DNA of 64,000 nt from an uncultured delta proteobacterium (lineage in GTDB: Bacteria > Desulfobacterota > Binatia > UBA9968). Within the stretch, counting starts at the first letter, position 1; each line of letters begins with the position of its first letter. Below are positions 1 to 64,000 of this stretch, one piece after another. The position numbers and the translations under genes were made by a program. Under the pieces are notes generated by a model. The model did not search any database. It was not told where the DNA came from and saw nothing but the letters and a program-made list of their open reading frames with translations. The stretch covers positions 2,723,512 to 2,787,511 of the forward strand of contig CAWDMI010000002.1 of assembly GCA_963803415.1 (NCBI GenBank). The letters are read 5' to 3'.

Positions 1-321
1 AGTCTTCTCAGCGGCAAATTTACGGCCAAGGATCAAAGCAAATTTGACGGAGAAGACGTGCGCGCGCGCAACTTCCGCGGCGACCTATTTGCCAAGGAAT
101 TGGCAAAAGTCGAAAGCTTCCGGTTTCTGGAACGTCAGGGAAGAACTCTCGCACAAGCGGCGATTGCTTTTTGCCTGGCTTTCGATGCGGTTAGCGTCGT
201 GATTGCGGGGGCGCGCAACCCGCAGCAGATGCGCGCGAATGCAGCGGCTTCCGATAAACCTCTTTCTACCGACGAACTTGCGCAGGTCGATCGGATCTGG
301 CGTGGCGCGTTCAAATCTTAG
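1..321 (+). CDS. Aldo/keto reductase, C-terminal fragment. The gene starts upstream of the window.
   Basis: The frame is open from base 1. The translation ...LLSGKFTAKDQ...AIAFCLAFDAVSVVIAGARNPQQMRANA... is typical of an aldo/keto reductase (AKR) C-terminus. Confidence 0.65.
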   Translation, partial: SLLSGKFTAKDQSKFDGEDVRARNFRGDLFAKELAKVESFRFLERQGRTLAQAAIAFCLAFDAVSVVIAGARNPQQMRANAAASDKPLSTDELAQVDRIWRGAFKS

Positions 322-362
322 CCTTGTGTTCTCTGTTTCTTACGAGCGGCAATTTCATTTAA

Positions 363-397
363 CCCTCGCCCGCGAGCGGGAGAGGGAAGGGTGAGGG
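363..397. repeat. Palindromic dispersed repeat, copy A (ccctcgccc-gcgagc-gggagaggg-aa-gggtgaggg). It sits between convergent genes and is probably a bidirectional terminator hairpin.
   Basis: Read directly. It has the same architecture as copies at 2410, 2802 and 2933. Confidence 0.6.
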
Positions 398-434
398 TAA
401 GACTTTTTGGCTCCATGATTTAGTCCAGCCTTGT

Positions 435-1784
435 CTAAATGCGTAGCGCCTTCAGAAGCCTCAGTAGATACTTTTCGTGTAAGCCCAAGGCCCTCGCGGC
501 GGCGGCGCGGTTTCCCCGGGCGCTAGCGAGCGCCGCGAGGATCAGGTTTTTTCTATGCGATTCAATGCTTTCACGATAGGACAGAGCTTGAGTCCGGGAA
601 CCGGCCGGCGGCGCGACGATTCGAGGCGGGAGGTCCGACACCGCGAGTTCTGGCCCGTTGCCGAGGACCACGCCCCGTTCTATTACGTTGGCCAACTCGC
701 GGACGTTACCGGACCACTCATAAGCACAAAGTCTTTCCAAAGCCTCTTGCGTGATCGCACGAAAATTCTTCTTTGTTTCTTGCGCCGAGCGGTGGAGGAA
801 ATATTGCGCCAGCGCCGGGATGTCTTCTTTTCTTTCCCTCAATGGCGGCAAAATAATCGGAACCACATTTAGACGGTGATAGAGATCCTCGCGGAAGCGA
901 CCCTCTTTGACCGCAGCCTCTAAATCACGGTTCGTAGCGGCCACGATGCGCACTTCCACGCGAATCTGTTTCGTTCCTCCCACTCTGTCGAATTCGCGTT
1001 CTTGGAGAAATCTAAGTAGCTTTGTCTGAAGCTCGGGCGAAATATCGCCGACTTCGTCGAGAAAGACGCTCCCGCCATTGGCCAGCTCCATTTTGCCTTT
1101 TTTGAGCTGATCCGCGCCCGTGAAGGCTCCCTTTTCATGTCCAAAAAGCTCACTTTCCAACAGTTCCTTGGACAGTCCCACGCAGTTAATGGCAACGAAG
1201 GGCTGATCCTTCCTTTCACTCCAATTGTGAATAGCTCGGGCGAAAATTTCTTTTCCGGTGCCGCTTTCGCCGAGAAGCAAGACAGTGGCTTTGCTGGCTG
1301 CCGCTTTTTTTGCGGTCTCAATCGCCTCTCTCATTTTTTCGCTTTTCCCGACCACTAAGCGGTAGCGCTTGTCCGCTTCTTCGGAAAATAGCTCCAGTTC
1401 TCTTTTCAGTTCTTCCCGTTCCAGCGCCTTGCGCACCACGATCTCGAGGTGCTGGGGATCGAAAGGTTTGGGAATAAAATCGTAGGCTCCCTCATTCATC
1501 GCTTCGACTGCAGCTTCGATAGAGCCGTGCGCGGTAATTACAATGACAGGGATATCGACCTCTTCTTGCTTCAGCTTTCGCAGAAGGTCCATTCCACCCA
1601 TGCGTGGCATGTGGAGATCTAAGAGGACCAGAGCGGGCGTCTGCTGTTTAATTGCGGCCATGGCCTCATGCCCGTCGGCAGCCATCGTTACCTGGCACTC
1701 CAGGGCGCGGAGGCGCACGTCTAGAAGGCGCCGTGATGCGGCGTCATCATCAACTACTAATATTCTCGCTCCGCTTGTTTCCAT
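435..1784 (-). CDS. Sigma-54-dependent NtrC-family response regulator with REC, AAA+ and Fis-type HTH domains
   Basis: REC motif (ILVVDDD...LLDLHMP), Walker A GESGTGKE, GAFTGA motif, ESELFGHEKGAFTGA, C-terminal HTH. Confidence 0.9.
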   Translation of the reverse strand: METSGARILVVDDDAASRRLLDVRLRALECQVTMAADGHEAMAAIKQQTPALVLLDLHMPRMGGMDLLRKLKQEEVDIPVIVITAHGSIEAAVEAMNEGAYDFIPKPFDPQHLEIVVRKALEREELKRELELFSEEADKRYRLVVGKSEKMREAIETAKKAAASKATVLLLGESGTGKEIFARAIHNWSERKDQPFVAINCVGLSKELLESELFGHEKGAFTGADQLKKGKMELANGGSVFLDEVGDISPELQTKLLRFLQEREFDRVGGTKQIRVEVRIVAATNRDLEAAVKEGRFREDLYHRLNVVPIILPPLRERKEDIPALAQYFLHRSAQETKKNFRAITQEALERLCAYEWSGNVRELANVIERGVVLGNGPELAVSDLPPRIVAPPAGSRTQALSYRESIESHRKNLILAALASARGNRAAAARALGLHEKYLLRLLKALRI

Positions 1785-1850
1785 TTTTAATCTTCAGTCA
1801 TTATTTTAGGTGTACAATCTTTTCTATACGAGCACGAGCAACGAGCACGA

Positions 1851-2234
1851 TCACGAAATTTCCTCCCTGGCAACGCGCAAGGCGACCTCTTGGATGAACG
1901 TGTCCTTGTCAATGGGCTTTGTGATATAGCCAGCACAGCCAGCAGCCAAGGCTTTCTCCCGATCCCCCTTCATCGCGTATGAGGTTACGGCTACAACCGG
2001 GATGTTGGCCGTCGCCGGCTGCGCTTTGATTTTCTTGACCGCCTCAAGTCCATCCATTCCGGGGAGCTGGATGTCCATCACGATCAGATCGGGCCGCTCT
2101 GTCTTCAGGACGTCAAAGGCCTCTTGCGCCGTAGTGGCCTCGCGAACCTCGTAACCCTGCGAGCGGAGCAGGAACAGCGCCAGACGCCGATTCACCGGAT
2201 TATCCTCAACCAGCAGTATCTTCTTTCCGTTCAT
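1851..2234 (-). CDS. Single-domain CheY-like response regulator (REC)
   Basis: KILLVEDNPVNRRL...DLIVMDIQLPGMDG...KPI motifs. Confidence 0.85.
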   Translation of the reverse strand: MNGKKILLVEDNPVNRRLALFLLRSQGYEVREATTAQEAFDVLKTERPDLIVMDIQLPGMDGLEAVKKIKAQPATANIPVVAVTSYAMKGDREKALAAGCAGYITKPIDKDTFIQEVALRVAREEIS

Positions 2235-2403
2235 ACAATTTTGAATTTTAGATTGGACGCAAAACCCAACAGTATCTTCACCTGGGGGTTCCTATGGTGC
2301 CACTTATTGCGCCAATCTCTTGGTTTCCTTGTAGCAAAATCGATCACTCCCCCATTCGATTTGAGCTATGTGCGCTCGATCATTCTCGCCTTTCCCTAGC
2401 TTC

Positions 2404-2808
2404 TTAGGACCCTCTCCCTACGGGAGAGGGAACGGGTGAGGGTTTTGTGTCACGTAACGCCTGCGCAATTTGTTCCAGGACTGCGTCAATATCTTCGAAT
2501 ACCTCGTTATCCCAAAAGCGTAAGACACGATAGCCGCAACGTTTCAGAAAATCAGACCTTCTTTGATCCGCTTCAGTTTGGGTGGCGTGCTGGCCCCCAT
2601 CGAGCTCTACCACCAGGGCGTGTTCCAGGCAGAAGAAATCGACAATGTAACGGCCGATAGGATGCTGGCGGCGGAACTTAGCACCGCAAAGCTGCCGTGC
2701 ACGGATCCGCATCCAAATCCTGCGTTCCGCTTCTGTCTGATTACGGCGCAGTGTGCGGGCCCGTTGCCACAGGATTGAAGCGCTTGGTGCCATGTTGTTC
2801 GCCCTCAC
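2404..2808 (-). CDS. DUF559 / Vsr-like endonuclease domain protein
   Basis: The length and the ...YIVDFFC...LVVELDGGQH...RRSDFLKRCGYRVLRFWDNEV motif match the DUF559 restriction-endonuclease-like fold. The C-terminus reads into repeat copy B. Confidence 0.7.
   Translation of the reverse strand: MRANNMAPSASILWQRARTLRRNQTEAERRIWMRIRARQLCGAKFRRQHPIGRYIVDFFCLEHALVVELDGGQHATQTEADQRRSDFLKRCGYRVLRFWDNEVFEDIDAVLEQIAQALRDTKPSPVPSPVGRGS
2410..2442. repeat. Palindromic dispersed repeat, copy B (ccctctccc-tacg-ggagaggg-aac-gggtgagg)
   Basis: Read directly. It overlaps the 3' end of the DUF559 gene. Confidence 0.6.
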
Positions 2809-2834
2809 CCTGACCCTCTCCCAGAGGGAGAGGG
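2802..2834. repeat. Palindromic dispersed repeat, copy C, in inverted orientation (ccctcaccc-tga-ccctctccc-agag-ggagaggg)
   Basis: Read directly. It sits at the 5' end of DUF559 and is inverted relative to copy B. Confidence 0.6.
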
Positions 2835-2877
2835 AATACGGTTAATGAACAAAAAATACCTAATCCAAAAAAGTTCC

Positions 2878-2916
<39 letters not shown>

Positions 2917-2928
2917 CCCCCCCTGTCT

Positions 2929-5373
2929 CTAACCCTCTCCCTGAGAGCGAGGGAAAGGGTGAGGTTCTACCGGTAATGTGAAGAAGAATCGGCTTCCCTT
3001 GCCGAGTTCGCTTTCAACCCAAATCTTACCGCCATGCATCTCGACAAATTTTCTCGCTAGAGCAAGTCCCAGCCCGGTGCCTTCAGGGTTTCCAGATCCG
3101 CTACTGGCCTGCTGGAATTCGAGGAATATTCGCTCATGGTCTTCTGCGGCGATACCTGGGCCGGTATCGCCTACCTCGACGCAGACAAACACGTCATCGC
3201 GGAATGTTCTTAGCCAGATTTGTCCCTCCCGTGAGGTGAATTTCACCGCGTTGCCCATCAGGTTGAGAAGCACTTGTTTCACACGCGCGGTATCTAGGCG
3301 GAGTGCAATGTTGCTGCTGTCTTCCACGTCAAGGGCAATACCCTTCGCCGCCGCGAGAGGCCGGATTGTAGCACAAGCTGCATCGAGAATGCCTTGCAGG
3401 GATGTCAGTTCTGTTTGCAGTTCCATCCTGCCGGCTTCGATTTTGGATAAGTCGAGGGCCTCGTTGATGAGGTTGAGCAGATGTTTCCCCTGTTAAAGAT
3501 GTCCGTAAGGAATTGCACCTGTTCATCGTCACTGACCTGCATTGCGGGGTCGAGCAGGACCTGCGAAAAGCCGATGATTGCGTTGAGCGGCGTGCGAAGC
3601 TCGTGGGACATGTTGGCGAGAAACGCGGACTTATGACGGTTGGCAGTCTCAAGCTGTTGGCTTTTGGCCTCAATCTCACGGAAGAGCCTTGCGTTCTGCA
3701 TCGCCAAGACAGACTGTGTCGCGAAGGTCTGGAGCAAATTCACGACTTCGGTGGGAAAGCCGCCCAGTTCCCGCCGCCAAACGACCAAACCTCCTACAAT
3801 CTGGTCTTCGAACAGGGGGGAGCGCTAGGACAGATCTATAGCCAGAGCGGGCCAGGATGGGACGCACTCGAGCAAGGACGACTGCCTGCTCATTTAGAAT
3901 ATCGGGCACTTGTACCGGCACGCGCGCGAGCGCGGCTTGCCCCAAAGCTCCCTCACCCAGATGAATCGGCACTCCCTGAAGCGCGTCACTCAACTCAACT
4001 TCCATTCCATGCGTGGCCCTGAGATGAAACTCCTCGGCTAGGTTGTCGTATTCATAGACCACTCCGCCGCTAGTTCGAGAAAGCTGAACCGCTCGCGTTA
4101 CAATGGTTGTGAGCACTGTCTCCAGATCGAGCGTGGAGCTTACCGCTTGTCCTATTTCACCCAGTGCCGTCAGTTGCTCCACGGAGCGCGACAGTTCTTG
4201 GGTGCGGGCCTGCAGCTCTTGGAAGAGACGAACATTCTCAATCGCGATCACCGCTTGATCGGCGAATGTGGTCACAAGCTCGATCTGTTTATTGGAGAAC
4301 GGCCTGGCTTCTTCAGTTCTGCGAATCAGGATGACTCCCACGAGGGCACCCTCCCTGAGCATGGGGACTCCCAGGGTCGTGCGGCCCCTCCCCATGCTCA
4401 CCGCCTCAGGAAATTCGTATTCCGGGTCAGCCATGATGTCCGGGATGTGAACCACCTGGCGCTCAACGGCCACTCGTCCTACCGTGGTCCCTCGCCCCGG
4501 CCGAATTGGGTTTCGCTCAAGAAAATCCCTGAATTTCTGTGGCACATTGTAGGCGACCGCCGGCCGCAGCAGCTCGCCGTCTGTCCTGAAGATAAATCCC
4601 GAATTCGCGCCGCACAGTCTCGTCGCGTTTTCAATCAGTGTTTCCAAAACCGGCTGGAGATCGAACGTCGAGCGGCTGATGACTTTCAATACCTCGCTGG
4701 TTGCAGTTTGCTGCTCCAAGGCTTCAGTGAGGTCCTGATTTCTGGCTTGCAGTTCCCGAAACAGGCGCACGTTCTCGATGGCGATGACGGCCTGATCGGC
4801 GAAAGTCTTAAGAAGCACGATCTGTTTTTCCGAGAATGGACGAACCTCTGTGCGGCGGATCAAAATGGCTCCGACGGGGACACCCTCGCGCAGCAATGGG
4901 GTAGCAAGGGTGGTCCGATCGCCCATTTGCCTGTGATAGGCCTTGCTCAGCGGGAACTCCTCTTCCGACTCGACAGCCAGGTCAGGAATGTGAATCGTCC
5001 GCCGCTCAATTACGGCCCGGCCGCTTGTAGAGCCACGAGTGATAGGATTCGGTACTGCCGGGACAGGCCCATATATCGCCACTGGCTGAAGAATGTCACC
5101 ATCAATACGAAAAACTACCGCGTCGCGTGCATCGCATAGGCGTGCGGCATTCTCGGCAACCACGTCAAGAACGGGCTGAATGTTTGTCGGAAAACTGGCA
5201 ATCGCCCGCAGAATCTCGCTGGTCGCCGTCTGCTGTTCCAGGACTTGAGCGAGCTCCCGCTCAGTGGATTTGAGCTGCTCGGAGACGCGTTTAAGGTCTT
5301 TCTTAAGTTGACGCAGCTCGGTAAGGCCGGGAGTGTTCGTCTTCGGGTCTTTTTTTATTCTAGGCCTCCCCAT
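2929..5373 (-). pseudogene. Cytoplasmic multi-GAF sensor histidine kinase (coiled-coil, at least 3 GAF domains, HisKA, HATPase_c). It is split into three ORFs by two 1-bp frameshifts in G/C homopolymers, near 3487-3490 and 3820-3825.
   Basis: The ORFs 3676..5373, 3405..3788 and 2929..3426 join into one kinase once the frame is corrected. Repeated GAF linkers ([10 protein letters not shown]) are present, the H-box is SHELRTPLN, and N/G boxes occur in the C-terminal ORF. Corrected reads are [22 protein letters not shown] and [27 protein letters not shown]. Confidence 0.6.
2933..2964. repeat. Palindromic dispersed repeat, copy D (ccctctccc-tgagagc-gagggaaa-gggtgagg)
   Basis: Read directly. It overlaps the 3' end of the histidine-kinase gene. 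Confidence 0.6.
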
Positions 5374-5602
5374 CTGAGATCCTCTACGTTTTTGTTAGAG
5401 AAACGTTTAGTCCGCTTAGCTACACTAAAAAGCCGGCGTCACGATAGGGAGCAGATTGCTCTGGGTCGAAAGCCTACTTGATCGTGAACTTCGGTGTCAA
5501 CATGGGCTTGGCTCGAACAGACTCTTAAAAAATCTCCGTTCCTTAAGCCACTCTCTGTCCTGCCAGCATCGCCGGCCGGGCAGGGAGGGTTTTCATGGTC
5601 TC

Positions 5603-6109
5603 TCATCGCGCGTCACTCGGGCAACGAAGAGTGCGAGGTTGGATCAAGAGCACGGGAGAAAACCTGGCTCGCCTGAAAAATCCGAAGACGGAGTTTGTTC
5701 CATGGAGGAAGCTTGTAAAAATCCACTGCCCGATTCCTGCGCGCGTCATGACCAAATTTTCGCCGCCTTCCGGCACGTGGCTCTTTATTGCCTTTTTTAG
5801 GCTGCCCGCGTAAAGATTGACCGCCACTTCGGCGCCTTTACGCTGCAAAGTTTCACGAGCTGGCGAGACTTTCCATTCAGCTCGCTTCTGATTTTCTTCC
5901 CAAGAGTAATACTTTCCCAGTCTCCGCGTTTCCGCCAAGGCAGCCGCTCTACCAAACACCTCGTTCGACCGAATAGAGATAATCCCATCCACTGGATAGC
6001 GCACGAGGAAGGTCACCTTCGTCCCGGGTTGGGCGACTCTTTCCAGGCAGGGAAGAATGTCCTCAACCCGATCGTACGATTTAACGTTAACCAAAATTTC
6101 TTTACTCAT
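5603..6109 (-). CDS. Universal-stress-protein-like (USP/adenine nucleotide alpha-hydrolase fold) protein, paralog 1
   Basis: MSKEILVNV...VTFLVRYPV...GSLKKAIKSH..ENLVMTRAGIGQW...FSPVLLIQP follows the USP pattern. It is homologous to the ORFs at 8126 and 8912. Start chosen at MSKEI, which has an RBS. Confidence 0.55.
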   Translation of the reverse strand: MSKEILVNVKSYDRVEDILPCLERVAQPGTKVTFLVRYPVDGIISIRSNEVFGRAAALAETRRLGKYYSWEENQKRAEWKVSPARETLQRKGAEVAVNLYAGSLKKAIKSHVPEGGENLVMTRAGIGQWIFTSFLHGTNSVFGFFRRARFSPVLLIQPRTLRCPSDAR

Positions 6110-6149
6110 GGCCTTTTCCTCCTTTTTCGTTGTTTTGAATCCAGAAGGG

Positions 6150-6165
6150 AGCAACGAACGTGCCA
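6150..6165 (-). promoter_or_regulatory. Sigma-54 -24/-12 promoter TGGCACGTTCGTTGCT upstream of USP-like paralog 1
   Basis: Minus-strand reading gives TGGCACG-N4-TTGCT, i.e. GG-N10-GC. It lies about 45 nt upstream of the ATG. Confidence 0.7.
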
Positions 6166-6293
6166 GGGGAACTCACTGAGCGAATGAATGAAATCCATTC
6201 AATTATCGAGAGGAATTCCATTCGGCGAGGAATAAGAAATCTCTAAAGGGTAACCTTTAGATTACCCCGCGGTGTCAGAGGGTAATAAAAAAG

Positions 6294-6821
6294 TTACTTC
6301 GGTTGCAGGGCGCGGCGCAGATACGCGCGCGCGACCGTGACCGGATGACTGAGGGCGGTGAAGACGCGCCCCAACCCTCGCATGGGCTCGCGAAAGAGGC
6401 CGAGCTGGCCTAGCACCCCTCCGCGGTCATAATAGATCCGCTCGCCTGCCAACCGATCCTCCGCGTCGAAAGTGTAGACCGCGCAAAGTGGGAACTCCAT
6501 CCGTCGGCCCGTCGCTGGCAAGCCGCGCCATGGTCCGAGGTGCGTACCCCTTATGGTGACCTCAAGCACAAGGCTGTCGAATACCGCGTGGCGGTGTCTC
6601 ACCTCAATTGACAGATCGGGCAGCGCACGCATGAGCTCAGTATAATACGAACGCACGGCGGCGCGGCCAGTTCGGTGATCCGTCCATGGCTCGTCATCGT
6701 ACCGCGCGTCCATGCCGAACGTCGCCATCACCGCGTCCAGGTCGTGTCGGTTCTCGCACTGAATGTGCTCGTCCACGACCGCCATGCGTGCCTGCCCGCG
6801 CTCCACGTCGAGTAGTGACAT
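6294..6821 (-). CDS. SnoaL-like / NTF2-fold ester cyclase family protein
   Basis: Length and motif pattern (VVDEHIQCENRHDLDAVMATF....YTELMRALPD) match the family. Confidence 0.55.
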   Translation of the reverse strand: MSLLDVERGQARMAVVDEHIQCENRHDLDAVMATFGMDARYDDEPWTDHRTGRAAVRSYYTELMRALPDLSIEVRHRHAVFDSLVLEVTIRGTHLGPWRGLPATGRRMEFPLCAVYTFDAEDRLAGERIYYDRGGVLGQLGLFREPMRGLGRVFTALSHPVTVARAYLRRALQPK

Positions 6822-6990
6822 GCTGTACCTCCTCGCGACGCACTCAAGCCAAGCCCGGCGTCGCCATGGGGCGTGTCCACGTCGGCCTAACGCGGCGATG
6901 ACCTGTGCGAACGAGCGCGTGAGGCGGCCTTGAAAAGCGCGGTGTCCACAACCCGGTGCGCGTCAAGAGGTTTTTACTGGCCAGTCTACC

Positions 6991-7401
6991 CTAACTGATC
7001 CGTTGTTTAGCGAACTGCTTTACGGGCCGTAGATCCATAACCCAGTCCCGTGCAGAGCGGCACCACCCTTGTGTTTTCGGCCTTAGCTCGGCTCGTTGGC
7101 GCACCGTGCCGACGCGGATGTTGAAAATCTGTGGATCGTTTGCCGCTGCCGCATAGATCGGTGTGCCGCACTCGGGACAGAACGCTTGGGCACGCTTAGC
7201 GCCACTCTCGGCAGTTTTGACGTAAATCTTTGGTTGTCCGGTGAGTAACGTAAAAGCGTCCCTTGCTGCCGGAACACTGACGCGAAAGGCGGTACCGGAA
7301 AGCGTTTGGCAATCCGTGCAATGGCATATTCCGACCTTGTCGGGGTCAATTTCCGCGGCGTAGCTAATATTGCCGCAATGGCATCCGCCGTCGATCTTCA
7401 T
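6991..7401 (-). CDS. GFA family protein (CENP-V/glutathione-dependent formaldehyde-activating domain)
   Basis: GGCHCG....CHCTDCQ...CPECG zinc-binding cysteine pattern. Confidence 0.8.
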   Translation of the reverse strand: MKIDGGCHCGNISYAAEIDPDKVGICHCTDCQTLSGTAFRVSVPAARDAFTLLTGQPKIYVKTAESGAKRAQAFCPECGTPIYAAAANDPQIFNIRVGTVRQRAELRPKTQGWCRSARDWVMDLRPVKQFAKQRIS

Positions 7402-7631
7402 AACAGCTCCTCCATCGTTTAGTCACGGACACGCCTAACCGCCTCGGGCTGAGCGCGCACAAGTTGCGGCAGCATCCAGTGTGAGGTTCACGCGGTCGCC
7501 CAAGGGTGGTTCTCTATTGGTGGCTGAGGCCGTCGTGGTTCCTTTCGACGTGCTGCTGCACTTGACGCAGGGCGGTCGTTTGATCCAGGTCCGGCGAGCC
7601 AACGAAAGACCGATGCCTGGGCTTTTTTCTT

Positions 7632-7979
7632 TTACCGTCTTGGGGTTGCTCGTGGCAGTGGACCGACGAATTGTGGCCGCGAGCGGATCCACGGTTGCGG
7701 CCTGATCGGCGTTGACCATTGCGGGATAGGAACACCCCATGCGTAGCAGCACGGTTGGTATATTTGATAGGGCTGGTATTGCTGTAAATAGAGCCGGTAA
7801 TGCATCACATGGAGCTCGTAGTATGGATCGTTCTCTTGCAGATACTGCAAATACTGCTGGTACTGAACTTCGTCCCAAGATGGATCGTAGTAGGGGCCGT
7901 ATCCCTGTGCCTGTACCCCGTGAGCGCCTAAGACGAGCAAAGCCAGCAAACTGAACGCCAAAAGAGACGTTTTCATTGG
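7632..7979 (-). CDS. Small secreted Tyr/Gln/Pro-rich protein of unknown function
   Basis: Signal peptide MKTSLLAFSLLALLVLGAHGVQA. The mature part is 33% Y+Q, with YLQYLQ/YQPYQIYQ repeats and a CC pair. Confidence 0.45.
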   Translation of the reverse strand, partial: PMKTSLLAFSLLALLVLGAHGVQAQGYGPYYDPSWDEVQYQQYLQYLQENDPYYELHVMHYRLYLQQYQPYQIYQPCCYAWGVPIPQWSTPIRPQPWIRSRPQFVGPLPRATPRR

Positions 7980-8125
7980 ACTGCCCTCCCTTGATAGTTT
8001 AGACGCATCCCGGCCATGAAAGAAAGACGGCAACCGTATGCCGTCAAGCTAAGGAAGAGGCGTATATCGGCCGTTACCAGCGTACACGCGAAGACCGGAT
8101 CCCCTTCCCACGGTCCGTCACCTAA

Positions 8126-8602
8126 TCAACGGAGGGCGCCAGGGTGGATCAAGAGGACGGGTGAAAAACCCGCGCGGCTAAACAATTTGACGGCGGAATT
8201 TGTGCCGTTAAAGAAACTCTTAACCCACTGCCAAATTCCCGCACGGGCCATGATCAAGTGGACGTCGCCTTCCGGCGCGTGATTCGAAATGGCCTTCCTC
8301 AGACTGCCGTTGTAGAGCTCCACGGCCACTTCGGCGCCCTTGCGTTGCAAAACTTCAAAGGCAGGAGATACTTTTTTCTGCGCCCTCAGCAGGTTTTCTT
8401 CCCACGAGTAGTGGTCGGTTAGTCTCTTCTGCTCCGATGAACTCTCCCTACGGATCCCTTCCCGTGGCCAGATGAAACCAGCCACCGGATAGCGGAAAAG
8501 AAAGACGACCTGCATTCCGGGTTGAACTAGCTTCTCGATGTATGGGATCACCTCCTCTGTGTGATCATTTCGCCCAAGTGCAACCAATATTATCTTGCTC
8601 AT
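8126..8602 (-). CDS. USP-like protein, paralog 2
   Basis: MSKIILVALG...VVFLFRYPV...GSLRKAISNH..DVHLIMARAGIWQW...FSPVLLIHP, homologous to the ORFs at 5603 and 8912. An RBS aggaggg precedes the ATG. Confidence 0.55.
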   Translation of the reverse strand: MSKIILVALGRNDHTEEVIPYIEKLVQPGMQVVFLFRYPVAGFIWPREGIRRESSSEQKRLTDHYSWEENLLRAQKKVSPAFEVLQRKGAEVAVELYNGSLRKAISNHAPEGDVHLIMARAGIWQWVKSFFNGTNSAVKLFSRAGFSPVLLIHPGALR

Positions 8603-8631
8603 GGTCTCTCCCTCCTTCTTTGGTCTTATCA

Positions 8632-8647
8632 AGCAATTAGTGCGCCA
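8632..8647 (-). promoter_or_regulatory. Sigma-54 -24/-12 promoter TGGCGCACTAATTGCT upstream of USP-like paralog 2
   Basis: GG-N10-GC with a TTGCT -12 box, about 25 nt upstream of the ATG. Confidence 0.7.
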
Positions 8648-8840
8648 GTGCAGAATAAGTTGCCGACATCCTCTAAGTCCGCCGAAAAATTAGAGAAAAT
8701 TCTTTCCCTTCTTCGGTGGGGTCTCAAACGGAAGTAACCTTTCTCATACTCTGAGGAAAACAAAAGGATACTCACAAAGGAAGACAAAATGCTGTGGATC
8801 GGTCGCTTTGCACCTGACGCGGACGGCAAATCTCTGGAGC

Positions 8841-8890
8841 CAAAAAGCCAGAACCGAACCCGCCATTCAGACAGTTCGGTTCTGGTTTCG
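8841..8890 (-). terminator. Intrinsic terminator: 12-bp perfect stem (ccagaaccgaac/gttcggttctgg), 14-nt loop, CTTTTTG tail on the minus strand, plus a T-rich tail on the plus strand
   Basis: The inverted repeat and flanking T-runs were read directly, immediately 3' of USP-like paralog 3. Confidence 0.6.
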
Positions 8891-8911
8891 TACTTATTTT
8901 GAGATAGTTGC

Positions 8912-9385
8912 CTAAGACTGAGTCCCGACGAACACAGGCGGTCGCTTGAACGGGATCCAGGAGGCAACCGTTTGATGGAGAAGCTCTATCGCTCGCGTTG
9001 CAATCCGAGGACGCATAATGATGAGGTCAACGTCTCCTCCAGGCACGAAGCTCTTCAGGGCTTCTCTGAGACTGCCGGTATAAGCCTCCACAGCTATTTT
9101 TAATCCCAGCTCATGCAAGGCTTCACATGCATGAAATACTCGCCGCTGAGCTAATTGGCTACGTGTCTCTGTCGAATAACTCTCTACCATTCTTCTTATT
9201 GCGGCAGTCTTTTCCAGTCCGCACTGCATGATAGCGGAGTAGGCCTGCAGCCATTTGAAACCATTCACCGGCTGATGAACGAGAAAGACGACGTGCGTAC
9301 TCGGCTCCGCGAACGCCTTTAGGTAAGGGATGATCTTCTCGATTTGCTCGTGTTTTCTCAGCGGAACCAAAATTTTCTTTGCCAT
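8912..9385 (-). CDS. USP-like protein, paralog 3
   Basis: MAKKILVPL...VVFLVHQPV...GSLREALKSF..DVDLIIM, homologous to the ORFs at 5603 and 8126. An RBS aggagg precedes the ATG. Confidence 0.55.
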   Translation of the reverse strand: MAKKILVPLRKHEQIEKIIPYLKAFAEPSTHVVFLVHQPVNGFKWLQAYSAIMQCGLEKTAAIRRMVESYSTETRSQLAQRRVFHACEALHELGLKIAVEAYTGSLREALKSFVPGGDVDLIIMRPRIATRAIELLHQTVASWIPFKRPPVFVGTQS

Positions 9386-9416
9386 TGTCTTGTCCTCCTT
9401 TCGATGAAGTTAAATG

Positions 9417-9432
9417 AGCAAGGGCCGTGCCA
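9417..9432 (-). promoter_or_regulatory. Sigma-54 -24/-12 promoter TGGCACGGCCCTTGCT upstream of USP-like paralog 3
   Basis: GG-N10-GC with a TTGCT -12 box, about 30 nt upstream of the ATG. Confidence 0.7.
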
Positions 9433-9968
9433 TCCGGGACGATGCGATGTCACTTCAAAAAATGCCCAATTAGCAGAAGAATTTTTAAAGGACATTATTA
9501 GGCAGCTCGGGGAGAGGGTTGAGAAGGACACTTTTAAGTTACAAAAGGTAATCAAAAAGATACTAAACGAGACGTGTTTGGGGGCATCGCCGGTACTACG
9601 AAGATCACCACCGACGTAAGCACGCACTCCCTACCCCGAGCTTGTTATGGGGTAACCTTGAGTCTCCTGGCCCGTGTATTGTTGCCTTCGTTAGTCTCAC
9701 TAGCCGTGTTATCGGCATCGGCCACTGCGATAACGAAATAGCTCCCGCCACAATACCAGGCGGGATGGTAACCACGGTCAAGCCAACATACCTTGGCGAG
9801 AAAAGCGTCCCATGCCGCCATTGTGTGTGAGATCAGGACCGCCGGTAACCGGGAAGCTGGTTTGAATGGAATGTCTGTGCGTTTCCCAGGATGTCGTTCC
9901 GGCTTTCAAAGCCATTCGTCCAGCGTCTTGCACTTCGAACCATTTTCGGTCAGGAAATAACTACAGAG

Positions 9969-10634
9969 ATGATACTCAGAAAATGTGTGAGGATACCCTG
10001 CGGCATTGGCAGCGTGCTTCTCTTGATGGCTTTGGGCGTGCCTCAAACTGAGGGGGAGGGCTATCCTCCGGCGCAGTTTGCGCAAGTCGGAAGACAAACC
10101 GACCCGGTCGGGCAGCGAAGAGAGGAGATACGAAAGGCAGACACCGACGCGCAAAGAGGGGATAACCAGGGGAGACAGAGTTCCCAAGGTTCACGTGAGA
10201 CGCCCACAATACAGAACGAAGCATTGCGGCGGATCCAGGAGCCAACTCAATTCGAGAGACAAACGGAACCAGCGCTAGAACGCCAACAACGACAATTCTA
10301 CGAGGGCCAGAAGCCAATCGAGCCGCAACAACAAAAACCGGAACAACAAAAAAAGGCCGTTGTTTTAGGTGGCTGCGCCGAAGGCTATGTGTGGCGCGAA
10401 GCGATTCCTGGCGATCACGTTTGCGTCACGCCTGACGCGCGCTCCCAAGTGCAGCGCGATAACAACCAGGCGCTGGACCACAGGGATCCAAAGGGCGCCA
10501 ATGGCGTGAACACCTGCGTTGAGGGTTACGTCTGGCGCGAAGCCGCTCCCGGCGACTACGTTTGCGTTAGGCCCGAAGTTCGTGCCCAGGCACAACGTGA
10601 TAACACTGAAGGCGTGAATCGAGCTGCGCGGTAG
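9969..10634 (+). CDS. Secreted protein with a Q/E/R-rich low-complexity region and two tandem approximately 33-aa Cys repeats (C-x-EGYVWREA-x-PGD-x-VCV-x-P-x-x-R-x-Q-x-QRDN)
   Basis: Putative signal peptide MILRKCVRIPCGIGSVLLLMALGV. The repeats CAEGYVWREAIPGDHVCVTPDARSQVQRDN and CVEGYVWREAAPGDYVCVRPEVRAQAQRDN were read directly. Start uncertain; the ORF is open from 9891. Confidence 0.45.
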   Translation: MILRKCVRIPCGIGSVLLLMALGVPQTEGEGYPPAQFAQVGRQTDPVGQRREEIRKADTDAQRGDNQGRQSSQGSRETPTIQNEALRRIQEPTQFERQTEPALERQQRQFYEGQKPIEPQQQKPEQQKKAVVLGGCAEGYVWREAIPGDHVCVTPDARSQVQRDNNQALDHRDPKGANGVNTCVEGYVWREAAPGDYVCVRPEVRAQAQRDNTEGVNRAAR

Positions 10635-10862
10635 CCGCGTTTCAAAGCGCGCCGTTTGTTTGTATGCAGACGGTTTTGTTAATTCTTCTTCTCGCCAATC
10701 TAAAAACTGAATTCTCTCACTCCTCACATCTCACGCCTATTTGATGACCTTTCTTCCGCGCCTTGCGCTCTGCCCTTTGCTCCGTGCGCCTTCTTCCATT
10801 TAGCCACCTTATCATGAGGCCCTACCTTGACCTCCGTCGCGGCTGGAGGCTATTATGGCCAC

Positions 10863-11147
10863 ATGAAAAAAGCAAGCGTTTCGGAGCTCAAGAATCAAAT
10901 CAGCCGTTACCTCGATTACGTAAAGCATGGAGAGACCGTACTGGTTTTAGATCGCAGGGTCCCCGTGGCCGAACTGAAGCCCGTCGCCGGGAAGTCGTCT
11001 AGCGGAAAACTTATCGCCCTGGAGCGAAAAGGCATCATCCGATTGGGCAGCGGCAAGATTCCTGAGAAGTTCTTCAGGGCAAAACTCAGCGGTAAGCGTG
11101 CGCGGATTTTGGACGCGCTCTTAGAGGAGAGGGAGAAGGGACGGTGA
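10863..11147 (+). CDS. vapB: Phd/YefM-type antitoxin (VapB-like)
   Basis: MKKASVSELKNQISRYLDYVKHGETVLVLDRRVPVAELKP is a typical Phd/YefM N-terminus. It overlaps the downstream PIN gene by 4 bp. Confidence 0.75.
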   Translation: MKKASVSELKNQISRYLDYVKHGETVLVLDRRVPVAELKPVAGKSSSGKLIALERKGIIRLGSGKIPEKFFRAKLSGKRARILDALLEEREKGR

Positions 11148-11569
11148 GGTTCTGGGATGCCTCCGCGATCGTGCCTCTGGTCGCGATAGCGAAGGAAACC
11201 GGCGATTGCCGCATGCTTTTAACCGAAGATAGCGACATCGTGGTTTGGCTTCTGACTCCCGTAGAGGTGGTATCAGCATTGACCCGGAGACTCAGAGAAA
11301 GATCTCTCAAACCTATTGAGTTTAGCAAGGCTAAAGAGCAACTCGCCACTCTGGAAATAGCTTGGTCCGAGGTCATCTCCGTAGAGCGAGTTCGAGAACG
11401 CGCGCGGCGGCTGCTGGAAACGCATCCCCTTCGGGCAGCCGATTCTTTACAACTGGCGGCCGCGCTCATCGCCTCCGAGGAGAATCCACAAGGCTTTCCC
11501 TTTGTCGCTCTGGATCGGCGGTTGGGTGGTGCCGCAGAAAGGGAAGGGTTTCACGTTCTAGGAGTCTAA
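11144..11569 (+). CDS. vapC: VapC PIN-domain toxin (GTG start)
   Basis: MRFWDASAIVPL...LLTEDSD...LRAADSLQLAAAL are PIN acidic-residue motifs. The gene is translationally coupled to the antitoxin. Confidence 0.75.
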   Translation: MRFWDASAIVPLVAIAKETGDCRMLLTEDSDIVVWLLTPVEVVSALTRRLRERSLKPIEFSKAKEQLATLEIAWSEVISVERVRERARRLLETHPLRAADSLQLAAALIASEENPQGFPFVALDRRLGGAAEREGFHVLGV

Positions 11570-11709
11570 CGGCTCTTGTCCTTCTCGTTTTCTTCTCCTA
11601 TTATTGCTCCTTCAACTTCGCCACGACCGCTGTACTTATCGCAGCCGCATCCCACCCTGTCAATCACAAACGCTGCGAGGTGATGTGCCGATTCGATCGG
11701 TGTGAAATT

Positions 11710-13017
11710 CTAAAGCTTGGCGACGAAACGGCCTGGGTTGAGAATTCCGTGAGGGTCGAATTGTTTCTTGATCTCGCGCATCAGGCTTAGACTCGCGGGC
11801 GGGGGACCCCAGATGTCAATGCCTTGTTTTAACGACGCGGGCGCGGCGATGATCACGGCATGTCCCCCGTGTTCTTGGGCCAGCCGAGTGAGTTTGGCAA
11901 ACCATCCGATACCTTCCGGCGCTGGATTCGTCTGCATCCACATTGCGCCGCTCTGCGCGTGCGCGATAACTTGCGCCGATTGAATGCCATCGTTCGACTG
12001 GTCGAGCGCCATCCACACGTCGCCGATTGACGCCAGCGGGAGAGTCAGACGGTAAACAATGCCGTCTGTATCCACACCGAAGTCACGGATCTGGTTCCAC
12101 AGTCGTTCATGCTGAACGTGCCGCAGAACCTCGGAATCGAGCTCGTGTCGGTTGGCTATTGACTGGAAATCACGGAGATGGCGCTCGACGACCCCGGTGA
12201 ATCCCTCCGCCCGCACCGCAATCGCCGCCGTGTCTTTCTGAAATCCATTCGCCTGCGCCGCCGCGCCGTTGAACACGGTGACTGCGGTCGGCAGAAGCAT
12301 GGAAGAAGAGATTTCTTCTGCGACCTTGACGCAGTCGACCAATGATCCCTGGGCGATGAGCGTTGCGGAATCTTCGAAAAGCGGGGCGAGTTTGAACGTC
12401 GCTTCAGTAATGATTCCTAGCGTTCCTAAAGAGCCGACGAAAAGTTTGCACATGTCATAACCCGCGACGTTTTTGACAACCTTGCCGCCTGCTTTGATCA
12501 CTTCGGCTGTCGCCAGCGTCACTTTCATGCCGATCGTGAGGTCACGGGTACTGCCGTACGAGACCCGCCGCGGCCCGCTAAGATTCGTCGCGAGAACGCC
12601 GCCGACGGTCGCGCGCGACGGGCGAGGAGGATCAAGCGGCAGAAATTGATTGCGCTGTACGAGGGTCTCCTGCACCACGCTGAGACTTATGCCGGCTTCG
12701 ACTGTAGCCGTGAGGTTAGCGTCGTCGTGCTCGACCAGCCGGTTCAACCGGCCGAGGTCGATCACGACATCGAGCTGCCGCGGTGGATTGCCCAACGCCA
12801 TGGCTGTTCCACCACCCCAAGGGGCGATGGCCGCTTCGGCTTCGTTGCAGATACGTAACACCGCCGCAATTTGTGCCGCAGTGAGCGGATAACACAGGAG
12901 CGCAGGCCGTTGGCCGTCGACGATATGTCGGTTGAGCAGGTTAGGCTCCGCCGTTACGGCGTCAGGGCTGAGCGCGGATTCCAGCCTTTGCGCGAGCTGG
13001 TCCTCGCTAAGCTTCAT
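11710..13017 (-). CDS. glcE: Glycolate oxidase FAD-binding subunit GlcE
   Basis: FAD-binding PCMH-type domain. It overlaps glcF by 4 bp and sits in glcD-glcF-glcE order. Confidence 0.75.
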   Translation of the reverse strand: MKLSEDQLAQRLESALSPDAVTAEPNLLNRHIVDGQRPALLCYPLTAAQIAAVLRICNEAEAAIAPWGGGTAMALGNPPRQLDVVIDLGRLNRLVEHDDANLTATVEAGISLSVVQETLVQRNQFLPLDPPRPSRATVGGVLATNLSGPRRVSYGSTRDLTIGMKVTLATAEVIKAGGKVVKNVAGYDMCKLFVGSLGTLGIITEATFKLAPLFEDSATLIAQGSLVDCVKVAEEISSSMLLPTAVTVFNGAAAQANGFQKDTAAIAVRAEGFTGVVERHLRDFQSIANRHELDSEVLRHVQHERLWNQIRDFGVDTDGIVYRLTLPLASIGDVWMALDQSNDGIQSAQVIAHAQSGAMWMQTNPAPEGIGWFAKLTRLAQEHGGHAVIIAAPASLKQGIDIWGPPPASLSLMREIKKQFDPHGILNPGRFVAKL

Positions 13018-14321
13018 TGCGGCGACGAAGTTTCGGCCGCGCTATAGGAGCGGTCAAGAAGATCCACTAGGTGGTACACCTCGATACGGGGGCCGTATTG
13101 CCGCGCGCCGTAGCGGAGCTGAAGCATGCAGCCTGGGTTGGGGGCTACGACGGCTTGCGCGTTGGTCGCGGCGATGGACTGCATTTTCTCTTGCAAGAGA
13201 TTCTGTGACATAGCGGAATGCGTAAGGTTGTAAATCCCGGCACTGCCGCAACAGCGATCGGCACCGTCCATTTCGACGAGCTTCAATCCCGGGATGGCTT
13301 GAATGAGTTGTCTTGGCTGAGAGCGAATGCGCTGGCCATGAGCCAGGTGGCAGGGATCCTGGTAGGTTACGGTCATATTGAGCGGGGCGAGCTTGCCGAT
13401 AAGACCGAGATCGGCGAGAAACTCGGCGGAGTCTTTGACAATCGCGGCGAATTGTTTTGCCTTCCCAGCATAAGCGGAATCGTCCCGCAACAGATAACCG
13501 TACTCTTTCATCGCGGCGCCACACCCGGCTGCGTTCGCGATGATGACATCAACTCCGGCAGCGAGAAATGCCCCGATGTTCCGCCGCGCCATCTCCTTTG
13601 CCGCCGTGCTTTCACCGTTGTGAACGTTTAGCGCGCCGCAGCAGGTTTGGTTTCTTGGAAACACAACCTCGCAACCGTTGCGCTGCAGGACGCGTACCGT
13701 GGCTTCATTCACGTCGCCGAAAAAGTACGGCATGACGCACCCGCTTAGCATGCCCACTTTTGCGCGGCGCGCGCCGATTGACGGTAACGATTCCCGCTTG
13801 AGTTCAAAAAAGCTCTTTGGGATCGTCGGCAGCATCGAATCCATCTCCCTGATCGTCTTCGGTAAGAACGGTCGAGCGGCGAGCTGCAGACCGGTGCGCT
13901 GATAAACGCGCAAGAAACGCGCTGCCCATCTTAGACGCTCAGGGTAGGGAAGTAGCCGGGTAAATGCGAAGTTAAGGACCGAGCGGGAAAGATTTGATCC
14001 GGGCGGGCCGATCATTTCCCGGGCCTTTTCTGCGATGTGTCCGTACTGGACGCCTGAAGGGCAAGCGCTCTCGCAAGCGCGGCAGAGAAGACAAAGGTGC
14101 AAATGTTCTTTAAAGCGATCGTTGAGCTCGATGCGGCCGTCCGCGGCAGCCTTGACCAGGTGAATTCTGCCTCGCGGTGATTCCGGTTCCAAGCGCAGTA
14201 CACGATAGGTCGGGCATTGATTCAGACAAAGCCCGCAGTGGACGCAGCGGTAGAGCTCGGGGATCTCTAATGCGCTTACCTTACCGCGCTCGGGGGCTTG
14301 TGATTTTTCCCCAATGTTCAC
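13014..14321 (-). CDS. glcF: Glycolate oxidase iron-sulfur subunit GlcF (2x4Fe-4S plus CCG domains)
   Basis: CVHCGLCLNQCP and CLLCRACESACP ferredoxin motifs plus C-terminal CCG cysteine clusters. Confidence 0.8.
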   Translation of the reverse strand: MNIGEKSQAPERGKVSALEIPELYRCVHCGLCLNQCPTYRVLRLEPESPRGRIHLVKAAADGRIELNDRFKEHLHLCLLCRACESACPSGVQYGHIAEKAREMIGPPGSNLSRSVLNFAFTRLLPYPERLRWAARFLRVYQRTGLQLAARPFLPKTIREMDSMLPTIPKSFFELKRESLPSIGARRAKVGMLSGCVMPYFFGDVNEATVRVLQRNGCEVVFPRNQTCCGALNVHNGESTAAKEMARRNIGAFLAAGVDVIIANAAGCGAAMKEYGYLLRDDSAYAGKAKQFAAIVKDSAEFLADLGLIGKLAPLNMTVTYQDPCHLAHGQRIRSQPRQLIQAIPGLKLVEMDGADRCCGSAGIYNLTHSAMSQNLLQEKMQSIAATNAQAVVAPNPGCMLQLRYGARQYGPRIEVYHLVDLLDRSYSAAETSSPQ

Positions 14322-14404
14322 GATCGTCCTTCTCTAGCCGTGCTCGGGTTTCGTGCTCGTGCTCGTTACGAACACGAACCACTAACACGAACAACGATCA
14401 GACA

Positions 14405-15868
14405 TCAGATCCATAACCCCGGTGGAATGGGACCTGGTTGCCCCGTGATCTCGCCGCAGCCCAAGGGTGTGGGAAACAGCTTTGCCGGGTTAAAGCGATG
14501 ATCCGGGTCGAAGGCTCGACGGACCCGCGTCATTGCTTCGAGATCGGCCTCGTTGAACAAAAGTCCGATATAGGCTTTCTTTTCCAGGCCGATGCCGTGC
14601 TCGCCGGTAATGCTACCGCCGAGCTCGATGCAGGCGCGCAGCGTGGCCGCGCCGGCCTCGACAACCCGATCGAACTCTCCGGGATTGCGCATATCGAACA
14701 GGATATTCGGGTGGAGATTGCCGTCCCCGGCGTGGAACACGTTGGCAATGCGGAGGTTAAATTGCTTGCTGATATCGGCGATACGCCGCATCATCTCCGG
14801 TAGCTTGCTCCGCGGCACGACGCCGTCCTGGACGTAATAGTTCGGCGCCAGGGCGCCCATGGCGCCGAAAGCGCCTTTTCGGCCTTTCCATAGGAGCTGC
14901 CGCTGAGCTTCGTCCTTAGCGACTCTAACCTCTCGGGAGCGATTATGTTCGCAGATCGCGCCCACGAGACCGATAGAGCACTGAGTCTGTTCGCGCATGC
15001 CCTCGACTTCGACGAGTAGTACCGCTTCGGCGTCGCGGGGAAAACCAACCGGTGAGCCAGTTTCCACCGCCTCGATGGTTGTCCGGTCCATCATCTCCAA
15101 GGCCGCGGGAATGATGCCTGCCGCCGTGATATCGACGACGGTCTGTGTCGCCGTATCCATCTGGTCAAAGATCGCCAGCAGCGTGCTGACGGACTCGCGC
15201 GTCTTCATCAGTCTCAGCGCTACTTTCGTCACGACGCCCATGGTTCCTTCGGAGCCGACGAAAACACCGCAGAGGTCGTAGCCGGGGCTGTCGGGGACTT
15301 GGCCGCCGAGCCACACGACCTGTCCGTCATCCAAGACAACCTCGAGACCCAGAACATGGTTGGTCGTCACGCCATAGGCAAGTGTGTGAGGGCCGCCGGA
15401 ATTGTTGGCGACGTTGCCGCCAATGGAGCAGGCGGCCTGGCTGCTCGGATCGGGCGCGTAGAAGAAGCCGTCTTTGGTTACGGCCTTGGTGACGTCGGCG
15501 TTGGTCACGCCGGGTTCGACAATCGCGATGCGGTTCGGCAGATCGATTTCAATTATACGATTCAGGCGCGCCAGGGAGAGAACAATCCCCCCCTCGGCCG
15601 GCACGGCCCCACCGGCGAGTCCGGTTCCCGAGCCGCGGGGAACAATCGGTAGGTTCGCGCGCCGCGCAAGGCGAATTACCGCTGCAACCTGTTCGACGTC
15701 GGCCGGCAGTACTACCATCTCGGGCAGCGCCTGAAAGATCGAGCCGTCCTGCTCGTATACGATCACGTCTCCCTTATCGACGAGGAGGTAGCGCGGGCCG
15801 ACGATTTCGCGCAGGTCACGGATGAGCACTTCCCGGTTCAAGCTTTGGACCTCAAAACTGCAATACAC
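14405..15868 (-). CDS. glcD: Glycolate oxidase subunit GlcD / FAD-linked oxidase
   Basis: FAD_binding_4 (RGSGTGLAGGAVP) and a C-terminal FAD-oxidase domain. Confidence 0.8.
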   Translation of the reverse strand: MYCSFEVQSLNREVLIRDLREIVGPRYLLVDKGDVIVYEQDGSIFQALPEMVVLPADVEQVAAVIRLARRANLPIVPRGSGTGLAGGAVPAEGGIVLSLARLNRIIEIDLPNRIAIVEPGVTNADVTKAVTKDGFFYAPDPSSQAACSIGGNVANNSGGPHTLAYGVTTNHVLGLEVVLDDGQVVWLGGQVPDSPGYDLCGVFVGSEGTMGVVTKVALRLMKTRESVSTLLAIFDQMDTATQTVVDITAAGIIPAALEMMDRTTIEAVETGSPVGFPRDAEAVLLVEVEGMREQTQCSIGLVGAICEHNRSREVRVAKDEAQRQLLWKGRKGAFGAMGALAPNYYVQDGVVPRSKLPEMMRRIADISKQFNLRIANVFHAGDGNLHPNILFDMRNPGEFDRVVEAGAATLRACIELGGSITGEHGIGLEKKAYIGLLFNEADLEAMTRVRRAFDPDHRFNPAKLFPTPLGCGEITGQPGPIPPGLWI

Positions 15869-16011
15869 GAGCGCAAGAAAATTTACCAGCCGGGACGGGT
15901 CATAGGGTGGCGGCAGTTTTTTACAGGCTGCTCAAAAAGACTCAAAGGGCGAGGCGCACGCGATTTGAACCGGCTGAACGTTTTGCATCATTTAAGCTGT
16001 TCAAATCATCC

Positions 16012-16040
16012 TTGACAGTACCCGTCGCCTGAAATATTTG
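16012..16040 (+). promoter_or_regulatory. Possible sigma-70 promoter TTGACA-N17-TATTTG upstream of the cytochrome gene
   Basis: Hexamers read directly; the -10 box is weak. Confidence 0.3.
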
Positions 16041-16080
16041 GGAGTAGCGCACAGAGGCATCTCTAATGGTAGGAGGGGTC

Positions 16081-17193
16081 ATGAATCGAATCAGTGTAAT
16101 CTTTGCGGGACTGGGTCTTCTCACACTCGGGATTTCCGCCGGATGGGGCGCTTCTCGCCTGATGGGCAAAGAGAGGGAGGAAGCAAAGCAACTTTACGCT
16201 GATGCGTGCGCTTCTTGCCACGGCGACGATGGCAAGGGACAGGTCTCCGGCCTGGGCGTTAGCGTACCGCTCCCGGATTTCACTTGGTGCGCATTCAATT
16301 CAGAAGAGACCGATCGAGACTGGGGCCTTGTTGTCGCCGAAGGGGGAGCAGCAGTGGGGCGTTCTGAGCAGATGCCGGCTTTTCACGAGGCACTAACAGA
16401 CCAACAAATCAATCAAGTAATCGCCTATGTTAGAACGTTCTGCACCGAAGATTGGCCGTCGGCCGATCTGAACTTTCCCAGGCCGTTCGTAACCGAAAAG
16501 GCTTTCCCTGAAAACGAACTCGTTCTCACCTGGAATTTCGCCCGCACTCCCGACAAAGAGCGAGACGCTCAGTTCGTATGGGGCCTTGAGAAGCGTTTGG
16601 GAGCCCGGACCCAAATTGAACTGAACCTTCCGTTTTCCATTAGAGATCCGAAGGACGGCGCGACGATTGGAGGGATCGGAGACGTCGAGGCGGCGGTAAA
16701 ATATGCCCTCTACTACAACGATGAAAGTCTCTTTATCCTCAGCGGAGGACTTGAGGTCGGGATGCCGACAGGGAATTTTCATCGGGAATTAGGCGAAGGA
16801 ACAACGACTCTTTCTCCTTTCCTCGCAGCCGGAAAAGCGTGGGGAGATTTCGTGAGCCAGGGAAGTTTGAAGTTTGAATATCCTTTTGTCACACGGCGGG
16901 CGCCAAAAGCGATATTCTATAATCTAGCGTTCTCCTATCCTATTCTTTATGCGGGGAGAGGAACAGAAGTTCAGGCGCTTTTCGAATTCAACGGCCAGAG
17001 CGAGTGGGGAAATCAAAGCGCGAAGCCTTTTCAGCTTTATCTCACGGCCGGTCTGCGGAAAGGAATCACTCTGTCAGGGAACTGGGCGATCGCCCTGGGA
17101 GTGCAAGTGCCGGTGACCCCGGCTAGAGAAACTAACTACCGTGTGATGGGCTATCTTCTCTACGAGCTTCCGGCGTTCCGCTTTGGACGATAG
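16081..17193 (+). CDS. Monoheme c-type cytochrome domain fused to a putative outer-membrane beta-barrel (MetA-pathway/Phenol_MetA_deg-like GxGD barrel)
   Basis: Signal peptide, CASCHG heme motif, and an amphipathic beta-strand-like C-terminal 280 aa with a GGIGDVE motif and an aromatic C-terminus. An RBS aggagg precedes the ATG at 16081. Confidence 0.55.
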   Translation: MNRISVIFAGLGLLTLGISAGWGASRLMGKEREEAKQLYADACASCHGDDGKGQVSGLGVSVPLPDFTWCAFNSEETDRDWGLVVAEGGAAVGRSEQMPAFHEALTDQQINQVIAYVRTFCTEDWPSADLNFPRPFVTEKAFPENELVLTWNFARTPDKERDAQFVWGLEKRLGARTQIELNLPFSIRDPKDGATIGGIGDVEAAVKYALYYNDESLFILSGGLEVGMPTGNFHRELGEGTTTLSPFLAAGKAWGDFVSQGSLKFEYPFVTRRAPKAIFYNLAFSYPILYAGRGTEVQALFEFNGQSEWGNQSAKPFQLYLTAGLRKGITLSGNWAIALGVQVPVTPARETNYRVMGYLLYELPAFRFGR

Positions 17194-17572
17194 TTGGTCT
17201 CTTGCTTGCGGTCGCGAGCAAACGGCCAGCGGACACGCCTACAAGCGTATCCGGGCGCCGGTTCGGGTTGTCAATCCGCACACTGAAGTTTTCGTTTTCG
17301 GTATCTTGCTCGAATCTTAACCAACCCCGAAGAGTCGCTGAAGAAGTCTGGTTCAATGGAACCAGCCAATAACTGATCGCAGAAGGTTCTGCGCATTTTC
17401 AATGCTCCCTTAGATCACCAATTTGCCAACGAACGTCAACCGTAAAACCTGAACCGCTATTAACAGTTGGAGAAGCGACTTAACGTCAAGACCCGCGCGC
17501 GACCTATCCTTCGTCGAGGTCGGTCGTCGCTTGTTTGGCAGGCCGGAAGAGATTTTTTTTGGACTCGCCGTA

Positions 17573-18421
17573 CTACTTAACCGCGCCCATGGTAAAGCCG
17601 GCGATAAAGCGATCGACAAAAAAATTATAAAGAATTGCAACCGGAACGCTGGCAATAAAGCAACCAGCCATCAGCGAGCCCCAGAAATAGACGTCCCCAT
17701 GGACCAAAAAGGTGGGAACGCCCACGCTGACCGTAAGATTTTTTACCGACGAGATGAAAGTCACGGCGTAGACGAATTCTTGAACTACGAGGGTAAAGCT
17801 GAAAATGGCGACGGTAAGAACTCCCGCCAGCGAGATCGGCACAACGACCCGAATAAATGCGCCAAGACGGCTGCAGCCGTCGATCATGGCGGCCTCTTCC
17901 ACGTCTTTTGGAATCGCCTTGAAGAAACCCATCATCAGCCAAGTGGAAAATGGCACCGTGAAAGAAGGATAAACCAACACCAGCGACCATAACGAATCGT
18001 CCAGATGGAGGCTCACCACGACGCGCGAAAGCGGTATGAACAAGAGCGTCGGCGGAACCAGATAAGTGAGAAAGATCCCGATGCCCAGTCGCTCGCCCCA
18101 AGCACTGGTCATCCGCGCCAAAGCGTACCCCGCTGGGACCGCCAACACCAGCGTGATGATCACGACCAGCACGCCGACAAACGCGGTATTGAGCAACCAT
18201 TGACTATATTCGGTTTCGGTAAACAAACGGTGGATATGCTCCAGCGTCGGCGCTTCGTAAAAAAGAAACGGATTGTGATTAAGATTGTAAAGATCGCTCT
18301 GGCGTTTGAACGCGGTGATGAGCATCCAGAAAAAAGGAAAGGCGAGAAAAAAGGTAATTGAGCAGAGAATGCTCCACTGCGTCGCCCAAGCCCCCCAACG
18401 TTTGACTCGCTCGACATTCAC
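17573..18421 (-). CDS. Sugar ABC transporter permease (MalG/UgpE-like)
   Basis: Six transmembrane segments and an EAA-loop region. Confidence 0.8.
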   Translation of the reverse strand: MNVERVKRWGAWATQWSILCSITFFLAFPFFWMLITAFKRQSDLYNLNHNPFLFYEAPTLEHIHRLFTETEYSQWLLNTAFVGVLVVIITLVLAVPAGYALARMTSAWGERLGIGIFLTYLVPPTLLFIPLSRVVVSLHLDDSLWSLVLVYPSFTVPFSTWLMMGFFKAIPKDVEEAAMIDGCSRLGAFIRVVVPISLAGVLTVAIFSFTLVVQEFVYAVTFISSVKNLTVSVGVPTFLVHGDVYFWGSLMAGCFIASVPVAILYNFFVDRFIAGFTMGAVK

Positions 18422-18422
18422 G

Positions 18423-19367
18423 TCACGCCACCTCGGTGCGCCGGGCTATGCGCAGGAATCCGAGAGCCACGGTCAGAAGCAAAGGAAATAGGAATAGCGA
18501 AATCGCCGCGCCTTCGGCGAGATCACCCCCGGCGATGCCCGTATAGAATGCCAGGCTCGCCAGCACCTGCGTGCTATCAAATGGTCCGCCGCGCGTCAGG
18601 TTATAAATGATGATCATGTCGGTGAAGGTAAAGATCAAACCGAAAAGCAGGGCCACCAAGCTGATCGGCAGGATCAGCGGCACGGTTACTTGGAAAAAAT
18701 GGCGCCAAAAGCTTGCGCCATCCACTGCCGCTGCATCGTGAATATCTTTTGAGATTGAGCTGTGGCCGGCGAGCAGAATGACGGTTGCCAACGGCAGCTG
18801 GCGCCAGACATTCACCGCTATGATCGAACCCATCGCCAAATTCGGTACGCCAAGCCACATGAAACCCTGGCCGTGGACCAGACCGAGTAGGCGCAGTGTC
18901 CAGTTCAGAACACTATAGGTGGAATCAAAGATCCACAGCCAGCCAATCGTGCCGATTGAAATCGGCGCCACCCAAGGCAGCAGGATGAGAAAGCGAATCA
19001 ATTTTTTGGCGCGAAATTCCTTTTGCAACACGAGCGCCAACGCGTGGCTGAGAAGCAAAATCACAAGCTGCGAGAGCAGCGCAAAAATCAGGGTATTTTT
19101 CAGTGCGGTTTGAAACTTTGGCGTGCCAATGATGTTGGTGAAATTGCGTAAACCGACAAAGGTCATGCTCTGGCCGCCGATGGTAGTGTTGCTGACGCTA
19201 TAATAAAGGGACATGAAGAAAGGGACTCCGACCAGCAGCATAATGTAAAGCACTGCCGGGCCGATCAACAACGACCCAAGCCAGTGTTCGTTATCAAATA
19301 TCGCTTGATAACCTCGCTGCTTTTTCGCGGGTCGCGGCATTTGTGTGAATTGCGCGGATGCATTCAT
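18423..19367 (-). CDS. Sugar ABC transporter permease (MalF/UgpA-like)
   Basis: Transmembrane profile and EAA motif (HDAAAVDGAS). Confidence 0.8.
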   Translation of the reverse strand: MNASAQFTQMPRPAKKQRGYQAIFDNEHWLGSLLIGPAVLYIMLLVGVPFFMSLYYSVSNTTIGGQSMTFVGLRNFTNIIGTPKFQTALKNTLIFALLSQLVILLLSHALALVLQKEFRAKKLIRFLILLPWVAPISIGTIGWLWIFDSTYSVLNWTLRLLGLVHGQGFMWLGVPNLAMGSIIAVNVWRQLPLATVILLAGHSSISKDIHDAAAVDGASFWRHFFQVTVPLILPISLVALLFGLIFTFTDMIIIYNLTRGGPFDSTQVLASLAFYTGIAGGDLAEGAAISLFLFPLLLTVALGFLRIARRTEVA

Positions 19368-19380
19368 GGATCAGATGATT

Positions 19381-20412
19381 CTAGAGCGAGCGCGCGGCAA
19401 TACGAAGCTCCGTCGAAGGATCGAAAAAGCGCAGCACGTTGGCATCCACGGCGAAGTCATGGGTCATGTTGGGTTCGATTCTTGCGGTGACGGTCGACGG
19501 TAATCGGCCGATCACTTTTTGATCCGCATCGGGATGGGCGAGCGTCCCATACAGGAGGCGGTCGGCGCCCAGGTATTCCACTCGGGTCACACGAAAAGAA
19601 AATGTGACCGTCTTTGACGTGCCGTCTTGAGTTCCTTTAGGTAGAAAGTGCTCCGGTCGAAAACCCAAGAAATAATTATCGCGCCGCACCAAATTCATGG
19701 GTGGCGAGCCGACGAAGCGGGCGACAAAGGTATCCGCCGGTTCGTCGTAAATCTCTTGAGGCGTGCCCACCTGTCGCACCAGGCCGCCGCTCATGACGGC
19801 AATGCGGTCGCCCAAACCCATTGCTTCAACTTGGTCATGAGTGACGTAGATGGTCGTCGTGCCGATGCGCCGCTGAAACTGCTGTAGTTCTTCGCGGGCC
19901 GACGCGCGCAGCTGGGCATCGAGGTTGGAAAGCGGCTCATCAAGTAGGAATACCGCCGGCTCGCGCACAAGCGCGCGCGCCAAAGCAACGCGCTGGCGTT
20001 CGCCGCCGGATAGCTCGCGCGGTTTGCGCTGCAGCAGATGGCCGATGCCAAAAAGAGTCGCGGCCCATTCAACCTTTTTCGGGATTTCCGTTTTGTCTAT
20101 TCCCTGCGCTTTCAATGGGAAGGCGATGTTCTTGAAAACGGTCATGTGCGGATAAAGCGCGTAGCTTTGAAAGACCATTGCAACCTGGCGCGCGCGCGGC
20201 GGCAAATCGTTGACCACCTTGTCGGCGATCAAGAGTTCTCCCTCGCTCGGCGTTTCCAGGCCCGCGATCATGCGCAAAAGCGTGCTTTTACCGCAGCCAG
20301 AGGGCCCGAGCAGCACGAGAAACTCACCGTCTCCAGTGCGCAAATTGATGCCTTTTACAGCCGGGACTTCGCCGTAATATTTCTTGATCCCGCGTATTTC
20401 AACGGTGGCCAT
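19381..20412 (-). CDS. ABC transporter ATP-binding protein (MalK/UgpC-like)
   Basis: Walker A GPSGCGKST, signature LSGGERQR, Walker B, and a C-terminal TOBE domain. Confidence 0.9.
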   Translation of the reverse strand: MATVEIRGIKKYYGEVPAVKGINLRTGDGEFLVLLGPSGCGKSTLLRMIAGLETPSEGELLIADKVVNDLPPRARQVAMVFQSYALYPHMTVFKNIAFPLKAQGIDKTEIPKKVEWAATLFGIGHLLQRKPRELSGGERQRVALARALVREPAVFLLDEPLSNLDAQLRASAREELQQFQRRIGTTTIYVTHDQVEAMGLGDRIAVMSGGLVRQVGTPQEIYDEPADTFVARFVGSPPMNLVRRDNYFLGFRPEHFLPKGTQDGTSKTVTFSFRVTRVEYLGADRLLYGTLAHPDADQKVIGRLPSTVTARIEPNMTHDFAVDANVLRFFDPSTELRIAARSL

Positions 20413-20562
20413 CGAGGGGTGACTATGCAGATGCTGGATTCAGGTATCGATCGGCAGCGAGATGAATCGGCAAGTGAGAGTCGAAGATCGGACTCTGCCT
20501 TCATCCGATTAGGCGCGGCGGGCCTTTTTATGACTAAATCTGCCGCTGGCGTCGCGACTGTC

Positions 20563-21906
20563 CTACATCAGTTTGCGCTCCCGCCACTTCTCCCAGACGC
20601 GCTTGCATTCCGCTTCGGCTTCTTTGACGGCGTCCTCGGGGCTCAGCACGCCTTGAGCGGCCTTGGCGAACATGACGTTGATGATCCACTTCTGGTAGAT
20701 CTCATCGATGGCCGCGTTCGCGTAACCCGGGTAGCCGATGTTGGTGGCCCAACTCAGCACGTCTTCCAGCACCATATACTTGTCAGACGGTTTAGCTTTG
20801 GCGTCCTTGCTAAGCAGCTGCTTCAAATCTGGGACGGTGCGTTGGAAGCAGGGGAAGTCGTAGAATTCACCGTTCACGAATGCCTGACGGAAGTTGCCGA
20901 CATAGTCGACTAGAAACTTCGTGGCGCCGTCGATGTTCTCGGCGAACTTCCAGATTACGTAAACCGCCATCACATGCTCCACGCCGATCCGCCGAACGGG
21001 CCCAGCCGCGGCCTTTGCCAGGTGAATCTTTTCCGTAAATGCCGGATTGTCTTTCTCCCCGGTTCGCGTGATAGAAATCGCATTGAGCGCCAGTGAGATT
21101 GTCCCTGCCAGCATCGCTCGATTGTTAGAAGAAGCGTCCCAAGTAAACACTTCTGGGGTCATGGTTTCTTGAAACAGAGCCTTGGCAAATTTCACGGCCT
21201 CGACCGTGTTCTTGGAATTTAACGTCAAATTACCATTGGCATCCTGCTCACCGGCGCCGAAGGAGTACATGATAGTACGCATGGCCATTGCTGTGTCGAG
21301 TTCCTGCGCTAAACCAAGGCCCACCGGGATGTTGTGCTTCTGCTTGATCTTGCGGCCGCCGTCGAGGATCTTGTCCCAACTGTCCGGCGCAACTCCGACG
21401 TCGTCCCATAGATCTTTCCGCCAGTTGATCGGGTCGGGTGTGAACGATGGAGAAAAGCCAAAATATTTTTTCGTCTTGGGGTTGTAAGTGCTTTTGATGG
21501 CAAGGTCGATGGGCTTGCCGTACTTCTTTTCACACTCGGCATAAACGTCCTTCATGTCCATCACCTGATCTTCGTAGAAAGGCGGCGGCCATAAGAAGAG
21601 GAAAAGGTCGTGACCTCTCTGGGCGGAGACTTCGGCCGCGGCGCGGGCGCTAAGGCCGGCAAGGCCGATATTGTCGACGGTCACTTCGATGCTATTTTTT
21701 TCGCCCCACTCTTTGACGTATTTCTCGTTGAACCATTTGTCGAAAGCGGGGACGAAATGAACCCATTGAAGAATTTTAAGAGTCTTCCTAGCGCTAGCGG
21801 CGTGGGACCGCGATGGAACTAGGATACTCGTGCTGAGCCCGGCTCCGAGCGCTCCCGCCGCCGTGGTTTTGATGAAATCGCGTCGAGAAAGTCGTTTCTG
21901 TGACAT
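20563..21906 (-). CDS. Extracellular solute-binding protein (family 1, sugar-type) with Tat signal
   Basis: RRDFIKTTAAGALGAG twin-arginine signal; length and composition fit a sugar-type SBP. Confidence 0.75.
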   Translation of the reverse strand: MSQKRLSRRDFIKTTAAGALGAGLSTSILVPSRSHAASARKTLKILQWVHFVPAFDKWFNEKYVKEWGEKNSIEVTVDNIGLAGLSARAAAEVSAQRGHDLFLFLWPPPFYEDQVMDMKDVYAECEKKYGKPIDLAIKSTYNPKTKKYFGFSPSFTPDPINWRKDLWDDVGVAPDSWDKILDGGRKIKQKHNIPVGLGLAQELDTAMAMRTIMYSFGAGEQDANGNLTLNSKNTVEAVKFAKALFQETMTPEVFTWDASSNNRAMLAGTISLALNAISITRTGEKDNPAFTEKIHLAKAAAGPVRRIGVEHVMAVYVIWKFAENIDGATKFLVDYVGNFRQAFVNGEFYDFPCFQRTVPDLKQLLSKDAKAKPSDKYMVLEDVLSWATNIGYPGYANAAIDEIYQKWIINVMFAKAAQGVLSPEDAVKEAEAECKRVWEKWRERKLM

Positions 21907-22305
21907 GGGTAGCTCCTTTTTAGTCCCGCCATCTCAACGAAGAAACTGTGGGATATATAGCCGACAATTCAGCCCGATGTCAATTTATTGCTGGCGCTGC
22001 CGCATCGGGTCGTCCGGCCCGCAAGGGACGGTGGTCTGGCGATCAATTTTGCCAGGTTAGCGGGCGGATGGGTATCGCGGAGCCGGCCCTGAGCGCGGTC
22101 GAAGGGCCTCAACCCATCCTACAACAACTACCTCCGTAAACAGGGCAAGGCGGTCGGTGGCCGTGATCCTCGAGGCCATGCCATATCTCACAGGTGTACA
22201 AGCGCGTTGGCCATCGTGGTGGTTCGAGCCGGTGGAGGCCCTTGAAAGTTGCGAGAGGGGGAACTGTGTGTTAGGACCGAGATTCGACGGGCAACCGGTA
22301 AGACA

Positions 22306-23670
22306 ATGGATCTCGCAAATCTCCACTTGCTCTCCGCTTGCGAAGCCGCGCGCTTGATCCGTGAGGGAGTCATTAGTTCGGAGCAATTGGTCGAGGCCTG
22401 TCTCGCGCGCATTCGCGCGGTCGATGAGCAAGTCCAAGCGTGGGCGTTTCTTGATCCCGACTACGCGCTGGGGCAAGCGCGCGCCGCAGACTGGCGGCGC
22501 AGCGAGGGGCAGCCGGCCGGCCCGCTGCATGGCGTGCCCGTGGGTGTGAAAGACATCTTCGACACTGCCGACATGCCGACTGAGAATGGTTCCGTCCTCC
22601 ACGCGGGGCGTGCGCCTGCGCGCGACGCGACTGTGGTGGCGAGGCTGCGCGCCGCGGGCGCAGTGATCATGGGAAAGACCGTGACCACTGAGTTCGCGTT
22701 TCTCACGCCTGGAAAAACGCGCAATCCGCATAATCCTGAGCATACACCCGGTGGTTCCTCCAGCGGTTCGGCCGCGGCGGTTGCTGCCGAAATGGTGCCG
22801 CTCGCGCTCGGCAGCCAGACTAACGGCTCAACGATCCGGCCCGCGGCATTTTGCGGTGTGGTCGGCTTCAAGCCGACGCATGGCTTGATCTCGCGCCACG
22901 GCATCCTCGCGCTCTCGCGCACGCTCGACCACGTCGGTTTATTCGCGCGTACTATCGGCGATGTCGCGCTGCTTGCCGAGCAACTAGTCGGCTATGACGA
23001 GCGCGATCCCGATACAAGGCCGCGCGCGCTCGTTCCGTTCGTCGATGCGGCAGCCGGGGAACCACCGCTGCCGCCGGTGTTCGCGTTCGTGAAAACCCCT
23101 TACTGGGAGCGCGCGGATATGGAAACGAAAGAGGGGTTCGCGGAGCTTATCGAGCGCCTGGGCGACCGTGTCGAGGAGGTTGAGCTCTTCCCGTCGGCAA
23201 CCCTTCGACCTGGCTCAGGGCAGGCCGACGCGTGGCAGTGGCAGCGCACGATCATGGCAGCCGAGATGGCGACAAACCTGGAACGGGAATGGGACGAAGG
23301 CCGCGATCGCTTGTCAGAAACGTTGCGCGCACAGCTTGAACGGGGACGGGAGGTGCGCGCGCTTGACTACCAGCGCGCGGTCAGCCGGATTCAGCCAATC
23401 TATGAAAACTTTGTTGAGCTGTTCAAGCAGCACTATGACGCGATCCTGACGCCGTCCGCTCCGGGGACCGCGCCGAAGGGACTTACCTCGACCGGAGATC
23501 CAGTGTTCTGCGCGCTGTGGACGTTGTGCGGCATGCCCGCGATTAGCCTGCCGCTTCTGCAGAGCAGGAACGGTCTACCGCTTGGAGTTCAACTCGTCGG
23601 CCCGCGCAATGACGATGCGCGCCTGCTGCGCACGGCGCGTTGGCTGGCGGCCAAAGTCGCAGCCGGCTAG
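22306..23670 (+). CDS. Amidase signature family enzyme
   Basis: GGSSSGSAAAVAA amidase signature; Ser-cisSer-Lys region. Confidence 0.8.
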   Translation: MDLANLHLLSACEAARLIREGVISSEQLVEACLARIRAVDEQVQAWAFLDPDYALGQARAADWRRSEGQPAGPLHGVPVGVKDIFDTADMPTENGSVLHAGRAPARDATVVARLRAAGAVIMGKTVTTEFAFLTPGKTRNPHNPEHTPGGSSSGSAAAVAAEMVPLALGSQTNGSTIRPAAFCGVVGFKPTHGLISRHGILALSRTLDHVGLFARTIGDVALLAEQLVGYDERDPDTRPRALVPFVDAAAGEPPLPPVFAFVKTPYWERADMETKEGFAELIERLGDRVEEVELFPSATLRPGSGQADAWQWQRTIMAAEMATNLEREWDEGRDRLSETLRAQLERGREVRALDYQRAVSRIQPIYENFVELFKQHYDAILTPSAPGTAPKGLTSTGDPVFCALWTLCGMPAISLPLLQSRNGLPLGVQLVGPRNDDARLLRTARWLAAKVAAG

Positions 23671-23673
23671 CTT

Positions 23674-24417
23674 CTACCGGCGCTCTTGCAGCTTCGCAAG
23701 CAGGCGCAACATTTCGAGGTAGAGCCAGATCAGCGTCACCATCAGTCCAAAGGCAGCGTACCACTCCATATACTTCGGCGCCCGCTGTTCGGCTCCTTGC
23801 TCGATGAAGTCAAAATCCAAGACAAGGTTGAGAGCGGCGACCACTACGACAAAGAGACTGAACAGAATACCGAAAGGGCCGCTGCTGTGAATGAGCGGGA
23901 TGCCGACGCCAAAGAAGCTAAGAACAAAGCCGAGCAGATAAACAACAAAAATGCCGCCGGTAGCGGCAAAAACGCCGAGTTTGAAATTTTCCGTGGCCCG
24001 GATCCATCCGGACCGGTAAGCAATGAGAAGGGCTCCAAGCGTACCGAAGGTCAGAAAAACAGCTTGACTTACAATCCCTGGATAGTTCGCTTCAAAGACT
24101 GCTGACACCCCTCCCAAACCGAGACCCTCGAAGCCGGCATAAAGCGGCGCCGTGATTGGCGCCCAGGTCTTCTTGAACACAGTGCACAGCGCGGCGATCA
24201 GACCGCCAATAAATCCGGCCGCTGTGAGAGGTCCTACCCCCGCCCCTGAGTTCCAGGTGAAGCTCGCAGCCAGAATGAGGATAACAAGCGAAAGGGCGGT
24301 CTTGTTGACCGTCCCGTTGATCGTCATTGCCTCTGTTCCGGGAAGGGCTCTCTCGCCCCGAAATGTATCAGCGCTCAGCGCCGGATTTCCAGAACGCATG
24401 GAAAGATGTGTAGCCAT
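23674..24417 (-). CDS. Bax inhibitor-1/YccA family membrane protein
   Basis: Seven transmembrane helices and the C-terminal MEWYAAFGLMVTLIWLYLEMLRLL motif. Confidence 0.75.
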   Translation of the reverse strand: MATHLSMRSGNPALSADTFRGERALPGTEAMTINGTVNKTALSLVILILAASFTWNSGAGVGPLTAAGFIGGLIAALCTVFKKTWAPITAPLYAGFEGLGLGGVSAVFEANYPGIVSQAVFLTFGTLGALLIAYRSGWIRATENFKLGVFAATGGIFVVYLLGFVLSFFGVGIPLIHSSGPFGILFSLFVVVVAALNLVLDFDFIEQGAEQRAPKYMEWYAAFGLMVTLIWLYLEMLRLLAKLQERR

Positions 24418-24443
24418 ACGCGCCTCCGAGTTTGAAAATTTGG

Positions 24444-24860
24444 TTAAAGTTTAGACAACGATTCACCTATTCCCCAGAGCTGCATCGACGCTCCAGGTAC
24501 CTGAGCCCCTGCTCGCGATGTAAAGAAAAACAAAACAGTAGATGACTGGCAACTCGCCATAATTTTGGTTGGCCAGAAGCCGATTGGCAGGTGTTCCATG
24601 AAGTAGGCAGCAGCCATTTCGCCGCTAGCAAGAAAAGCGATGAAGCCAGTCAGCCATCCCGCCGCCACGAGTGAGCCACCGAAAAACTCGATTATTCCTG
24701 CTAATCCCATCAATGAAAAAAGCGGCGCTGCGGCTCCGCTCAGACCGCCAAAAACCCCAAAGAGCTTCTGTGCTCCGTGGCACGCGAAAAGCAGTCCCAC
24801 GATGATGCGCATGGCCGCATCGATATGGGGCGCGCAACTGGCGAGGAGTTTCTCCATGGC
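24444..24860 (-). CDS. DoxX family membrane protein
   Basis: Transmembrane pattern RIIVGLLFACHGAQKLFG...GIIEFFGG typical of DoxX. Start chosen at MEKLL. The C-terminus is atypical. Confidence 0.5.
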   Translation of the reverse strand, partial: AMEKLLASCAPHIDAAMRIIVGLLFACHGAQKLFGVFGGLSGAAAPLFSLMGLAGIIEFFGGSLVAAGWLTGFIAFLASGEMAAAYFMEHLPIGFWPTKIMASCQSSTVLFFFTSRAGAQVPGASMQLWGIGESLSKL

Positions 24861-25271
24861 GCTCTTTGTTGATGAATTCTGACTTACGGACGCTGCCCTA
24901 TTATATTTACCGGCATGTAGACTTATTTGTAAAGAGCGAGTGTGCGACAAAACGGCAGACCTGAATCGGTTAGGGCTTTCAATCGTCCAACACTCATCTC
25001 ATCCTGCTCTAGACGAAAGCGTTCGGGGAGTACTCGAGGGTCTGGCCGCAAGCGGTTCAATGCCGCTTGCTTTTCGCCGGCCCCAGACGGCGAAAGCCTA
25101 GGCCCATAAATTCGGCAGCATCTTGCACTCGGTGAGTAAATGGGGATAGGCTCTGTCTGTCTTAAGGTGAATGTGTAGCGCTTCGACGCGAAACTGTCGG
25201 GCGGTTGCTGAAAGAATTTTTTCCGATCTTCATGGTTCGGAGGGTAATTCCGTCCTTGAGGGTAGCGAACG

Positions 25272-25586
25272 ATGAAAGAGCTGGAAGTCACGCTCGAGCG
25301 TTTGGAATCGGCAGTCGTTCTCCATGTTGAGGGACCCGTAGATAGCGATACGGCTGCCTTTCTACAGGAGCCGCTCCTGCATGCCGCTGAGAGTCCAAGC
25401 GGCGCAGTGCAGATCGACTTGGCCCGAGTATCGTATATGAGCAGCGCCGGCTTGCGTGTCCTGCTACTCGCGGCCAAGGCGCTGCAAAAACGGGCCGAGC
25501 GGCTGCGACTGCTCAATGTCCCGCCGCAGATCTATAATGTCTTGAACCTAGCGGGCTTTACATCGTTCATTGACGTCAACTTGTGA
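25272..25586 (+). CDS. STAS-domain anti-sigma-factor antagonist (SpoIIAA/RsbV-like)
   Basis: 104 aa, with the conserved phosphorylatable SSAGLRVLL motif. Confidence 0.75.
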   Translation: MKELEVTLERLESAVVLHVEGPVDSDTAAFLQEPLLHAAESPSGAVQIDLARVSYMSSAGLRVLLLAAKALQKRAERLRLLNVPPQIYNVLNLAGFTSFIDVNL

Positions 25587-26009
25587 TCCCGATGCCTCGT
25601 GGGGGGAGGCCCGGCGCTGTGCGCGAGGGTAGCAAAAAGATCGAAGCAAACGTTTGGCAACAAGTACCCGGCACCACGTCCGTCGAAATCTTCCCGATTA
25701 TCACCAAGCCGACGCAAACGTAGGGGCGGAACGGCTTGACGATATTTTGACCACTCTCAAGCCGCGACCCGATCACTCCAGTTGCTTTAGGGAAGCGCCG
25801 CCTTGACCTTTATAACCGGACGCTTGGCTGGCTCGGCGGTAGTCTCGAATGCAGCCAACATAACGGCAGCGCTGAATTCGTCATCAGACTGCCGGCGCTC
25901 CAGCCAGTGTGAAGTGGCGCGCGCAGGAGTGATAGTGCCTGTTTTGGCAGGTGGGAGAGTTCGAAGCGTTCCGGCCTGACCGGCGCGTCATCATCCGCGG
26001 CGGGACTTA

Positions 26010-27242
26010 ATGAAACTCTTGCACCGACTCCTGCTCTTTTGCGGTCTGCTCGTTTTTCTTCCCGGGGGAGTCCTTGCCGAGGACATAGTCATCGGCATGT
26101 CCGCTGCATTTACCGGACCATCGAGGGGTCTCGGTATCGAGCTCTATCGGGGTTCCATGGCGTATATCGAGCACATCAATCAAAGCGGCGGTGTCTCCGG
26201 CAGAAAGATAGTCATTAAAGCCTATGATGACGCTTATAACCCCATATCCGCCATACAGAATACCATTAGATTTATGGAACAGGACAAAGTGTTTCTCTTG
26301 TTTGATTATGTAGGAACGCCCACAGTGACCAGGGTCCTGCCGCTGCTCAAAAGCTACCGCGTTAGGCCCATGTTCTTATTCTTTCCCTTTACCGGGGCTC
26401 AACCCCAACGACAGCCGCCTTATAACGCCTATGTATTCAATCTGAGAGCGTCGTACCAGGAGGAGGCAGAAGGATTGGTGGATAACTTTGTACTCGTCGG
26501 CAGAAGAAGGATTGGTGTTTTCTATCAATCTGATGCCTATGGCAGGAGCGGCTGGGACGGCATAAGAAGAGCGTTAGCGAAAAATGGGGGCCTTAAAATT
26601 GCCCAGGAGGCGACTTATCGCAGGGGGACAGCCTATTCCCAGACGCTCAAGGATCAGGTTGAAATTCTTAGAAGCGCGGCGCCGGATGCGATTATTTCTG
26701 TGGGGGCTTATGAGGCTTGCGCAGGTTTTATTAGAGATGCGCGGAACGCCGGCTGGCGAATTCCCATTGCAAATGTCTCTTTCGTAGGTAGCGAGAGTTT
26801 AGCGGCCCTACTGCTGGAGAGCGGCCGGGCTGCGAAAAAAGACTACACGCAGGATCTCATCAATTCACAGGTGGTGCCGAGTTATGAGGATACCTCATTG
26901 TCTTCGGTTAGAGAATATCGGGAATTGATAGACAAATATAACCCCCTGCCCCCGCACAATCTTATCGACCAAAACTATAAACCACTCCAATACAGCTTTG
27001 TCAGCCTGGAGGGCTTTCTGAATGCCAAGCTGCTCGTTGGCATCCTCAAAAGAATGGGGGAGAACGTCACAAGTAGCCGTATCAAAGAAGTCACAGAGCG
27101 GATCAAGAATCTGGATCTCGGAATGGGTACGCCGATTTCGTTCGGTCCCGATAAACACCAGGGGTCGGAGAAAATTTATTATACGACCCTTAGCGATGGC
27201 AGGTTTGTTCCGATCACGAATTGGGGGAGATGGAGGCAATGA
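26010..27242 (+). CDS. Periplasmic binding protein, type 1 (LivJ/ANF-receptor-like) with signal peptide
   Basis: Signal peptide and the VIGMSAAFTGP...GRKIVIKAYDDAYNP PBP1 pattern. It overlaps the next gene by 22 bp. Confidence 0.75.
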   Translation: MKLLHRLLLFCGLLVFLPGGVLAEDIVIGMSAAFTGPSRGLGIELYRGSMAYIEHINQSGGVSGRKIVIKAYDDAYNPISAIQNTIRFMEQDKVFLLFDYVGTPTVTRVLPLLKSYRVRPMFLFFPFTGAQPQRQPPYNAYVFNLRASYQEEAEGLVDNFVLVGRRRIGVFYQSDAYGRSGWDGIRRALAKNGGLKIAQEATYRRGTAYSQTLKDQVEILRSAAPDAIISVGAYEACAGFIRDARNAGWRIPIANVSFVGSESLAALLLESGRAAKKDYTQDLINSQVVPSYEDTSLSSVREYRELIDKYNPLPPHNLIDQNYKPLQYSFVSLEGFLNAKLLVGILKRMGENVTSSRIKEVTERIKNLDLGMGTPISFGPDKHQGSEKIYYTTLSDGRFVPITNWGRWRQ

Positions 27243-29173
27243 GGCTGTTTAAGAAGACCCTCATCCTCATGGTCATTTTGTTTGGTGTGATTGCCACCAC
27301 GACTTCTATCGTTTCGGGTTGGAACCTGTACAGGCAACTTACCAAAGAATATCAAAGCAAAGGGACAGCAATCGCAAAGAGTATTGCGGATTCTAGCGTA
27401 GAGTTGTTGCTGAACAGGGACGCTTCGACGGTTCAGGCTGTAGTTGATCAGTTTACCGAGATTGAAGGGGTGGCTTACGCTTTTGTTGCCGATCGGCATG
27501 GAGAGATCCTTTCCCATACCTTTGTTCCCAGAATACCCATGGCAGTCTTGCAAATTCAGAGCGAGATCCAGAAACGAGGCGCCAGAGAAGAACTAATCAC
27601 CACCAACCTCTATATTGACGGTATCGGAGAGGTCATTGACATCGCCGCGCCGATACTGGCCGGTGTGGCCGGATATGCGCATGTGGGCATGGACCGAAGC
27701 ATTATTCGGGCGCAGATTTGGTCTGCCGTCATGGCGCAACAAAGACTCATGTTGATCATTTTCTTGTTCAGCGTTCTCCTCGCCTATATCCTCGTGAACC
27801 GGATTTCTCGCCCTCTAAACCTACTGGCCGAACATGCTCACACACTCGCCTCTAGTGACTTTGCGGCTTCAGCGAGTGCGGTGACGGAGATTGAATCCCT
27901 TGCTACGAAATCGAGCGATGAAATAGCGGAACTCGCGGAGTCTTTTGTCTACATGGAGCAGACCTTGCGACGATATCTAAAAGACTTGGCGGAGACCACA
28001 GCGGCGAAGGAACGCATCGAAAGTGAATTGAAAATCGCCCATGATATCCAGATGAACATGGTGCCCCAAATTTTTCCGCCATTTCCCGAACGGCACGAGT
28101 TCGACATCTTTGCTACGCTAGTTCCGGCAAAGGAAGTCGGAGGAGATTTCTACGACTTTTTCTTCCTCGATGACGACCGGCTATGTTTTGCCGTCGGCGA
28201 TGTTTCCGGGAAAGGGGTGCCAGCGGCCCTTTTTATGGCCCTGACCAAAACCTTGCTCAAGGCAACTGCAAGCGGGTTGGCCAGCCCCGCGGAAATTCTC
28301 ACCCGGTTGAACGAGGAAATCTGCCGGGACAACGACGCCTGTATGTTCGTCACCTTATTTTGCGGCATCTTGAATATTCGCACCGGCCAGTTTGATTACA
28401 GCAATGGCGGACACAACCTTCCGTTTTACCTCTCCCGCGACGGCGTGAAGCCGTTGGAAAACACGGGAGGAATGGCGCTGGGTGTGGTGGAGAAACTTGT
28501 GTATGCGTCTAAGCGCATCGTTCTTGATTCCGGGGAAAAGCTTTTTCTCTACACCGATGGGGTGACCGAGGCGATGGATGGCGAGGAGAATCTTTTTTCA
28601 GAACAGCGGTTGGAGCAGTTCCTATCGAAAGCTCGTGGAGGCACCCTTCGGCAGATCGTTGGTGACATTGTCAACGAAATCAGGAACTTTTCCGCGGGAG
28701 CCCCGCAGTCGGACGATATAACGGCTCTAGCATTGGAATATGTGCGGCCGGGGGAAACGAGATTGACCATCGAGATCAAGAATCAACTCTCCGAGCTGGA
28801 AAGGTTGAATCAAATCGTCACCGAATTCGGCGCGCTTCACCGTCTGGGCCCCAAGGTTTCACATGATCTCCATCTCGCTTTGGAAGAGATCCTCACCAAT
28901 GTTATTTCCTACGCCTACTGCGACGACCGCGAACATGATATTCGGGTCCGTCTCAGCTTTAAGCCGGGAAAAGTGACGGCCGAGGTGGAGGATGATGGGC
29001 GACCTTTCAGTCCGCTGGAGGCGTCAATACCCGACGTGAGTCGACCCCTGGAGGAAAGAACCGTGGGAGGACTGGGTATCCATCTCGCGCGCAACTTGAT
29101 GGACGCGCTGGAGTATCGGCGGGAAAAAGGGCGAAACATCCTACGCATGAAAAAGGGCACGGAAGAAGCTTAG
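27221..29173 (+). CDS. Membrane sensor with HAMP, PP2C-type phosphatase (SpoIIE/RsbU-like) and a C-terminal RsbW-like GHKL kinase/anti-sigma domain
   Basis: Two transmembrane segments flank a periplasmic domain of about 150 aa. A HAMP region follows. The PP2C motifs are GGDFYDFF and DVSGKGVPAALFMA...YTDGVTEA. The C-terminal HATPase reads HLALEEILTNVISYAY...EDDGRPF...GGLGIHLARNL. Confidence 0.8.
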   Translation: MGEMEAMRLFKKTLILMVILFGVIATTTSIVSGWNLYRQLTKEYQSKGTAIAKSIADSSVELLLNRDASTVQAVVDQFTEIEGVAYAFVADRHGEILSHTFVPRIPMAVLQIQSEIQKRGAREELITTNLYIDGIGEVIDIAAPILAGVAGYAHVGMDRSIIRAQIWSAVMAQQRLMLIIFLFSVLLAYILVNRISRPLNLLAEHAHTLASSDFAASASAVTEIESLATKSSDEIAELAESFVYMEQTLRRYLKDLAETTAAKERIESELKIAHDIQMNMVPQIFPPFPERHEFDIFATLVPAKEVGGDFYDFFFLDDDRLCFAVGDVSGKGVPAALFMALTKTLLKATASGLASPAEILTRLNEEICRDNDACMFVTLFCGILNIRTGQFDYSNGGHNLPFYLSRDGVKPLENTGGMALGVVEKLVYASKRIVLDSGEKLFLYTDGVTEAMDGEENLFSEQRLEQFLSKARGGTLRQIVGDIVNEIRNFSAGAPQSDDITALALEYVRPGETRLTIEIKNQLSELERLNQIVTEFGALHRLGPKVSHDLHLALEEILTNVISYAYCDDREHDIRVRLSFKPGKVTAEVEDDGRPFSPLEASIPDVSRPLEERTVGGLGIHLARNLMDALEYRREKGRNILRMKKGTEEA

Positions 29174-29801
29174 AGCATGAAAATTAGTGATGGTAAGACA
29201 AATCCTGGCTCTCCAAGAATAGAAAAGTCCGATCGGTCAGTTTAGACTATCGGGAAAGCCGGACGTCACGACGTTGAAAACATTTGAGGGAAAATTCTAG
29301 GTGAAATCGATTTTTGGGCTTCGTCAATTCGTGTTCGACCTGGCGCAGCCTGAATACTTCACCAGTTCGAGCGCGCAACTGTTTCTCTTTGCGGCAAAGC
29401 GTCCCAGCAGCGCAAAGCGTAAAAGTGTTTTGTGCTCGCTGAAAGGTCATGTCCGATTCGACCTCTCGGGTTTTTAGCCTATCCTATCGATCCACGGATC
29501 CCGCGAAGAAGCCAACCTGCGTCTTTAAACCTTCGGCAGGTCGATCACGGTTCGTTGCTTGGACCGGCGCGTGTTTCGATAGCGCCCCACTTCCGCGTCG
29601 GAGACGTCTGGAATAAGCCTCCTCGTCAGATTTCCTCATAAGACCAAAGATAATCTGCAAAATGCAGGTGCCACGTTGCTGATTGTTGCTGCTCAAGATT
29701 TGTGCAAGTCGGTTACAAGTTAAGCAGACCAGGTGGTGCACTGCAGACGCCCCAAAGTAAAAATTTAATGAATTTGTGCCTTTATGTGTCGGTCTTCCTG
29801 A

Positions 29802-29817
29802 TGGCGCGGCTTTTGCT
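29802..29817 (+). promoter_or_regulatory. Candidate sigma-54 promoter TGGCGCGGCTTTTGCT upstream of amt
   Basis: GG-N10-GC with TTGCT, about 140 bp upstream of the amt start. Confidence 0.4.
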
Positions 29818-29943
29818 CCGAAAGAAGGGAACCGGAATATGGCGGCGTGGCAGATCTTTTTTCTGTGACCCCAGCGATAGGCCGTAAGTTTCGCTGGACC
29901 TTGCAATAGTGAGACAAAAGTTCTGGACAAATTTAGGGAAAAT

Positions 29944-31749
29944 TTGGAGGGCAAGATGGGTAAGAAAAGAAAATTCAGTGCGCTGTTGAGTTTTGTCATG
30001 ATCACAGGGCTGGTTCTGTCTATGGGCCTTTCCCATGCTGAGGAAGCTCCCGTGCCGGCTCCGGCTGCAGGCACGGAGGCTAAACCGTCCGAGGCAGCAG
30101 CGCCTGCGCCTGAGGCGCCTCAAGCTGCGGCGGCACAAGCTCCGGCGCCGAAGCTGCCACCATATTTCACATCCACCAGCCCGGACCCACAGAAACCAAT
30201 GTGGCCGGATCAGGGCGGAGGTAACAGTGGCGCCTGGGCGACGCCTGCCGGCGATGGTAAGGGCGACATTCCCGATCAGCTAAAAGTCGGGGATCTATAC
30301 GACCGCATCGCCCATAATCTTTACTCCATCAACTTTGTATGGACGTTGGTCACCGGCTTCTTGGTAATGTTTATGCAAGCCGGTTTCATGTTTGTCGAGA
30401 CGGGGCTCTGTCGGGCGAAGAATGCCTCCCACACCTCGGCCATGAATTTTATGATTTATCCTCTCGGCTGTCTTGCCTTCTGGGCTTACGGGTTTGCGTT
30501 CGGCTGGGGGAACTGGTGGAACGGACCGGTGCCGCCGGGCTGGTATGCGTCGCTCGGTCCCGGCCTATCGGTGTTAAGCGAGGGTTGGGGGCTTGGGGCT
30601 GCTGTAGATGCTGCGGGGAAAGCCACTGGAGCATTCACCTATGGCATCATCGGTACGAAGGGGTTCTTCCTGAGCAGCGCTGTCGGAGACACGGGGGTGC
30701 TGGCGATCTTTTTCTTTATGATGGTTTTTATGGACACCACGGCGACGATCCCGACCGGCGCGATGGCTGAGCGCTGGGCGTGGAAGAACTTCTGTCTTTA
30801 TGGTGTGTGGGTCGCTCTGCCCTACTGTATCTATGCGAACTGGGTCTGGGGTGGAGGCTGGTTGGCGCAGGGCGGGATTAATTGGGGGCTTGGGCATGGG
30901 GCAGTCGATTTTGCGGGCTCGGGTGTCGTCCACGCGATGGGCGGCATTATCGGTCTTGCGGGAGCTATGGTTATAGGGTCGCGTATCGGCAAGTACGACT
31001 CACAGGGCCGGCCCAAAGCGCTGCCGGGTCACAATGTCCCGATGGTTGTCTGCGGCACTTTCATTCTTGCCTTTGGATGGTTCGGATTTAACCCCGGGTC
31101 GACCCTTTCCGGCACGGATCTCCGTATCAGCTACGTCGTCGTGAACACGCTGCTCGCCAGCGCCACGGGAGCCGTCGGCGCGCACTTGATGCTCTCTATG
31201 AAGGGCCTCAAGCCGGACCCGACGATGATGTGCAATGGTATGCTTGCGGGCCTCGTGGCGATCACTGCGCCGTGCGCCTTCGTCGATCCTTGGGGGGCAG
31301 CGGTCATCGGTCTGGTTGCAGGTTTCTTAGTTGTCATTAGTGTCTTCTTTTGGGAAAACTGCGGCATCGATGATCCGGTCGGCGCCATTTCGGTCCACGG
31401 TGTAAACGGTCTCTGGGGCGTGCTATCGGTGGGTATCTTTGCCACTGGGCAGTACGGCGCAGGTTGGGGGGGTGTGGTCCGTGACGAGTTCGTCAAGGCG
31501 TATGGTTCAGACGGCGTGCGCGGGCTCCTCTACGGCGACTTCTCGCAGTTCATCATGCAGGTCATCGACTGCGCGGTCGTGGCGGTATTCGGCTTCGTTA
31601 TGGCCTATGTATGGTTTAAGATCAGCGATGTCATTACGCCCATCCGTGTGAGCGCTGAGACCGAAATTGAGGGTCTTGACGGACCTGAGATGGGTACCCT
31701 CGGCTACCCGGACTTCCAGCTCCACTCAGGACAGCGGCTGGTAGAATAG
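29944..31749 (+). CDS. amt: Ammonium transporter (Amt family) with a signal peptide and a Pro/Ala-rich N-terminal extension
   Basis: Eleven transmembrane segments with the Amt signature regions (DFAGSGVVH, GFNPGS). The start may be at the downstream MGKK. Confidence 0.9.
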   Translation: MEGKMGKKRKFSALLSFVMITGLVLSMGLSHAEEAPVPAPAAGTEAKPSEAAAPAPEAPQAAAAQAPAPKLPPYFTSTSPDPQKPMWPDQGGGNSGAWATPAGDGKGDIPDQLKVGDLYDRIAHNLYSINFVWTLVTGFLVMFMQAGFMFVETGLCRAKNASHTSAMNFMIYPLGCLAFWAYGFAFGWGNWWNGPVPPGWYASLGPGLSVLSEGWGLGAAVDAAGKATGAFTYGIIGTKGFFLSSAVGDTGVLAIFFFMMVFMDTTATIPTGAMAERWAWKNFCLYGVWVALPYCIYANWVWGGGWLAQGGINWGLGHGAVDFAGSGVVHAMGGIIGLAGAMVIGSRIGKYDSQGRPKALPGHNVPMVVCGTFILAFGWFGFNPGSTLSGTDLRISYVVVNTLLASATGAVGAHLMLSMKGLKPDPTMMCNGMLAGLVAITAPCAFVDPWGAAVIGLVAGFLVVISVFFWENCGIDDPVGAISVHGVNGLWGVLSVGIFATGQYGAGWGGVVRDEFVKAYGSDGVRGLLYGDFSQFIMQVIDCAVVAVFGFVMAYVWFKISDVITPIRVSAETEIEGLDGPEMGTLGYPDFQLHSGQRLVE

Positions 31750-32256
31750 TCGGGAGGGAGTCAACGGCGAAGGCCCGGCTCGCAAGAGTCCGGGCCTTTT
31801 TTGATTCCGCTTGGGCTCAAGAAATAACCGCAGGTTTTGTGAAGAATTGCTCCGGTTTACCCGGTTACGTTTTGCGCAGTCCATTGTTTATCAAATAATT
31901 CCGCTTGAGCTTTGCCGGAGGTTAATGGAAAAATGCTCAGCGTATAGGTGCTTTTGCGAACTCCCCAGCGCGGCTTTTGCTCCCTACGAGCGAATAGTGC
32001 GCGGTAGCTAAGGAGAACGAAGCATGGAACGCAAAACAGTCGTTAAGCCCTGTCGGATCTACAAGTTATCCGTGGTGGCTGTGAGATTGTGCCCAGTTCC
32101 CGCCCTCTGGCGGGAGTATCCCGCTCTGCCAGCCAGATATATCGAGGATCTCTGTTTGAAGCGGACCGCTTCCAGCACCCCTAGCCCGCTAGGGCCGCTG
32201 GGGAGCCGAGTCAGTTCAACACAAGAAACTCGAGACGCAAAACTCCAAACCCGCCT

Positions 32257-32982
32257 TTAGCCGCGGATGGCCGAAGAGCTATTAATCGTCGCATGCAGAT
32301 TGCGAGCGAAGGCGTTTGCGCCAATCGGATCCATGTCGTAAGCCGATCTAGCGTATTCCTTGGTGCCCGTGAGTGCGGCACGCGAATACCCTCCGAGCTT
32401 GCTCACAAATTCACGGGTGACGGACTCAAACTCAGTTGCCGGCACAACCCGACTTACCAGGCCAAAGGAAAGCGCCAAGCTGGCGTCGATTTCGTCCGTC
32501 GAATACACGAGATACATAAGCTCCTTTCGCGAAACACGGTCAATTAGCGCCGACATCGCCAGGCTGGGCATGATGTGGTGCGCCATTTCCGGCAACTGAA
32601 AACGGGCTTTGTCGCTCGCGATGGTAACGTCGCAAAGCGCGGCAATCGCGCAACCAAGGCCGGCGGCACGCCCTTGAACGACACCGATGACTGGTACCAC
32701 CGAACGGCGGAAAGCATCGTATAAATTCAGGATCGTGTCGATTCTGTCACGCATCACGTAGGCCTCAATATTGGGCGCCGCTTGCCCCATAGCCTCGCGT
32801 CCCAGACAAAAATCCTCCCCGGCGCTCGCGAGCACGGTGAGCTTTGAATTGTTCGCCGCAGCATCAATCATAGCAGCCAAATCCCCCAACTGCGGGTCAG
32901 TAAGCCGATTGCCGACCTCAGGCCGGTTCAATGTGATCTTGGTAACGTCCCCGTCGCGCTCTTTAAGAATTGGATCAGCCAT
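32257..32982 (-). CDS. Enoyl-CoA hydratase/isomerase (crotonase) family protein
   Basis: Crotonase-fold pattern (VIGVVQGRAAGLGCAIAALCDVTIAS). Confidence 0.65.
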   Translation of the reverse strand: MADPILKERDGDVTKITLNRPEVGNRLTDPQLGDLAAMIDAAANNSKLTVLASAGEDFCLGREAMGQAAPNIEAYVMRDRIDTILNLYDAFRRSVVPVIGVVQGRAAGLGCAIAALCDVTIASDKARFQLPEMAHHIMPSLAMSALIDRVSRKELMYLVYSTDEIDASLALSFGLVSRVVPATEFESVTREFVSKLGGYSRAALTGTKEYARSAYDMDPIGANAFARNLHATINSSSAIRG

Positions 32983-33235
32983 TTTTTCTCCCTCGTGATT
33001 GAAGATCACCAATTTATATAGGGCCGCGGCGAGCGGCGCAATCTGCCGACCGGAACAAAAACGAAGTGTCGCAAGTTCAGCAAAGCAAAGTCCACAAGCA
33101 AGTAAATTTTTCCTTTCTGCGACTTTTTTCCTGTGTCGAACAGGCTGGCGCCGGAATTAAGGTCGGAATTGATTGAAGTTCTCACGTGGAATGGCTTTTG
33201 CTCTTGTCTAATATGAGGAGAAAGGAGGCTCGGCG

Positions 33236-33370
33236 ATGGAACGAATAACAAAAGCAAGAAAAATGTTGGTCGTCGCCATGCTGGCAGTGGTGATGGCTTC
33301 TGCTGCGGGGTGTCATCACTTTTACAACCGGCATTTCAGCGACTATTCTAACCACCACGATCGTGGCTAA
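33236..33370 (+). CDS. Small (44-aa) putative lipoprotein with a His-rich tail (MERITKARKMLVVAMLAVVMASAAGCHHFYNRHFSDYSNHHDRG)
   Basis: Strong RBS gaggagaaaggagg, signal peptide with a lipobox-like AAGC. It is below the ORF-track cutoff and was translated by hand. Confidence 0.35.
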   Translation: MERITKARKMLVVAMLAVVMASAAGCHHFYNRHFSDYSNHHDRG

Positions 33371-33427
33371 ATGTGGCTAAAGAAGTGGAGCAAAACGCAA
33401 TAAATTGACTCAATCCCTAAGCGTTAG

Positions 33428-33467
33428 CGGAAGGGCCGGAGATCTTGTTGGGGATCAAACCCTCAAC
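33428..33467. terminator. Strong hairpin (13/14-bp stem ggagatcttgttg / caacaaggatctcc, 13-nt loop) downstream of the small lipoprotein ORF
   Basis: The inverted repeat was read directly. The T-rich tract begins after a short gap. It could instead be a structured RNA. Confidence 0.4.
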
Positions 33468-33701
33468 AAGGATCTCCGTGTCCCGTTTGCGGTTACAATA
33501 ATTTCTTGTCTCTGAGTTTTCTTCTGTTTTTCCTTGCCGTGATCTCATACCGGAAGCTAGAGTTTTTTCCAAACAGCTGGATCGACCCGCCATCGTGCGG
33601 CCGCAAGGCAGTCAATGAAAATGAGCCGATTTGAGCCGATTATAAAATAGAAGCGGCCGCTCGTTCATGGGTAGCCGCTTCTATCTTGACGGAGGGAGAC
33701 G

Positions 33702-34199
33702 CTAGTTGTTTTTGCCTTCGGCCTTCTTTTGGCGAAATTGCTCCCTCATCTCAGCCCATTTGGCATGCATCTGCTCCCTATATTGAACGGCCTGGACCAA
33801 TTGGTCTGGCGTTAGTAATTTCCGGATCTCAAGGTTGACCTTGAGGTTCTCGTCCGCGAGCTGACTCTGCAGCTGGGAAAGCTGTTGGGTCTGAGGCGTT
33901 AGGTCAGGCTCTGTCACATTCTCCGTAGATAGGATCCTATTTTCGATCTCGCTGTGGATCGAGTGCATTTGACCGAGAAGCTCGCGGAAGGTGGAACGAT
34001 GGTTTGCCATGATCTGTTGTACCTGCGTCGTTTGCTCAGCTGTGAGATCCACTCCCCGTAACAACATGGGGAAAGTCATCCCCATGGGATGTCTCATTAT
34101 GCCTCTTGGTCTGACAGGCGCCGGATCCCCGTAGGTCAGAGTTACCCCCAATCCCGCCACTATCAAGAGTGCGGCCAATATACCCAAAGATTTCTTCAT
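33702..34199 (-). CDS. Periplasmic Spy/CpxP/ZraP-family (LTXXQ-motif) protein
   Basis: Signal peptide MKKSLGILAALLIVAG, two LTxxQ motifs (LTAEQTTQV, LTPDQLVQ), helical and Q-rich. Confidence 0.65.
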   Translation of the reverse strand: MKKSLGILAALLIVAGLGVTLTYGDPAPVRPRGIMRHPMGMTFPMLLRGVDLTAEQTTQVQQIMANHRSTFRELLGQMHSIHSEIENRILSTENVTEPDLTPQTQQLSQLQSQLADENLKVNLEIRKLLTPDQLVQAVQYREQMHAKWAEMREQFRQKKAEGKNN

Positions 34200-34486
34200 A
34201 ATTTTCTCCTTACTTAGATGAACTTGCCTTCTATAGGCGACAAAAGCTCCCCTCGGTATACGTGCCACTGTTCTTGACGGGGGATAGCAGCCCTGTGTAT
34301 AGTGCGCGCGGTTTCCTCGGATTGTCAATTTGTGGTGGGAGTTTCTTTCAGCGCCGGAAACCATGATGTTTCTCTAAGATCGAACGGAAGGCGGAACTGC
34401 AGGAATAAGTGATGAGGTGGTCGACCGGTCAAGCCGCTCGAGCATAGGCCTTGGAAATGAGATAGGATTAAAGAGGAGTCGAGCGC

Positions 34487-34759
34487 ATGCTTTACAATAA
34501 AGAACGCCTGTGTGCTCTTATGAATTCCCATGGACTTGACGGCGTTGTGGCAACCACAGCCGAAAGCATTCTATATTTGAGCGGGTTTGCCTCGTGGAGC
34601 CAGGGCGCCTATAAATATGGAAATTCACATCCTTTGTCGTATTCCCGCGCGACCCGGCGAAGTCCCCCGCACTGCTCGTCGCTGGCGGTAACGGAGAAGG
34701 GAAGCGAATATCTCAGTTCTCCACGGCAGCAAAAGCTCCACTCGTTACCGCTGAGCTGA
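34487..34759 (+). pseudogene. Remnant of an M24 aminopeptidase/creatinase N-terminal domain (truncated, with an internal frameshift)
   Basis: MLYNKERLCALMNSHGLDGVVATTAESILYLSGF matches the creatinase_N start. The ORF is only 90 aa before the next gene. A second frame reads ...PALLVAGGNGEG.... Confidence 0.35.
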
Positions 34760-34777
34760 ACATTTTGAGGATTCTTT

Positions 34778-35887
34778 ATGGAAGTGATTCCCAGGATTAA
34801 TCCGCCGTTACGTACGCTGCTTGGCCCAGGGCCAAGCCCGGTTCATCCGCGTGTGCTCGAGGTCATGGCGCTGCCCCTTATCGGCCATCTCGATCCAGCC
34901 TTTCTCAGAATCATGGACCAGAGCATGGCGATGCTGCAACAGGTCTTTCAAACCAGGAATCGACTGGCGTTGCCGATGTCCGGCACCGGCAGCGCGGGGA
35001 TGGAAACCTGTTTTGTGAATCTTGTCGAGCCCGGCGATGCTGTCCTTATTGGCGTCAACGGCGTGTTCGGCACGCGCATGGTGGACGTTGCCCAGCGCTG
35101 CGGCGCGCAGGTCGATACGGTCGAGGCCGAGTGGGGCAGTGCCCTCGAACCGGACCAATTTCGTGCCGCCCTGGCAAACAAAGCCTACAAAGTAGTCGCC
35201 CTAGTGCACGCGGAAACCTCGACCGGCGTGCTCCAACCACTCGAAGAGATAGCGCGGTTGGTGCACGAGCGCGGCGGCTTGTTTCTGGTCGATGCCGTAA
35301 CTTCGCTCGGTGGCGCGCCGGTCAAGGTCGATGCCTGGAGCATCGATGCTTGTTACAGCGGAACGCAGAAGTGTCTGAGCTGTCCGCCCGGGCTTTCACC
35401 GGTGACTCTCAATGAACGGGCTATCGAGGCGGTGCGGAAGCGGAAGCACAAAGTGCAGAGCTGGTACCTCGATTTATCCATGATCGAAAAATATTGGGGC
35501 AGCGAGCGCGTCTATCATCACACGGCACCGATCTCAATGAACTATGCGCTCCACGAGGCGCTGCGGGCCGTGCTCAAGGAAAGTCTCACGGCTTGCTGGG
35601 AGCGCCACCGCCAGGTGCATGAAACCTTTATCCGCGAGATTCAAAAGATCGGCCTCGAACCCGCCGTCGCAGAACCCATTCGCGCGCCCATGATCAACGC
35701 GGTGGGCATTCCGCCGGGAATAGATGACGCGCGCGTGCGCCAGCGTCTCTACGATGACTTCAACATTGAGATTGGCGCCGGTCTCGGGCCATTGAAGGGC
35801 AAGATCTGGCGCGTGGGGCTGATGGGACATGGGGCGAGAGTGGAAAACGTTGAGCTGCTCATTCACGCCTTAAGGCAGGTGATTTAA
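34778..35887 (+). CDS. Class V aminotransferase (alanine-glyoxylate / serine-pyruvate aminotransferase-like)
   Basis: PLP-lysine region [12 protein letters not shown]; overall AGXT family pattern. Confidence 0.8.
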
Positions 35888-35911
35888 AAAACACTGGTTT
35901 CGGAGGCGAAC

Positions 35912-37003
35912 ATGAAAATTACCAAGGTTAAGGCAACGACTCACAATATTCCGGTTGATGTCCCTCTGCTCAACACCAAAACCTATCGCCCGATCACGTT
36001 TGCCGCAGTTGAGACCGACGAGGGAGTCGCCGGTTACGGTTTAACCAGCGCGCCCCAGCGATTCGGCATCAAGGAGTTTATCAACCGGGAGGTTGCGCCC
36101 TTTCTAAACGGGAAGAACCCCCTGGAGACCGAACGCATCTGGCACGAGCTGCAGCGCGCGTTCAATGCGCGCTCGCAGGGTGGCGCCTGGAGTGGCGCGG
36201 TGAGCGCGATTGATATTGCCCTGTGGGATATCAAGGGCAAGAAGTACGGTGAGCCGGTATGGCGGCTGTTAGGCGGAGCGCAGAATCCTGTCGCCTGCTA
36301 CATCACGTTTGGATTGCGTGAGTTCAATATCGAGCAGCTGGTCGAGATGGCGAAAAGATTTGTCAATGAGGGACAGGACAAACTGAAAATGGTCGTGGGC
36401 ATCAATCAGGGTCAGAGCCATCTCGAAGACGTGAGGCGCGTCAAAGCCGTGCGCGATGCGATCGGCGAAAGTGTGGACCTTATGGTCGACGGCAATTGCG
36501 TGTTCCCGTTCAATCGTGCCCTGGAATTATGCAAGCTTCTGGAGCCGTATCGGCTCGCATGGTTTGAAGAGCCGGTGTATCAAAATGACGCGAAACTACT
36601 GGCTGACTTGCGGCGGCGCACTTCCATCCCGCTCTCCGCGGGGCAGGGCGAGAGCCATCGCTTGCGCCATCGCGAGCTGATCGTCAATCAGGCGGTGGAT
36701 ATTCTCCAACCGAACGTATGCTACGTCGGCGGTTACACGGAAGCTATGAAAGTAGCGGCCATGGCCCAGACCTTCAACCTGCTCATCGCCAACGGGGGAG
36801 GCTGGCCGCACCACAATATGCATTTCTTCGCGGCGGTGCCCAATGGCTGGCGCGTCGAATTCCACTACGTCATGTGGAAGGTGGGCGAAACCATTTATCA
36901 CGATCCTCCCGTGCCATCGCGCGGTTGGGTGACACTGAGAGAAGATCCCGGTCTGGGCCTGGAACCGAGGTGGGATGCGCTCAAGGAATACGAGGAGAAG
37001 TAA
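35912..37003 (+). CDS. Enolase-superfamily enzyme (mandelate racemase/muconate lactonizing enzyme family)
   Basis: ALWDIKGKKYGEPVWRLLGG and the metal-ligand region DGN....EEP. Confidence 0.8.
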   Translation: MKITKVKATTHNIPVDVPLLNTKTYRPITFAAVETDEGVAGYGLTSAPQRFGIKEFINREVAPFLNGKNPLETERIWHELQRAFNARSQGGAWSGAVSAIDIALWDIKGKKYGEPVWRLLGGAQNPVACYITFGLREFNIEQLVEMAKRFVNEGQDKLKMVVGINQGQSHLEDVRRVKAVRDAIGESVDLMVDGNCVFPFNRALELCKLLEPYRLAWFEEPVYQNDAKLLADLRRRTSIPLSAGQGESHRLRHRELIVNQAVDILQPNVCYVGGYTEAMKVAAMAQTFNLLIANGGGWPHHNMHFFAAVPNGWRVEFHYVMWKVGETIYHDPPVPSRGWVTLREDPGLGLEPRWDALKEYEEK

Positions 37004-37011
37004 GGCGTGAC

Positions 37012-37044
37012 TCGTGTTCGTGAAAAGTGCGAGCACGAACACGA
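37012..37044. terminator. Hairpin formed by a CACGAA-unit inverted repeat (tcgtgttcgtg / cacgaacacga, 11-bp perfect stem) between convergent genes
   Basis: Read directly. It is part of the CACGAR repeat family. Confidence 0.45.
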
Positions 37045-37059
37045 GCACGGTCACGGATT

Positions 37060-37608
37060 TTAGATTGTAAGATCCTCGGGAGGGCTGACATGCGCGACGT
37101 CGAATGCGTTTAGCGTGCACGCAAGCATCGCGTAGTAGCCTATCGTTGCCGTAAGCTCGACCAATCCCTGTACCCCGAGGCGGCTGTGCATCGCCTGAAA
37201 TGTCGGTTCGCTCACTCGATGAGAATGCAGAAGTTCCCGGACATAACGCACTAGCTCGGCTTCGTTCGGGGCCAAAACATCGGCGGGGAGTCGCTGGTGG
37301 ATCGCCCGAATCGTTGCTAAAGAGATTCCTGTCTTTTGCGCGTGCGCGATGTGGGCCGCCCATTCATGTTTGCATTCCAGCTCGCGCGCCGTAGCCAGAG
37401 CGGCTAGCTCCAAGACCGTGCGATCTAAACTTGACTCGAAGCGAATGTAGGTTCCGAGATGAGCGGTCCGCTCTGTAACCGTGGGGCTGTGCAGTAACGC
37501 GGAGAATGGACCCTGAACTCTGCCACGCGTTTGCGCGATCGCGTCGTAGAGCGGGTGATATTCGCTAGACAAATCTTGTTTCTTTTCGATCAGCGGGATT
37601 CTTGCCAT
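37060..37608 (-). CDS. Carboxymuconolactone decarboxylase family (AhpD-like) protein
   Basis: Typical CMD-family length and the LELAALATARELECKHEWAAH pattern. Confidence 0.7.
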   Translation of the reverse strand: MARIPLIEKKQDLSSEYHPLYDAIAQTRGRVQGPFSALLHSPTVTERTAHLGTYIRFESSLDRTVLELAALATARELECKHEWAAHIAHAQKTGISLATIRAIHQRLPADVLAPNEAELVRYVRELLHSHRVSEPTFQAMHSRLGVQGLVELTATIGYYAMLACTLNAFDVAHVSPPEDLTI

Positions 37609-37625
37609 TGGTTCCTCCTTAGGCG

Positions 37626-38037
37626 TCAGTAAAACCTATTCTTACAAGGTTTATTCCGGAAGTGCCAAGGAAAACGAGCGCTAACCAACGCGGGGCTAGT
37701 AACCTGCTCGGGGCAAAGCGATCGGTTCGACACTAGAAAGGCAGTCGAATTGATTGACGGCGCATCGAGATCGAAGCCGTCGACAATAGCTTTCGGGTAG
37801 CTCTTCGCGATCGCAATGCTCGACCAGCCCGCTCCCGCGCCCACATTGGCCACGCGCCCCGGCGGGTCGGCGAGAAGCCTCCGATACGCGTCGGGAATGG
37901 CCGGTAACCATGATCTCGCTCAGGGCTTTGTAATAACCGAGACGAACTCCAAGGTACATACCGAATATTTCGAAAGTGCCTCGGGCCGACTCAAGGATTT
38001 TTCCCACGAAGGCTTCCAGTTGTTGCGAATCGTTCAT
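37626..38037 (-). pseudogene. Fragments of a class I SAM-dependent (O-)methyltransferase (N-terminal dimerisation part plus GxGxG motif), truncated and frameshifted
   Basis: ORF 37696..38037 reads LEAFVGKILESARGTFEIFGMYLGVRLGYYKAL, a methyltransferase N-terminus. ORF 37626..37853 reads VGAGAGWSSIAIAKSYPKAIVDGFDLDAPSI, the SAM motif I. The rest of the domain is missing. Confidence 0.4.
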
Positions 38038-38219
38038 ACATGCTCCGGTTTCTCTCTCACGGTTTCCTGTTGACTTCTCGCTGTGCCGTAATCGGCGCCG
38101 GAATGATGTTCCAAACGACCGTTCATGTAGTGCATCGGTTCCAAAGGCCGCGGCCCACAGATTCTACGTGGGACGAGCGTTTACCACTGTTATCCGTTGG
38201 ACGACCACCGGTATCCGCG

Positions 38220-39602
38220 TCAAGGTTTGATGTTCTGATTGAAGTGGAAAACATTTTTCGGATCGTAGCGTCTTTTGATCTCCAACAGACGCTCATAATT
38301 GGATCCGTAGGCCGCGGCGACACGGTCGCCCTCCTCGTCGGTCATAAAGTTTACGTAAGCGCCAGCCGACGCGTAGGGCGCACTGGCTTTAAAAAACTCC
38401 CGTGCCCATGCAATACACTTCTGGTCATCCCGCGCTTCATCCCAACGCCCGTGCACGTTCAGCACGAACTTCGCGTCTCTGTGACCATAGGCCATCGCGT
38501 TAGGGGCGACACGGTTCGGGGCACCGGCAATTAGTCCTATGAAAATCTCACACTGCGGGGAGGGCAGCTTCCCGGCGAACTCGATAATCGCATTCAGCGC
38601 TCCGTCGGCGAGCTCCGTGAAGTTATGGGACTTCCAGTAATTTCGCGCGCCCGGCGTCAGCAACGGGTCAAAGGCCTTTTGCCATTGAACGTAGGGTTGA
38701 GCGCCGATATGCTCGCCGTGAGCATTGCCGAAAGTGCGCAGTTGAGCGATGAGTTTCTCTGCTTCCGCGGCGGCGCCGGAGTAAAAGATAGGCAGCAGGA
38801 CGACTTCCTTGCCGTGTACGTTTTCCGGAAGAAAAGGCAACGGAGGAGCTTTCCGCAGCACGGCCCAGACATTGAGATCCTCGGGTGCGGAATTTACAAA
38901 TTGACGATACTTGGTAAGGATCTGCTTTGCCTGGCTGAACGGAAAGACGATCAAGCCGGCGACGATTTCGGGACCCACCGGGAAAAGTTGGAATTCGAAC
39001 TGGGTGACGACGCCAAAGTTTCCGCCGCCGCCGCGAATCGCCCAGAAAAGATCCGCATTGTCGTTTTCACTGGCTCGTATTTTCTTCCCTTCGGCCGTAA
39101 TCATGTCGACGGAGACGAGATTATCGATCGTCATGCCGTATTTGCGCGTCAACCAGCCGAAGCCGCCGCCCAACGTTAAACCCGCGATGCCCGTCGTGGA
39201 ATTGATGCCCACCGGAGTTGCCAGGCCATGCGCTTGAGTGGCATCGTCCAAATCCGCTAGCGTCGCGCCGGGCTCGACATAGGCGCGCTGTTTCCCGCTA
39301 TCCACGCGCACCTTCTTCATTCTTGAAAAATCGATCGTGACTCCGTTGTCGCACAGGGCATTCCCGGCGATGTTATGTCCGGCGCCGCGAATTGACAGTT
39401 CAAGACCGTTTTGCTGCGCGAACCTGATCACCGGCTGGACATCGTCAGCCTGCGCGCACTGCACGATCGCCGCCGGTCGGCGATCGATCATCGCATTCCA
39501 TATCTGGCGCGCTTCCTCGTAACCGGTGTCATCAGGAACTACGACGCTCCCCTTGATAAGACCTTTAATCTCTTCTTTCGCCTTCAGCGATAGCGTTGTC
39601 AT
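38220..39602 (-). CDS. FAD-binding oxidoreductase with BBE (berberine-bridge-enzyme-like) domain
   Basis: FAD_binding_4 motif RGAGHNIAGNA; C-terminal BBE-like YVNF...RLLEIKRRYDPKNVFHFNQNI. Confidence 0.8.
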   Translation of the reverse strand: MTTLSLKAKEEIKGLIKGSVVVPDDTGYEEARQIWNAMIDRRPAAIVQCAQADDVQPVIRFAQQNGLELSIRGAGHNIAGNALCDNGVTIDFSRMKKVRVDSGKQRAYVEPGATLADLDDATQAHGLATPVGINSTTGIAGLTLGGGFGWLTRKYGMTIDNLVSVDMITAEGKKIRASENDNADLFWAIRGGGGNFGVVTQFEFQLFPVGPEIVAGLIVFPFSQAKQILTKYRQFVNSAPEDLNVWAVLRKAPPLPFLPENVHGKEVVLLPIFYSGAAAEAEKLIAQLRTFGNAHGEHIGAQPYVQWQKAFDPLLTPGARNYWKSHNFTELADGALNAIIEFAGKLPSPQCEIFIGLIAGAPNRVAPNAMAYGHRDAKFVLNVHGRWDEARDDQKCIAWAREFFKASAPYASAGAYVNFMTDEEGDRVAAAYGSNYERLLEIKRRYDPKNVFHFNQNIKP

Positions 39603-39764
39603 GTTGTGTGCACCTCCTCGTCAAATTTTGGATTGTTAGCAAAACGCTAGTGCCATTGGTTCAATCGGATCGGGCTCATCTGGCTCAGTCGCCGCGACAA
39701 GGGCACCAATCTCACCACTTCGTCTAAAATCACCTCGGTCGTCTCTCTTAAGCCAGGGATTAAA

Positions 39765-40592
39765 TTATATCCCTATTTCAACCGCATTTAACCGCGTGGA
39801 ACGGTTTGGCTTTCTGGCAAAGAAATTGACCCCGCGCGGCCTCAGGTCCTTGGAAAGCTTTGCAAGCGCCGAGGTGTCGCGATAGGAGTCGAAGCGTTCG
39901 ACGATGCGGCCGTCTTCAAATCCTACTGCCGCGGTCAGCTCTAGTAGCTCCGCCTCCGGCAGAGCGCCGGCAATTCAAGCCGCCCAGAGGTCAACGTCAC
40001 TGCGGGCCTGGAGGGAGAGATCCCTTTGAACCGCGACGTCCGCGAGGTAAAGACGCCCGCCGGGTCGGAGCACCCGAAAGACCTCGCGAAAAGCGCGGTC
40101 TTTGTCCGGCAAGAGGTTAATGACGCCGTTGGAAATGACCACGTCGACGCTTTCGTCTGGGGGCGGCAAATGCTCCGCAACACCCGGGCGGACATCGACG
40201 ACCTTCCACAGGCCGGCCTCCACTGCAGTTGCCCGCGCGCGCTCGCACATGGCGAGGGTCATGTCCACCCCGATGGCCTTTCCGTTGGGCCCGACGCGCT
40301 TGGCGGCGAGCAGCAGGTCCATGCCGGCGCCACAACCTATGTCGAGCACGGTTTCACCTGGCTCGATTGGACCGATGCGGTGCGGGTTGGCCACCCCGGC
40401 AAAGCGGGCGGTAGACTCTCTAGGGAGACACTCCAGCTCCTGCCGATCGTAAAGAAGCAAGTCACACGCGTAATCCAGTCCGGTATGAAAGTGAAACTGC
40501 CCATCGGGGTGATGCGCGACCTCCTCGTATGTTTTCTTCACTTCCTGCTGCATTCGGTTTACGTCAAATCCTATTGGGCATGTTGCTGCCAT
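39765..40592 (-). CDS. ArsM/UbiE-like class I SAM-dependent methyltransferase with an in-frame TGA (39975-39977) at a conserved Cys position. Candidate selenoprotein, or a nonsense-truncated gene.
   Basis: SAM motif VLDIGCGAGMD and the ArsM-like VISNGVINLLPDK. After the TGA the same frame continues for about 69 sense codons: IAGALPEAELLELTAAVGFEDGRIVERF... This matches the ArsM consensus W-x-G-C-I-A-G-A-L with U in place of C. Stop TAA at 39765. Confidence 0.5.
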
Positions 40593-40720
40593 GGGTTCCT
40601 CCGATATTGCTCATTTCTTCTTGCGCTGACACGATCCGCCCCATCGGCGTGTCCCGGTCACCGTGGAGCCTTAGCATCACCATAGCGACCTGAGATAAGC
40701 TGTTGTTCTAGCCGGTCAGC

Positions 40721-41641
40721 TCAGCCCTTGGGTGTAATCTTTCCGGTGAATGACTGGGCCACGATCTTCCCGTCCCGCACGACGAACGTGTCGGTGCCTA
40801 CCTCGTACACGTTGTCGGCAGTCTCTGCGGTCCACAGAATATAAGCATAGTCGCCCTCGATGAACTGCTGCTTCATGTTGAACGCTGCGCCAGGTTTTCC
40901 GAACTCCGCAATCATCGCCTGGAACAACGGCCTGATCGCGTCGGCTCCCCTGAGCGGTCCGTCCGATGTGAACAGGACGGCACCCGGCGCATAGTCAGAT
41001 AGAATACCCTTGAGGTCGCCCTCGCCAAAACACTTTAAGTGGTGGTCTAGAACCTCTTTCGTCAAAGCCATTTCTCTGTCCTCCTTTTCCTCGAGGTGTA
41101 GCGGTTTCCGCAGCATCGGAAACAGGGGAGGTGATGAGCCGACCTGAATCGTGCCGGCTACTTCAAAGCCATGCCGCTGATAAAGCGGAACACTTTTTGG
41201 GCTCGACGATTCGAGATAGGCGAGTTTACCCTCGCGATCGCACCGTTGAAGCGCATGTTTCAGCAGCGCCGAGCCGTAGCCATTGCCTTGTTTGGCAGGA
41301 TCGACGCCGATCATCGGCAAATACCAATGAGGCTCGGATGGATGACAGCTATCCATCTGCTGGATAAAGGCAAAGACCTCTTGTTGGTTTTCCTCTGGAA
41401 TAGTCCGTTGAAGCAAGGCGATCATGGCGGTTTCGTCGGGGTAGACTCCCGGCGGGAGCCAAAGCGCCGCACCCAGGTAACCGTCAACATAATAAGCGCT
41501 ATTCTGTTCAAAGGCTTTGCCAGCGAATGCCCGTACGAAGCTCGGTACATGGAGCAAATATTGCTGCGGATCGGGATAGAACCAACGGGCTACGGGATCC
41601 GCGCCCGATGATGCTACCGTTTTGATTGTTGGTTTGGTCAT
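40721..41641 (-). CDS. GNAT N-acetyltransferase fused to a C-terminal NTF2/SnoaL-like domain
   Basis: GNAT motif QGNGYGSALLKHAL...YLESS; the C-terminal 110 aa show a SnoaL_2-like pattern. Confidence 0.65.
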   Translation of the reverse strand: MTKPTIKTVASSGADPVARWFYPDPQQYLLHVPSFVRAFAGKAFEQNSAYYVDGYLGAALWLPPGVYPDETAMIALLQRTIPEENQQEVFAFIQQMDSCHPSEPHWYLPMIGVDPAKQGNGYGSALLKHALQRCDREGKLAYLESSSPKSVPLYQRHGFEVAGTIQVGSSPPLFPMLRKPLHLEEKEDREMALTKEVLDHHLKCFGEGDLKGILSDYAPGAVLFTSDGPLRGADAIRPLFQAMIAEFGKPGAAFNMKQQFIEGDYAYILWTAETADNVYEVGTDTFVVRDGKIVAQSFTGKITPKG

Positions 41642-41795
41642 GGTTTTCTCCGCACTGATCGATTCGCATTGCCTCTAACCAATGTCCATAAAACGACGAT
41701 GAGCGCAACAAATATGAAAGCGTCCATAACAATCCCGTGTTGCTCCCGCCGGAAGCGGCGTGTTGATCCGCCGCTCCCAGCGCTTGATTGGCTCC

Positions 41796-42707
41796 TTAGC
41801 AGAATGCCGGTGCCATGGCCTCGATTTGCTTTCTCCCCTCGGGCGAGATCTGGCCGACCGTGGCGAGAAAGTTCGGGTGCGTCATGCCGGTGCCCAGATA
41901 AGTCCAGCGCATTCCCTTGAGCACCGCGTTTGTGACCTGCTCGCGCTCGCTCCGGGACAGGTTTCGCCCGGTGGCTTGAACGAAGCTCTCAACGTCAAAT
42001 TCCGCTTGCTGCTTGATCCCGTTATCCAGAAAGCCGCCGATTTCGGCGTATTCCTGAATGCCTTGATCGATTTCTTTTTGCGTCGCATTGGCCACGACAG
42101 ACTCCACCATCAAAGTGTCGAGCTTGGTGTGCTGCGATTCCTCTGCCCAGTGGTGCTTGAGCAAGCTTTTGAACTGCGGGTCGAGGTCCTGGTTGTCGCG
42201 GACGCCTTCGATGTAGTGCCTGAGCGTGCTCCATTCGATGTGGAGAATCGCAATGCCGACGCCCAACGGGCTATGCGACATAACGAAGCGGCTCACGTCT
42301 TCCGCCGGACCGATGAAATCGCATTTGCTGCCGAAACCTGCTTCGAACTCCTGGCGGAAGCGCTTGAAAAGATGAATATGCTTGGCTTCCTCGCCTGCGA
42401 ACTTTAGCAGCGCGCGCACCCGGTAATCGTCTCCCGAGAGTTGCGGCCGGACATGGTCGACGACGTAAGGGAGAATAAACTCCTCGACAAGGCCGAATAT
42501 GGAGAGGTATTCGTGGCCTCTGATCTGATTCAGCGTTTTCTGTTCCTCCAGGGTCAAAAAAGAAAATTGCGTTACTTGCGCCAGCGACTCCGGCATAAAG
42601 GGTTTGCTGAAGTCGAGTTTCTTGTCGCCGCCGATAATATCTTCAATCTTCCAGTTTACCCGCTCGGAAGCTTCAAGCGCCGATTGGTATGAGTAATTGT
42701 GTGCCAT
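41796..42707 (-). CDS. Ferritin-like diiron-carboxylate oxygenase (AurF-like N-oxygenase family)
   Basis: Two E..H motifs (EEAKHIHLF, AEESQHTKL) plus additional Glu ligands; length about 300 aa. Confidence 0.45.
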   Translation of the reverse strand: MAHNYSYQSALEASERVNWKIEDIIGGDKKLDFSKPFMPESLAQVTQFSFLTLEEQKTLNQIRGHEYLSIFGLVEEFILPYVVDHVRPQLSGDDYRVRALLKFAGEEAKHIHLFKRFRQEFEAGFGSKCDFIGPAEDVSRFVMSHSPLGVGIAILHIEWSTLRHYIEGVRDNQDLDPQFKSLLKHHWAEESQHTKLDTLMVESVVANATQKEIDQGIQEYAEIGGFLDNGIKQQAEFDVESFVQATGRNLSRSEREQVTNAVLKGMRWTYLGTGMTHPNFLATVGQISPEGRKQIEAMAPAFC

Positions 42708-42837
42708 TGTCTTATCCTCCTTTTGCTTTGGTTAACGTGATGAAACCGAGTAGAGCAGGAGGTGTGCCACTTTGTCGGAAATGCCTTTTGCTAGTAACAT
42801 TGGAGACTTAGGAGAATGGCGGCGCGCTCGGGCGCTC

Positions 42838-42886
42838 GCGAGATCTCGCAAGTTACGAGATCTCACGACGATAAATGCGAGATCTC
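42838..42886. promoter_or_regulatory. Array of three palindromic GAGATCTC sites (GCGAGATCTCGC, CGAGATCTCACG, GCGAGATCTCACG), likely operator sites upstream of the diiron oxygenase gene
   Basis: Read directly; centre-to-centre spacing 17 and 22 bp. Confidence 0.4.
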
Positions 42887-42950
42887 ACGTTTGACGGGCA
42901 GGCGAAACTCGCGGGTCCCGTTGGAGGGAGTCGAACCACTGCAGGGCTCG

Positions 42951-43241
42951 CTAGCGGGTCCGGTTGTACACGTAGTCCTCGCGCTCGCCTTTGCCAACGC
43001 GCAGATCGGTCGGAGACGGAGGACGAGTGCGGTTCAATCGGGCATGCACGTCTAATGCGGCCTGATCCGCCCAGCGCTCGAGTACCACAACCTTGTCCGG
43101 ATCCATGACGCTCTGGAAGGCCTCGAACTGTTCGCAGCCCGGCTCTTTCATCGCCTCCGCGCAGCGAGCCCTATACCGCTGCGCAAGTTCGGAGCCCTTA
43201 CCCGGTGCCGCTGTGATCGTCAGAACAATGCGTACTGCCAT
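42951..43241 (-). CDS. Antibiotic-biosynthesis-monooxygenase (ABM) domain protein / putative quinol monooxygenase
   Basis: 96 aa with the ABM ferredoxin-like pattern (RIVLTITAAPGKGSEL...FEAFQSVMDPDKVVVLERW). Confidence 0.7.
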   Translation of the reverse strand: MAVRIVLTITAAPGKGSELAQRYRARCAEAMKEPGCEQFEAFQSVMDPDKVVVLERWADQAALDVHARLNRTRPPSPTDLRVGKGEREDYVYNRTR

Positions 43242-43858
43242 GGTGTCTTCCTTTCAACGGGCCATTAGTGGATGTTTTGCGGGGCATCTGCTGTAAACGA
43301 CGTCATACTTATCGAGGAGCTCTCGTAAGGCATGCTTGTGTTTGTCAAAAACACTCGTGAACGAGGAGACCTCGATCTCAGCTCTGCATGGCCGGGGGAT
43401 TATTGCTGTTCCAAATGTCGCGCGCCATTCCCCAGGCGATTTGTGTATAATCTTTTTCGCCGGTTAACAACCGGTGGCCCAGATAATTCACAACGAGCGC
43501 GACCGAAGCGCATCAAACGGGGCAGAGCCACGCGGTCGTGGTATCGGGCACTGCGGTATGGAAGGGCGGCCAACCAAGTCCCGCGCTGAGACGGCGTGTT
43601 TTGCATGCGGTCGCCCTGATGAAGGAGCGACGTGCCGCTACGAGGACCAGCGTCACGTGTTCGGCCTCGATGCCGCCGACCCCATGTTGTCCGAGAACGT
43701 CTTGCCCGAGACGATGACGGTGTGATCGTGCTCGAATCCGAGCAGGCGAAAAAACTGCTTGGCCCGTTCGACGTCACGGACCACGATTGTCACGTGGTCA
43801 AAGTTCTTTATCACCATAGGAGCTTCTTTGCGCGATCGGGCTCACTCTGTTTTAGACC

Positions 43859-44397
43859 TCAGTCGCTTTCCTGGTACCATCCGTAATCTCGTCCGTTCCA
43901 GTAGAGGAGCGCGCTTGCCGACTCCGACTTCGCCACCCATAGCGCGTCGCCGCGCAGCTGCAACGCGCGCTTCTCCCAGGGACTCTGCTTCACCGCTCCT
44001 TTTGGATACAGGGTCCAGTTGTCCATCCATGCGAAGTCAGGGCCTCCGTTATTCATCGATCGGCCAGCACCGAGCACAAAAGCGCGTTTTGTGCCCCGAT
44101 GAATCACCGCGATACCGATCTGTCCGGTTGCGACGTTGCGCACCAAGATCGCCGTATCAGTTTGATGGTCGCCGTCGAAGTCACCGAGGATGAAGAACGG
44201 GTTTAAGTGAAATGAGGGTTCGTACTACTTCTGCAGGCCGTGATTGCTTGCGAACTCGCATACCCACCGTGGAAGGTTTGCGCGCATGGAGGACTCGGTC
44301 GGCGCGCCCTGGCGATAGTCACACCAGCCAGGTTCTGCTGCGAGGCTAGGCGACCTGAAGCAGAACAGCAGGAGCAGAGTTACGAGGGCGGATCGCA
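43859..44397 (-). pseudogene. Secreted FG-GAP/VCBS-like repeat protein interrupted by an in-frame TAG (about 44225-44227)
   Basis: Hand translation gives a signal peptide MRSALVTLLLLFCFRSPSLAAEP...NHGLQK*. Immediately after the stop it reads in frame YEPSFHLNPFFILGDFDGDHQTD..., an FG-GAP-like Ca-binding motif. Confidence 0.4.
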
Positions 44398-45324
44398 TGG
44401 TTATACGCGCGGAAACAACACCTTGCGCCGGTACAGCCTGTCAAACTTGGCTCTAGTGCTCTGGATTTCCACTCAGTTCGTCGAGAAAGCGTTGCTTCTG
44501 CCAGGAATTCTGCGCCGCTGCCGCCGAGCGCTTTAAGCCCCCCGGGAATCCAGAGATAGCGCTCCCCTTCGGGCCGGGTATCGAGATCGATGATCAGAGT
44601 GGCAAGTTTCTCCTGAGCATCAGGGAGGAGAAAACGAGTAAAGTTTTTGCCCGCGACGTTGGCGCCGGCGCAGCCAAATATCTTCTCTGCCGCGGGATTC
44701 ATCCGTGTCACCTGGAGTTGCTGGTCTAGCTCAATAATCCCATCCAGCGCGCTATCGAACAGCCGGCGCAGTTTCTTCTCACGTTCCCGCACTTGTCGTT
44801 CAGCACGCATGCGCTGCAGCTCCGCGGCGGCGCGCGCCGCAAAGATACGAGACAATGCAAGACCCCGCGGCTCTTCCGGAATGGGGCGCCGATCGAGAAC
44901 TGCCAGGTGGCCCGAAGATCTTGCCGTCGACATCGAGCAAGGGAACCCCGAGATAGCTAACGGCGCCTATGGGTTTGAGGTCCGGATCGTCAGGGTAGAG
45001 TTGGATGACGTTATCCCGAATGTGGACGAGCCGGCACTCTTCAAACACGGGTTCGCAAGGAGTACCGGCGATATCGTATTCGTAGTCGGGGACGAGACGG
45101 TCCCCTAACCAGAAAGCTACGGCGCGCAGGCGGCGCGCGTGGCCATCAGTGATGGTAACCCACGCACCGTGGGTGGCGAGCGCCTTTGCCAGGTGTTCGA
45201 CCAGCGCGGCAAAAAAATCTTCGCCTGTCTCTTTCGCCGTTCCTTCAACGATCTGGCGCAGCGCCGCGGCCTCGACGAGGCCGCGCAAACCAATCATTTC
45301 CTTCGTGTCTTCTTTGCCCGGCAT
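44346..45324 (-). pseudogene. GAF-PAS sensor protein fragment with a 1-bp frameshift (about 44890) and no output domain
   Basis: ORF 44800..45324 is a GAF domain (LLDVDGKIF...). ORF 44346..44933 continues ...GHLAVLDRRP..., then a PAS domain (RRLFDSALDGIIELD...). Joining them requires deleting one G from a ggg run. Confidence 0.45.
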
Positions 45325-45613
45325 CTTTGGGAGAGAGCGAGATATCGCGAAAGAAACCCTTAAAAATTTAAAACTCGGCCTGACTTGACGACAGGGGACA
45401 ACTTGGTGACGGTATGCAGACCACAGCTTTTTCTATTAGGGCCGGGTCAGGTTGTCAATACAGTTGAGAATGTTGAGCTGAGTCGGAGCGGGAGTCCTGG
45501 TGGGGTGTCCTATACCTGTCGATTAAGCACAAGTTCTTGTAAACGGCTAATCGTGGCAGGGAACGATTCGTGTAAATTCACGAACACGAGCACGAACACG
45601 AGTCACGTATCTG

Positions 45614-45862
45614 TCACTTTTTACCCTTAAAGTAGTCCGCGTTGATTTGAATGTAGTGCTGCCACTTTTCCGGGACTTTGTCGGCCGGAAAAATGGCTTC
45701 CACCGGACAAACCGGCACGCAGCCGTCACAGTCGATGCACTCATCGGGATCGATGTAGAGCATCGTGTCCTTATCAGTGCCGTGAATGCAATCCATCGGG
45801 CAAACATCGATGCAAGCCTTGTCCTTAACGTCAATGCAAGGCTCCGCGATTACAAATGCCAT
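45614..45862 (-). CDS. fdxA: 7Fe ferredoxin (FdxA-like, [3Fe-4S][4Fe-4S])
   Basis: MAFVIAEPCIDVKDKACIDVCPMDC...CIDCDGCVPVCPVEAIF is a classic FdxA cysteine pattern. Confidence 0.85.
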   Translation of the reverse strand: MAFVIAEPCIDVKDKACIDVCPMDCIHGTDKDTMLYIDPDECIDCDGCVPVCPVEAIFPADKVPEKWQHYIQINADYFKGKK

Positions 45863-45969
45863 TGTTGGGATCTCCCCGTTTGGTAGTTGCCGCGTCAACA
45901 GACCGTTGAAAAAAACCCCTGTGCGATCTCAGTTTCGGATTTCGAGTTTAGAGTCTGGATAAACTATCG

Positions 45970-47199
45970 TCACTGTCCGACCGGCACTCCATGGGCGGCC
46001 GACTTGGTCGCATGCAGCCGCTTGTCCTGCAAGGTGGTGTGCTTCGCGTCACAGCCGGGAATACCGCAGGTCACAGCCTTCGGAGCGTTGTCGTAGCTCA
46101 ACCACTTCATGCGCTTCCAGGGCCGCTTGCCCCAGATGAGGTCATCGATCCAGAGCAGCGGTTTGACGATCAGCACGCGTAGAGGGATCGGCGTTGTCTT
46201 TACCGACCACATCGCCAAATCATGCCACCACGTGTCGGGTTTGTTGTAGCAGCACGACGAAACGCAGACCACGCAATTGGTCCATTCACCGCGGCCGGCC
46301 ATCTTGTACTTGTAACAGGTCTCGATGTTGACAAGATACTTTTCGACGCCGTTTAGAACCTCTTTCTCGCCAAAGGGAATACTGTGCGAGGGACAGGTGC
46401 GGGCGCATTTCTTGCAATATTTACAGAACTCCTCGACGCCAATATCTACCGGCTCGTCGACCGCCATGGGCAGGTCGGTGGTTACGACCGTCAGGTGCAG
46501 GCGCGAACCGTACGTCTCGTGAATCAGCATCCCGTGGCGTCCCAGCTCTCCCAAGCCGGCGTTGATCGCCAAGGGAATTGGGTTGACCGAGGACCGTCCA
46601 TGATGATGCGCGGTTGCGGGATAGCCCATCTCGCGAATGTAGGAGGCGAGCATGAAAGTGGGCACAATGGCGTGGTTATTGCCGTATTGGTATTCGGTGT
46701 CCGAGATCTTGCTGTTGTTGCTCATGTACTTGTGGTAGTCGCCCTCGTAACCCAGCACAATCGCGTAACGATGAGGAATATTGATAGGGTCACCGGGCTT
46801 TTCTCCCATCGCGGCGTTGCCGCGGGCGCGGTGCGAATAGACATAGAGCTGGTCGAGATGTGTGATCCCAGCCACGGTGGCTCCCAGGTATTTGGCTACG
46901 CCTTTGATTTGTTTTGCCATCTCAACGGGGTCGTCGACCGGAATCCGGTTGGGATTGACCTTTCCTTCTGGCGCGTCCTTCATAAGCTTCTGCAAGGTGT
47001 TGTTAGGATCGCCTTCGCCGCCGCCGCCGAAGAGTCGCCTGAAGGGATCGTTGCCGACGCGATTCTTACGCCAATCACGGAGCCGCGCTCCGAACTCGCC
47101 GCGTTCGACCTTGGGATGAGGGGTCTCGCGCTCGTCGATCTGGCGTTGGGCGCCTACAATACGGAAACTGCGTGGATTGGCCTGTTTGGATTGAAACAT
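45970..47199 (-). CDS. Corrinoid/[4Fe-4S] reductase of the reductive dehalogenase (RdhA)/QueG superfamily; no Tat signal, so probably cytoplasmic
   Basis: Two C-terminal Fe-S motifs: CKYCKKCARTCP (CxxCxxCxxxCP) and C-x13-CVVCVSSCC. The central region LGATVAGITHLDQLYVYSH is RdhA/QueG-like. The true start may be downstream, near MKDAPEG. Confidence 0.45.
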   Translation of the reverse strand: MFQSKQANPRSFRIVGAQRQIDERETPHPKVERGEFGARLRDWRKNRVGNDPFRRLFGGGGEGDPNNTLQKLMKDAPEGKVNPNRIPVDDPVEMAKQIKGVAKYLGATVAGITHLDQLYVYSHRARGNAAMGEKPGDPINIPHRYAIVLGYEGDYHKYMSNNSKISDTEYQYGNNHAIVPTFMLASYIREMGYPATAHHHGRSSVNPIPLAINAGLGELGRHGMLIHETYGSRLHLTVVTTDLPMAVDEPVDIGVEEFCKYCKKCARTCPSHSIPFGEKEVLNGVEKYLVNIETCYKYKMAGRGEWTNCVVCVSSCCYNKPDTWWHDLAMWSVKTTPIPLRVLIVKPLLWIDDLIWGKRPWKRMKWLSYDNAPKAVTCGIPGCDAKHTTLQDKRLHATKSAAHGVPVGQ

Positions 47200-47292
47200 G
47201 GAAAGCCTCCTTTTCCGTTGTGCGCAGGTGGTTAGATCGATGGGACTATACGCCGGTTAGGAAGGCGCGGTCAAGGGCCGTTCTCCGCGGCC

Positions 47293-48267
47293 TTACTTCT
47301 TCCCAACGGCCTCGGGATTGATCACGTTGATGGGCTTGCCGGCGGCATAGGCGAGAATATTCTCTACCGTCCTCCCGTAATAGGCTTCATAGGTGTCTTG
47401 CTCCACGTAGCCCAGGTGGGGCGTGCCTACGACGTTGTCCATCTTGAGCAAAGGGTGGTCGGCGCCGATCACGGGCTCGTCTTCATAAACATCTACCGCC
47501 GCAAAACCTGGCCGGCCCGCTTTCAGCGCCTCGACCAGCGCTCCTTCGGCGATGAGTCCGGCACGGCTGGTATTGACGAGGAGCGCGCTCGGCTTCATGT
47601 GCGCGAGATCCGCGCGCGTGACAATGCCGCGGGTCTCTTTATTGAGCGGCATATGCACGCACAGAATATCGGCAGCGGCGAAAAAGGCTTCGCGGCTCGG
47701 GGCAAACTCATACCCCGCTTCTCTGGCGCGCGCGGCCGATCCTTCGCGGCCCCAAATCAATACCCGCGCCCCAAACGCGCGTCCGACCTTTGCCACCATA
47801 CCGCCGATGTTGCCGAGCGCATAGATCCCCAGCGTTTTACCGTGCACGCCGACGCCGATAGTCGATTGCCAGTGCCCTTCTCGCAGTCGCTTCACCTCGT
47901 AAGGTATGTGACGCAAGGCGGATAGGATCAGCCCCCAGGCGAGTTCCGCGGTCGTGTGGGGTCTGCCGCCGCCGCGAGCGGAAATAATGATGCCGTGCTC
48001 GGTGCACGCCGCGACATCAATGTGGCTCGTGTTGCCTCCGGTCTGGCTGATGAACCTGAGCTTGGGCAGGCGCTCGATTACCTGCCGAGGAAAGCGCGAG
48101 CGCTGCTGGGTTAGAAGAACGACTTCCGCGTCCTTCAGCCGCTCGGCCAGCCGCGCTGGATCTTTTTCGGTGTCGTTGTAGACTACAACCTCGTGGTCTT
48201 TGAGCTTGGGATAGCACTTAAGCGTGCGAAACGCGTTCTGATAATCGTCGATTACGGTAATCTTCAT
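47293..48267 (-). CDS. D-isomer-specific 2-hydroxyacid dehydrogenase (NAD-binding)
   Basis: GxGxxG motif GIYALGNIGGMVA; catalytic region VNTSRAGL...VGTPHLG. Confidence 0.8.
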   Translation of the reverse strand: MKITVIDDYQNAFRTLKCYPKLKDHEVVVYNDTEKDPARLAERLKDAEVVLLTQQRSRFPRQVIERLPKLRFISQTGGNTSHIDVAACTEHGIIISARGGGRPHTTAELAWGLILSALRHIPYEVKRLREGHWQSTIGVGVHGKTLGIYALGNIGGMVAKVGRAFGARVLIWGREGSAARAREAGYEFAPSREAFFAAADILCVHMPLNKETRGIVTRADLAHMKPSALLVNTSRAGLIAEGALVEALKAGRPGFAAVDVYEDEPVIGADHPLLKMDNVVGTPHLGYVEQDTYEAYYGRTVENILAYAAGKPINVINPEAVGKK

Positions 48268-48496
48268 AGCAATCCTTTCTGATGGGGGCACTATTTGCTT
48301 TGTGCGTGAAATTACTGACTATCACGTGCCGGTGTCAACCCCTTCAGGGTTTTTTCCCATCGCTCTTGATTGTCCGCTGCCAGTCCAACGTGGTTGACGC
48401 GCTTGTCAAGTTTTGCATAGTCTCAGCAAGTTGCCGATACCGCAGCCGGGTGCGGAGTGAGATGCCGGCTCGGGGTGTCGGCGGGAGAAGAGATCA

Positions 48497-49648
48497 TTGC
48501 GGCGTAAAAGAGTTTGCTTTATCGGATACGGCTCAACGGCGTATTCAAGAAAATCTGAGGAGCCGTTGTTGTGGTATTATGCCGGAGCCATTCGCCAGGC
48601 TCTCGAGCAAACCGGCCTTCACAAAAAAGAGATCCAGGGTCTCTCCATCACGACTCAGGCCAGTCCCGATTATTCGCCCCACGTTGCCGAGCAGCTCGGG
48701 CTCGAGCTCGACTGGGTCCTCAATGGTGATTACGGCGGAGCGGGCGGCGTAATGAGCGTCCGCCGGGCGGCGGACGCGATCGAAGTGGGTCACATCGACG
48801 TCGCGGTGCTGGTCGGCGGCAACTCATTTGACAAGAGCGTCTCCCAGCAGCGGCCGCTGGAATACCAGCGCGCGAATTACGTTGACGTGTACGGCTATGG
48901 CGGACCGAACAGCCTGATGGCGTTGATTCAGCGGCTGCACATGGCGCAGTACGGCACGACCTTGGAGCAGATCGGCAAGATCGCCGTGGCGCAGAGGGAG
49001 AACGCCCTGAATAATCCACAAGCTTTGTTCCGCGCGCCGATGAGTTTTCAGGACTATCTCAACTCGCGGATGATCTCCGACCCGATTCGTCTCTTCGATT
49101 GTGTGATGCCCTGCTCGGGCGCGGAGTGCGTCATCCTGGCCTCGGAGGAGAAAGCAAAAGCCATCACTGACAAGCTTATCTATCTCGTGACCGACGCGGA
49201 GAAGGTCCATTACCAGGTTGCTGACATGCTGCCCGACAAGACCACTTTTGGTATGAAAGTGGTGGGAGAGCGGATTTTCAGCGAGGTCAGGCGAGAGGAT
49301 ATCGACTTTTTCGAGATCTACGATGACTATCCCATCGCGGTGATGATTCAGGTCGAGGATCTTGGCTACTGCAAGAAGGGCGAAGGCGGAAGATTTGTCG
49401 AAGCCCACGATCTTACCTACAGAGGTGATTTTCCGCTCAATACCGGCGGCGGGGAGCTCTCCGTCGGTCAGGCGGGATTGGCCGGAGGCTTTTTGCATAT
49501 CGTCGAGGCCTTGCGGCAACTCAGGGGCGAGGCCGATGGTCACCAGGTGAAGCAGGCGGAGCGGGCGCTGGTGACGGGGATCGGTTGGCTCAATTACGGC
49601 CATAACCTCGGCACGACGGCCGCATTGGTTTTGGAAAGGAGAAAATAA
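48497..49648 (+). CDS. Thiolase-like lipid-transfer protein (SCP-x-type thiolase)
   Basis: Thiolase-fold pattern; paired with the downstream DUF35 OB-fold gene. Confidence 0.7.
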   Translation: MRRKRVCFIGYGSTAYSRKSEEPLLWYYAGAIRQALEQTGLHKKEIQGLSITTQASPDYSPHVAEQLGLELDWVLNGDYGGAGGVMSVRRAADAIEVGHIDVAVLVGGNSFDKSVSQQRPLEYQRANYVDVYGYGGPNSLMALIQRLHMAQYGTTLEQIGKIAVAQRENALNNPQALFRAPMSFQDYLNSRMISDPIRLFDCVMPCSGAECVILASEEKAKAITDKLIYLVTDAEKVHYQVADMLPDKTTFGMKVVGERIFSEVRREDIDFFEIYDDYPIAVMIQVEDLGYCKKGEGGRFVEAHDLTYRGDFPLNTGGGELSVGQAGLAGGFLHIVEALRQLRGEADGHQVKQAERALVTGIGWLNYGHNLGTTAALVLERRK

Positions 49649-50070
49649 TGGCGGATGCGGCGCGAGCGCTGAAGAGCCTGCCAAACATCAACAAAGTCGA
49701 TCAGCCGTACTGGCAGGGCGCCGCCGTCGGCAAGCTTCTCCTACAGAAATGCAAAGCTTGCAGCAAGCTGCAGTTTTTTCCGCGCATCGTTTGCGTCAAC
49801 TGCTTCAGCGGCAATCTCGAATGGGTCCCAGCAGCCGGCACGGGAAGAGTTCACAGTTTTACCTGGGTGCGGGTGCCGCGCAATCGCGCATTCAAAGAGG
49901 AAGCGCCGATTTGCTACGTCAACATCGTCTTGGATGAAGGCGTGATTATGGAGAGCCGCCTTGTGGGCGAGCGCATTAATAACGTCAAGCTCGGCGACCG
50001 TGTTCGGGTTGCGTTCCAGGATACCGTCGATCCGTTAATCAAACTTCCGGTATTCAAGTTGGCAGGCTAG
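49648..50070 (+). CDS. Zn-ribbon/OB-fold (DUF35) partner of the SCP-x thiolase
   Basis: CKACSKLQFFPRIVCVNC zinc ribbon followed by an OB-fold; the start overlaps the thiolase stop. Confidence 0.7.
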   Translation: MADAARALKSLPNINKVDQPYWQGAAVGKLLLQKCKACSKLQFFPRIVCVNCFSGNLEWVPAAGTGRVHSFTWVRVPRNRAFKEEAPICYVNIVLDEGVIMESRLVGERINNVKLGDRVRVAFQDTVDPLIKLPVFKLAG

Positions 50071-50128
50071 CGATTTTAGATTGGCGATTCTCGGTTTTGG
50101 ATTCAGGAAAGACAAAAGAGGGCAGCGC

Positions 50129-50926
50129 ATGGAATTTCACAACATCATTTACGAATTGAGAGATCAGATCGGCCGGGTGACGTTCAATCGGCCCGAGTCG
50201 ATGAATGCCATCAACGGGCAGATGAGTCGGGAAATCATCGATGCCTGCCGGGAGGCGGATGAGGACGGCCAGGTTAGAGTGGTCGTCTTTACCGGGGCCG
50301 GGGAAAAGGCTTTCTCGGCGGGCATGGATTTGAAGGAAAGAGCCAGTGGGACGACGCCTACGTATCTCGACCGGCGGCAGCGAAAGCTCGCACCGGTGAT
50401 CAGCACGCACGCACGCGCCGTGGCATCGATCTCGAAGCCGACCATCGCGGCTGTCCGCGGGTATTGTCTGGGCGGCGGCCTGGAAATGGCGCTCGCCTGC
50501 GACTTCCGGTTCGCCTCCGAAGACGCGAAGCTGGGTTTGACCGAAGTCAGAATGGGTTTGATTCCGGGCGCGGGCGGCACGCAGAGATTAACGCGACTCG
50601 TCGGTCCGGCGAAGGCGTTAGAGATCTGCATGACGGGCGATGCGGTCAGCGGCGTCGAGGCGCACCGCATCGGTATTGTCAATGACGTCGTGCCCGCCGG
50701 CGCCTTGATGAAAAGGGTCGAGGAATTCGCCGGCAGGCTGATCAAAGGGGCGCCGATCTCGCTATCGTTTCTAAAGGAGGCTATTTACAAAGGGAGCGAG
50801 ATGCCTTTGGACGATGGCCTGCGGCTCGAAGCGGACCTCTCCGCCCTGATCGCGACGACTGAAGACAGCAAGGAAGGCCCGCGTGCGTTTGTCGAAAAGC
50901 GAGCGCCGATATGGAAGGGGAAATAG
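50129..50926 (+). CDS. Enoyl-CoA hydratase (crotonase)
   Basis: Crotonase motifs VVVFTGAGEKAFSAGMDL and GYCLGGGLEMALACD. Confidence 0.85.
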   Translation: MEFHNIIYELRDQIGRVTFNRPESMNAINGQMSREIIDACREADEDGQVRVVVFTGAGEKAFSAGMDLKERASGTTPTYLDRRQRKLAPVISTHARAVASISKPTIAAVRGYCLGGGLEMALACDFRFASEDAKLGLTEVRMGLIPGAGGTQRLTRLVGPAKALEICMTGDAVSGVEAHRIGIVNDVVPAGALMKRVEEFAGRLIKGAPISLSFLKEAIYKGSEMPLDDGLRLEADLSALIATTEDSKEGPRAFVEKRAPIWKGK

Positions 50927-51012
50927 GAAAGTAAAAAGGTAAAAGTAAAATAAGAATGAAGAAGAAGGAAAAGTACAAAGGTAAGACGTAAAAAGCCAAA
51001 GCCAAGAAAAGG
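50927..51012. repeat. Roughly 85-bp purine-rich (A+G about 90%) intergenic tract
   Basis: ggaaataggaaagtaaaaaggtaaaagtaaaataagaatgaagaagaaggaaaag... read directly. This is unusual in a high-GC context. Confidence 0.5.
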
Positions 51013-51016
51013 CAAC

Positions 51017-52546
51017 ATGGAGATTCCGCTAATCATCGGCGACGCGCTCCGGCGCAATGCGGCTAAATACCCGCTGAAGGTTGCTCTGCACGATTGTGCC
51101 CGGGAAATCACTTATGGAAAGCTTAACGACAGGGTTAACAGGCTGGCGAATAGTCTTTTAGATAGCGGAGTTCAAAAGAGCGATCCGGTCGCGCTTCTGG
51201 TCGGCAACCGAATCGAACATCTGGAGATCGTCTTGGCCCTGGCAAAGATCGGCGCCCTGGCGATTCCTTTGGACGTGAAATGGCGTGCCCTGGAGATAGC
51301 TTCGACGCTCACGTCGTTGCAGCCGGTACTGCTATTCATGGAGCCGGGTTGTCTGAAGGAACTCAGCGCGGCGAAGAAACAAGAACACGCGCCGGGTTCT
51401 ATCAGGGCTGTCACGCTTGATGACGAAAGCTACACGGCAATGCTTGAAAACCCGAGATGCCAAGAGCCAGAGGTCGAGGTGACCGAAAGCGATCCGTTCA
51501 TGGTGCTGATTACTTCAGGAACGACGGGCTTTCCCAAGGGGTGTGTCAGCAACCACCGAACTTATGTTCTTCATTGCATCAACAATGCGATCGAAAAGGG
51601 GTTGGGAGTTCATGACCGGGCGTTGCTCTCCTCGCCGATTTACTTCAATCACGGGCGGTCTTATACGCTCGGGATGCTCTATTTTGGCGCCACCGTGTTC
51701 ATGCATTCGCATTTCGATCCCAAGGAAGTCTTGAACACGATCGAGCGAGAAAAAATTACTTACCTGGGCGCCGTTCCCACAATGTGCGAACGTCTTCTGC
51801 AAGTCCAAGAGTGGGCGAGATATGATACCAGCTCGCTTCGTTGCCTGGCCATCACCGGCGGCAAGGTGCATCCGACCGTTCTCGAAGAGCTAAAGAAATA
51901 CATCACGCCCAACATCTACCGGACTTATGCCTCCACCGACTCCGGGCAGATGGCGATTTCCAAACCGCACGATATGGAAAACAAACCGATGTCGGCGGGG
52001 CGCCCGGTATGGTGTGTGGAGCTCCGCATCGTGGACGAGAGCGGCACGGCTGTTCCCGCGGGGGAGATCGGGGAGATCATCTGCAAGAGCCCTCTCGCCA
52101 CTCAAGGATATTACAAAAACCCGCAAGCCACGTCGGCGTCGTTCCGCGATGGCTGGTTTCACACCGGGGATTTAGGCTACTTCGACGAGGAAGGATACCT
52201 CTATATTACGGGGCGGAAAAAGGACATGATCAAGAGCGGCGGAGTCAGCATCTATCCCCTGGAGATCGAGAGCGTTCTCTACAGTCATCCCAATGTTCTT
52301 GAAGCCGCCGTGATCGGAGTCCCCGATCCGGACTGGGGAGAAGCTGCCAAGGCCGTCGTGGTTCTTAAAGAGAGTGCTCCAGGCGGGGAGACGGAGCTGA
52401 TCGCGTTTTGCAAGCAACGTTTGGCCGGCTATAAAGTCCCCAAGTCGGTAGAAGTCGTCTTCTCATTGCCCCACACCGAAGCGGGAAAGGTGGCGAAAAA
52501 AGAGCTTAAGGCGCTGCTGGCGCATGATGATAAACGTGAGGTCTGA
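51017..52546 (+). CDS. AMP-dependent synthetase/ligase (acyl-CoA synthetase)
   Basis: AMP-binding motif LITSGTTGFPKG and the C-terminal GRKKDMIKSGG. Confidence 0.85.
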   Translation: MEIPLIIGDALRRNAAKYPLKVALHDCAREITYGKLNDRVNRLANSLLDSGVQKSDPVALLVGNRIEHLEIVLALAKIGALAIPLDVKWRALEIASTLTSLQPVLLFMEPGCLKELSAAKKQEHAPGSIRAVTLDDESYTAMLENPRCQEPEVEVTESDPFMVLITSGTTGFPKGCVSNHRTYVLHCINNAIEKGLGVHDRALLSSPIYFNHGRSYTLGMLYFGATVFMHSHFDPKEVLNTIEREKITYLGAVPTMCERLLQVQEWARYDTSSLRCLAITGGKVHPTVLEELKKYITPNIYRTYASTDSGQMAISKPHDMENKPMSAGRPVWCVELRIVDESGTAVPAGEIGEIICKSPLATQGYYKNPQATSASFRDGWFHTGDLGYFDEEGYLYITGRKKDMIKSGGVSIYPLEIESVLYSHPNVLEAAVIGVPDPDWGEAAKAVVVLKESAPGGETELIAFCKQRLAGYKVPKSVEVVFSLPHTEAGKVAKKELKALLAHDDKREV

Positions 52547-52701
52547 ACTTGTCCGACCATGCAGAGCATAAGCTATTGATTTAGATATGGCCAGTAAAAG
52601 GGGACGCTGCAACAGCCATAGACCCCCATAACAGTCATTCTGGGATTCGTATTAGATTGACATCTTTAAAGGTGAGCGACAGTAACCGAGGAGGTGATGT
52701 T

Positions 52702-53820
52702 ATGAAGCTTAAGTATATCCAGATTGTGTTTTGCGTGGCAGTCTTGGGGGTGTTCGCGGGCAGCGCGGGAGTGGCGGCGGCGCCGAGCGCGGAACTGGCG
52801 AAGGCGAAGAAAGAAGCCGAGTCCAAAGGCTACGTGTTCTATGCCAACCGGGCCGAGATCGTTGCCAAGGCGAAGGAAGAAGGTCACGTTCGGGTGTTGA
52901 GCAATATGGACCCGGACAATATTGAAGAGCTGCGTAAAGCTTTCATGAAGCAGTACCCGTTCATCGACGCGCGCGCGGAGAGAATTTCCGGTGTCGACGG
53001 AGGGCAACGATTTGCGCTCGAACTGCAGGCCGGGAGAAGCAACTGGGACGTCTTTGAGGTCGCGCAGGAATTGTATCAGGACTTCCTGCCGCAACTTAAG
53101 AAGTTCGATATCTTGGGGATGGCGAAGGTGGGGGTCCTCCAAATTCCGGGTGAGATTATTGATCCGACAAACCGCAACGTTGTCAGTCTCGCAAGCACGA
53201 TCTACAGTCTCTCCTATAATAAGAACCTGGTCACCCCCGAAAGGGTGCCGAACCGGTGGGAGGATTTCCTCAGGCCCGAATTCAAGGGCCGGAAGTTTAT
53301 GGTCGAAATTCGCCCGACGGGGATGGCGACTCTAGCGGCCGGGCTCGGCGAAGAATGGATGCTAGACTACGCGCGCAAGCTCAAAGATCAGGACCCGGTC
53401 TGGGTGCGCGGGATTAGCCGTGCCATTACTGCGATTGCGAGCGGCGAACAGGCCATGCTGCATTTGTCCTACTATCACTCGTGTATACGGGCGAAACGAA
53501 AGGACGTTTCCAACTCCCTCGAGTGTAAGCTCATAGAGCCGGTGCCGGTGCGCACCCAGGAAATGACTTCGGTCGCGCGCATCTCGCCCTATTCCCACGC
53601 CGCTCTGTTATGGCTGGAGTTTCAGATCTCGCCGACGGCGCAGGCGATCATCGAAAGCCGCGAGCCTAAGACATCGGTCTTTGTGCCCGGCTCCGAGGCG
53701 GCTAAAGTGACGCAGGGAAAGAAACTCGCGGTGAATAGCTGGGACACGCTACCGAACAGCAACAAGTGGGAGAAGAGTGCGCTCAATGCTTTCGGCCTTC
53801 CCCAGGCAACGTTGAAATAA
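52702..53820 (+). CDS. Orphan ABC-type substrate-binding protein (iron(III)/polyamine-like), paralog of the gene at 56518
   Basis: Signal peptide and SBP pattern; it shares an N-terminal KKEAESKGYVFYANRAEIVAKAKEEG block with the ORF at 56518. Confidence 0.65.
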   Translation: MKLKYIQIVFCVAVLGVFAGSAGVAAAPSAELAKAKKEAESKGYVFYANRAEIVAKAKEEGHVRVLSNMDPDNIEELRKAFMKQYPFIDARAERISGVDGGQRFALELQAGRSNWDVFEVAQELYQDFLPQLKKFDILGMAKVGVLQIPGEIIDPTNRNVVSLASTIYSLSYNKNLVTPERVPNRWEDFLRPEFKGRKFMVEIRPTGMATLAAGLGEEWMLDYARKLKDQDPVWVRGISRAITAIASGEQAMLHLSYYHSCIRAKRKDVSNSLECKLIEPVPVRTQEMTSVARISPYSHAALLWLEFQISPTAQAIIESREPKTSVFVPGSEAAKVTQGKKLAVNSWDTLPNSNKWEKSALNAFGLPQATLK

Positions 53821-53919
53821 CGCGGGTTCCTGGACCTTCCCCCTTCGCCTTGAGCTTGTTGTAGGCGAACCGGAGTTTCCAGCAAGCTGCTAGGCTTAAA
53901 CCGAAAGGAGAACAGGACG

Positions 53920-55107
53920 ATGTGGAAAGGGTTTAAAGTCATCGATGCGGACGCGCACATGCATGAGCCGCAATATTTGTGGGAGCGTTATGTCGAGCCC
54001 GAATACCGGGACCGAGTCCCGAAAGTCGCCTTCATGGACGGGATCCGGATGGTTTACGCCCCCGACGGTAAGATCATCACGAAGGGGGAGATGCAGCGTC
54101 GTTCTCTGGATAGCGAAAAAGCGGAGATGGAGAAAAAATACGGTGAAGCTTATCGCACCTGGTGGTCGCCGGAAACACGCCTCAAAGTTATGGACGACTA
54201 TGGTTGGGATATTCAAGTCTGCCTGCCAACCGCCAATAACGGCAACTTCGCTTATCGCGTCGCGCTCAAGGATGTCGCGCTCGGGTCGGCGATGTGCCGG
54301 GCCTACAATAACTGGTGTCATGAATACTGTAGTGCCGATTCCAAGCGGCTGAAGTTCGTGGCTGTTTTACCGGGCGGGGATGCCGGTGAGATGGTCAAAG
54401 AAGCGCGCCGCGCGGTAGAGAAACTCGGGGCCGTATCGGTCAGGAATCCTGTGCTGCCGGAGGGCAGATGGTTGCACGAACCCGAGTACGACGCTCTCTG
54501 GAAGTTGGCGTGTGATCTGGACTTTCCAATTTCCGCGCACGGAGAGTATCGGCATCTCCGGTTCCAGCCTTTTGAATACAATAAGGATTCGCAGTTTGCC
54601 GACAACGAACAGCTTAACAAGCAGCGCCTTTCTCTCAGGGGACTGGACCATGCTCTAGGGTTCCCTTTCGACAACATGACTACCCTCGGCTATTTCATCT
54701 TCACTGGAATCCTGGAACGGTTCCCCAAACTGCGGCTGGGGGTTTTGGAGTCGAACGCCGGGTGGCTGCCTTTCTGGCTTGGCCGAATGGACGATCACAC
54801 GCACGGGCGCAACAGCGTCATGGGGAATGCGGTGGATCGGTTACCGCTGCGTCCGACCGAGTACTTCATGCGCCAGTGCACGCTGGCCTGCGACAGCGAC
54901 GAACGGGCTCTGAAATACGTGGTGGATTACCTGGATGGTGAAAACATGGTCTGGAATACCGATTACCCGCATCCAGATGCGCCCGAGCCCGCCGAGGCGC
55001 TGCCAGACTTGGATGCGCAGCCGATCTCTGAAGAAGCCAAGCGCAAGATTTTGTGGGACAATGCGGTAAAGCTGTATGGATCGAGGATTCTGTCCCGCAC
55101 GCCATAA
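53920..55107 (+). CDS. Amidohydrolase-2 family (TIM-barrel metal-dependent hydrolase, ACMSD-like)
   Basis: VIDADAHMHEP metal-binding start; C-terminal DYPHPD motif. Confidence 0.75.
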   Translation: MWKGFKVIDADAHMHEPQYLWERYVEPEYRDRVPKVAFMDGIRMVYAPDGKIITKGEMQRRSLDSEKAEMEKKYGEAYRTWWSPETRLKVMDDYGWDIQVCLPTANNGNFAYRVALKDVALGSAMCRAYNNWCHEYCSADSKRLKFVAVLPGGDAGEMVKEARRAVEKLGAVSVRNPVLPEGRWLHEPEYDALWKLACDLDFPISAHGEYRHLRFQPFEYNKDSQFADNEQLNKQRLSLRGLDHALGFPFDNMTTLGYFIFTGILERFPKLRLGVLESNAGWLPFWLGRMDDHTHGRNSVMGNAVDRLPLRPTEYFMRQCTLACDSDERALKYVVDYLDGENMVWNTDYPHPDAPEPAEALPDLDAQPISEEAKRKILWDNAVKLYGSRILSRTP

Positions 55108-55419
55108 CTTCGTAACGGGAGACCCTTTGTAGTACCATAGTTGAAAGTCTTCGCAGCTTGCGCAAAATTCTAAGGCGGTCCATTATCACGAATTCGTCTG
55201 TCGACGAAAGACTTCTCACCACGGAGGTCGCGAAGGACACGAAGACCGGATGACGCAGAGAACAGCGAATCCGAAAGAAAATGTTTTCTTCCTTCGTGCG
55301 CTGCGTGGTCAAAATTCTTACTTTGGTTGCGGCCCAGCCGCGCGGAGGTATGACGGGGTGCCTATCCGTGATGCGCTGGAGCGCGTTGTAGAACGGAGCG
55401 GGAAAAGGAGAACTAAGAT

Positions 55420-56451
55420 ATGATTGCGAAAAACTATCGGGCTTGGAGTTTCGTCATTATCGCTTTTTCGCTGGCCTTCGGTTCGGTTGCGAGAGGCGCT
55501 TCTGAGGACGTTGTTAAAGCGGCTAACAAAGAAGGCAGCGTCCTTCTGTACGGCGGCGCCACTCTTCAACACATGACCCTGTTAAGCGAAAACTTTAACC
55601 GGCAGTATCCTGGTATCAAGGTCAATTACCTGCGTAAATCGGGATCCTCGCTGTTCGAGCTAATTATTCGAGAGCTGCGGGCCAAAACGTATAATGCCGA
55701 CGCTTATGTGCCGATCACGATCGATCAGGCGATCTATCTCGCGGAACGCAAGCTTTTGTCCCGCTACGCTTCGCCCGAGCGGGCTTCCATACCAGAGCAG
55801 TTCAAAGACCGGGAAGGATACTGGACAACTCTTTATCAGACGGGACATGTTTATGCCTATAACACTCAACTTGTGGATCCTAAGGACGTCCCACATTCCT
55901 ACGAGGATTTACTCCAGCCCAAATTTAGGGGAAAAATCATGATGGACGAGGGAGAAGAGCTGTGGTACGCGTCCGTGCTGGAGATCATGGGCCGGGAGAA
56001 AGGGTCGAGCTTTATGCGCGCGCTCGCGCAGCAGAAGCCCCAGTTCCAAGGGAGCAAAACCCTGATGATGCAGCTCTTGTGTGCAGGCGAGGTGGCGTTG
56101 GCGTTCCCGGTCAATTTCAATCAGGCCAATGAGGCCGTGAAAAAGGGGTGTCCGGCCGATTGGGTTGTGATTGAGCCGCAAACCCAGCGCCCGCCATTCG
56201 TCATTGCGATGGCCCAAAACGCGCCACATCCTGCGGCGGCAAAGGTGTTGATCGATTTTCTGCTCTCTAAAGAGGCGCAGAAGTTCATGCAGGAAAACAT
56301 CTTCCGGCAATCTCCAAGGGCGGATGTCGAGCCGAGCGGGGATTTGACAAAACTGAAAGGAGTTCGTGTTTGGAAATCCGATTGGAACGGGATCTTTAAA
56401 AACCATGATGCGTACAGAGACGCGTATAGAAAAATTTTCAATCTCTCATAG
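55420..56451 (+). CDS. Orphan iron(III)-type ABC substrate-binding protein
   Basis: Signal peptide and FbpA/AfuA-like pattern (VLLYGGATLQHMTLLSENFNRQYPGIKVNY). Confidence 0.65.
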   Translation: MIAKNYRAWSFVIIAFSLAFGSVARGASEDVVKAANKEGSVLLYGGATLQHMTLLSENFNRQYPGIKVNYLRKSGSSLFELIIRELRAKTYNADAYVPITIDQAIYLAERKLLSRYASPERASIPEQFKDREGYWTTLYQTGHVYAYNTQLVDPKDVPHSYEDLLQPKFRGKIMMDEGEELWYASVLEIMGREKGSSFMRALAQQKPQFQGSKTLMMQLLCAGEVALAFPVNFNQANEAVKKGCPADWVVIEPQTQRPPFVIAMAQNAPHPAAAKVLIDFLLSKEAQKFMQENIFRQSPRADVEPSGDLTKLKGVRVWKSDWNGIFKNHDAYRDAYRKIFNLS

Positions 56452-56517
56452 CTCGGGGCTGCTAGGGAGCGAAAGCCCTCCGGCCGCGAAGTCTTACGAA
56501 TAGGAGGAACAGGAGCG

Positions 56518-57633
56518 ATGAAATTTATGCTCGCGATCACTCTTGCCGTCGTGCTGGGATGGTGCGTTGTACCGTGTGTCTTCGCCGGGCAAGCAAGCCC
56601 ATTACTAGTAAAGGCCAAGCAGGATGCAGAGGCGAAGGGTTATGTCTTTTATGTCAACCACGATGAAATCGTGGCCAAGGCCCAGAAGGAGGGCAAGCTG
56701 CGCATTCTCGTCAATATGGAGGTGCCCACCCTCAAAGCAGCCGCCAAGGCGTTCGGGCAGAGGTATCCGTTCATCAACCTGCACGCCGAGGAAATTACCG
56801 GTATCGAGATGGTACAGCGCACCGTCTTGGAGATGAAGAGCGGGCAGGCCAAGGACTGGGATGTTATGTATGCGAGCCGGGACCTGTACAGCGAATACCC
56901 GCCCTATCTGTGGAAGGTTGACCTCTTAGGTATGGCCGAGCAGGGGGTCCTGCAAATTCCTCCACAGATGATAGACCCGAAAAACCGCGACATCGGCGCC
57001 TTTTATAGCCGTCTTGTGGTTTCTTCCTATAACAAGACTCTCTTACCTCCGGACCAGGTGCCCAAGACTTGGGAAGACTTTCTAAAACCCGAATTCAAAG
57101 GCAGAAAGTTTGCCGTGGATATCGGCCCCAGATCGATTGCGGCGTTGGTCCCTGCCTGGGGCTTGGAGAAGACCTTGAACTATGCTCGCGCGCTGGCAGC
57201 GCAGCAACCCATCTGGGTACGCGGCGTGAGCAGAACCTTGACTCAGATGATGGCCGGAGAGGTCCCGCTGATGATCGGGACCATGTATCACACGATGAGG
57301 CGAGCCCAGCTCAAAGACCGCGCGGGCGTGCTGCAACATGTTGTCTTGGAACCGGTTCCCGTCTACCTTCATTCGGAGCAGGCCATTTTAGCCACGTCCC
57401 AGAACCCGCACGCCGCGCTTTTGTGGCTGGAATGGATGGCCAGCGCCGAGTCGCAGAAACTCGCTGATGAGTACGAACCGCTGGGCTCGTCACATTACTT
57501 CAAAGGCGGCGCCGTGGAGCAAGAACTGAGAGGGAAGAAGCTTTCCTGGGTGAGTTGGGAAAACCATTCGAACCTTGAGCCATGGATGGCCAAAGTCACC
57601 GAGGCCTACGGCTTTCCCAAAGCAGACAGGTGA
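56518..57633 (+). CDS. Orphan ABC-type substrate-binding protein, paralog of the gene at 52702
   Basis: About 50% identity is visible by eye to the ORF at 52702 (AKGYVFYVNHDEIVAKAQKEG..., QPIWVRGVSR). Confidence 0.65.
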   Translation: MKFMLAITLAVVLGWCVVPCVFAGQASPLLVKAKQDAEAKGYVFYVNHDEIVAKAQKEGKLRILVNMEVPTLKAAAKAFGQRYPFINLHAEEITGIEMVQRTVLEMKSGQAKDWDVMYASRDLYSEYPPYLWKVDLLGMAEQGVLQIPPQMIDPKNRDIGAFYSRLVVSSYNKTLLPPDQVPKTWEDFLKPEFKGRKFAVDIGPRSIAALVPAWGLEKTLNYARALAAQQPIWVRGVSRTLTQMMAGEVPLMIGTMYHTMRRAQLKDRAGVLQHVVLEPVPVYLHSEQAILATSQNPHAALLWLEWMASAESQKLADEYEPLGSSHYFKGGAVEQELRGKKLSWVSWENHSNLEPWMAKVTEAYGFPKADR

Positions 57634-57719
57634 GGATGAGAGTATAGGGGCGGAGTTTGGTTCTTGCCGATTAAAGGATCAAAGTCGAAAAGCGGGCGCG
57701 CGCGTTGCGGATCGCACCC

Positions 57720-58259
57720 TCAACCTGCCGCACGAAGAGGCTCTTTTCTTTTCAGGTAAGTCTTAACCCACGTGTCGTAGAGCAATGCCACGGGATGCTC
57801 TTCCACTCTTCGAACGCCGTTTGAAGTTTGATAAATGATAACCACCGTGTGGTCGTGATTCGAAGCTAGGAGGAGGCGAGGATTCTTTTTGGCGTCCAGC
57901 ACTGCACCTGTGCCACGAAGCATATTGGATAAACAGTGAGAATTCGGCATGCCCTGGGGATCACGCCTACACGCTTTGGCGTGCTCGTCCAGCCGCGCTA
58001 TATCTTTCGAAGTATAAATCAACTCTACGTTCATCGGCGGCCGCTGGTTGGGTCCAACTCCGACCATTGGTTCCGCTTCTTCCCGCCACAGGCGGAGAAA
58101 ATTCGGGAATGACTTGACTTTTCTTTCCTGTTCCTGCGTTTGGCACCTAACTAGATAGCAATTTCCGTAGCAGACGATGTCGTAGGCTTTAGCTTGAAAT
58201 TTCTCTAGCACTTGGCCAATGACACGCAGGGTCTTGGAATAGTCGATTGAATTTCCCAT
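57720..58259 (-). CDS. Hypothetical protein (179 aa, Cys-containing, no recognisable domain)
   Basis: Clean ORF whose codon usage is consistent with its neighbours; no motif recognised. Confidence 0.4.
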   Translation of the reverse strand: MGNSIDYSKTLRVIGQVLEKFQAKAYDIVCYGNCYLVRCQTQEQERKVKSFPNFLRLWREEAEPMVGVGPNQRPPMNVELIYTSKDIARLDEHAKACRRDPQGMPNSHCLSNMLRGTGAVLDAKKNPRLLLASNHDHTVVIIYQTSNGVRRVEEHPVALLYDTWVKTYLKRKEPLRAAG

Positions 58260-58484
58260 GACAAGAATCTAACGCAAGCCCCGTGCCATTTCGCCATCGC
58301 TCCCGCGATGGCTTTTTTGTCTGTGCGCAACTGTTCTCACAGACTCAAATTGCCGCGCCGGATGCCAAGCGTGTCAATCTTGCGGGACATTGCCAGCCCC
58401 GGCTTCTGGGGAGGGAAGGTATTACCACGACCCGGCCAGAAAATCTACAACTTCCGTCTGGGCGAGGCGTGTTATTTGGGCAAC

Positions 58485-59471
58485 CTAGAAGCGGCCTTCT
58501 TTCTCTAATTTTCTTACAATGCTGTCATCTACCAAGTTTTCCGCCTTGAGGCGGCGGATCTTTTCATTAGTGGCGCCCGTTAGCCGGATGACGTTACGGA
58601 TACCGTCGACGCTGGGATAGATCTTCTTTTCGTAAATACCAACGATGCTCTGATAGCCTTGCTCGGTGTCCTCGACGCGCGGCAGGCGAAGGCCTTTGGC
58701 CAAGCTTTTCATGACCTGGGCTTTATTGGCCGGATTGCGAATGAAGGCCACGGCATCGAGCAACCCGCGCAGCACGTTTTCCACCGTGGCGGGGGACGAG
58801 GCCATCAGGCTGCGCCGCGTAATGATCCCGGATCCTTGGTAAGGAATGGGTAGTTTCTCCAAATCGGCCAGGACGCGAAACCCCTTGTTCTGGAGCAGGG
58901 TCCCAAAAGTGTAGCCGATCTGACACCCGTCGATAACCCCGGAGCTTAACGCTTCGGCGCGTATGGAGTCGGAACCCAGAGTCCTGATCGAGATGGCGTC
59001 TCGTTTGGGGTCGAGTCCCCAGTAATCCAAAGTCAGCATCGTGAAAATCCACCCGCCGCCGCTCAAGCTATTCACTCCCAGGCTCTTGCCTTTCAATTCC
59101 TCCGGGCTCTTGATCTTGGGATTCACGACGAACATACCGGTCAGCTTGTTGATAAAGCCGGCTACGAAAGTCAAATCGGCTCCTTCTGCAATCGCCCCAA
59201 GGTTCGCCGCGGTAACCGATCCCCAGTGGAACTGAGACTCACCGGAACTCAGCGCGGACATCCCAACCGGGCCGTTGCGCACCTGGACGAAGGTCAGATC
59301 CACGCCGTACTTGCGGAAAAACCCTTGATCCTGGGCGACGTAAACCGCGCCTTCGCGCTCGCTATAAGATCCGGTTGTCATGACAACCTTAGCCAGCGGC
59401 GCGGCTGCTTGGGCGGAATAGGTGAAGACGACAAAAAACAACACCAGTAAGTGACTCACTAGGATTTTCAT
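58485..59471 (-). CDS. NMT1/THI5-like (SsuA/TauA-type) ABC substrate-binding protein
   Basis: Signal peptide and NMT1-like pattern. Confidence 0.65.
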   Translation of the reverse strand: MKILVSHLLVLFFVVFTYSAQAAAPLAKVVMTTGSYSEREGAVYVAQDQGFFRKYGVDLTFVQVRNGPVGMSALSSGESQFHWGSVTAANLGAIAEGADLTFVAGFINKLTGMFVVNPKIKSPEELKGKSLGVNSLSGGGWIFTMLTLDYWGLDPKRDAISIRTLGSDSIRAEALSSGVIDGCQIGYTFGTLLQNKGFRVLADLEKLPIPYQGSGIITRRSLMASSPATVENVLRGLLDAVAFIRNPANKAQVMKSLAKGLRLPRVEDTEQGYQSIVGIYEKKIYPSVDGIRNVIRLTGATNEKIRRLKAENLVDDSIVRKLEKEGRF

Positions 59472-60551
59472 TGCGCAAGCCCCCTTATGTATTGAAGATA
59501 AAGCCTGACGACTGGAGACGTAGTGTGCTCCTTATCGATGAGAATGTCACGCGGTTTGTCAGACAGTGTCAAAACACAGGGGAGCCCTTCAACGGGGCTC
59601 AGGACGAACGGAGTTTCACATAGTCTGTTGCTGCGTGTGATTCATGCGAGCTGTAGATGCGCCGGAACTTATCGAGGTCCGGCTCCACCAACTTGGATAG
59701 CAACACCTACAGTGGACGAAGGAGGCCTAAGCAAGAAAAATCGAGTAACAATTGGCAAGATTAAGTTGGCAGATGAACAGACACAAGATAAAAGCGCCGC
59801 GACGATTCGTGCTGTTTATAGTCGCGGCGCTTCTCGCCCTTGGCGTTATGGCTGTTCGTGTTGCAGATCCTGACGCTGCTTCTTCTCTTGTTTCCGATTA
59901 GTCTGCTTCTGTGGCGACTGTTGGGTATCAGACTTACCAGGCTGTTGGCCTCTGCGCGATTGCTCTTGTTCTTCTTTTCGGTGCAGTTTGTTGCGGGGGC
60001 GCTCTTGTTGTTTCTGGCGTGCCTGCGCGGCGCGGCTCTACAGCCGCGGGCCGAATTGAAATCCGATGCCCCGGTGCCGTGCTATCCTTTAGTCCCATTT
60101 CCAGTGCTGCGACCTGGGTTACCGGTTTGCCTTGCTGCTTCCGGATCTCGGGCAGCTTTTGCTGGAATGTAGGGGGTGGTGGCGGCGGTGCGGTACGCAC
60201 GACAGCCGCGTGTGACAGAACCTTTGTGGGCGGTCGCTGCGCGCCTCCCTGCCTTCGGCCACGCGTAAGGACGAACGGCTCGGTACCGGCAGTGGCTGCT
60301 GCAGCATGCGGAGCGAGGTCGCAAGCGGGTAACTTTTTTCCCAACGAGGAGATTCTTTCCATGATGTCGATAACCATGAGCGCAGACGCAGCTAACCCGA
60401 TGGTTTCAATTTGTTTCGGGCGCGCCACGAGACGCTCCCCTAGCGCAGTTATCGAGAGTCAGGGGGAGCAAACACGGCGGAGCAACATGGACATGCCGCG
60501 CCTGCTCCCCCTCGACACAGAAGATGAGTGAGTCTTAACAGGCGAGAAAAG

Positions 60552-60935
60552 CTACCGCTCCCACCAATGATGATAGTCCCACCACGCGTGGTAGTGTCCG
60601 TCCTCACCCCTATACTGCCACCAGCGGTGATGTTCATTGAGGTCGTGTCTCAACTCTCCGTGGTCGTTCCTCACCGCATCGCGATCCTGGCGGATTTCCG
60701 CTCTGTCGCGAGCGATCTCTCCCCGGCCGGCGTCGCTGCGCAGATCTTGGTGGAGTTCCCTTCTGTCTCGTTGGAGCTCGCTCAGATCTTGTTGCAGCTC
60801 CCTCTGATCGCGGCGAATTTCCGCGCCCGGGTGGTCCGCTGCCAAGGCGGGGCCTGCGAAAGCACCGATGGCGCCGGCAACCAAGCCGCCTAAAATCATT
60901 ACTTTAGTTCCTTTCTTATTCCGTGAACCGCTCAT
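60552..60935 (-). CDS. Small secreted protein with four roughly 11-aa acidic/basic repeats (EIRRDQRELQQDL-like) and a His/Trp-rich C-terminus (HHRWWQYRGEDGHYHAWWDYHHWWER)
   Basis: RBS aaaggagg 9 nt upstream of the ATG at 60935; signal peptide MSGSRNKKGTKVMILGGLVAGAIGAFAGPALA. Confidence 0.5.
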   Translation of the reverse strand: MSGSRNKKGTKVMILGGLVAGAIGAFAGPALAADHPGAEIRRDQRELQQDLSELQRDRRELHQDLRSDAGRGEIARDRAEIRQDRDAVRNDHGELRHDLNEHHRWWQYRGEDGHYHAWWDYHHWWER

Positions 60936-60980
60936 AATTATTAAACCTCCTTTATCTCCTACAAACACGCTGCCGCGTTT

Positions 60981-61000
60981 ATAGGGAAATTTTTCCCTAT
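60981..61000. promoter_or_regulatory. Perfect 20-bp palindrome ATAGGGAAATTTTTCCCTAT (candidate operator) upstream of the gene at 60935; an extra half-site lies near 61046
   Basis: Read directly. Confidence 0.45.
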
Positions 61001-62055
61001 CCAAATATTTTTTCCGTGCCTTGGCATCGGAAATACCGGTAAAGATAGGGAACTCGCGAATCACGATAAATAAACAGGGCAAGAACCGGACCATCAAGCT
61101 GAATGAGTTTTGGTAAAACAAACAATGTAAGAATCATTCCGTTTTTTTGGTTGTTTGCGGTGTTTCCATCAGGACGTCGAGGGGCTTACCCAATAGTGAA
61201 GCGGAAATGGCACAACCTGTCGCCTTTTGGGGACGGCGGTTACCCCCATCCCGATATTGATGGGTCTAAGTTTTCGCAGCTTGCGCAAATTCTTGCATCA
61301 TTCGACGAACCACTTCCTAACCACGAAGGTGACGAAAATCACGAAGGAAAAGAAAATCATATTGAAAACGGATCGTTTTTCTAACGTTCTTTTTGGTTCT
61401 TCGTGTCCTTCGCGCGCTTTGTGGTAACAGCGTATTTTCTCGTCGATTCGGCAACTCACGGTCGGGGCGCCGGAAAGTTTGCAAGCTGCGAAAACTTTCA
61501 AGCATGGTAGTACGAAGGTCACGAACTGGCTCAAAAAAATAGTTAGTTTAAACTTCGTGCTTACTGTCATTCAACATTGCTCAGGAACGTGAGCCTGCCC
61601 TTCGAGAAGCCCAGGGCTGCGTCTTCGCCGCGTTAGGTCTCTGTGGTGAACACTCCGTCACAGTAAACTCGAAAGGGCAATATTTGTGTCAGGCAACGGG
61701 AGAAAGAACGGACGGATATCCTTGAGTCGGCTTGTCGGGAAAGCAATCAGCGACTTGGAATTGCGCTTAGGAGCGGTGGGAGCGCCGTTGACTACTTGGC
61801 GCCAGGATTTCAATGCGCAAGGAAAAGCACGTCAAGAAGATCTCTCTTGCGGACGTCCTTGTTATCCTCAATCCGTACCTGAAAGTCGATCTGCCGTCTA
61901 GAGTTTCCTCATTTTGACTGGATCGTTCTCTTTACCCTCAGAAGGCCGCGTCGATGGATCGGAAAAAACCAGCAAGATTTGTAATTTTGACATAAACATG
62001 CGCTCGTTGTGTCACTGTTTTTCAAGCAGGCAGAGAAAAACCCAAGCAATCCACG

Positions 62056-62673
62056 TTGGCAGCAAAATTGCTGACTCCCTACGGGGGAGATTTGGTCTTG
62101 AATCGAGAACATCATAGTTTTGTGCTGCCGCGAGGCGTTCCTGCGACTGACGAGGAAGTTGAGAAGAATCTACTGAAACGCCTGCAGAAGGATGTGGGAG
62201 AATTAACGGAAACTTTGTGGCAGCTTTTTCTCTTTTACGAAGGACTAGGGCGCAATGAATTATGTGCTGATGTCGTAAACGTAATCATGCAGTACTGCGA
62301 TGATCTGGAAGATCGGGCATATAGCTATCTCGTTTTGGGACAACTCGCAGAAAAAAGCCACAAATACACCGAGGCCCTTGAACACTACGCCAGAGGGATA
62401 GCGCTGAAGCCCAGCGAAAAGAGAACCGCATACTTCCTTTACAACAACACGGGCCGTTGCTTGAACCTGCAGGGAATGCACGCGGAGGCGCAACGCAACT
62501 GCTGGTTGGCCGTCGAGATCGAGCCGCAACTGGCCAATGCCTTCAAGAACCTGGGGATAAGTCTAGCGGGTCAGAAAGATACGGCCGGTGCTTTCCGTGC
62601 CCATATCGAGGCCCTCAGGTGGTTCTACGATCCCAATCCATACCAGAATCCCTACCGACGCCACCGCAGGTAG
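62056..62673 (+). CDS. TPR-repeat protein
   Basis: TPR-like helical repeats (YSYLVLGQLAEKSHKYTEALEHYARGIALKP). Start uncertain; possibly TTG. Confidence 0.4.
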   Translation: MAAKLLTPYGGDLVLNREHHSFVLPRGVPATDEEVEKNLLKRLQKDVGELTETLWQLFLFYEGLGRNELCADVVNVIMQYCDDLEDRAYSYLVLGQLAEKSHKYTEALEHYARGIALKPSEKRTAYFLYNNTGRCLNLQGMHAEAQRNCWLAVEIEPQLANAFKNLGISLAGQKDTAGAFRAHIEALRWFYDPNPYQNPYRRHRR

Positions 62674-62685
62674 GAAAGCTCGTTG

Positions 62686-63033
62686 TTATTTCTCGGCCCT
62701 TACAACGGGAACACCGAAAGGTTCAGACCGGTTGCCGAAAAGGATCAATGGGCCGGTCCCCACGTTGCTGATCTGATAGTAGTCCTTGGCCCCGAGAAAA
62801 ACGACGTCGTTTTTTCCAACGACCCGCTCATTCCCCCCCATACCTTTAATGGATGCCTTTCCTTCAATCACGAGAAAGGTCTCCGGCGACTGGTGGTAAT
62901 GCATAGACGTCCCATCACCGGGCTCGAAGTAAAGCATCCACGAGCGGAAATTATCCCCTTCGAAAAGATGCGTGTTCCTTATCTTTTCCTTGCCGGCTTC
63001 GTCGATCTTCTGGCTCAAGCTAACGAACTCCAT
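62686..63033 (-). CDS. Cupin-domain protein
   Basis: Cupin motifs GDGTSMHYHQSPETFLVIEGKA and GKNDVVFLGAKDYYQISNVG. Confidence 0.7.
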   Translation of the reverse strand: MEFVSLSQKIDEAGKEKIRNTHLFEGDNFRSWMLYFEPGDGTSMHYHQSPETFLVIEGKASIKGMGGNERVVGKNDVVFLGAKDYYQISNVGTGPLILFGNRSEPFGVPVVRAEK

Positions 63034-63306
63034 GGTCTCCTCCTCAATGACTATTGTGAGCGAAAGTTATCGCGGCTGGGGTCGCCTTGTCAAACGAGCA
63101 TGCGCAAGACGCGACGGGTGGGCGAAGACCGCGGATCTGTGGAATCGATCACGGCAGTCTTATGCTGTGAAAGGCAGTCAGCCCACAGACGCCCGGCGCG
63201 TGCAAGCCGCAAACAAAGCAGCAAGCCTTACTTTACCGCAGAGACGCAGAGGATTAACAGCATAGGGCTAAGCGCATAGAGCAAGGGGCGGAGGGGATGC
63301 CATGCC

Positions 63307-63825
63307 CTATGCGCCATGCTCCTTAGCCCATCGGATTTCGTTGATGGATTCCTCGATAGACCTTAAGGGAGGCACGACCACCCAGCGGATACGATTTTGC
63401 GTCTTGTAACAGGCCTCGGCGAGGAAGCGGTTATAAGCGCGGCACAAAGCAATCTCGAGTTTCACGTCATCGGTGAGATAGATCAGGAACAGAGTAGGAT
63501 AAACGACCTGGATCTCCACGCCGAGTCTGTGCATGTCGCGGAGCCGCGACGGGATGTCGGTCAGCTCCCGGCAACCGATCTGGATATCTCCTCGGGAAGA
63601 CTCCAGCTTGGAAGCGGAAGGAGTAACGAGACGGAAGCTGCCCTTGCCCGCCGGTTTCGCAAAGATATTGCCGTCGATCAGCCAGAACGCATTGCGCGCG
63701 CCATAGAGTGTGTCCTCCGGAGTCGAGAGCAGCACCGGCCTGCGGGGGTACATCTCGTGATCCATGAGACTCCACATCCCTGGGGACTCCGCAATGTGCG
63801 TATCTGCGTCTACCACACCCAGCAT
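63307..63825 (-). pseudogene. Amidohydrolase-2 family protein, N-terminal roughly 170 aa only (truncated, or frameshifted downstream)
   Basis: VVDADTHIAE start typical of amidohydrolase 2. The ORF stops at 63307 without the C-terminal half of the barrel. Confidence 0.4.
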
Positions 63826-64000
63826 ACCAAACCTCCTTGCTGAGACCTGTTTTGCGCTACGATCATCCGCGGCCGTCTTTCGCTATTTCTCGCGCCTTGA
63901 AGCTCATTGTCAAGGATAACCCCGATTCCCGCTGAAAACCTTTAAATGTCTGGAAACTGTTAACCATAAAACCTATTGTAATATACAAGAAAGTTTGTAA

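Follow-up and report, generated by a model that had tools for sequence, protein, structure and literature searches.

A solute-binding protein gene coupled to a sensor–phosphatase–kinase gene points to a periplasmic input for bacterial partner switching

What controls a partner switch whose phosphatase and kinase share one membrane-anchored chain, when the gene in front of it encodes a secreted solute-binding protein? The question is raised by a locus in the window (the whole stretch of 64,000 nucleotides analysed here), in which the genes of a STAS protein, a binding protein and a sensor–phosphatase–kinase fusion are all present on the + strand, at the positions given in a preliminary description of this DNA and borne out by ORFs and Pfam matches. 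We conclude that the locus probably encodes a partner-switching sensor coupled to a solute-binding protein, a design that is a plausible new input to a well-known bacterial signalling logic. The features of the locus are as follows.

25272..25586, + strand: STAS-A, 104 aa, intact (Pfam STAS 2e-17)
25583..25909, + strand: remnant of an MBL-fold (Lactamase_B) gene, internally deleted (tblastn with the L001 MBL protein)
26010..27242, + strand: orphan periplasmic solute-binding protein, 410 aa, with signal peptide (Peripla_BP_6 1.4e-41)
27239..29173, + strand: transmembrane sensor–phosphatase–kinase fusion, 644 aa (exact product is P0001 in the protein collection)
27257-27319, + strand: TM1 of the fusion, hydrophobic segment, residues ~7-27, read from the sequence
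27326..27730, + strand: sCache_3_2 domain of the fusion, periplasmic, residues ~30-164 (Pfam 1.1e-15)
27743-27796, + strand: TM2 of the fusion, hydrophobic segment, residues ~169-186, read from the sequence
27791..27955, + strand: HAMP domain of the fusion, residues ~185-239 (Pfam 4.1e-07)
28169..28738, + strand: PP2C/SpoIIE-type phosphatase domain of the fusion, residues ~311-500 (Pfam SpoIIE 4.6e-51)
28781..29155, + strand: RsbW/SpoIIAB-like GHKL serine kinase (anti-sigma) domain of the fusion, residues ~515-639 (HATPase_c_2 1.6e-27)
29177..29477, + strand: STAS-B pseudogene directly after the fusion (tblastn and translations)

The binding-protein and fusion genes had been described as overlapping by 22 bp, with a fusion of 650 aa. 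The start is more likely ATG 27239 than TTG 27221, which reduces the overlap to 4 bp (ATGA) and gives the 644 aa of the exact P0001 sequence. The translational coupling proposed for the two genes holds with this start, and the comparison of junction sequences demonstrated that ATGA is kept in homologous loci, even where the output is a different one. The STAS gene does lie upstream of the binding-protein gene, but the spacing of 400 bp described between them is not empty: the 423-bp gap holds the remnant of the MBL-fold gene.

Pfam placed all the domains proposed for the fusion in one ORF: a periplasmic domain, which lies between the two hydrophobic segments read from the sequence, HAMP, a SpoIIE-type PP2C phosphatase and an RsbW-like kinase, SpoIIE and HATPase_c_2 being found in a single protein; Peripla_BP_6 was found as well, in the binding protein. 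The periplasmic domain is a single Cache domain of the CitA/DcuS type (sCache_3_2), and its conserved blocks in homologues of the fusion include HTFVP and PILAGVAG.HVGMD. In the phosphatase domain, G301, G302, D303, D306, D321, D440, D492 and D493, the metal-binding aspartates among them, are invariant across 12 homologues; in the kinase domain, E550 and N554 (N-box), D585, D586, G587, G610, G611 and G613 are likewise invariant across homologues. As judged from these residues, all catalytic motifs of the fusion are intact. Since the kinase domain scores under the NCBIfam equivalog cut-offs for RsbW and SpoIIAB, its membership is assigned at the level of the domain family only.

The STAS-A protein corresponds to the RsbV/SpoIIAA-like protein that had been described upstream; with NCBIfam it reaches 66.9 bits against TIGR00377 (anti-sigma factor antagonist), whose cut-off is 53.45. 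It shares 71-84% of its residues with the upstream STAS proteins encoded in homologous operons. Its predicted phospho-acceptor is Ser58 in YMSSAGL; neither S58 nor G60 varies in alignment A4, and S58 lines up with what we take to be Ser58 of SpoIIAA. The same YMSSAGL motif has been reported for chlamydial RsbV2 (PMC11619594). By their domains, the window genes make up a partner-switching module, with a PP2C phosphatase carrying its aspartates, a GHKL kinase with N-box and G-boxes, and a STAS protein with the conserved serine, whose phosphorylation is predicted.

Phosphatase and kinase in one polypeptide had been regarded as an unusual wiring, a view that did not survive comparison with HsbR, CrsR and Rv1364c, which share it, and with the at least 593 matches of the HAMP-PP2C core in species-representative genomes. 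In most of the 80 retained matches the kinase domain is fused, split forms also occur among the close relatives of the fusion, and the architecture of the fusion itself is common to more than 100 clusters with 54-66% identity. Among solved structures, the PP2C domain matches RssB (3eq2) and Rv1364c (3ke6), and the kinase domain matches RsbW (6m36) and again 3ke6. Rv1364c of Mycobacterium tuberculosis has, like the fusion, contiguous PP2C and RsbW-like kinase domains (match to residues 294-587, E 9.6e-16). It is a cytoplasmic protein that takes its input through a PAS domain and has a STAS domain fused to it; to our knowledge, it works without a membrane sensor or a binding protein.

HsbR/HsbA of Pseudomonas aeruginosa and CrsR/CrsA of Shewanella oneidensis resemble the window locus in having the PP2C followed by the RsbW-like kinase/anti-sigma domain in one chain, and in these systems the action of the fused protein on the adjacent STAS protein has been established experimentally (PMC6482189). 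A STAS gene is adjacent in the window too, where the intact one is upstream and the directly adjoining downstream one is a pseudogene. The sequence relation of HsbR and CrsR to the fusion is at the domain level only, and their inputs differ: in HsbR and CrsR a phosphorelay feeds a receiver domain in the cytoplasm, whereas the fusion has a transmembrane sCache_3_2-HAMP unit with a coupled binding protein. Pfam found no Response_reg match in the fusion, whose N-terminus is TM-sCache_3_2-TM-HAMP. Chlamydial RsbU is, like the fusion, transmembrane with a periplasmic sensor domain, and one kinase and one phosphatase serve two STAS paralogues, RsbV1 and RsbV2, the phospho-motif being identical to that of STAS-A (PMC11619594). 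However, in Chlamydia the two enzymes are made as separate proteins, direct binding of the ligand to the periplasmic domain is presumed, and no binding-protein partner is known. In SiaA/SiaB/SiaC of P. aeruginosa, a membrane-anchored HAMP-PP2C phosphatase and a kinase work against each other on a small switch protein; the kinase is a separate protein there, and SiaA is not known to have a binding protein as its partner. Fusion residues 158-499 match SiaA weakly in NCBIfam, with 75.9 bits vs a cut-off of 700, so the fusion is not a SiaA orthologue.

The binding protein begins with a signal peptide ending in ...GVLA/ED, as read from the sequence, and its best solved relative is 4kv7 (3.7e-47), a structural-genomics entry named 'probable LIV-binding protein'. 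LivJ/LivK identity was rejected, as the protein scores 37.8 bits vs the cut-off of 477 for PRK15404 (NCBIfam) and its gene is not located in a livHMGF operon. The score is also far below the NCBIfam cut-off for UrtA. The sole ABC system in the window, of the SBP_bac_1/BPD_transp_1 type, lies at 17.5-21.9 kb on the opposite strand.

A scan with the binding-protein alignment yielded 80 metagenome loci with 57-71% identity, 72 of which were informative, that is, had at least 200 nt downstream. In 70 of these 72 a gene for an sCache_3_2-HAMP sensor abuts the binding-protein gene, which confirms conservation of this neighbourhood. No ABC ATPase-like ORF was found in the 87 loci with this binding-protein family (649 kb scanned), while the unrelated ABC ATPase of the window, our positive control, was recovered. 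Both results favour the earlier proposal that the binding protein serves as an input and is no part of Liv transport. The output of the sensor varied: PP2C and kinase in 16 loci, PAS-HisKA-HATPase_c in at least 19 (some of them hybrid or with a receiver gene next), PP2C only or PAS-PP2C in others, and none in nine loci with bare sCache-HAMP proteins of 240-250 aa. The output classes are scattered across the binding-protein tree. Near-constant adjacency, no ABC ATPase and varied outputs indicate that the pair behaves as a portable input cassette. The distance matrices of binding protein and Cache domain correlate (r = 0.85), which shows co-inheritance, a pattern that shared ancestry alone would also produce.

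Were the binding protein an ordinary transport protein of a branched-chain amino-acid-type ABC importer encoded elsewhere, its adjacency to the sensor would reflect chance or co-regulation. Such a role would fit the Peripla_BP_6 fold and the annotation of the closest solved relatives as Leu/Ile/Val-binding, some chemoreceptors borrow transport binding proteins (PMC8050422), and our inspection covers 64 kb of a 3.57-Mb genome. We nevertheless consider it very unlikely: besides the low LivJ score and the 0/87 loci with an ABC ATPase, the 4-bp coupling to the sensor is kept over ~60% sequence divergence and across output types, and where a binding protein stimulates a sensor kinase, its gene is as a rule found together with signalling genes (PMC8050422).

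Dedicated binding proteins of this kind are known. In LuxP/LuxQ, TorT/TorS, BasB/BasT and GlnH/GlnX/PknG, as in the window, the binding-protein gene adjoins that of the receptor and not of a transporter; BasB also belongs to Peripla_BP_6, and the sensor domains of LuxQ and BasT are Cache-like (PMC8050422). The window pair shares with these receptors a secreted binding protein and an extracytoplasmic domain between two membrane helices, both predicted here from the sequence. The binding protein, our proposed co-sensor, would capture a small periplasmic ligand and, in its ligand-loaded or ligand-free form, dock on the Cache domain of the dimeric sensor, which it may thus gate physically. HAMP would relay the change and shift the kinase/phosphatase balance of the same polypeptide, which would set the phosphorylation state of Ser58 in the STAS protein. 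Unphosphorylated, this protein may bind to the kinase domain or to some other target, thereby freeing or engaging an output encoded elsewhere; this could be a STAS-bound enzyme or, as in CrsR/HsbR, a sigma factor that the kinase domain holds. Among the matches listed for the ORFs scanned (0.4-43 kb of the window), neither a sigma-70-type factor nor another output gene near the module was seen; HsbR and CrsR likewise need no sigma factor gene in the operon (PMC6482189). The neighbourhoods of the histidine-kinase versions, inspected for the ligand, gave no hint.

The Cache domain might instead be the true ligand sensor, in the manner of CitA/DcuS or formate chemoreceptors, with the binding protein not as the gate but in an accessory role, whether as a second input, an inhibitor or a partner of the chaperone-like kind. 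The ligand-binding domains of CitA and DcuS are the models on which the sCache_3_2 family was built (PMC4822843), and its members can bind small ligands themselves; formate chemoreceptors with sCache_3_2 are reported, the strongly conserved blocks in the fusion could form a pocket, and chlamydial RsbU senses metabolites directly by its periplasmic domain (PMC11619594). We regard this as rather unlikely, as the binding-protein family is almost obligately found with Cache-HAMP whatever the output, and has no transporter of its own, both of which would be hard to explain if the binding protein were dispensable. The two readings are compatible, however, because TorT/TorS-type systems use both proteins.

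It is the binding-protein coupling, and not the phosphatase–kinase fusion, that makes the locus interesting, and the comparative data support such coupling. Unrelated binding-protein families (NMT1 in 12 loci, including one of the cultured Rhodopseudomonas palustris JSC-3b, ABC_sub_bind in 1 and Peripla_BP_4 in 1) abut dCache-HAMP-SpoIIE(-HATPase_c_2) genes in at least six phyla. The receptors stimulated by solute-binding proteins have been reviewed as chemoreceptors, sensor kinases, GGDEF/EAL proteins and Ser/Thr kinases, four families from which PP2C phosphatases and partner switches are absent (PMC8050422). The chances seem to us about even that PP2C phosphatases and phosphatase–kinase fusions form a fifth, undescribed class, and that Peripla_BP_6 with sCache_3_2-HAMP is a self-contained, portable two-gene input cassette, repeatedly joined to histidine kinases, PP2Cs, fusions and output-less HAMP proteins. 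If so, one extracellular ligand could act through a two-component pathway in some lineages and through partner switching in others.

Comparison with homologous loci identifies the window locus as a reduced form of an operon with five genes, for a STAS protein, an MBL-fold protein, the binding protein, the fusion and a second STAS protein, of which STAS-A, the binding protein and the fusion are left intact; the upstream STAS gene is one of two in the ancestral operon. In intact operons the MBL protein has 581 aa, with Lactamase_B at residues 34-259 and no family match in the remaining ~320 aa. By tblastn, residues 3-56, 482-503 and 530-581 of the MBL protein from locus L001 match window positions 25625-25801, 25693-25758 and 25754-25909, respectively. 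The strain carrying locus L086, 98.5% identical in DNA, retains 393 bp more of this gene (residues 3-74, 200-220 and 407-580), and the deletion junction relative to it is at window 25711-25716.

The second STAS, after the fusion, had been overlooked in the preliminary description; this downstream type is the one that accompanies such fusions across phyla. With the third STAS of L001 (STAS3, 44% identical to L001 STAS-B) as a query, tblastn gave a match at 29226-29513 (E 2.7e-12, 34.5% over 110 aa) that crosses stop codons. The ATG of STAS-B lies 4 nt past the fusion stop. The frame that it opens closes after 22 codons, and there are also a frame shift and an in-frame TAG; the motif is damaged as well (SSSAQL vs SSAGL). 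The same decay is seen in L086.

The whole module could then be a decaying relic without function in this genome, its intact frames simply not yet mutated, as the pseudogene STAS-B and the further deletion of the MBL remnant would suggest, along with the output gene not seen nearby among the matches listed for the ORFs scanned (0.4-43 kb). Relative to L086, dN/dS is 0.34 for the binding-protein gene and 0.27 for the fusion gene, against 0.06 for the adjacent Amt gene; these values of ~0.3, together with the two pseudogenes, indicate that the module may be under relaxed constraint. Still, purifying selection persists on both genes: their 21 nonsynonymous and 22 synonymous changes, with ~77% of sites nonsynonymous, leave nonsynonymous changes well under the neutral expectation. 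The fusion gene runs for 1935 nt without a frameshift, and 3.2 kb of coding sequence has neither stop nor frameshift, with no indels in the two genes, while the adjoining non-coding stretch of 782 nt has gained 14 gap columns. As the catalytic and phospho-acceptor residues are all intact, and no protein of the cluster is better conserved than STAS-A (77-84% identity), we consider a relic decidedly unlikely. Locus L102 offers the reciprocal case, in which STAS-B was kept and STAS-A and MBL were lost, a pattern that does not point to general decay but suggests that one STAS suffices.

Three genes on the plus strand lay at the positions where the preliminary description had placed them, and PP2C and GHKL domains were indeed found within one protein, as SpoIIE and HATPase_c_2 matches in the same ORF (Pfam):

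25272-25586, plus strand: upstream STAS protein, 104 aa (Pfam STAS, 2e-17; its score exceeds the NCBIfam anti-sigma factor antagonist cut-off).
26010-27242, plus strand: periplasmic binding protein, 410 aa (Peripla_BP_6, 1.4e-41), with a signal peptide.
27239-29173, plus strand: fusion protein, with sCache_3_2, HAMP, SpoIIE and HATPase_c_2 on a single chain (Pfam).

Two hydrophobic helices flank the Cache domain of the fusion. The 644-aa product read from the ATG at 27239 was an exact match to the protein record P0001. With this likely start, the fusion gene overlaps the binding-protein stop codon by 4 bp (ATGA) and not by 22 bp, as had been proposed; the same ATGA junction was found in homologous loci. 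In L086, a contig 98.5% identical in DNA to the window, a 9-nt tandem duplication right after the fusion start codon (L086 2043-2060) adds Arg-Leu-Ser, and the overlap is retained. When 12 homologues (53-66% identity) were aligned, the catalytic residues of the fusion proved invariant, both in the PP2C motifs (GGDFYD, GDVSGKG, TDG and DDIT) and in the GHKL motifs (N-box E550/N554, DDG and GGxG). The predicted phospho-acceptor of the STAS protein, Ser58 in the motif YMSSAGL, was invariant in the upstream and the downstream STAS types, and chlamydial RsbV2 has been reported with the same motif (PMC11619594). Between 24.4 and 30.4 kb, an Rfam scan returned no RNA family, and promoter and terminator consensus scans gave nothing that exceeded shuffled expectation. 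Horizontal transfer was also considered, as the genes for the binding protein and the fusion have a G+C content (0.51-0.53) lower than that of the window (0.555). Since several other loci that were checked showed a similar offset, the low G+C appears to be a family trait and not a sign of transfer.

The full fusion architecture was common to more than 100 protein clusters (54-66% identity), the nearest named homologues being from Candidatus Binatia and Terriglobia MAGs. On long metagenome contigs, a recurrent gene order was observed: STAS (104 aa), an MBL-fold protein (about 580 aa), binding protein (410 aa), fusion (about 650 aa) and a second STAS (111 aa). A tblastn comparison of the proteins of these five-gene operons with the window identified the remains of the two other genes:

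25583-25909, plus strand: MBL-fold gene remnant.
29177-29477, plus strand: downstream STAS pseudogene, right after the fusion, with a frameshift, stop codons and a damaged phospho-motif.

The 423-bp "gap" between the upstream STAS and the binding protein contains only the two ends of the MBL-fold gene, encoding N-terminal residues 3-56 and C-terminal residues 482-581. The window copy is a cut-down form of the operon, and no output is visible for it. L086 shares this arrangement, with an MBL remnant that is 393 bp longer (L086 1-707); the junction of the corresponding deletion in the window has a 6-bp overlap (25711-25716). That so close a relative keeps 393 bp more shows that the MBL-fold gene is undergoing stepwise loss in this lineage. 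Its 3' end may have survived as the carrier of the binding-protein gene's expression signals. MBL remnants were also located in L004 (6151-6775) and in L102 (5308-5484), a locus of an unrelated lineage that has independently retained only the last ~59 MBL codons. L102 shows the reciprocal pattern, in which the downstream STAS and the MBL remnant are kept and the upstream STAS is absent; this reciprocal loss suggests that the two STAS proteins may be redundant. Two antagonists for a single kinase-phosphatase pair have precedents in Chlamydia and Synechocystis. In intact operons, the upstream STAS was always accompanied by the MBL-fold protein, of 581 aa (L001 4677-6761, L094 1229-3319, L116 1759-3840 and L121 1304-3385). 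Residues 34-259 of this protein form a glyoxalase-II-like MBL domain at its N-terminus, its other ~320 aa being without a family match, and it could serve the switch as an enzymatic output. One locus, L003, carries two complete modules in tandem (600-10252), the first composed of binding protein, fusion and STAS, and the second of STAS, MBL, binding protein, fusion and STAS.

Such trimming would fit a window copy that is a relic without function. We compared it with L086, including the gene beside the module:

29944-31749, plus strand: ammonium transporter (Amt).

The binding-protein gene differed by 8 nonsynonymous and 7 synonymous changes (dN/dS 0.34), and the fusion gene by 13 and 15, respectively (dN/dS 0.27); the Amt gene, under strong purifying selection, gave a dN/dS of 0.06. 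There were no indels over the 3.2 kb of the binding-protein and fusion genes, as against 14 gap columns in 782 nt of adjacent non-coding DNA. These patterns argue that constraint persists on both genes, and we regard the relic explanation as improbable.

The fusion of phosphatase and kinase in one polypeptide had been described as an unusual wiring, a view that the comparison with other systems did not bear out. When one genome was scanned for each species, at least 593 sequences related to the HAMP-PP2C(-kinase) core turned up, spanning Clostridia, Bacteroidales, Spirochaetes, Desulfobacterota, Proteobacteria and others, and a downstream-type STAS gene usually adjoins them. The solved PP2C-kinase structure of Rv1364c matches fusion residues 294-587, and the receiver-PP2C-kinase proteins HsbR and CrsR, whose targets are the STAS proteins HsbA and CrsA, have been studied experimentally (PMC6482189). 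The fusion point between PP2C and kinase is labile: two relatives (67-70% identity) are split, with sCache-HAMP-PP2C on a protein of 520 aa and the kinase on another of 143-152 aa, the genes overlapping in one case and the kinase gene lying 2 kb downstream in the other. Short forms of 517-567 aa in loci L004 and L005 were left out as evidence because they look like frameshifted assemblies; the L004 binding protein is also spread across three frames.

The part of the preliminary description that stood, with strong comparative evidence, was the input through a binding protein. A metagenome scan with the binding-protein alignment returned 80 loci (57-71% identity), in 73 of which an sCache_3_2-HAMP gene directly followed the binding-protein gene; five of the seven loci without a sensor have less than 200 nt after that gene. 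Counted over informative loci, the pair adjoined in 70 of 72. The distances of the binding proteins and of the Cache domains were correlated (r = 0.85). What followed the sCache_3_2-HAMP part varied:

16 loci: PP2C and RsbW-like kinase.
At least 19 loci: PAS-HisKA-HATPase_c histidine kinase, some hybrid or with a stand-alone receiver gene next.
A few loci: PP2C alone or PAS-PP2C.
9 loci: no output, proteins of 240-250 aa.

These output classes were spread over several separate clades of the binding-protein tree (neighbour-joining, without bootstrap support). A constant binding protein and Cache-HAMP pair with swapped outputs is a clean natural case of modular rewiring, and chimeric sensors could be designed with this swapping as a guide. 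In the histidine-kinase-type loci (L087-L136), the gene right after the sensor encodes a conserved stand-alone receiver protein of 124-130 aa and no DNA-binding regulator was found there, so the output of this type is not a classical transcription factor either. Their neighbourhoods gave no hint of a ligand: the flanks are housekeeping genes (PNPase, M16 peptidase, MutS and SAICAR synthetase), and only the receiver is conserved. The loci with an output-less sCache_3_2(-HAMP) membrane protein (L137, L143, L145, L151-L153, L155, L159 and L165) recall an output-less Cache-HAMP receptor that a recent preprint describes as signalling via another protein (10.64898/2026.05.25.727664). L159 has an additional sCache-HAMP-PP2C gene 2.7 kb downstream.

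A Peripla_BP_6 protein might instead serve a transporter encoded far away. In 87 loci with this binding-protein family (649 kb), an ABC ATPase motif scan gave no match, and the same scan detected the single ABC ATPase gene of the window (19384-20439), which is part of an unrelated SBP_bac_1 system. As the binding protein also scored far under the LivJ cut-off (37.8 vs 477 bits), it does not belong to an ordinary Liv ABC operon within the DNA available, and service to a distant transporter is very unlikely.

The same design was found with unrelated binding proteins. Among 20 ORFs abutting or overlapping HAMP-PP2C genes in other phyla, 14 encoded solute-binding proteins: NMT1 in 12 loci (including Rhodopseudomonas palustris JSC-3b, Thiocapsa, Methylovulum, Bacteroidales, Negativicutes and Thermodesulfovibrionales), and ABC_sub_bind and Peripla_BP_4 in one each. 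Their partner sensors consist of dCache_1 or dCache_2, then HAMP, then SpoIIE, with a kinase domain too in four. Overlaps of NMT1 or ABC_sub_bind genes with dCache-HAMP-SpoIIE genes, as in R. palustris JSC-3b (L080 4291-7975) and other loci among L009-L071, occur in Proteobacteria, Desulfobacterota, Negativicutes and Bacteroidales, cultured as well as uncultured, and these systems are tractable analogues of the window's module. The genes at L080 encode a STAS protein, the NMT1 binding protein and a dCache-HAMP-PP2C sensor. A 2021 review on signalling mediated by binding proteins names four families of receptors, which are chemoreceptors, sensor kinases, proteins of the GGDEF/EAL type and Ser/Thr kinases, and makes no mention of PP2C or SpoIIE phosphatases (PMC8050422). 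In open-access papers and preprints, we found no description of binding-protein-coupled PP2C or partner-switch sensors. A partner-switch family with such an input would widen the known range of signalling through binding proteins, which spans four receptor classes, to include Ser/Thr phosphatase switches.

What is observed is the set of parts, the intactness of their motifs and the conserved coupling of the binding-protein gene with the sensor gene. Most likely, the binding protein would capture a ligand and dock onto the Cache domain, HAMP would tip the kinase/phosphatase balance of the fusion, the phosphorylation state of Ser58 would change, and the STAS protein or the kinase domain would then engage an output encoded elsewhere. 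No sigma-70 factor was seen among the ORFs scanned (0.4-43 kb) in the matches listed. The Cache domain could itself bind the ligand, since the sCache_3_2 family was built on CitA and DcuS (PMC4822843) and includes formate receptors; given how constantly the binding protein accompanies this sensor, we consider that unlikely and favour docking. A PDB search with the fusion periplasmic domain alone returned only spurious repeat-protein matches, and the nearest solved relative of the binding protein, 4kv7, is a structural-genomics entry. Partner switches govern stress responses, biofilm formation and development, and only a minority of them have a known input signal; a dedicated soluble, easily purified binding protein as input would make ligand discovery straightforward, e.g., by thermal-shift screening. 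It is the broader pattern, of PP2C switches coupled to binding proteins and of a portable cassette made up of binding protein and Cache-HAMP, that merits specialist attention; the window copy, a reduced operon of an uncultured organism with no identifiable output, is of lesser importance.

Other features of the window had no link to the module in other loci:

435-1784, minus strand: sigma-54 activator of the NtrC type, carrying a receiver domain.
17573-21906, minus strand: complete importer (SBP_bac_1/BPD_transp_1/ABC_tran) whose binding protein has a TAT signal.
22249-23670, plus strand: amidase in a high-G+C stretch (0.64).

Neither the upstream amidase nor the downstream Amt gene was conserved as a neighbour in other loci. 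In the Amt ORF, the Amt domain is preceded by an N-terminal extension of unusual length (~130 aa), composed of a signal-peptide-like segment and then an Ala/Pro-rich stretch.

Follow-up and report, generated by a model that had tools for sequence, protein, structure and literature searches.

A predicted two-gene module of a cytoplasmic RdhA-superfamily corrinoid/iron-sulfur reductase and a 7Fe ferredoxin in an uncultured Binatia bacterium

Two adjacent genes on the minus strand make up the locus described here, which comes from a bacterium of soil or groundwater: an rdhA-like gene encoding a protein of 409 aa (positions 45970..47199 of the window, i.e. of the whole 64-kb stretch of DNA analysed) and, directly downstream, an fdx gene encoding a ferredoxin of 82 aa (45614..45862). 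The 409-aa ORF starts with an ATG at 47199, which lies 6 nt behind a Shine-Dalgarno sequence AAGGAGG (47206..47212, minus strand), and this GGA-rich block is kept in the upstream alignment. We take the ORF not to be a chance one; 320 homologues were found in databases, the best of which are 87-88% identical over the full length. The window holds no second copy of the gene. The initial annotation was right in placing an fdxA-type ferredoxin gene downstream on the same strand, but its distance of 108 bp has to be corrected to a spacer of 107 nt (45863..45969, minus strand), in which GGGGAGA precedes the ATG of fdx. An alternative TTG start of fdx at 45898 was discarded, as the 12 residues gained with it are missing from homologues. 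In relatives with an intact rdhA the spacer ranges from 24 to 214 nt, and it reaches 301 nt at a locus whose rdhA frame is broken (L022).

Upstream of the pair, a sigma-70-type promoter-like site TTGACC-18-TATAGT (47245..47274, minus strand) matches the consensus at 10 of 12 positions. Its CTTGAC and GGC.TAT elements are invariant in seven loci, the remaining upstream sequence of which has diverged, and conservation with the closest relatives at the DNA level is confined to rdhA, fdx and about 76 bp upstream. We thus predict a conserved promoter dedicated to the rdhA-fdx pair. The 2-hydroxyacid dehydrogenase gene upstream (47293-48291) was rejected as a member of the same operon, as it adjoins no homologue and the conserved promoter lies in between. 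The window contains no ferredoxin reductase gene, no B12 biosynthesis or uptake gene, no halogen-related gene, and no cobalamin riboswitch or other Rfam element, which counts against reading the two genes as a dehalogenase module. Across loci, NMT1, SBP_bac and TctC solute-binding proteins and Amidohydro_2 proteins recur as neighbours, but these are weak hints to function, because these genomes carry many paralogues of such families.

The 409-aa protein carries both of the Fe-S motifs previously read in it. The first [4Fe-4S] motif, CKYCKKCARTCP, spans residues 259-270 (46390..46425, minus strand), and the family alignment shows no variation at its C259, C262, C265, C269 and P270. The second, C295-x13-C309xxC312xxxC316-C317 (residues 295-317; 46249..46317, minus strand), reads C-x13-CVVCVSSCC and ends in Cys where Pro is usual: 103 of the 120 family members compared have Cys at position 317, versus Pro in 117 of the 126 other RdhA representatives. 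Little or no variation is seen in the family alignment at the eight cluster cysteines or in the corrinoid-region motif AGLGELGRxG. A corrinoid and two Fe-S clusters are the predicted cofactors of the protein.

Both epoxyqueuosine reductase QueG and the reductive dehalogenases (RdhA) share this B12/2x[4Fe-4S] architecture, and QueG is likewise a cytoplasmic class III B12 enzyme. The initial annotation had judged RdhA the better fit and had proposed a comparison of the two profiles, the outcome of which bears it out. The protein passes the RdhA model TIGR02486, although narrowly (167.8 bits for a curated cutoff of 160.35), while the QueG model TIGR00276 matches over 64 profile positions only and falls far below its cutoff (45.5 bits versus 200). 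DUF1730, the N-terminal domain of QueG, was not found in Pfam and NCBIfam profile searches, and QueG also has a different C-terminal domain. The closest solved protein is the catabolic dehalogenase NpRdhA of Nitratireductor pacificus, both by sequence (E 5e-47 when searched as a single sequence, 1.7e-69 as a family profile) and by predicted fold, followed by the respiratory PceA (E 1e-27 to 1e-41), with QueG far behind (E 2e-6 in the PDB). In an AlphaFold2 (AF2) model (pLDDT 79, pTM 0.82), which displays the RdhA-superfamily core fold expected for corrinoid binding, NpRdhA is again the best match (TMq 0.71), ahead of PceA (about 0.5-0.58) and QueG (0.38). Moreover, single metagenome-assembled genomes (MAGs) carry up to four paralogues, which also speaks against QueG. 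By sequence and model, we therefore count the protein among the RdhAs and discard QueG on profile score, architecture and fold, leaving it a negligible probability. Two profile results weigh somewhat against a dehalogenase, namely the narrow TIGR02486 pass and the lack of any match to the Pfam dehalogenase domain PF13486 at E <= 0.1, which is not recorded for the homologues either.

The initial annotation had also noted the lack of a twin-arginine signal and of an rdhB anchor, and both stand. No Tat-like RRxFLK motif was found in the protein, the sole RR of which (residues 54-55) is followed by a Gly-rich polar sequence, and no transmembrane helix is predicted, because the maximum 19-residue Kyte-Doolittle hydropathy is only 1.3. 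Similarly, there is no rdhB candidate, as no small ORF with at least two hydrophobic segments was found in the 41-52 kb part of the window. The protein is thus predicted to be cytoplasmic. A role in organohalide respiration would be consistent with its general RdhA homology, including the match to PceA (Sulfurospirillum multivorans, Desulfitobacterium hafniense), a single-domain, dimerising enzyme that shares core fold and Fe-S motifs with it. PceA, however, is Tat-exported and RdhB-anchored, relies on a Y246/R305 dyad and has Trp at the position of R299, and in a neighbour-joining (NJ) tree the protein clusters apart from the Tat and TM3 clades. With Tat signal, transmembrane helix, N-terminal anchor and rdhB all missing, we ruled out a respiratory RdhA as highly improbable.

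NpRdhA (PDB 4RAS, 6ZXU) resembles the 409-aa protein in being cytoplasmic, in lacking Tat and RdhB, and in its two Fe-S motifs. Residues 8-368 of the protein nevertheless align with NpRdhA 271-616 only, i.e. with the catalytic half: the N-terminal vestigial duplicate of the cobalamin-binding domain is absent from the alignment, Pfam and NCBIfam gave no PDOR-type NAD(P)H reductase domain, the C-terminal domain of the self-sufficient subtype, and the last 40 residues make up a short Cys/His tail. A tree placement, also proposed initially, does not group the protein with NpRdhA. The protein appears to be no close relative of NpRdhA or BhbA and belongs to a family of about 400 aa, found in Binatia and Chloroflexota MAGs. 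In the NJ tree this family forms its own clade, apart from the S/Y/K/R clade of NpRdhA. The wider clade adds relatives of about 40% identity in Dehalococcoidia, Acidiferrales, Eisenbacteria and Eremiobacterota. All family members are from uncultured organisms, another point against the dehalogenase module, and we found nothing relevant in the literature on Binatia or Binatota dehalogenases. A cold-seep survey describes RdhA-like proteins of a "simplified cytosolic type" (PMC12219181) which are likewise cytosolic, about 395-400 aa long and devoid of the vestigial domain, and which also come from Desulfobacterota- and Chloroflexota-like lineages. This category is defined by length and architecture only, and in the passages of the survey that we searched no shifted Tyr and no dedicated ferredoxin is mentioned for it.

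The 82-aa protein has the Cys pattern Cx7Cx3CP...CxxCxxCxxxCP and is a 7Fe ([3Fe-4S][4Fe-4S]) ferredoxin of the FdxA type, of a kind typical of aerobes. Its best PDB matches are 7Fe ferredoxins, namely Mycobacterium smegmatis 2V2K (residues 3-79 aligned, E 6.5e-29), 1BC6, 1H98 from Thermus, and FdI of Azotobacter vinelandii; 2V2K, 1H98 and FdI share its Cys pattern and length class. Both NCBIfam scores remain under the equivalog cutoffs (FdxA_Actino, the best model, 106.4 bits versus 125; FdxA_Protbact, 82.2 versus 135). Unlike those of the solved FdxA proteins, its gene is paired with an RdhA-like one and is no stand-alone housekeeping gene. An FdxA-type ferredoxin lies directly downstream, on the same strand, at 25 of the 36 testable loci of the clade and at none of 47 canonical RdhA loci (Fisher p = 5.6e-13, the loci not being independent). 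The linked loci span Binatia, Chloroflexota, Dehalococcoidia, Acidiferrales and Eremiobacterota. The ferredoxin linkage is thus conserved across phyla and specific to the clade of the 409-aa protein, even though the remaining 11 of the 36 loci have no ferredoxin nearby, which detracts from the two-gene reading. Together with the profiles and the fold, this linkage agrees with the initial view of a cytoplasmic, ferredoxin-coupled, catabolic dehalogenase-like member of the family, as opposed to a respiratory RdhA. The ferredoxin is a putative dedicated electron donor and probably feeds electrons to the 409-aa reductase. NpRdhA itself can be driven by ferredoxin in vitro and has ferredoxins in its gene cluster (PMC10463259); by comparison, the ferredoxin in the window is of the 7Fe type and sits in a tight two-gene module.

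The clade also departs from other RdhAs in its active site, for which we compared residues between the 120 family members and the 126 other RdhA representatives. PceA, NpRdhA and QueG have a conserved proton-donor Tyr in common (PMC4646009), the mutation of which inactivates NpRdhA (PMC5500849). In the helix segment Y170-Q-Y-G-N174 (46678..46692, minus strand), the residue aligned with this Tyr (Y426 of NpRdhA, Y246 of PceA) is N174. Tyr occupies position 174 in a single family member (Asn or another non-Tyr residue in 119/120), versus 118 of the 126 other RdhAs; four residues before it, at the position of NpRdhA S422 and PceA T242, Y170 is kept in 118/120. One turn of the helix thus separates Y170 from the canonical position, and this periodicity suggests that Tyr170 may be a substitute proton donor. 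Similarly, His235 (46495..46497, minus strand) stands where NpRdhA has K488 and PceA R305; the family has His (112/120) or Gln (7/120) at this position, which elsewhere is Arg (101/126) or Lys (19/126). Among the residues that contact the substrate hydroxyl in NpRdhA, S422 is thus replaced by Tyr and K488 by His, and only R552, the Arg that binds the hydroxyl, is maintained, position 299 being Arg or Lys in all family members. The resulting signature (Y170, non-Tyr 174, H235, R299) is clade-wide and unlike 118 of the 126 other representatives. By alignment, the key active-site residues of this branch of the RdhA family are unlike those of every studied member. Because the canonical catalytic Tyr is missing from its standard position, which is a further point against a dehalogenase module, we infer a dehalogenase function rather than assign one; such chemistry is plausible but unproven.

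These residues bear on whether the protein could simply be another catabolic dehalogenase like NpRdhA and BhbA, with ortho-halogenated phenolic acids as substrates and with active-site differences that reflect no more than a tuning of specificity. NpRdhA as the nearest solved structure, the conserved Arg or Lys at the R552 position, and the TctC and other solute-binding proteins and Amidohydro_2 proteins found at several loci, which would fit aromatic or carboxylic acid metabolism, are all consistent with this. The context evidence is nevertheless weakened by the paralogy noted above, the clade is separate in the tree, and neither Y426 nor K488, both required for NpRdhA activity, is conserved. 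In addition, the vestigial and PDOR reductase domains that define the NpRdhA/BhbA group (PMC10463259) are missing. We consider this explanation possible, though doubtful.

A further feature of the family is a C-terminal tail C378-x4-C383-x3-H387-x8-H396 (46012..46068, minus strand), a putative extra metal site. C378 and C383 are found in 118 of the 120 members, H387 in 117 and H396 in 107, and this CCHH tail is missing from other RdhA representatives; the AF2 model is of low confidence in this region. The tail, which is unique to the clade, the CC (for CP) motif and the altered active site could point to a B12/Fe-S reductase that does not dehalogenate but, for example, reductively removes another leaving group or reduces an epoxide. 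QueG, which has diverged from the RdhAs, provides a precedent for non-dehalogenase chemistry in the superfamily and keeps the canonical Tyr (PMC4646009). Nothing positive points to an alternative substrate, however, the pocket-forming segments as a whole align with NpRdhA (residues 8 to 368), and the presence of several paralogues per genome is RdhA-like behaviour. We thus regard non-dehalogenation chemistry as unlikely. We tentatively put forward, as a possibility with the odds against it, that the clade represents a distinct class III B12 enzyme family, in which the Tyr would have hopped by one helical turn, with a His partner, a CCHH metal site and an obligate 7Fe ferredoxin. Such enzymes would either dehalogenate with another proton-delivery geometry or catalyse a reductive reaction new to B12 enzymes, and would do so in widespread uncultured soil and groundwater bacteria.

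On balance, we favour a reading of the locus as a self-contained cytoplasmic module of two genes for electron transfer, in which a single-domain RdhA-superfamily corrinoid/Fe-S enzyme, plausibly dehalogenating, is paired with a 7Fe ferredoxin. The ferredoxin would be reduced by a cellular ferredoxin reductase encoded outside the module and would pass single electrons to the two Fe-S clusters of the enzyme, which would in turn reduce the corrinoid cobalt. The cobalt would then reductively cleave the bond between carbon and a leaving group, most likely a halogen, in a soluble intracellular small molecule, with a proton supplied by the Tyr170/His235/Arg-or-Lys299 group in place of the canonical Tyr-Arg/Lys dyad. 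As the vestigial second domain of NpRdhA is absent, the enzyme probably works as a homodimer, by analogy with PceA, rather than as a monomer.

To our knowledge, the solved RdhA structures are of two types only, respiratory PceA and catabolic NpRdhA, and present mechanistic models of RdhA rest on the Tyr-Arg/Lys dyad that both have in common. A large natural clade with a moved Tyr and with His for the basic partner would thus provide a test of the actual role of this dyad. Besides, reconstitution of NpRdhA with neighbouring redox proteins failed (PMC10463259), leaving a practical gap that a genetically linked ferredoxin addresses. If these enzymes are active dehalogenases, they would point to cytoplasmic organohalide turnover outside classical organohalide-respiration habitats, namely in soil and groundwater, where the family is common among Binatia and Chloroflexota. 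Finally, some single MAGs carry several paralogues and tandem rdhA-fdx modules, as would fit a catabolic enzyme with diversified substrates better than a housekeeping enzyme.

The reductase gene (rdhA; 45970-47199, minus strand) has a strong Shine-Dalgarno sequence (AAGGAGG) 6 nt 5' of its ATG and encodes a 409-aa protein carrying both Fe-S cysteine motifs reported in the initial annotation: CKYCKKCARTCP at residues 259-270 and C-x13-CVVCVSSCC at residues 295-317. The twin-arginine signal and rdhB-type anchor described there as missing are indeed absent, as the N-terminus contains neither a Tat consensus nor a hydrophobic stretch (maximum 19-residue hydropathy over the entire protein, 1.3), and no small ORF with at least two hydrophobic segments, thus no rdhB candidate, occurs across 41-52 kb of the window. 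A respiratory RdhA was excluded on these grounds. The claimed ferredoxin gene (fdx, 82 aa) does lie 3' of rdhA on the same strand, with its ATG at 45862 preceded by GGGGAGA, although the gap from the rdhA stop is 107 nt rather than 108. The annotated arrangement, a motif-bearing ORF lacking Tat and rdhB and followed by a ferredoxin, is thus confirmed.

Profile comparison favours RdhA over QueG (epoxyqueuosine reductase), as had been proposed: the protein scores 167.8 bits against TIGR02486 (reductive dehalogenase; cutoff 160.35) but only 45.5 bits against TIGR00276 (QueG; cutoff 200), the latter match being confined to the Fe-S region. Weak Fer4 models were its sole Pfam matches, neither PF13486 nor DUF1730 being found. 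Among PDB sequences, the catabolic dehalogenase NpRdhA ranks first (E 5e-47 when the sequence alone is the query, 1.7e-69 with a profile of 31 family sequences), followed by the respiratory PceA (1e-27 to 1e-41) and QueG (1e-6 to 1e-8). An AlphaFold2 model built from the family alignment (pLDDT 79, pTM 0.82; poorly predicted only over the last ~45 residues) gives the same order, with NpRdhA best (TMq 0.71, 378 aligned columns), then PceA (0.50-0.58) and QueG (0.38). The low TIGR00276 score, the lack of DUF1730 and the poor fold match exclude a QueG identity. The profile alignment pairs residues 8-368 with nothing but the catalytic half of NpRdhA (271-616); the vestigial N-terminal domain and the C-terminal reductase domain, hallmarks of NpRdhA and BhbA-type enzymes (PMC10463259), are thus both lacking. 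Its architecture instead matches the ~395-aa 'simplified cytosolic type' recently described from cold-seep metagenomes (PMC12219181).

Homology searches returned 320 matches, the best 120 of which are well conserved ~400-aa proteins with 51-88% identity (hereafter the family). Hosts are nearly all MAGs labelled Deltaproteobacteria or Candidatus Binatia, with some Chloroflexi, and the closest genome locus (88%) belongs to a Microflora Danica MAG, pointing to a probable Binatia-like origin of the window. Annotations read hypothetical protein, ferredoxin or reductive dehalogenase domain-containing protein. Among 1.84 billion 50%-identity cluster representatives, the family forms a single cluster, beyond which come a handful of ~40% relatives and, after these, most of the RdhA superfamily (2534 matches at E <= 1e-3). 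A single MAG may carry up to four copies (for example JACPSE01); rdhA-fdx modules stand in tandem on one contig (L014, 3714-7020), and two rdhA copies adjoin each other at two further loci (L017, 2554-5649; L021, 3474-7574).

The family departs from other RdhAs at the active site. In the profile alignment, Asn174 is the counterpart of the canonical proton-donor Tyr (NpRdhA Y426, Sulfurospirillum multivorans PceA Y246 and its D. hafniense PceA equivalent), and a nearly invariant Tyr170, four residues earlier, aligns with NpRdhA S422 and PceA T242. This register is robust, because even among very diverse sequences the stretch bounded by the flanking anchors aligns without gaps. Position 174 is Asn in 87 of the 120 family members (Gln 11, His 5, Asp 5, Tyr 1) against Tyr in 118/126 other RdhA cluster representatives, and position 170 is Tyr in 118/120 against 4/126 (Thr/Ser in 88/126). 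Position 235 (NpRdhA K488, PceA R305) is His in 112/120 and Gln in 7/120 (others: Arg 101/126, Lys 19/126), and position 299 (NpRdhA R552) is Arg/Lys in 119/120, the remaining one being gapped (others: Trp 95/126, Arg 14/126). Neighbour-joining on the core region, in a tree that carries no support values, places the family with three ~40% representatives sharing its Y/x/H(Q)/R signature and separates this group from the NpRdhA clade (S/Y/K/R) and from the respiratory clades (T|S/Y/R/W).

In NpRdhA, S422, K488 and R552 together contact one substrate hydroxyl. The canonical Tyr is regarded as the sole residue common to PceA, NpRdhA and QueG (PMC4646009); its mutation inactivates NpRdhA (PMC5500849), and K488Q abolishes productive binding (PMC7565698). 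As residues 170 and 174 share one predicted helix (163-176), Tyr170 would project into the pocket beside His235 and Arg/Lys299, where it could replace the canonical Tyr in proton delivery from a different angle. With the canonical dyad missing, a non-dehalogenase reaction in this clade (the family plus its ~40% relatives) has to be considered, though we rate it as rather improbable. Dehalogenation is the most likely chemistry, as indicated by the protein's place among the RdhAs, its NpRdhA-like pocket scaffold and an expansion of paralogues like that of RdhAs.

Two further features set the family apart. Its second cluster motif ends in CC, not CP (Cys317 in 103/120 members, against Pro in 117/126 other representatives), and a C-terminal tail, C378-x4-C383-x3-H387-x8-H396, is kept in 107-118 of 120 members and absent from the other RdhA representatives compared, which suggests a putative extra metal site, in a region where the model is unreliable. 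The tail Cys pair also occurs in Acidiferrales, Eisenbacteria and Eremiobacterota relatives.

The 7Fe assignment of the ferredoxin holds: its cysteine pattern is of that type, and among solved structures it is closest to M. smegmatis FdxA (2V2K), 1BC6, Thermus 1H98 and A. vinelandii FdI. By tblastn, most close loci have a same-strand ferredoxin 3' of the rdhA homologue (24-214 nt away where rdhA is intact), and the ~40% relatives (Dehalococcoidia, Acidiferrales, Eremiobacterota) have one 0.6-0.9 kb 3'. When all RdhA-like ORFs in 83 fetched loci were sorted by active-site signature, an FdxA-type gene lay within 2.5 kb downstream in 25 of the 36 testable clade loci (Tyr at 170, not 174) versus none of the 47 canonical ones (Tyr at 174; Fisher p = 5.6e-13, the loci being phylogenetically non-independent). 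This linkage is the strongest contextual result. DNA conservation with the nearest relatives covers only rdhA, fdx and ~76 bp upstream, a segment holding a promoter-like site (TTGACC-18-TATAGT) whose CTTGAC and GGC.TAT blocks are invariant in seven loci amid diverged sequence; the pair thus behaves like a self-contained module of two genes under a predicted promoter of its own. The upstream 2-hydroxyacid dehydrogenase gene was rejected as a member, the flanks being unrelated.

The best-supported reading, already proposed, is a cytoplasmic, ferredoxin-driven corrinoid reductase, in which electrons would pass from the ferredoxin through the two clusters to cobalt and on to the substrate. Context says little on the substrate, as the 64-kb window has no ferredoxin reductase gene, B12 gene, riboswitch or halogen-related gene; solute-binding protein and Amidohydro_2 genes recur near homologues, but both are abundant paralogues in these genomes. 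Tat-less, RdhB-less cytoplasmic RdhA homologues have been on record since at least 2016 (PMC4959651), and a short cytosolic type already has a name (PMC12219181). The literature searched gives no account of the shifted Tyr/His signature, the CCHH tail or the dedicated 7Fe ferredoxin module, which from sequence comparison appear to be new.

At five loci of ~40% relatives (L057 7267-8555, L031 6065-7602, L029 7032-8179, L037 7243-8303, L032 7240-7722), a separate ~210-260-aa ORF between rdhA and the ferredoxin resembles solely the N-terminal (corrinoid-domain) half of RdhA; it recalls the vestigial domain that is fused within NpRdhA but has a gene to itself here. The L057 ferredoxin carries a fused HbpS-like/DUF336 domain (PF03928), and an L029 ORF (5345-5743) looks DUF336-like by eye. 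One Binatia locus (L001, 1424-4209) and one Chloroflexi locus (L086, 4397-6090) both have, a few kb 5' of rdhA, small UGSC-domain (PF24696) proteins along with unannotated proteins of ~360-440 aa.

Directly 3' of fdx, overlapping GAF (44800-45324) and PAS (44346-44933) ORFs, both on the minus strand in different frames and followed by no output domain, look like the remains of a GAF-PAS regulator that has been frameshifted and truncated; an intact GAF-GAF-sigma54 activator lies two or three genes 3' of rdhA-fdx at three loci (L001, L002, L005). Short broken reading frames at 43400-44400 (minus), including a ~54-aa VOC/glyoxalase-like N-terminal fragment (43653-43817) and a signal-peptide ORF (44225-44398) resuming in-frame past a stop codon as 43859-44146, suggest gene decay or assembly errors. 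Further along (41796-43241, minus), a 303-aa protein whose match to an AurF-like diiron oxygenase stays below threshold (27.1 bits vs 29.6) adjoins a 96-aa ABM monooxygenase. Divergent from the 2-hydroxyacid dehydrogenase gene is a CoA-metabolism cluster (48497-52546, plus) comprising an SCP-x-type thiolase, a ChsH2-like OB-fold/zinc-ribbon protein (DUF35), an enoyl-CoA hydratase and an AMP-dependent ligase, after which, up to 57.6 kb, come an Amidohydro_2 gene and genes for three binding proteins of the SBP_bac type. Finally, a three-gene glycolate/D-lactate-oxidase-like cluster (11710-15868, minus; FAD_binding_4 protein, CCG/Fe-S protein and FAD-linked oxidase) is divergent from a cytochrome c gene (16066-17193).

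What the first reader, a model, noticed from the sequence alone, without database searches (positions are those of the whole stretch)
60552..61000. Small secreted repeat protein with a His/Trp-rich tail, under a perfect 20-bp palindromic operator
The protein is 127 aa. It has a signal peptide, then four roughly 11-aa repeats of the form E-[IL]-R-[RQ]-D-x-x-E-L-x-Q-D-L, then HHRWWQYRGEDGHYHAWWDYHHWWER, which has 6 His and 6 Trp in 26 residues. No known family fits. The tail looks like a metal- or aromatic-ligand-binding module. 45 bp upstream of the ATG lies the perfect palindrome ATAGGGAAA-TT-TTTCCCTAT, and a third ATAGGGAA half-site lies about 60 bp further on. These suggest tight repression by a dimeric regulator.
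Basis: seen in the sequence. Interest (0 to 1): 0.5.

Follow-up and report, generated by a model that had tools for sequence, protein, structure and literature searches.

The report
Unannotated stress-linked exported hairpin protein
The small gene is real and belongs to a large, so far unannotated family of exported two-helix proteins with sticky tryptophan-rich tails that most bacteria place under a cell-envelope stress switch; the "operator" palindrome in front of it is real, but its function is unproven.

Summary
Window 60552..60935 (-) encodes a 127-aa protein with a strong ribosome-binding site, a Sec-type signal peptide and dN/dS of 0.22-0.28 against two orthologues. The repeats are heptads (E-[IL]-R-x-D-R-x), four per helix, in two helices joined by a conserved G-A-G turn. 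The His/Trp tail follows.

No Pfam, NCBIfam or PDB family fits. The protein does belong to a large unannotated family: 449 clusters at 50% identity with E<=1e-10. A Trp/Arg-rich tail is a trait of the whole family. His-richness is not.

In 29 of 62 distinct relatives the gene follows an RpoE-type ECF promoter (AAC-N17-GTCTAA). The same design precedes a linked ECF sigma gene in 7 loci. Two relatives have textbook sigma-54 promoters. The best reading is therefore an envelope-stress effector that works like Spy/CpxP/ZraP without being related to them.

The window's own lineage lacks the ECF motif. The 9-2-9 palindrome is there, but inverted repeats of that quality are not rare in this window (7 found, about 2 expected by chance). 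Its A5T3 core is the downstream half of a conserved promoter-like motif shared with six distinct homologues. Only the outer arms and a third half-site are lineage-specific. An operator, a 5' RNA hairpin and a promoter element all remain possible. No regulator was found.

The parts
60552..60935 (-). Coding sequence of the 127-aa precursor, stop codon included. It is a member of a large unannotated family.
   Evidence: ORF and translation. dN/dS is 0.28 against L002 and 0.22 against L010. There are 314 homologues at E<=1e-3 in the word-indexed search. The exhaustive search gave 1797, 449 and 19 clusters at E<=1e-3, 1e-10 and 1e-30. No Pfam or NCBIfam hit.
60840..60935 (-). Signal peptide, residues 1-32, with predicted cleavage PALA|ADHPG.
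   Evidence: Basic n-region, 17-residue hydrophobic core and an A-x-A site. The equivalent P-A-S-A|D is conserved across the family. No SignalP run was possible.
60738..60821 (-). Helix 1: four heptads of the form E-[IL]-x-x-D-x-x (residues 39-66).
   Evidence: Heptad parsing. The AF2 model has a helix at 36-66 with pLDDT about 80-85. E46, D50, E53, L54 and D57 are invariant or nearly so.
60720..60737 (-). Turn SDAGRG (residues 67-72). The family consensus is R-x-G-A-G/S-x-x.
   Evidence: Alignments A2, A3 and A5. Both AF2 models break the helix here.
60636..60719 (-). Helix 2: four heptads (residues 73-100). It includes the most conserved stretch of the family, E-I-A-R-D-R-A-E-I-R-Q-D.
   Evidence: Alignment A2/A3. 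AF2 helix 71-108. The pattern [AFH][RQH][DE]R[ARM]E[IV][RWF][QGR]D retrieved 78 loci.
60555..60635 (-). C-terminal His/Trp/Tyr/Arg-rich tail (residues 101-127; 6 His, 6 Trp, 3 Tyr).
   Evidence: Read from the sequence. The tail is nearly identical in orthologues P0002 and L010. Family tails contain 10.6% W, and 167 of 185 have at least one W. AF2 confidence here is low, pLDDT about 50.
60946..60953 (-). Shine-Dalgarno sequence AAAGGAGG, 10 nt before the ATG.
   Evidence: Read from the sequence. It is conserved in L002-L005, and AGGAGG precedes nearly all family members.
60981..61000 (.). Inverted repeat ATAGGGAAA-TT-TTTCCCTAT with 9-nt arms. Its centre, GGAAAAATTTCC (read on the gene's strand), is the downstream half of the bipartite motif.
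   Evidence: One arm carries a C>T change in L002-L005. The core is shared with L012, L013 and L100-L104. As RNA it folds into an 8-bp hairpin of -9.9 kcal/mol.
61044..61052 (+). Third half-site, GATAGGGAA.
   Evidence: It is perfectly complementary to 60993..61001, with 42 nt between them. Its conservation could not be tested because the orthologous contigs end before it.
60987..61015 (-). Bipartite promoter-like motif GGAAAAAATAT-N9-GGGAAAAATTT (general form G[GT][GTA]AAAAA-N10-15-[GA]AAAA[AT]TTT).
   Evidence: In 540 kb of fetched loci it occurs only upstream of family genes (window clade, L012, L013, L100-L104). In the window it occurs twice, and in none of 100 shuffles. In four homologues the ribosome-binding site follows it within 8-12 nt.
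60959..60984 (-). Second dyad, CTATAAACGCG-GCAG-CGTGTTTGTAG. It overlaps the right arm of the palindrome by 4 nt and contains the weak sigma-54-like string GGCAGC-N5-TTGTA.
   Evidence: It appears as the alternative (centroid) RNA fold. The single substitution in L002-L005 (T>C) turns a G.U pair into G-C. The block has 2 changes in 53 nt.
60458..60516 (-). Terminator-like hairpin, with an 18-bp main stem, starting 36 nt after the stop codon.
   Evidence: -40.6 kcal/mol with z = -4.5. It is conserved with paired changes in L002-L005. In L010 it is followed by a T-run.

Best explanation
Shown:
- The ORF is a genuine, single-gene transcription unit. It has its own ribosome-binding site and is followed by a terminator-like hairpin.
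- The product has a Sec-type signal peptide.
- The mature protein is 95 aa and extremely hydrophilic (GRAVY -1.88; 17 Arg, 23 Asp/Glu, 10 His, 6 Trp).
- It belongs to a large unannotated family with a fixed architecture: a signal peptide, two helices of about 30 residues built of E-[IL]-R-x-D-R-x heptads, a conserved R-x-G-A-G/S turn between them, and a short Trp/Arg/Gly/Tyr(/His)-rich tail.
- In about half of the relatives the gene sits behind an RpoE-type ECF promoter (AAC-N17-GTCTAA). This has the same design as the promoter of an ECF sigma gene that lies 2-3.5 kb away or directly downstream. A few relatives have canonical sigma-54 promoters.

Inferred:
- The family is an effector of extracytoplasmic (envelope) stress responses.
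- In each heptad the single Leu/Ile seam (position a) is flanked on one side by an acidic stripe (E at g, D at d) and on the other by a basic stripe (R at b and e). The two helices can therefore zip antiparallel, and hairpins can stack into bundles through charge complementarity.
- The aromatic and cationic tail would stick to the membrane interface or to exposed aromatic or anionic surfaces of damaged envelope components.
- The protein would thus act as an ATP-independent periplasmic holdase or stabiliser. It would work like Spy/CpxP/ZraP without being homologous to them.
- In this window's lineage the tail is unusually rich in His. Added metal or pH responsiveness is possible: the pI is 5.9, so the net charge would change sign near pH 6.
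- This lineage has also replaced the ECF promoter with a different conserved bipartite A-tract motif.
- The palindrome is built on the downstream half of that motif. Its lineage-specific outer arms and the third half-site most likely add a further control layer, either an operator for an unidentified dimeric protein or a 5'-proximal RNA hairpin.
For: The gene is real:
- Strong SD and orthologues that start at the same Met.
- dN/dS of 0.22-0.28.

The family:
- 314 hits, none with a Pfam domain among the 120 listed.
- 1797, 449 and 19 clusters at E<=1e-3, 1e-10 and 1e-30.
- Architecture from alignments.
- Two-helix models: pLDDT 80-85 for the window protein and 66-78 for a 95-aa member.

The tail:
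- W 10.6%, R 17.6%, G 12.4%, Y 7.1%, H 5.6% over 185 tails.

ECF link:
- AAC-N15-18-GTCTAA occurs in 29 of 62 distinct upstream regions, against 0.0085 expected per 130 nt.
- It also occurs in L088-L092.
- An orthologous ECF sigma lies near the gene in 9 loci. A more distant ECF sigma lies directly downstream in 3 loci. Pfam confirms them as sigma-70 region 2 plus region 4.
- GGGAACTTTT-N-GTCTAATA lies upstream of that sigma gene in 7 loci.
- Experimentally mapped ECF promoters of the type GAAT...CGTCTAA and GGGAACATTTCC are listed in PMC6180224.

Sigma-54:
- TGGCAC-N5-TTGCT and TGGCAT-N5-TTGCT lie about 50 nt before the ATG in L055 and L040.

Single-gene unit:
- No conserved neighbours across clades.
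- Terminator-like hairpin after the stop.

Window-specific promoter motif and palindrome.
Against: - No experiment exists for any member. The function is inferred from architecture and promoters only.
- The window's own gene lacks the ECF motif, and no ECF sigma gene lies in the 64 kb. Stress control of this particular copy is therefore extrapolated from relatives.
- pTM is low (0.44 and 0.28), so the hairpin packing is not secure.
- Profile comparison with a Spy/CpxP-type alignment from the same genome matches only the signal peptides.
- The sigma factor or regulator that reads the bipartite motif is unknown. My comparison of it with group-3 (SigB-like) promoters rests on memory only.
- The signal peptide was judged by eye.
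Confidence: 0.5

Rival explanations
1. The His/Trp tail is a metal-binding (or aromatic-ligand-binding) module. The gene is kept off by a dimeric metal-sensing repressor (ArsR/SmtB-, CsoR- or MarR-like) bound to the 9-2-9 palindrome, with the third half-site helping. The protein would then be a periplasmic metal buffer or chaperone like ZraP, SilE or PcoE.
For: - The mature protein has 10 His, six of them in HH or HxH arrangements in the tail. The tail is almost invariant in the three orthologues.
- The mature N-terminus would read A-D-H, an ATCUN-like X-X-H (the motif is from my own knowledge).
- The sigma-54-driven relatives L040 and L055 carry very His-rich N-terminal stretches. This recalls the sigma-54/ZraR-controlled ZraP (the ZraP facts are from my own knowledge).
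- The palindrome is perfect, promoter-proximal and has a nearby third half-site.
Against: - His-richness is not a family trait: 5.6% pooled, and most tails are W/R/G/Y.
- There are no Cys or Met ligands.
- There is no match to Metal_resist, LTXXQ or any metal-binding family.
- The ATCUN-like start is absent from the orthologues.
- No regulator gene lies nearby, and the palindrome has no second copy in 64 kb.
- One arm is already imperfect in the closest orthologue.
- The core of the palindrome is shared with homologues that lack the outer arms.
Confidence: 0.2
2. The palindrome acts in RNA, not in DNA. Transcription starts just upstream, near 61000. The mRNA then begins with an 8-bp hairpin that can exchange with a second overlapping hairpin (60984..60959), setting mRNA stability or ribosome access. 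On this reading there is no operator.
For: - Both substitutions in the 53-nt conserved block of L002-L005 keep pairing on the sense strand: G-C becomes G.U in hairpin A, and G.U becomes G-C in hairpin B.
- In L002 the sense strand folds at -7.0 kcal/mol and the antisense at only -2.8.
- L012 forms a comparable hairpin (-7.7) with different outer bases.
- The 79-nt leader folds better than shuffles, z = -2.9.
Against: - Only two substitutions are informative.
- Five other carriers of the core motif form no hairpin.
- No good sigma-70 promoter lies upstream of 61000. The best candidate, TTTCCG-17-AAATAT, matches 3 of 6 in each hexamer (read from the sequence), and the scan found none.
- No Rfam family matches.
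- The third half-site has no role in this model.
Confidence: 0.25
3. The family are periplasmic hydrophilins (LEA-like protectants). These would be very hydrophilic, charge-striped helices that shield membranes and proteins during drying or osmotic stress in soil bacteria, with the Trp-rich tail as a membrane anchor.
For: - GRAVY is -1.88 and Gly 6.3%. This meets the usual hydrophilin criteria (Gly above 6%, high hydrophilicity; recalled from my own knowledge).
- The helices have an acidic and a basic stripe beside a narrow apolar seam, as in group-3 LEA helices (own knowledge).
- The sources are mostly soil and groundwater metagenomes.
- The promoters are of stress-sigma types.
Against: - The repeat is a 7-mer, not the LEA 11-mer.
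- No LEA or hydrophilin family is hit.
- AF2 predicts a folded hairpin rather than disorder.
- ECF RpoE-type control points to envelope damage rather than water stress as such.
Confidence: 0.12
4. The protein is a precursor of a secreted Trp/Arg-rich antimicrobial or competition peptide. The charged hairpin would serve as a neutralising pro-domain.
For: Tails such as RWWRWHNWWRN, HRWPGWWW and RWWGWWGR resemble Trp/Arg-rich antimicrobial peptides such as indolicidin, tritrpticin and the puroindoline domain (own knowledge).
Against: - No immunity, processing or export genes lie next to the gene in any locus.
- The most conserved part is the hairpin, not the tail.
- ECF sigma autoregulatory linkage fits self-protection, not attack.
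- The window tail is acidic to neutral (pI 6.3), not cationic.
Confidence: 0.05

Closest known systems
Spy / CpxP / ZraP periplasmic stress proteins (Pfam LTXXQ PF07813, Metal_resist PF13801)
   Same: - Small size (about 100-150 aa), Sec-exported and all-alpha.
- Built on a long helical hairpin, and highly charged.
- Encoded by stand-alone genes driven by envelope-stress systems. ZraP in particular is driven from a sigma-54 promoter and has a His-rich tail (own knowledge).
- Two members of this family have sigma-54 promoters and His-rich segments.
   Different: - No sequence relationship. No Pfam hit appears even at E<=10.
- Profile-profile comparison with a Spy/CpxP-type alignment from the same genome gives 18% probability, over the signal peptides only.
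- There are no LTXXQ motifs.
- The core repeat is E-[IL]-R-x-D-R-x with Asp at the d position.
- The usual driver is an RpoE-type ECF sigma, not Cpx or Bae.
- The window itself carries a true LTXXQ protein at 33702..34199, so the two families coexist.
RpoE/AlgU-type ECF sigma regulon members (promoter GGAACTT-N16-TCTAA/TCTGA)
   Same: - Most family members carry AAC(A)TTT-N-CGTCTAA at 16-34 nt before the ATG.
- The linked ECF sigma gene carries GGGAACTTTT-N-GTCTAATA.
- Comparable mapped ECF promoters are listed in PMC6180224.
   Different: - The window copy has no such motif and no ECF sigma gene within 64 kb.
- The product resembles none of the known sigma-E regulon chaperones or proteases by sequence.
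Operators of dimeric repressors (for example the 12-2-12 sites of ArsR/SmtB, or MarR/TetR palindromes)
   Same: - Perfect 9-2-9 dyad.
- Promoter-proximal position, 45 nt before the ATG.
- An additional half-site 42 nt away.
   Different: - No cognate regulator gene is adjacent.
- The dyad centre is an A5T3 tract that is conserved as part of a wider promoter-like motif in homologues that lack the arms.
- The symmetry is already broken in the closest orthologue.
E. coli YjdP-type small periplasmic proteins with charged DRRRQ-like repeats (recalled from memory, not tested)
   Same: A signal peptide followed by Arg/Asp/Glu/Gln-rich helical repeats, with unknown function.
   Different: - Not recovered by any search here.
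- No Trp-rich tail.
- No evidence of homology.

Membership tests
Spy/CpxP/ZraP (LTXXQ, Metal_resist) | Match to PF07813/PF13801, or LTXXQ motifs | tested here: not met
   There is no hit at E<=10. hhalign of A3 against A4 gives 18% probability over the signal peptides only. No LTXXQ is present in the sequence.
Spy/CpxP/ZraP (LTXXQ, Metal_resist) | Exported small all-alpha hairpin protein | tested here: met
   Signal peptide features. AF2 models show two long helices. The packing confidence is only moderate.
Spy/CpxP/ZraP (LTXXQ, Metal_resist) | ATP-independent chaperone activity or feedback on a stress sensor | not testable with these tools
   This needs biochemistry.
New family (heptad hairpin plus Trp-rich tail) | Signal peptide, E-[IL]-R-x-D-R-x heptads in two arms, R-x-G-A-G/S turn, core E-I-A-R-D-R-A-E-I-R-Q-D, aromatic tail | tested here: met
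   The family HMM scores 4.6e-34 on the window ORF. Alignments. Tail statistics.
RpoE-type ECF regulon | -35 AAC and -10 (C)GTCTAA with a spacing of about 17 nt upstream of the gene | tested here: not met
   There is no match in the window, and the loose matches lie elsewhere. The feature is met in 29 of 62 distinct relatives and in L088-L092.
RpoE-type ECF regulon | Linked ECF sigma/anti-sigma genes | tested here: not met
   There is no ECF sigma in the 64-kb window. The feature is met in 12 relatives' loci.
Sigma-54-dependent gene | TGGCAC-N5-TTGC (GG at -24, GC at -12) at a workable distance from the start | tested here: not met
   The only candidate is cGGCAG-cgtgt-TTGTA at 60974..60960, with T at -12 and a predicted start inside the SD. 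The same window holds three canonical sites elsewhere. A sigma-54 activator gene lies 3 kb away but is not adjacent.
Operator of a dimeric repressor | Dyad symmetry overlapping the promoter | tested here: inconclusive
   The dyad is perfect. The promoter is not mapped. The candidate promoter motif overlaps it.
Operator of a dimeric repressor | Symmetry conserved in orthologues | tested here: inconclusive
   L002-L005 keep 8 of 9 positions in one arm. Only one independent orthologous upstream sequence exists.
Operator of a dimeric repressor | Cognate regulator and further sites in the genome (a regulon) | not testable with these tools
   Only 64 kb is available, and it holds no second copy with up to 3 mismatches. 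The source genome is not among the GTDB representatives scanned.
His-rich periplasmic metal binders (ZraP, SilE/PcoE, RcnB) | Family HMM match or conserved metal-ligand motifs | tested here: not met
   There are no hits. His is conserved only within the three close orthologues.
Hydrophilin / LEA-like | Gly above 6% and high hydrophilicity; 11-mer repeats for group-3 LEA | tested here: inconclusive
   Gly is 6.3% and GRAVY -1.88, which meets the composition rule (recalled from memory). The repeat is 7 residues, not 11. No LEA family is hit.

The most novel reading that the evidence does not exclude
The family is a previously unrecognised, widespread class of envelope-stress effectors. These are Sec-exported 'charge-zipper' helical hairpins with Asp at the heptad d position and a Trp/Arg-rich C-terminal anchor. 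They are transcribed directly by an RpoE-like ECF sigma, and in some genomes they are the first gene of that sigma's operon. They would act as periplasmic holdases or membrane stabilisers, or as feedback ligands of the anti-sigma pathway. This would be a non-homologous counterpart of Spy/CpxP/ZraP in Binatia, Betaproteobacteria, Verrucomicrobiota, Gemmatimonadota and Planctomycetota. The window's His/Trp-tailed copy would be a rewired variant with metal- or pH-gated behaviour.
Probability: 0.3. Interest if true: 0.65.

Novelty: new variant of a known kind. Interest (0 to 1): 0.5.

Why it matters
Small stress-induced periplasmic proteins such as Spy, CpxP and ZraP are central to how model bacteria survive envelope damage. 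Very little is known about their counterparts in the uncultured soil and groundwater phyla that dominate metagenomes.

This family is large: hundreds of clusters at 50% identity. It has no Pfam model, no solved structure and no paper that I could find. It does come with a clear and testable regulatory link, because the same ECF promoter design precedes both the gene and its linked sigma factor.

It offers three things:
- a simple reporter for that sigma factor;
- a candidate new chaperone or stabiliser fold with an unusual polar (Asp/Arg) heptad core;
- in the window's lineage, a natural case of promoter rewiring.

Tried and rejected
1. Curated families. Pfam and NCBIfam gave only noise. A PDB sequence-profile search gave nothing below E = 0.05.

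3. Homology to the Spy/CpxP-type protein of the same genome. Rejected.

4. Sigma-54 promoter for the window gene. Rejected. The -12 position is GT, the predicted start would fall inside the SD, and three canonical sites elsewhere in the window show what real ones look like in this genome.

5. Sigma-70 promoter. The scan found none near the gene. The best manual fit, TTTGGA-16-TATAAA, is weak and is not shared with L012 or L013.

6. ECF promoter for the window gene. Absent.

7. Heat-shock (sigma-32-like) reading of CCCTATAA. Not shared by L012, so dropped.

8. Regulon search. There is no second palindrome in the window. The source genome was not in the GTDB representative set, so no genome-wide scan was possible.

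9. A conserved partner gene. The 164-aa ORF downstream (59934..60428) has no family and no counterpart in L002. That stretch is extra DNA absent from L002 and L010.

10. Rfam. Nothing at gathering thresholds, and only spurious miRNA hits on the terminator hairpin at relaxed thresholds.

11. Literature. An exact-string search for the palindrome core and keyword searches found nothing relevant.

12. Taxonomic identity of the source. Not recovered.

13. The second bipartite-motif site at 33131. It matches the regular expression but scores only E of about 1 with a profile built from the other sites. I keep it as a weak lead only.
Full report
**1. The observation**

The minus strand of window 60552..60935 carries an ORF of 127 codons. 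AAAGGAGG lies 10 nt before its ATG. The public gene call for this locus (P0001, 180 aa) starts further upstream. That is an over-extension, because the closest homologue (P0002, 126 aa, 73% identical) starts at the Met used here and the upstream frame is not conserved.

The N-terminus looks like a Sec signal peptide. It has a basic n-region MSGSRNKKGTK, a 17-residue apolar core and PALA|AD. The equivalent P-A-S-A|D is conserved throughout the homologues. No signal-peptide predictor was available, so this is a judgement from the sequence.

The tail has 6 His and 6 Trp in 26 residues, as reported.

The repeat period is 7, not about 11:
- Helix 1 has four heptads: EIRRDQR, ELQQDLS, ELQRDRR, ELHQDLR.
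- A turn SDAGRG follows.
- Helix 2 has four heptads: EIARDRA, EIRQDRD, AVRNDHG, ELRHDLN.

The palindrome is two perfect 9-nt arms around a TT spacer (60981..61000), 45 nt before the ATG. A third half-site, GATAGGGAA, lies at 61044..61052.

**2. Is it more than chance?**

The gene is clearly real. Against two orthologues, dN/dS is 0.28 (L002) and 0.22 (L010), with dS of 0.56-0.68.

The palindrome alone is not significant. Perfect inverted repeats with arms of at least 9 nt and spacers of 0-4 nt occur 7 times in this window, against 2.1 +/- 1.5 in dinucleotide shuffles. What gives it weight is its context:
- The 85 nt upstream of the gene are about 93% identical to L003, while 40% of synonymous sites differ.
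- A 9-nt match to one arm lies only 42 nt away.

**3. What the protein is**

Pfam, NCBIfam and PDB sequence searches give nothing. It is not an orphan, however:
- A profile search of the 5.8-billion-protein collection finds 314 relatives. None of the 120 listed has a Pfam domain or a meaningful name.
- An exhaustive HMMER scan of 1.84 billion cluster representatives finds 1797 clusters at E<=1e-3, 449 at E<=1e-10 and 19 at E<=1e-30.

The members are 83-230 aa long and share one plan:
- a signal peptide;
- about five E-[IL]-R-x-D-R-x heptads;
- a turn R-x-G-A-G/S-x-x;
- the most conserved stretch, E-I-A-R-D-R-A-E-I-R-Q-D, and three or four more heptads;
- a tail of 8-40 residues.

Pooled over 185 tails, the composition is W 10.6%, R 17.6%, G 12.4%, Y 7.1% and H 5.6%. 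167 tails contain Trp. The window's tail, at 22% His, is near the top for His. That His-rich tail is almost invariant among its three close orthologues. A Trp-rich sticky tail is therefore a family trait, and His-richness is a speciality of this lineage.

On a helical wheel the heptad places a single Leu/Ile seam (position a) between two stripes. One is acidic (E at g, D at d) and the other is basic (R at b and e). Such helices are suited to antiparallel charge-zipper pairing and to stacking into bundles. This is my inference from the sequence.

The mature window protein is 95 aa and 11.9 kDa, with pI 5.9 and GRAVY -1.88.

**4. Regulation across the family: the most informative result**

I collected 78 loci from metagenomes, 12 from genome representatives and several by exact look-up. 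For each I located the start codon and read the upstream DNA.

- **ECF promoter.** 29 of 62 distinct upstream regions carry AAC-N15-18-GTCTAA, typically (G/T)(A/T)AAAC(A)TTT...CGTCTAA. It ends 16-34 nt before the ATG in most (18-45 nt in all). The expectation is 0.0085 per 130 nt, measured over all fetched DNA. Five more genome loci have it. This is the design of RpoE-type ECF promoters. Mapped examples of the type GAAT...CGTCTAA and GGGAACATTTCC are tabulated in PMC6180224. The E. coli sigma-E consensus GGAACTT-N16-TCTAA/TCTGA is from my own knowledge.

- **Linked sigma gene.** A phmmer search with the ECF sigma found near the gene in L008 shows an orthologous sigma (E of 1e-79 to 1e-128) in nine loci. 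It lies 1.7-3.5 kb downstream and convergent. A more distant ECF sigma lies immediately downstream on the same strand in three others: L044, L071 and L067. Pfam confirms five of the eleven further sigma ORFs as sigma-70 region 2 plus region 4 (only region 2 in the cut-off L067 ORF); L008's own sigma has these domains on record.

- **Shared promoter design.** Upstream of that sigma gene, seven loci carry GGGAACTTTT...(A/T)GTCTAATA. This has the same -35 and -10 elements and the same spacing as the motif in front of the family gene. ECF sigma genes are usually autoregulated (established knowledge). The simplest reading is that the same sigma transcribes both genes.

- **Sigma-54.** Two longer members, L055 and L040, instead have textbook sigma-54 promoters (TGGCAC-atccg-TTGCT and TGGCAT-atcag-TTGCT). 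They also have very His-rich N-terminal segments.

- **Gene context.** Apart from the sigma gene, the neighbours are not conserved. Some loci hold two tandem paralogues, for example L031 and L038.

**5. Regulation of the window copy**

The window copy has no ECF motif, and no ECF sigma gene lies in the 64 kb.

A sigma-54-like string (cGGCAG-N5-TTGTA, 60974..60960) has T at -12 and would place the start inside the SD. Three canonical sigma-54 promoters elsewhere in the window show what real ones look like in this genome. I reject the sigma-54 reading.

The window clade does share something with the next-closest homologues (L012, L013 and L100-L104, 36-47% identical proteins). That is a bipartite A-tract motif, G[GT][GTA]AAAAA-N10-15-[GA]AAAA[AT]TTT.
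- In 540 kb of fetched loci it occurs only upstream of these family genes.
- In the window it occurs twice (61015..60987 and 33131..33104) and in none of 100 shuffles.
- The second window site scores poorly with a profile built from the other sites.
- In L012, L100, L102 and L104 the ribosome-binding site follows the downstream half within 8-12 nt. That half must therefore lie at about -10/+1 of the promoter.

In the window, that downstream half (GGGAAAAATTTCCC) is the centre of the palindrome. The shared and functionally constrained part is thus the A5T3 core. The outer arms (ATAG/CTAT) and the third half-site are specific to the window lineage.

I cannot name the sigma factor or regulator that reads this motif. 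Its shape recalls group-3 (SigB-like) promoters: a -35 element like G(T/G)(A/T)AAA, a spacer of about 12-14 nt, and a -10 element like GGRAAA. That comparison rests on memory only.

**6. Operator, RNA hairpin or promoter element?**

- **For an operator.** The dyad is perfect, promoter-proximal, and has a third half-site.
- **Against an operator.** No regulator gene lies within 3 kb. No second copy lies in 64 kb. One arm is already changed in L002-L005.
- **For an RNA hairpin.**
  - That change (C>T) keeps a G.U pair on the sense strand: the fold is -7.0 kcal/mol against -2.8 for the antisense.
  - A second, overlapping dyad (CUAUAAACGCG-GCAG-CGUGUUUGUAG, 60984..60959) has its only substitution turning G.U into G-C.
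  - L012 forms a similar hairpin with different outer bases.
- **Against an RNA hairpin.** Only two substitutions are informative. Five other carriers of the core form no hairpin. No good promoter is visible upstream of 61000.

I leave the three readings open, at roughly one third each. They are not mutually exclusive.

**7. Comparison with known systems**

The nearest functional analogues are Spy, CpxP and ZraP. These are small, exported, helical-hairpin proteins that are strongly induced by envelope stress. ZraP is expressed from a sigma-54 promoter and has a His-rich tail (own knowledge).

Membership of that family is excluded. No LTXXQ or Metal_resist hit appears. Profile-profile comparison with an alignment built from the genuine LTXXQ protein encoded in the same window (33702..34199; PF13801, E = 6e-12) aligns only the signal peptides.

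The family is therefore a non-homologous variant of a known functional kind. I found no paper describing it.

**8. Verdict**

The finding is a real gene of a large, uncharacterised, stress-linked family. The interpretation (metal module plus repressor) is possible for this lineage but is not what the family-wide evidence points to.

Interest is moderate. The family and its ECF link are new and testable. All function is inferred, and the window copy is the atypical, rewired one.

Noticed in passing
window 33702..34199 (-): A 165-aa exported protein with two LTXXQ motifs (LTAEQ, LTPDQ). It matches Pfam Metal_resist at 6e-12, and homologues are named Spy/CpxP. The genome therefore has a canonical periplasmic stress chaperone as well as the new family.
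   Followed up: yes
window 33236..33370 (+): A 44-aa ORF with a strong SD and a lipobox (AAG|C). The mature 19-residue peptide, CHHFYNRHFSDYSNHHDRG, has 5 His and 4 aromatic residues. It is a possible mini-lipoprotein with a His/aromatic-rich composition like the target's tail. No Pfam hit.
   Followed up: partly
window 33104..33131 (-): This is the only other match in the window to the bipartite A-tract motif (GGAAAAAAGTCGCAGAAAGGAAAAATTT). It lies in the intergenic region between the mini-lipoprotein ORF and an enoyl-CoA hydratase gene (32257..32982). None of 100 shuffles produced a match, but a profile built from the other sites gives it only E of about 1.
   Followed up: partly
window 58287, 9431 and 6164 (all minus strand): Three canonical sigma-54 promoters (GGCAC-N5-TTGC) lie directly upstream of ORFs. 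One precedes the unannotated 179-aa ORF at 57720..58259, two genes downstream of the target. A sigma-54 activator gene lies just beyond the window end (L001 2341..3855).
   Followed up: no
window about 59490..60446: About 0.8-1.3 kb of DNA between the target and the NMT1-type binding-protein gene is absent from the orthologous loci L010 and L002. It has an odd composition (GC up to 0.62, AT skew -0.54) and no recognisable ORF. It may be an insertion remnant. In L002-L005 the NMT1 gene is also truncated at its 5' end.
   Followed up: partly
window 2410..2430 and 2814..2834: There are two copies of the perfect palindrome CCCTCTCCC-N3-GGGAGAGGG, 404 nt apart.
   Followed up: no
L044 3790..4939; L071 6..893; L067 2223..3044: In these three loci the family gene is immediately followed, on the same strand, by an ECF sigma gene. 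This suggests an operon that starts with the small exported protein, and it raises the possibility of a feedback role in that sigma pathway.
   Followed up: partly
L040 3601.. and L055 1148..: These longer family members carry very His-rich N-terminal extensions (for example DDHDHDHGRDHDRRH). They sit behind textbook sigma-54 promoters, a parallel to ZraP.
   Followed up: partly
L031 (two hits) and L038 (two hits): Tandem paralogous copies of the family gene lie in one locus.
   Followed up: no
L004 1..70: The contig begins with a copy of the 3' part of the family gene fused directly upstream of the palindrome. This is either an assembly artefact or a tandem duplication.
   Followed up: no
window 60936..61094 (-): The public gene call (P0001, 180 aa; one member is named 'gas vesicle protein' by JGI) starts 53 codons too early and reads through the promoter region. 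The name is a spurious coiled-coil match.
   Followed up: yes
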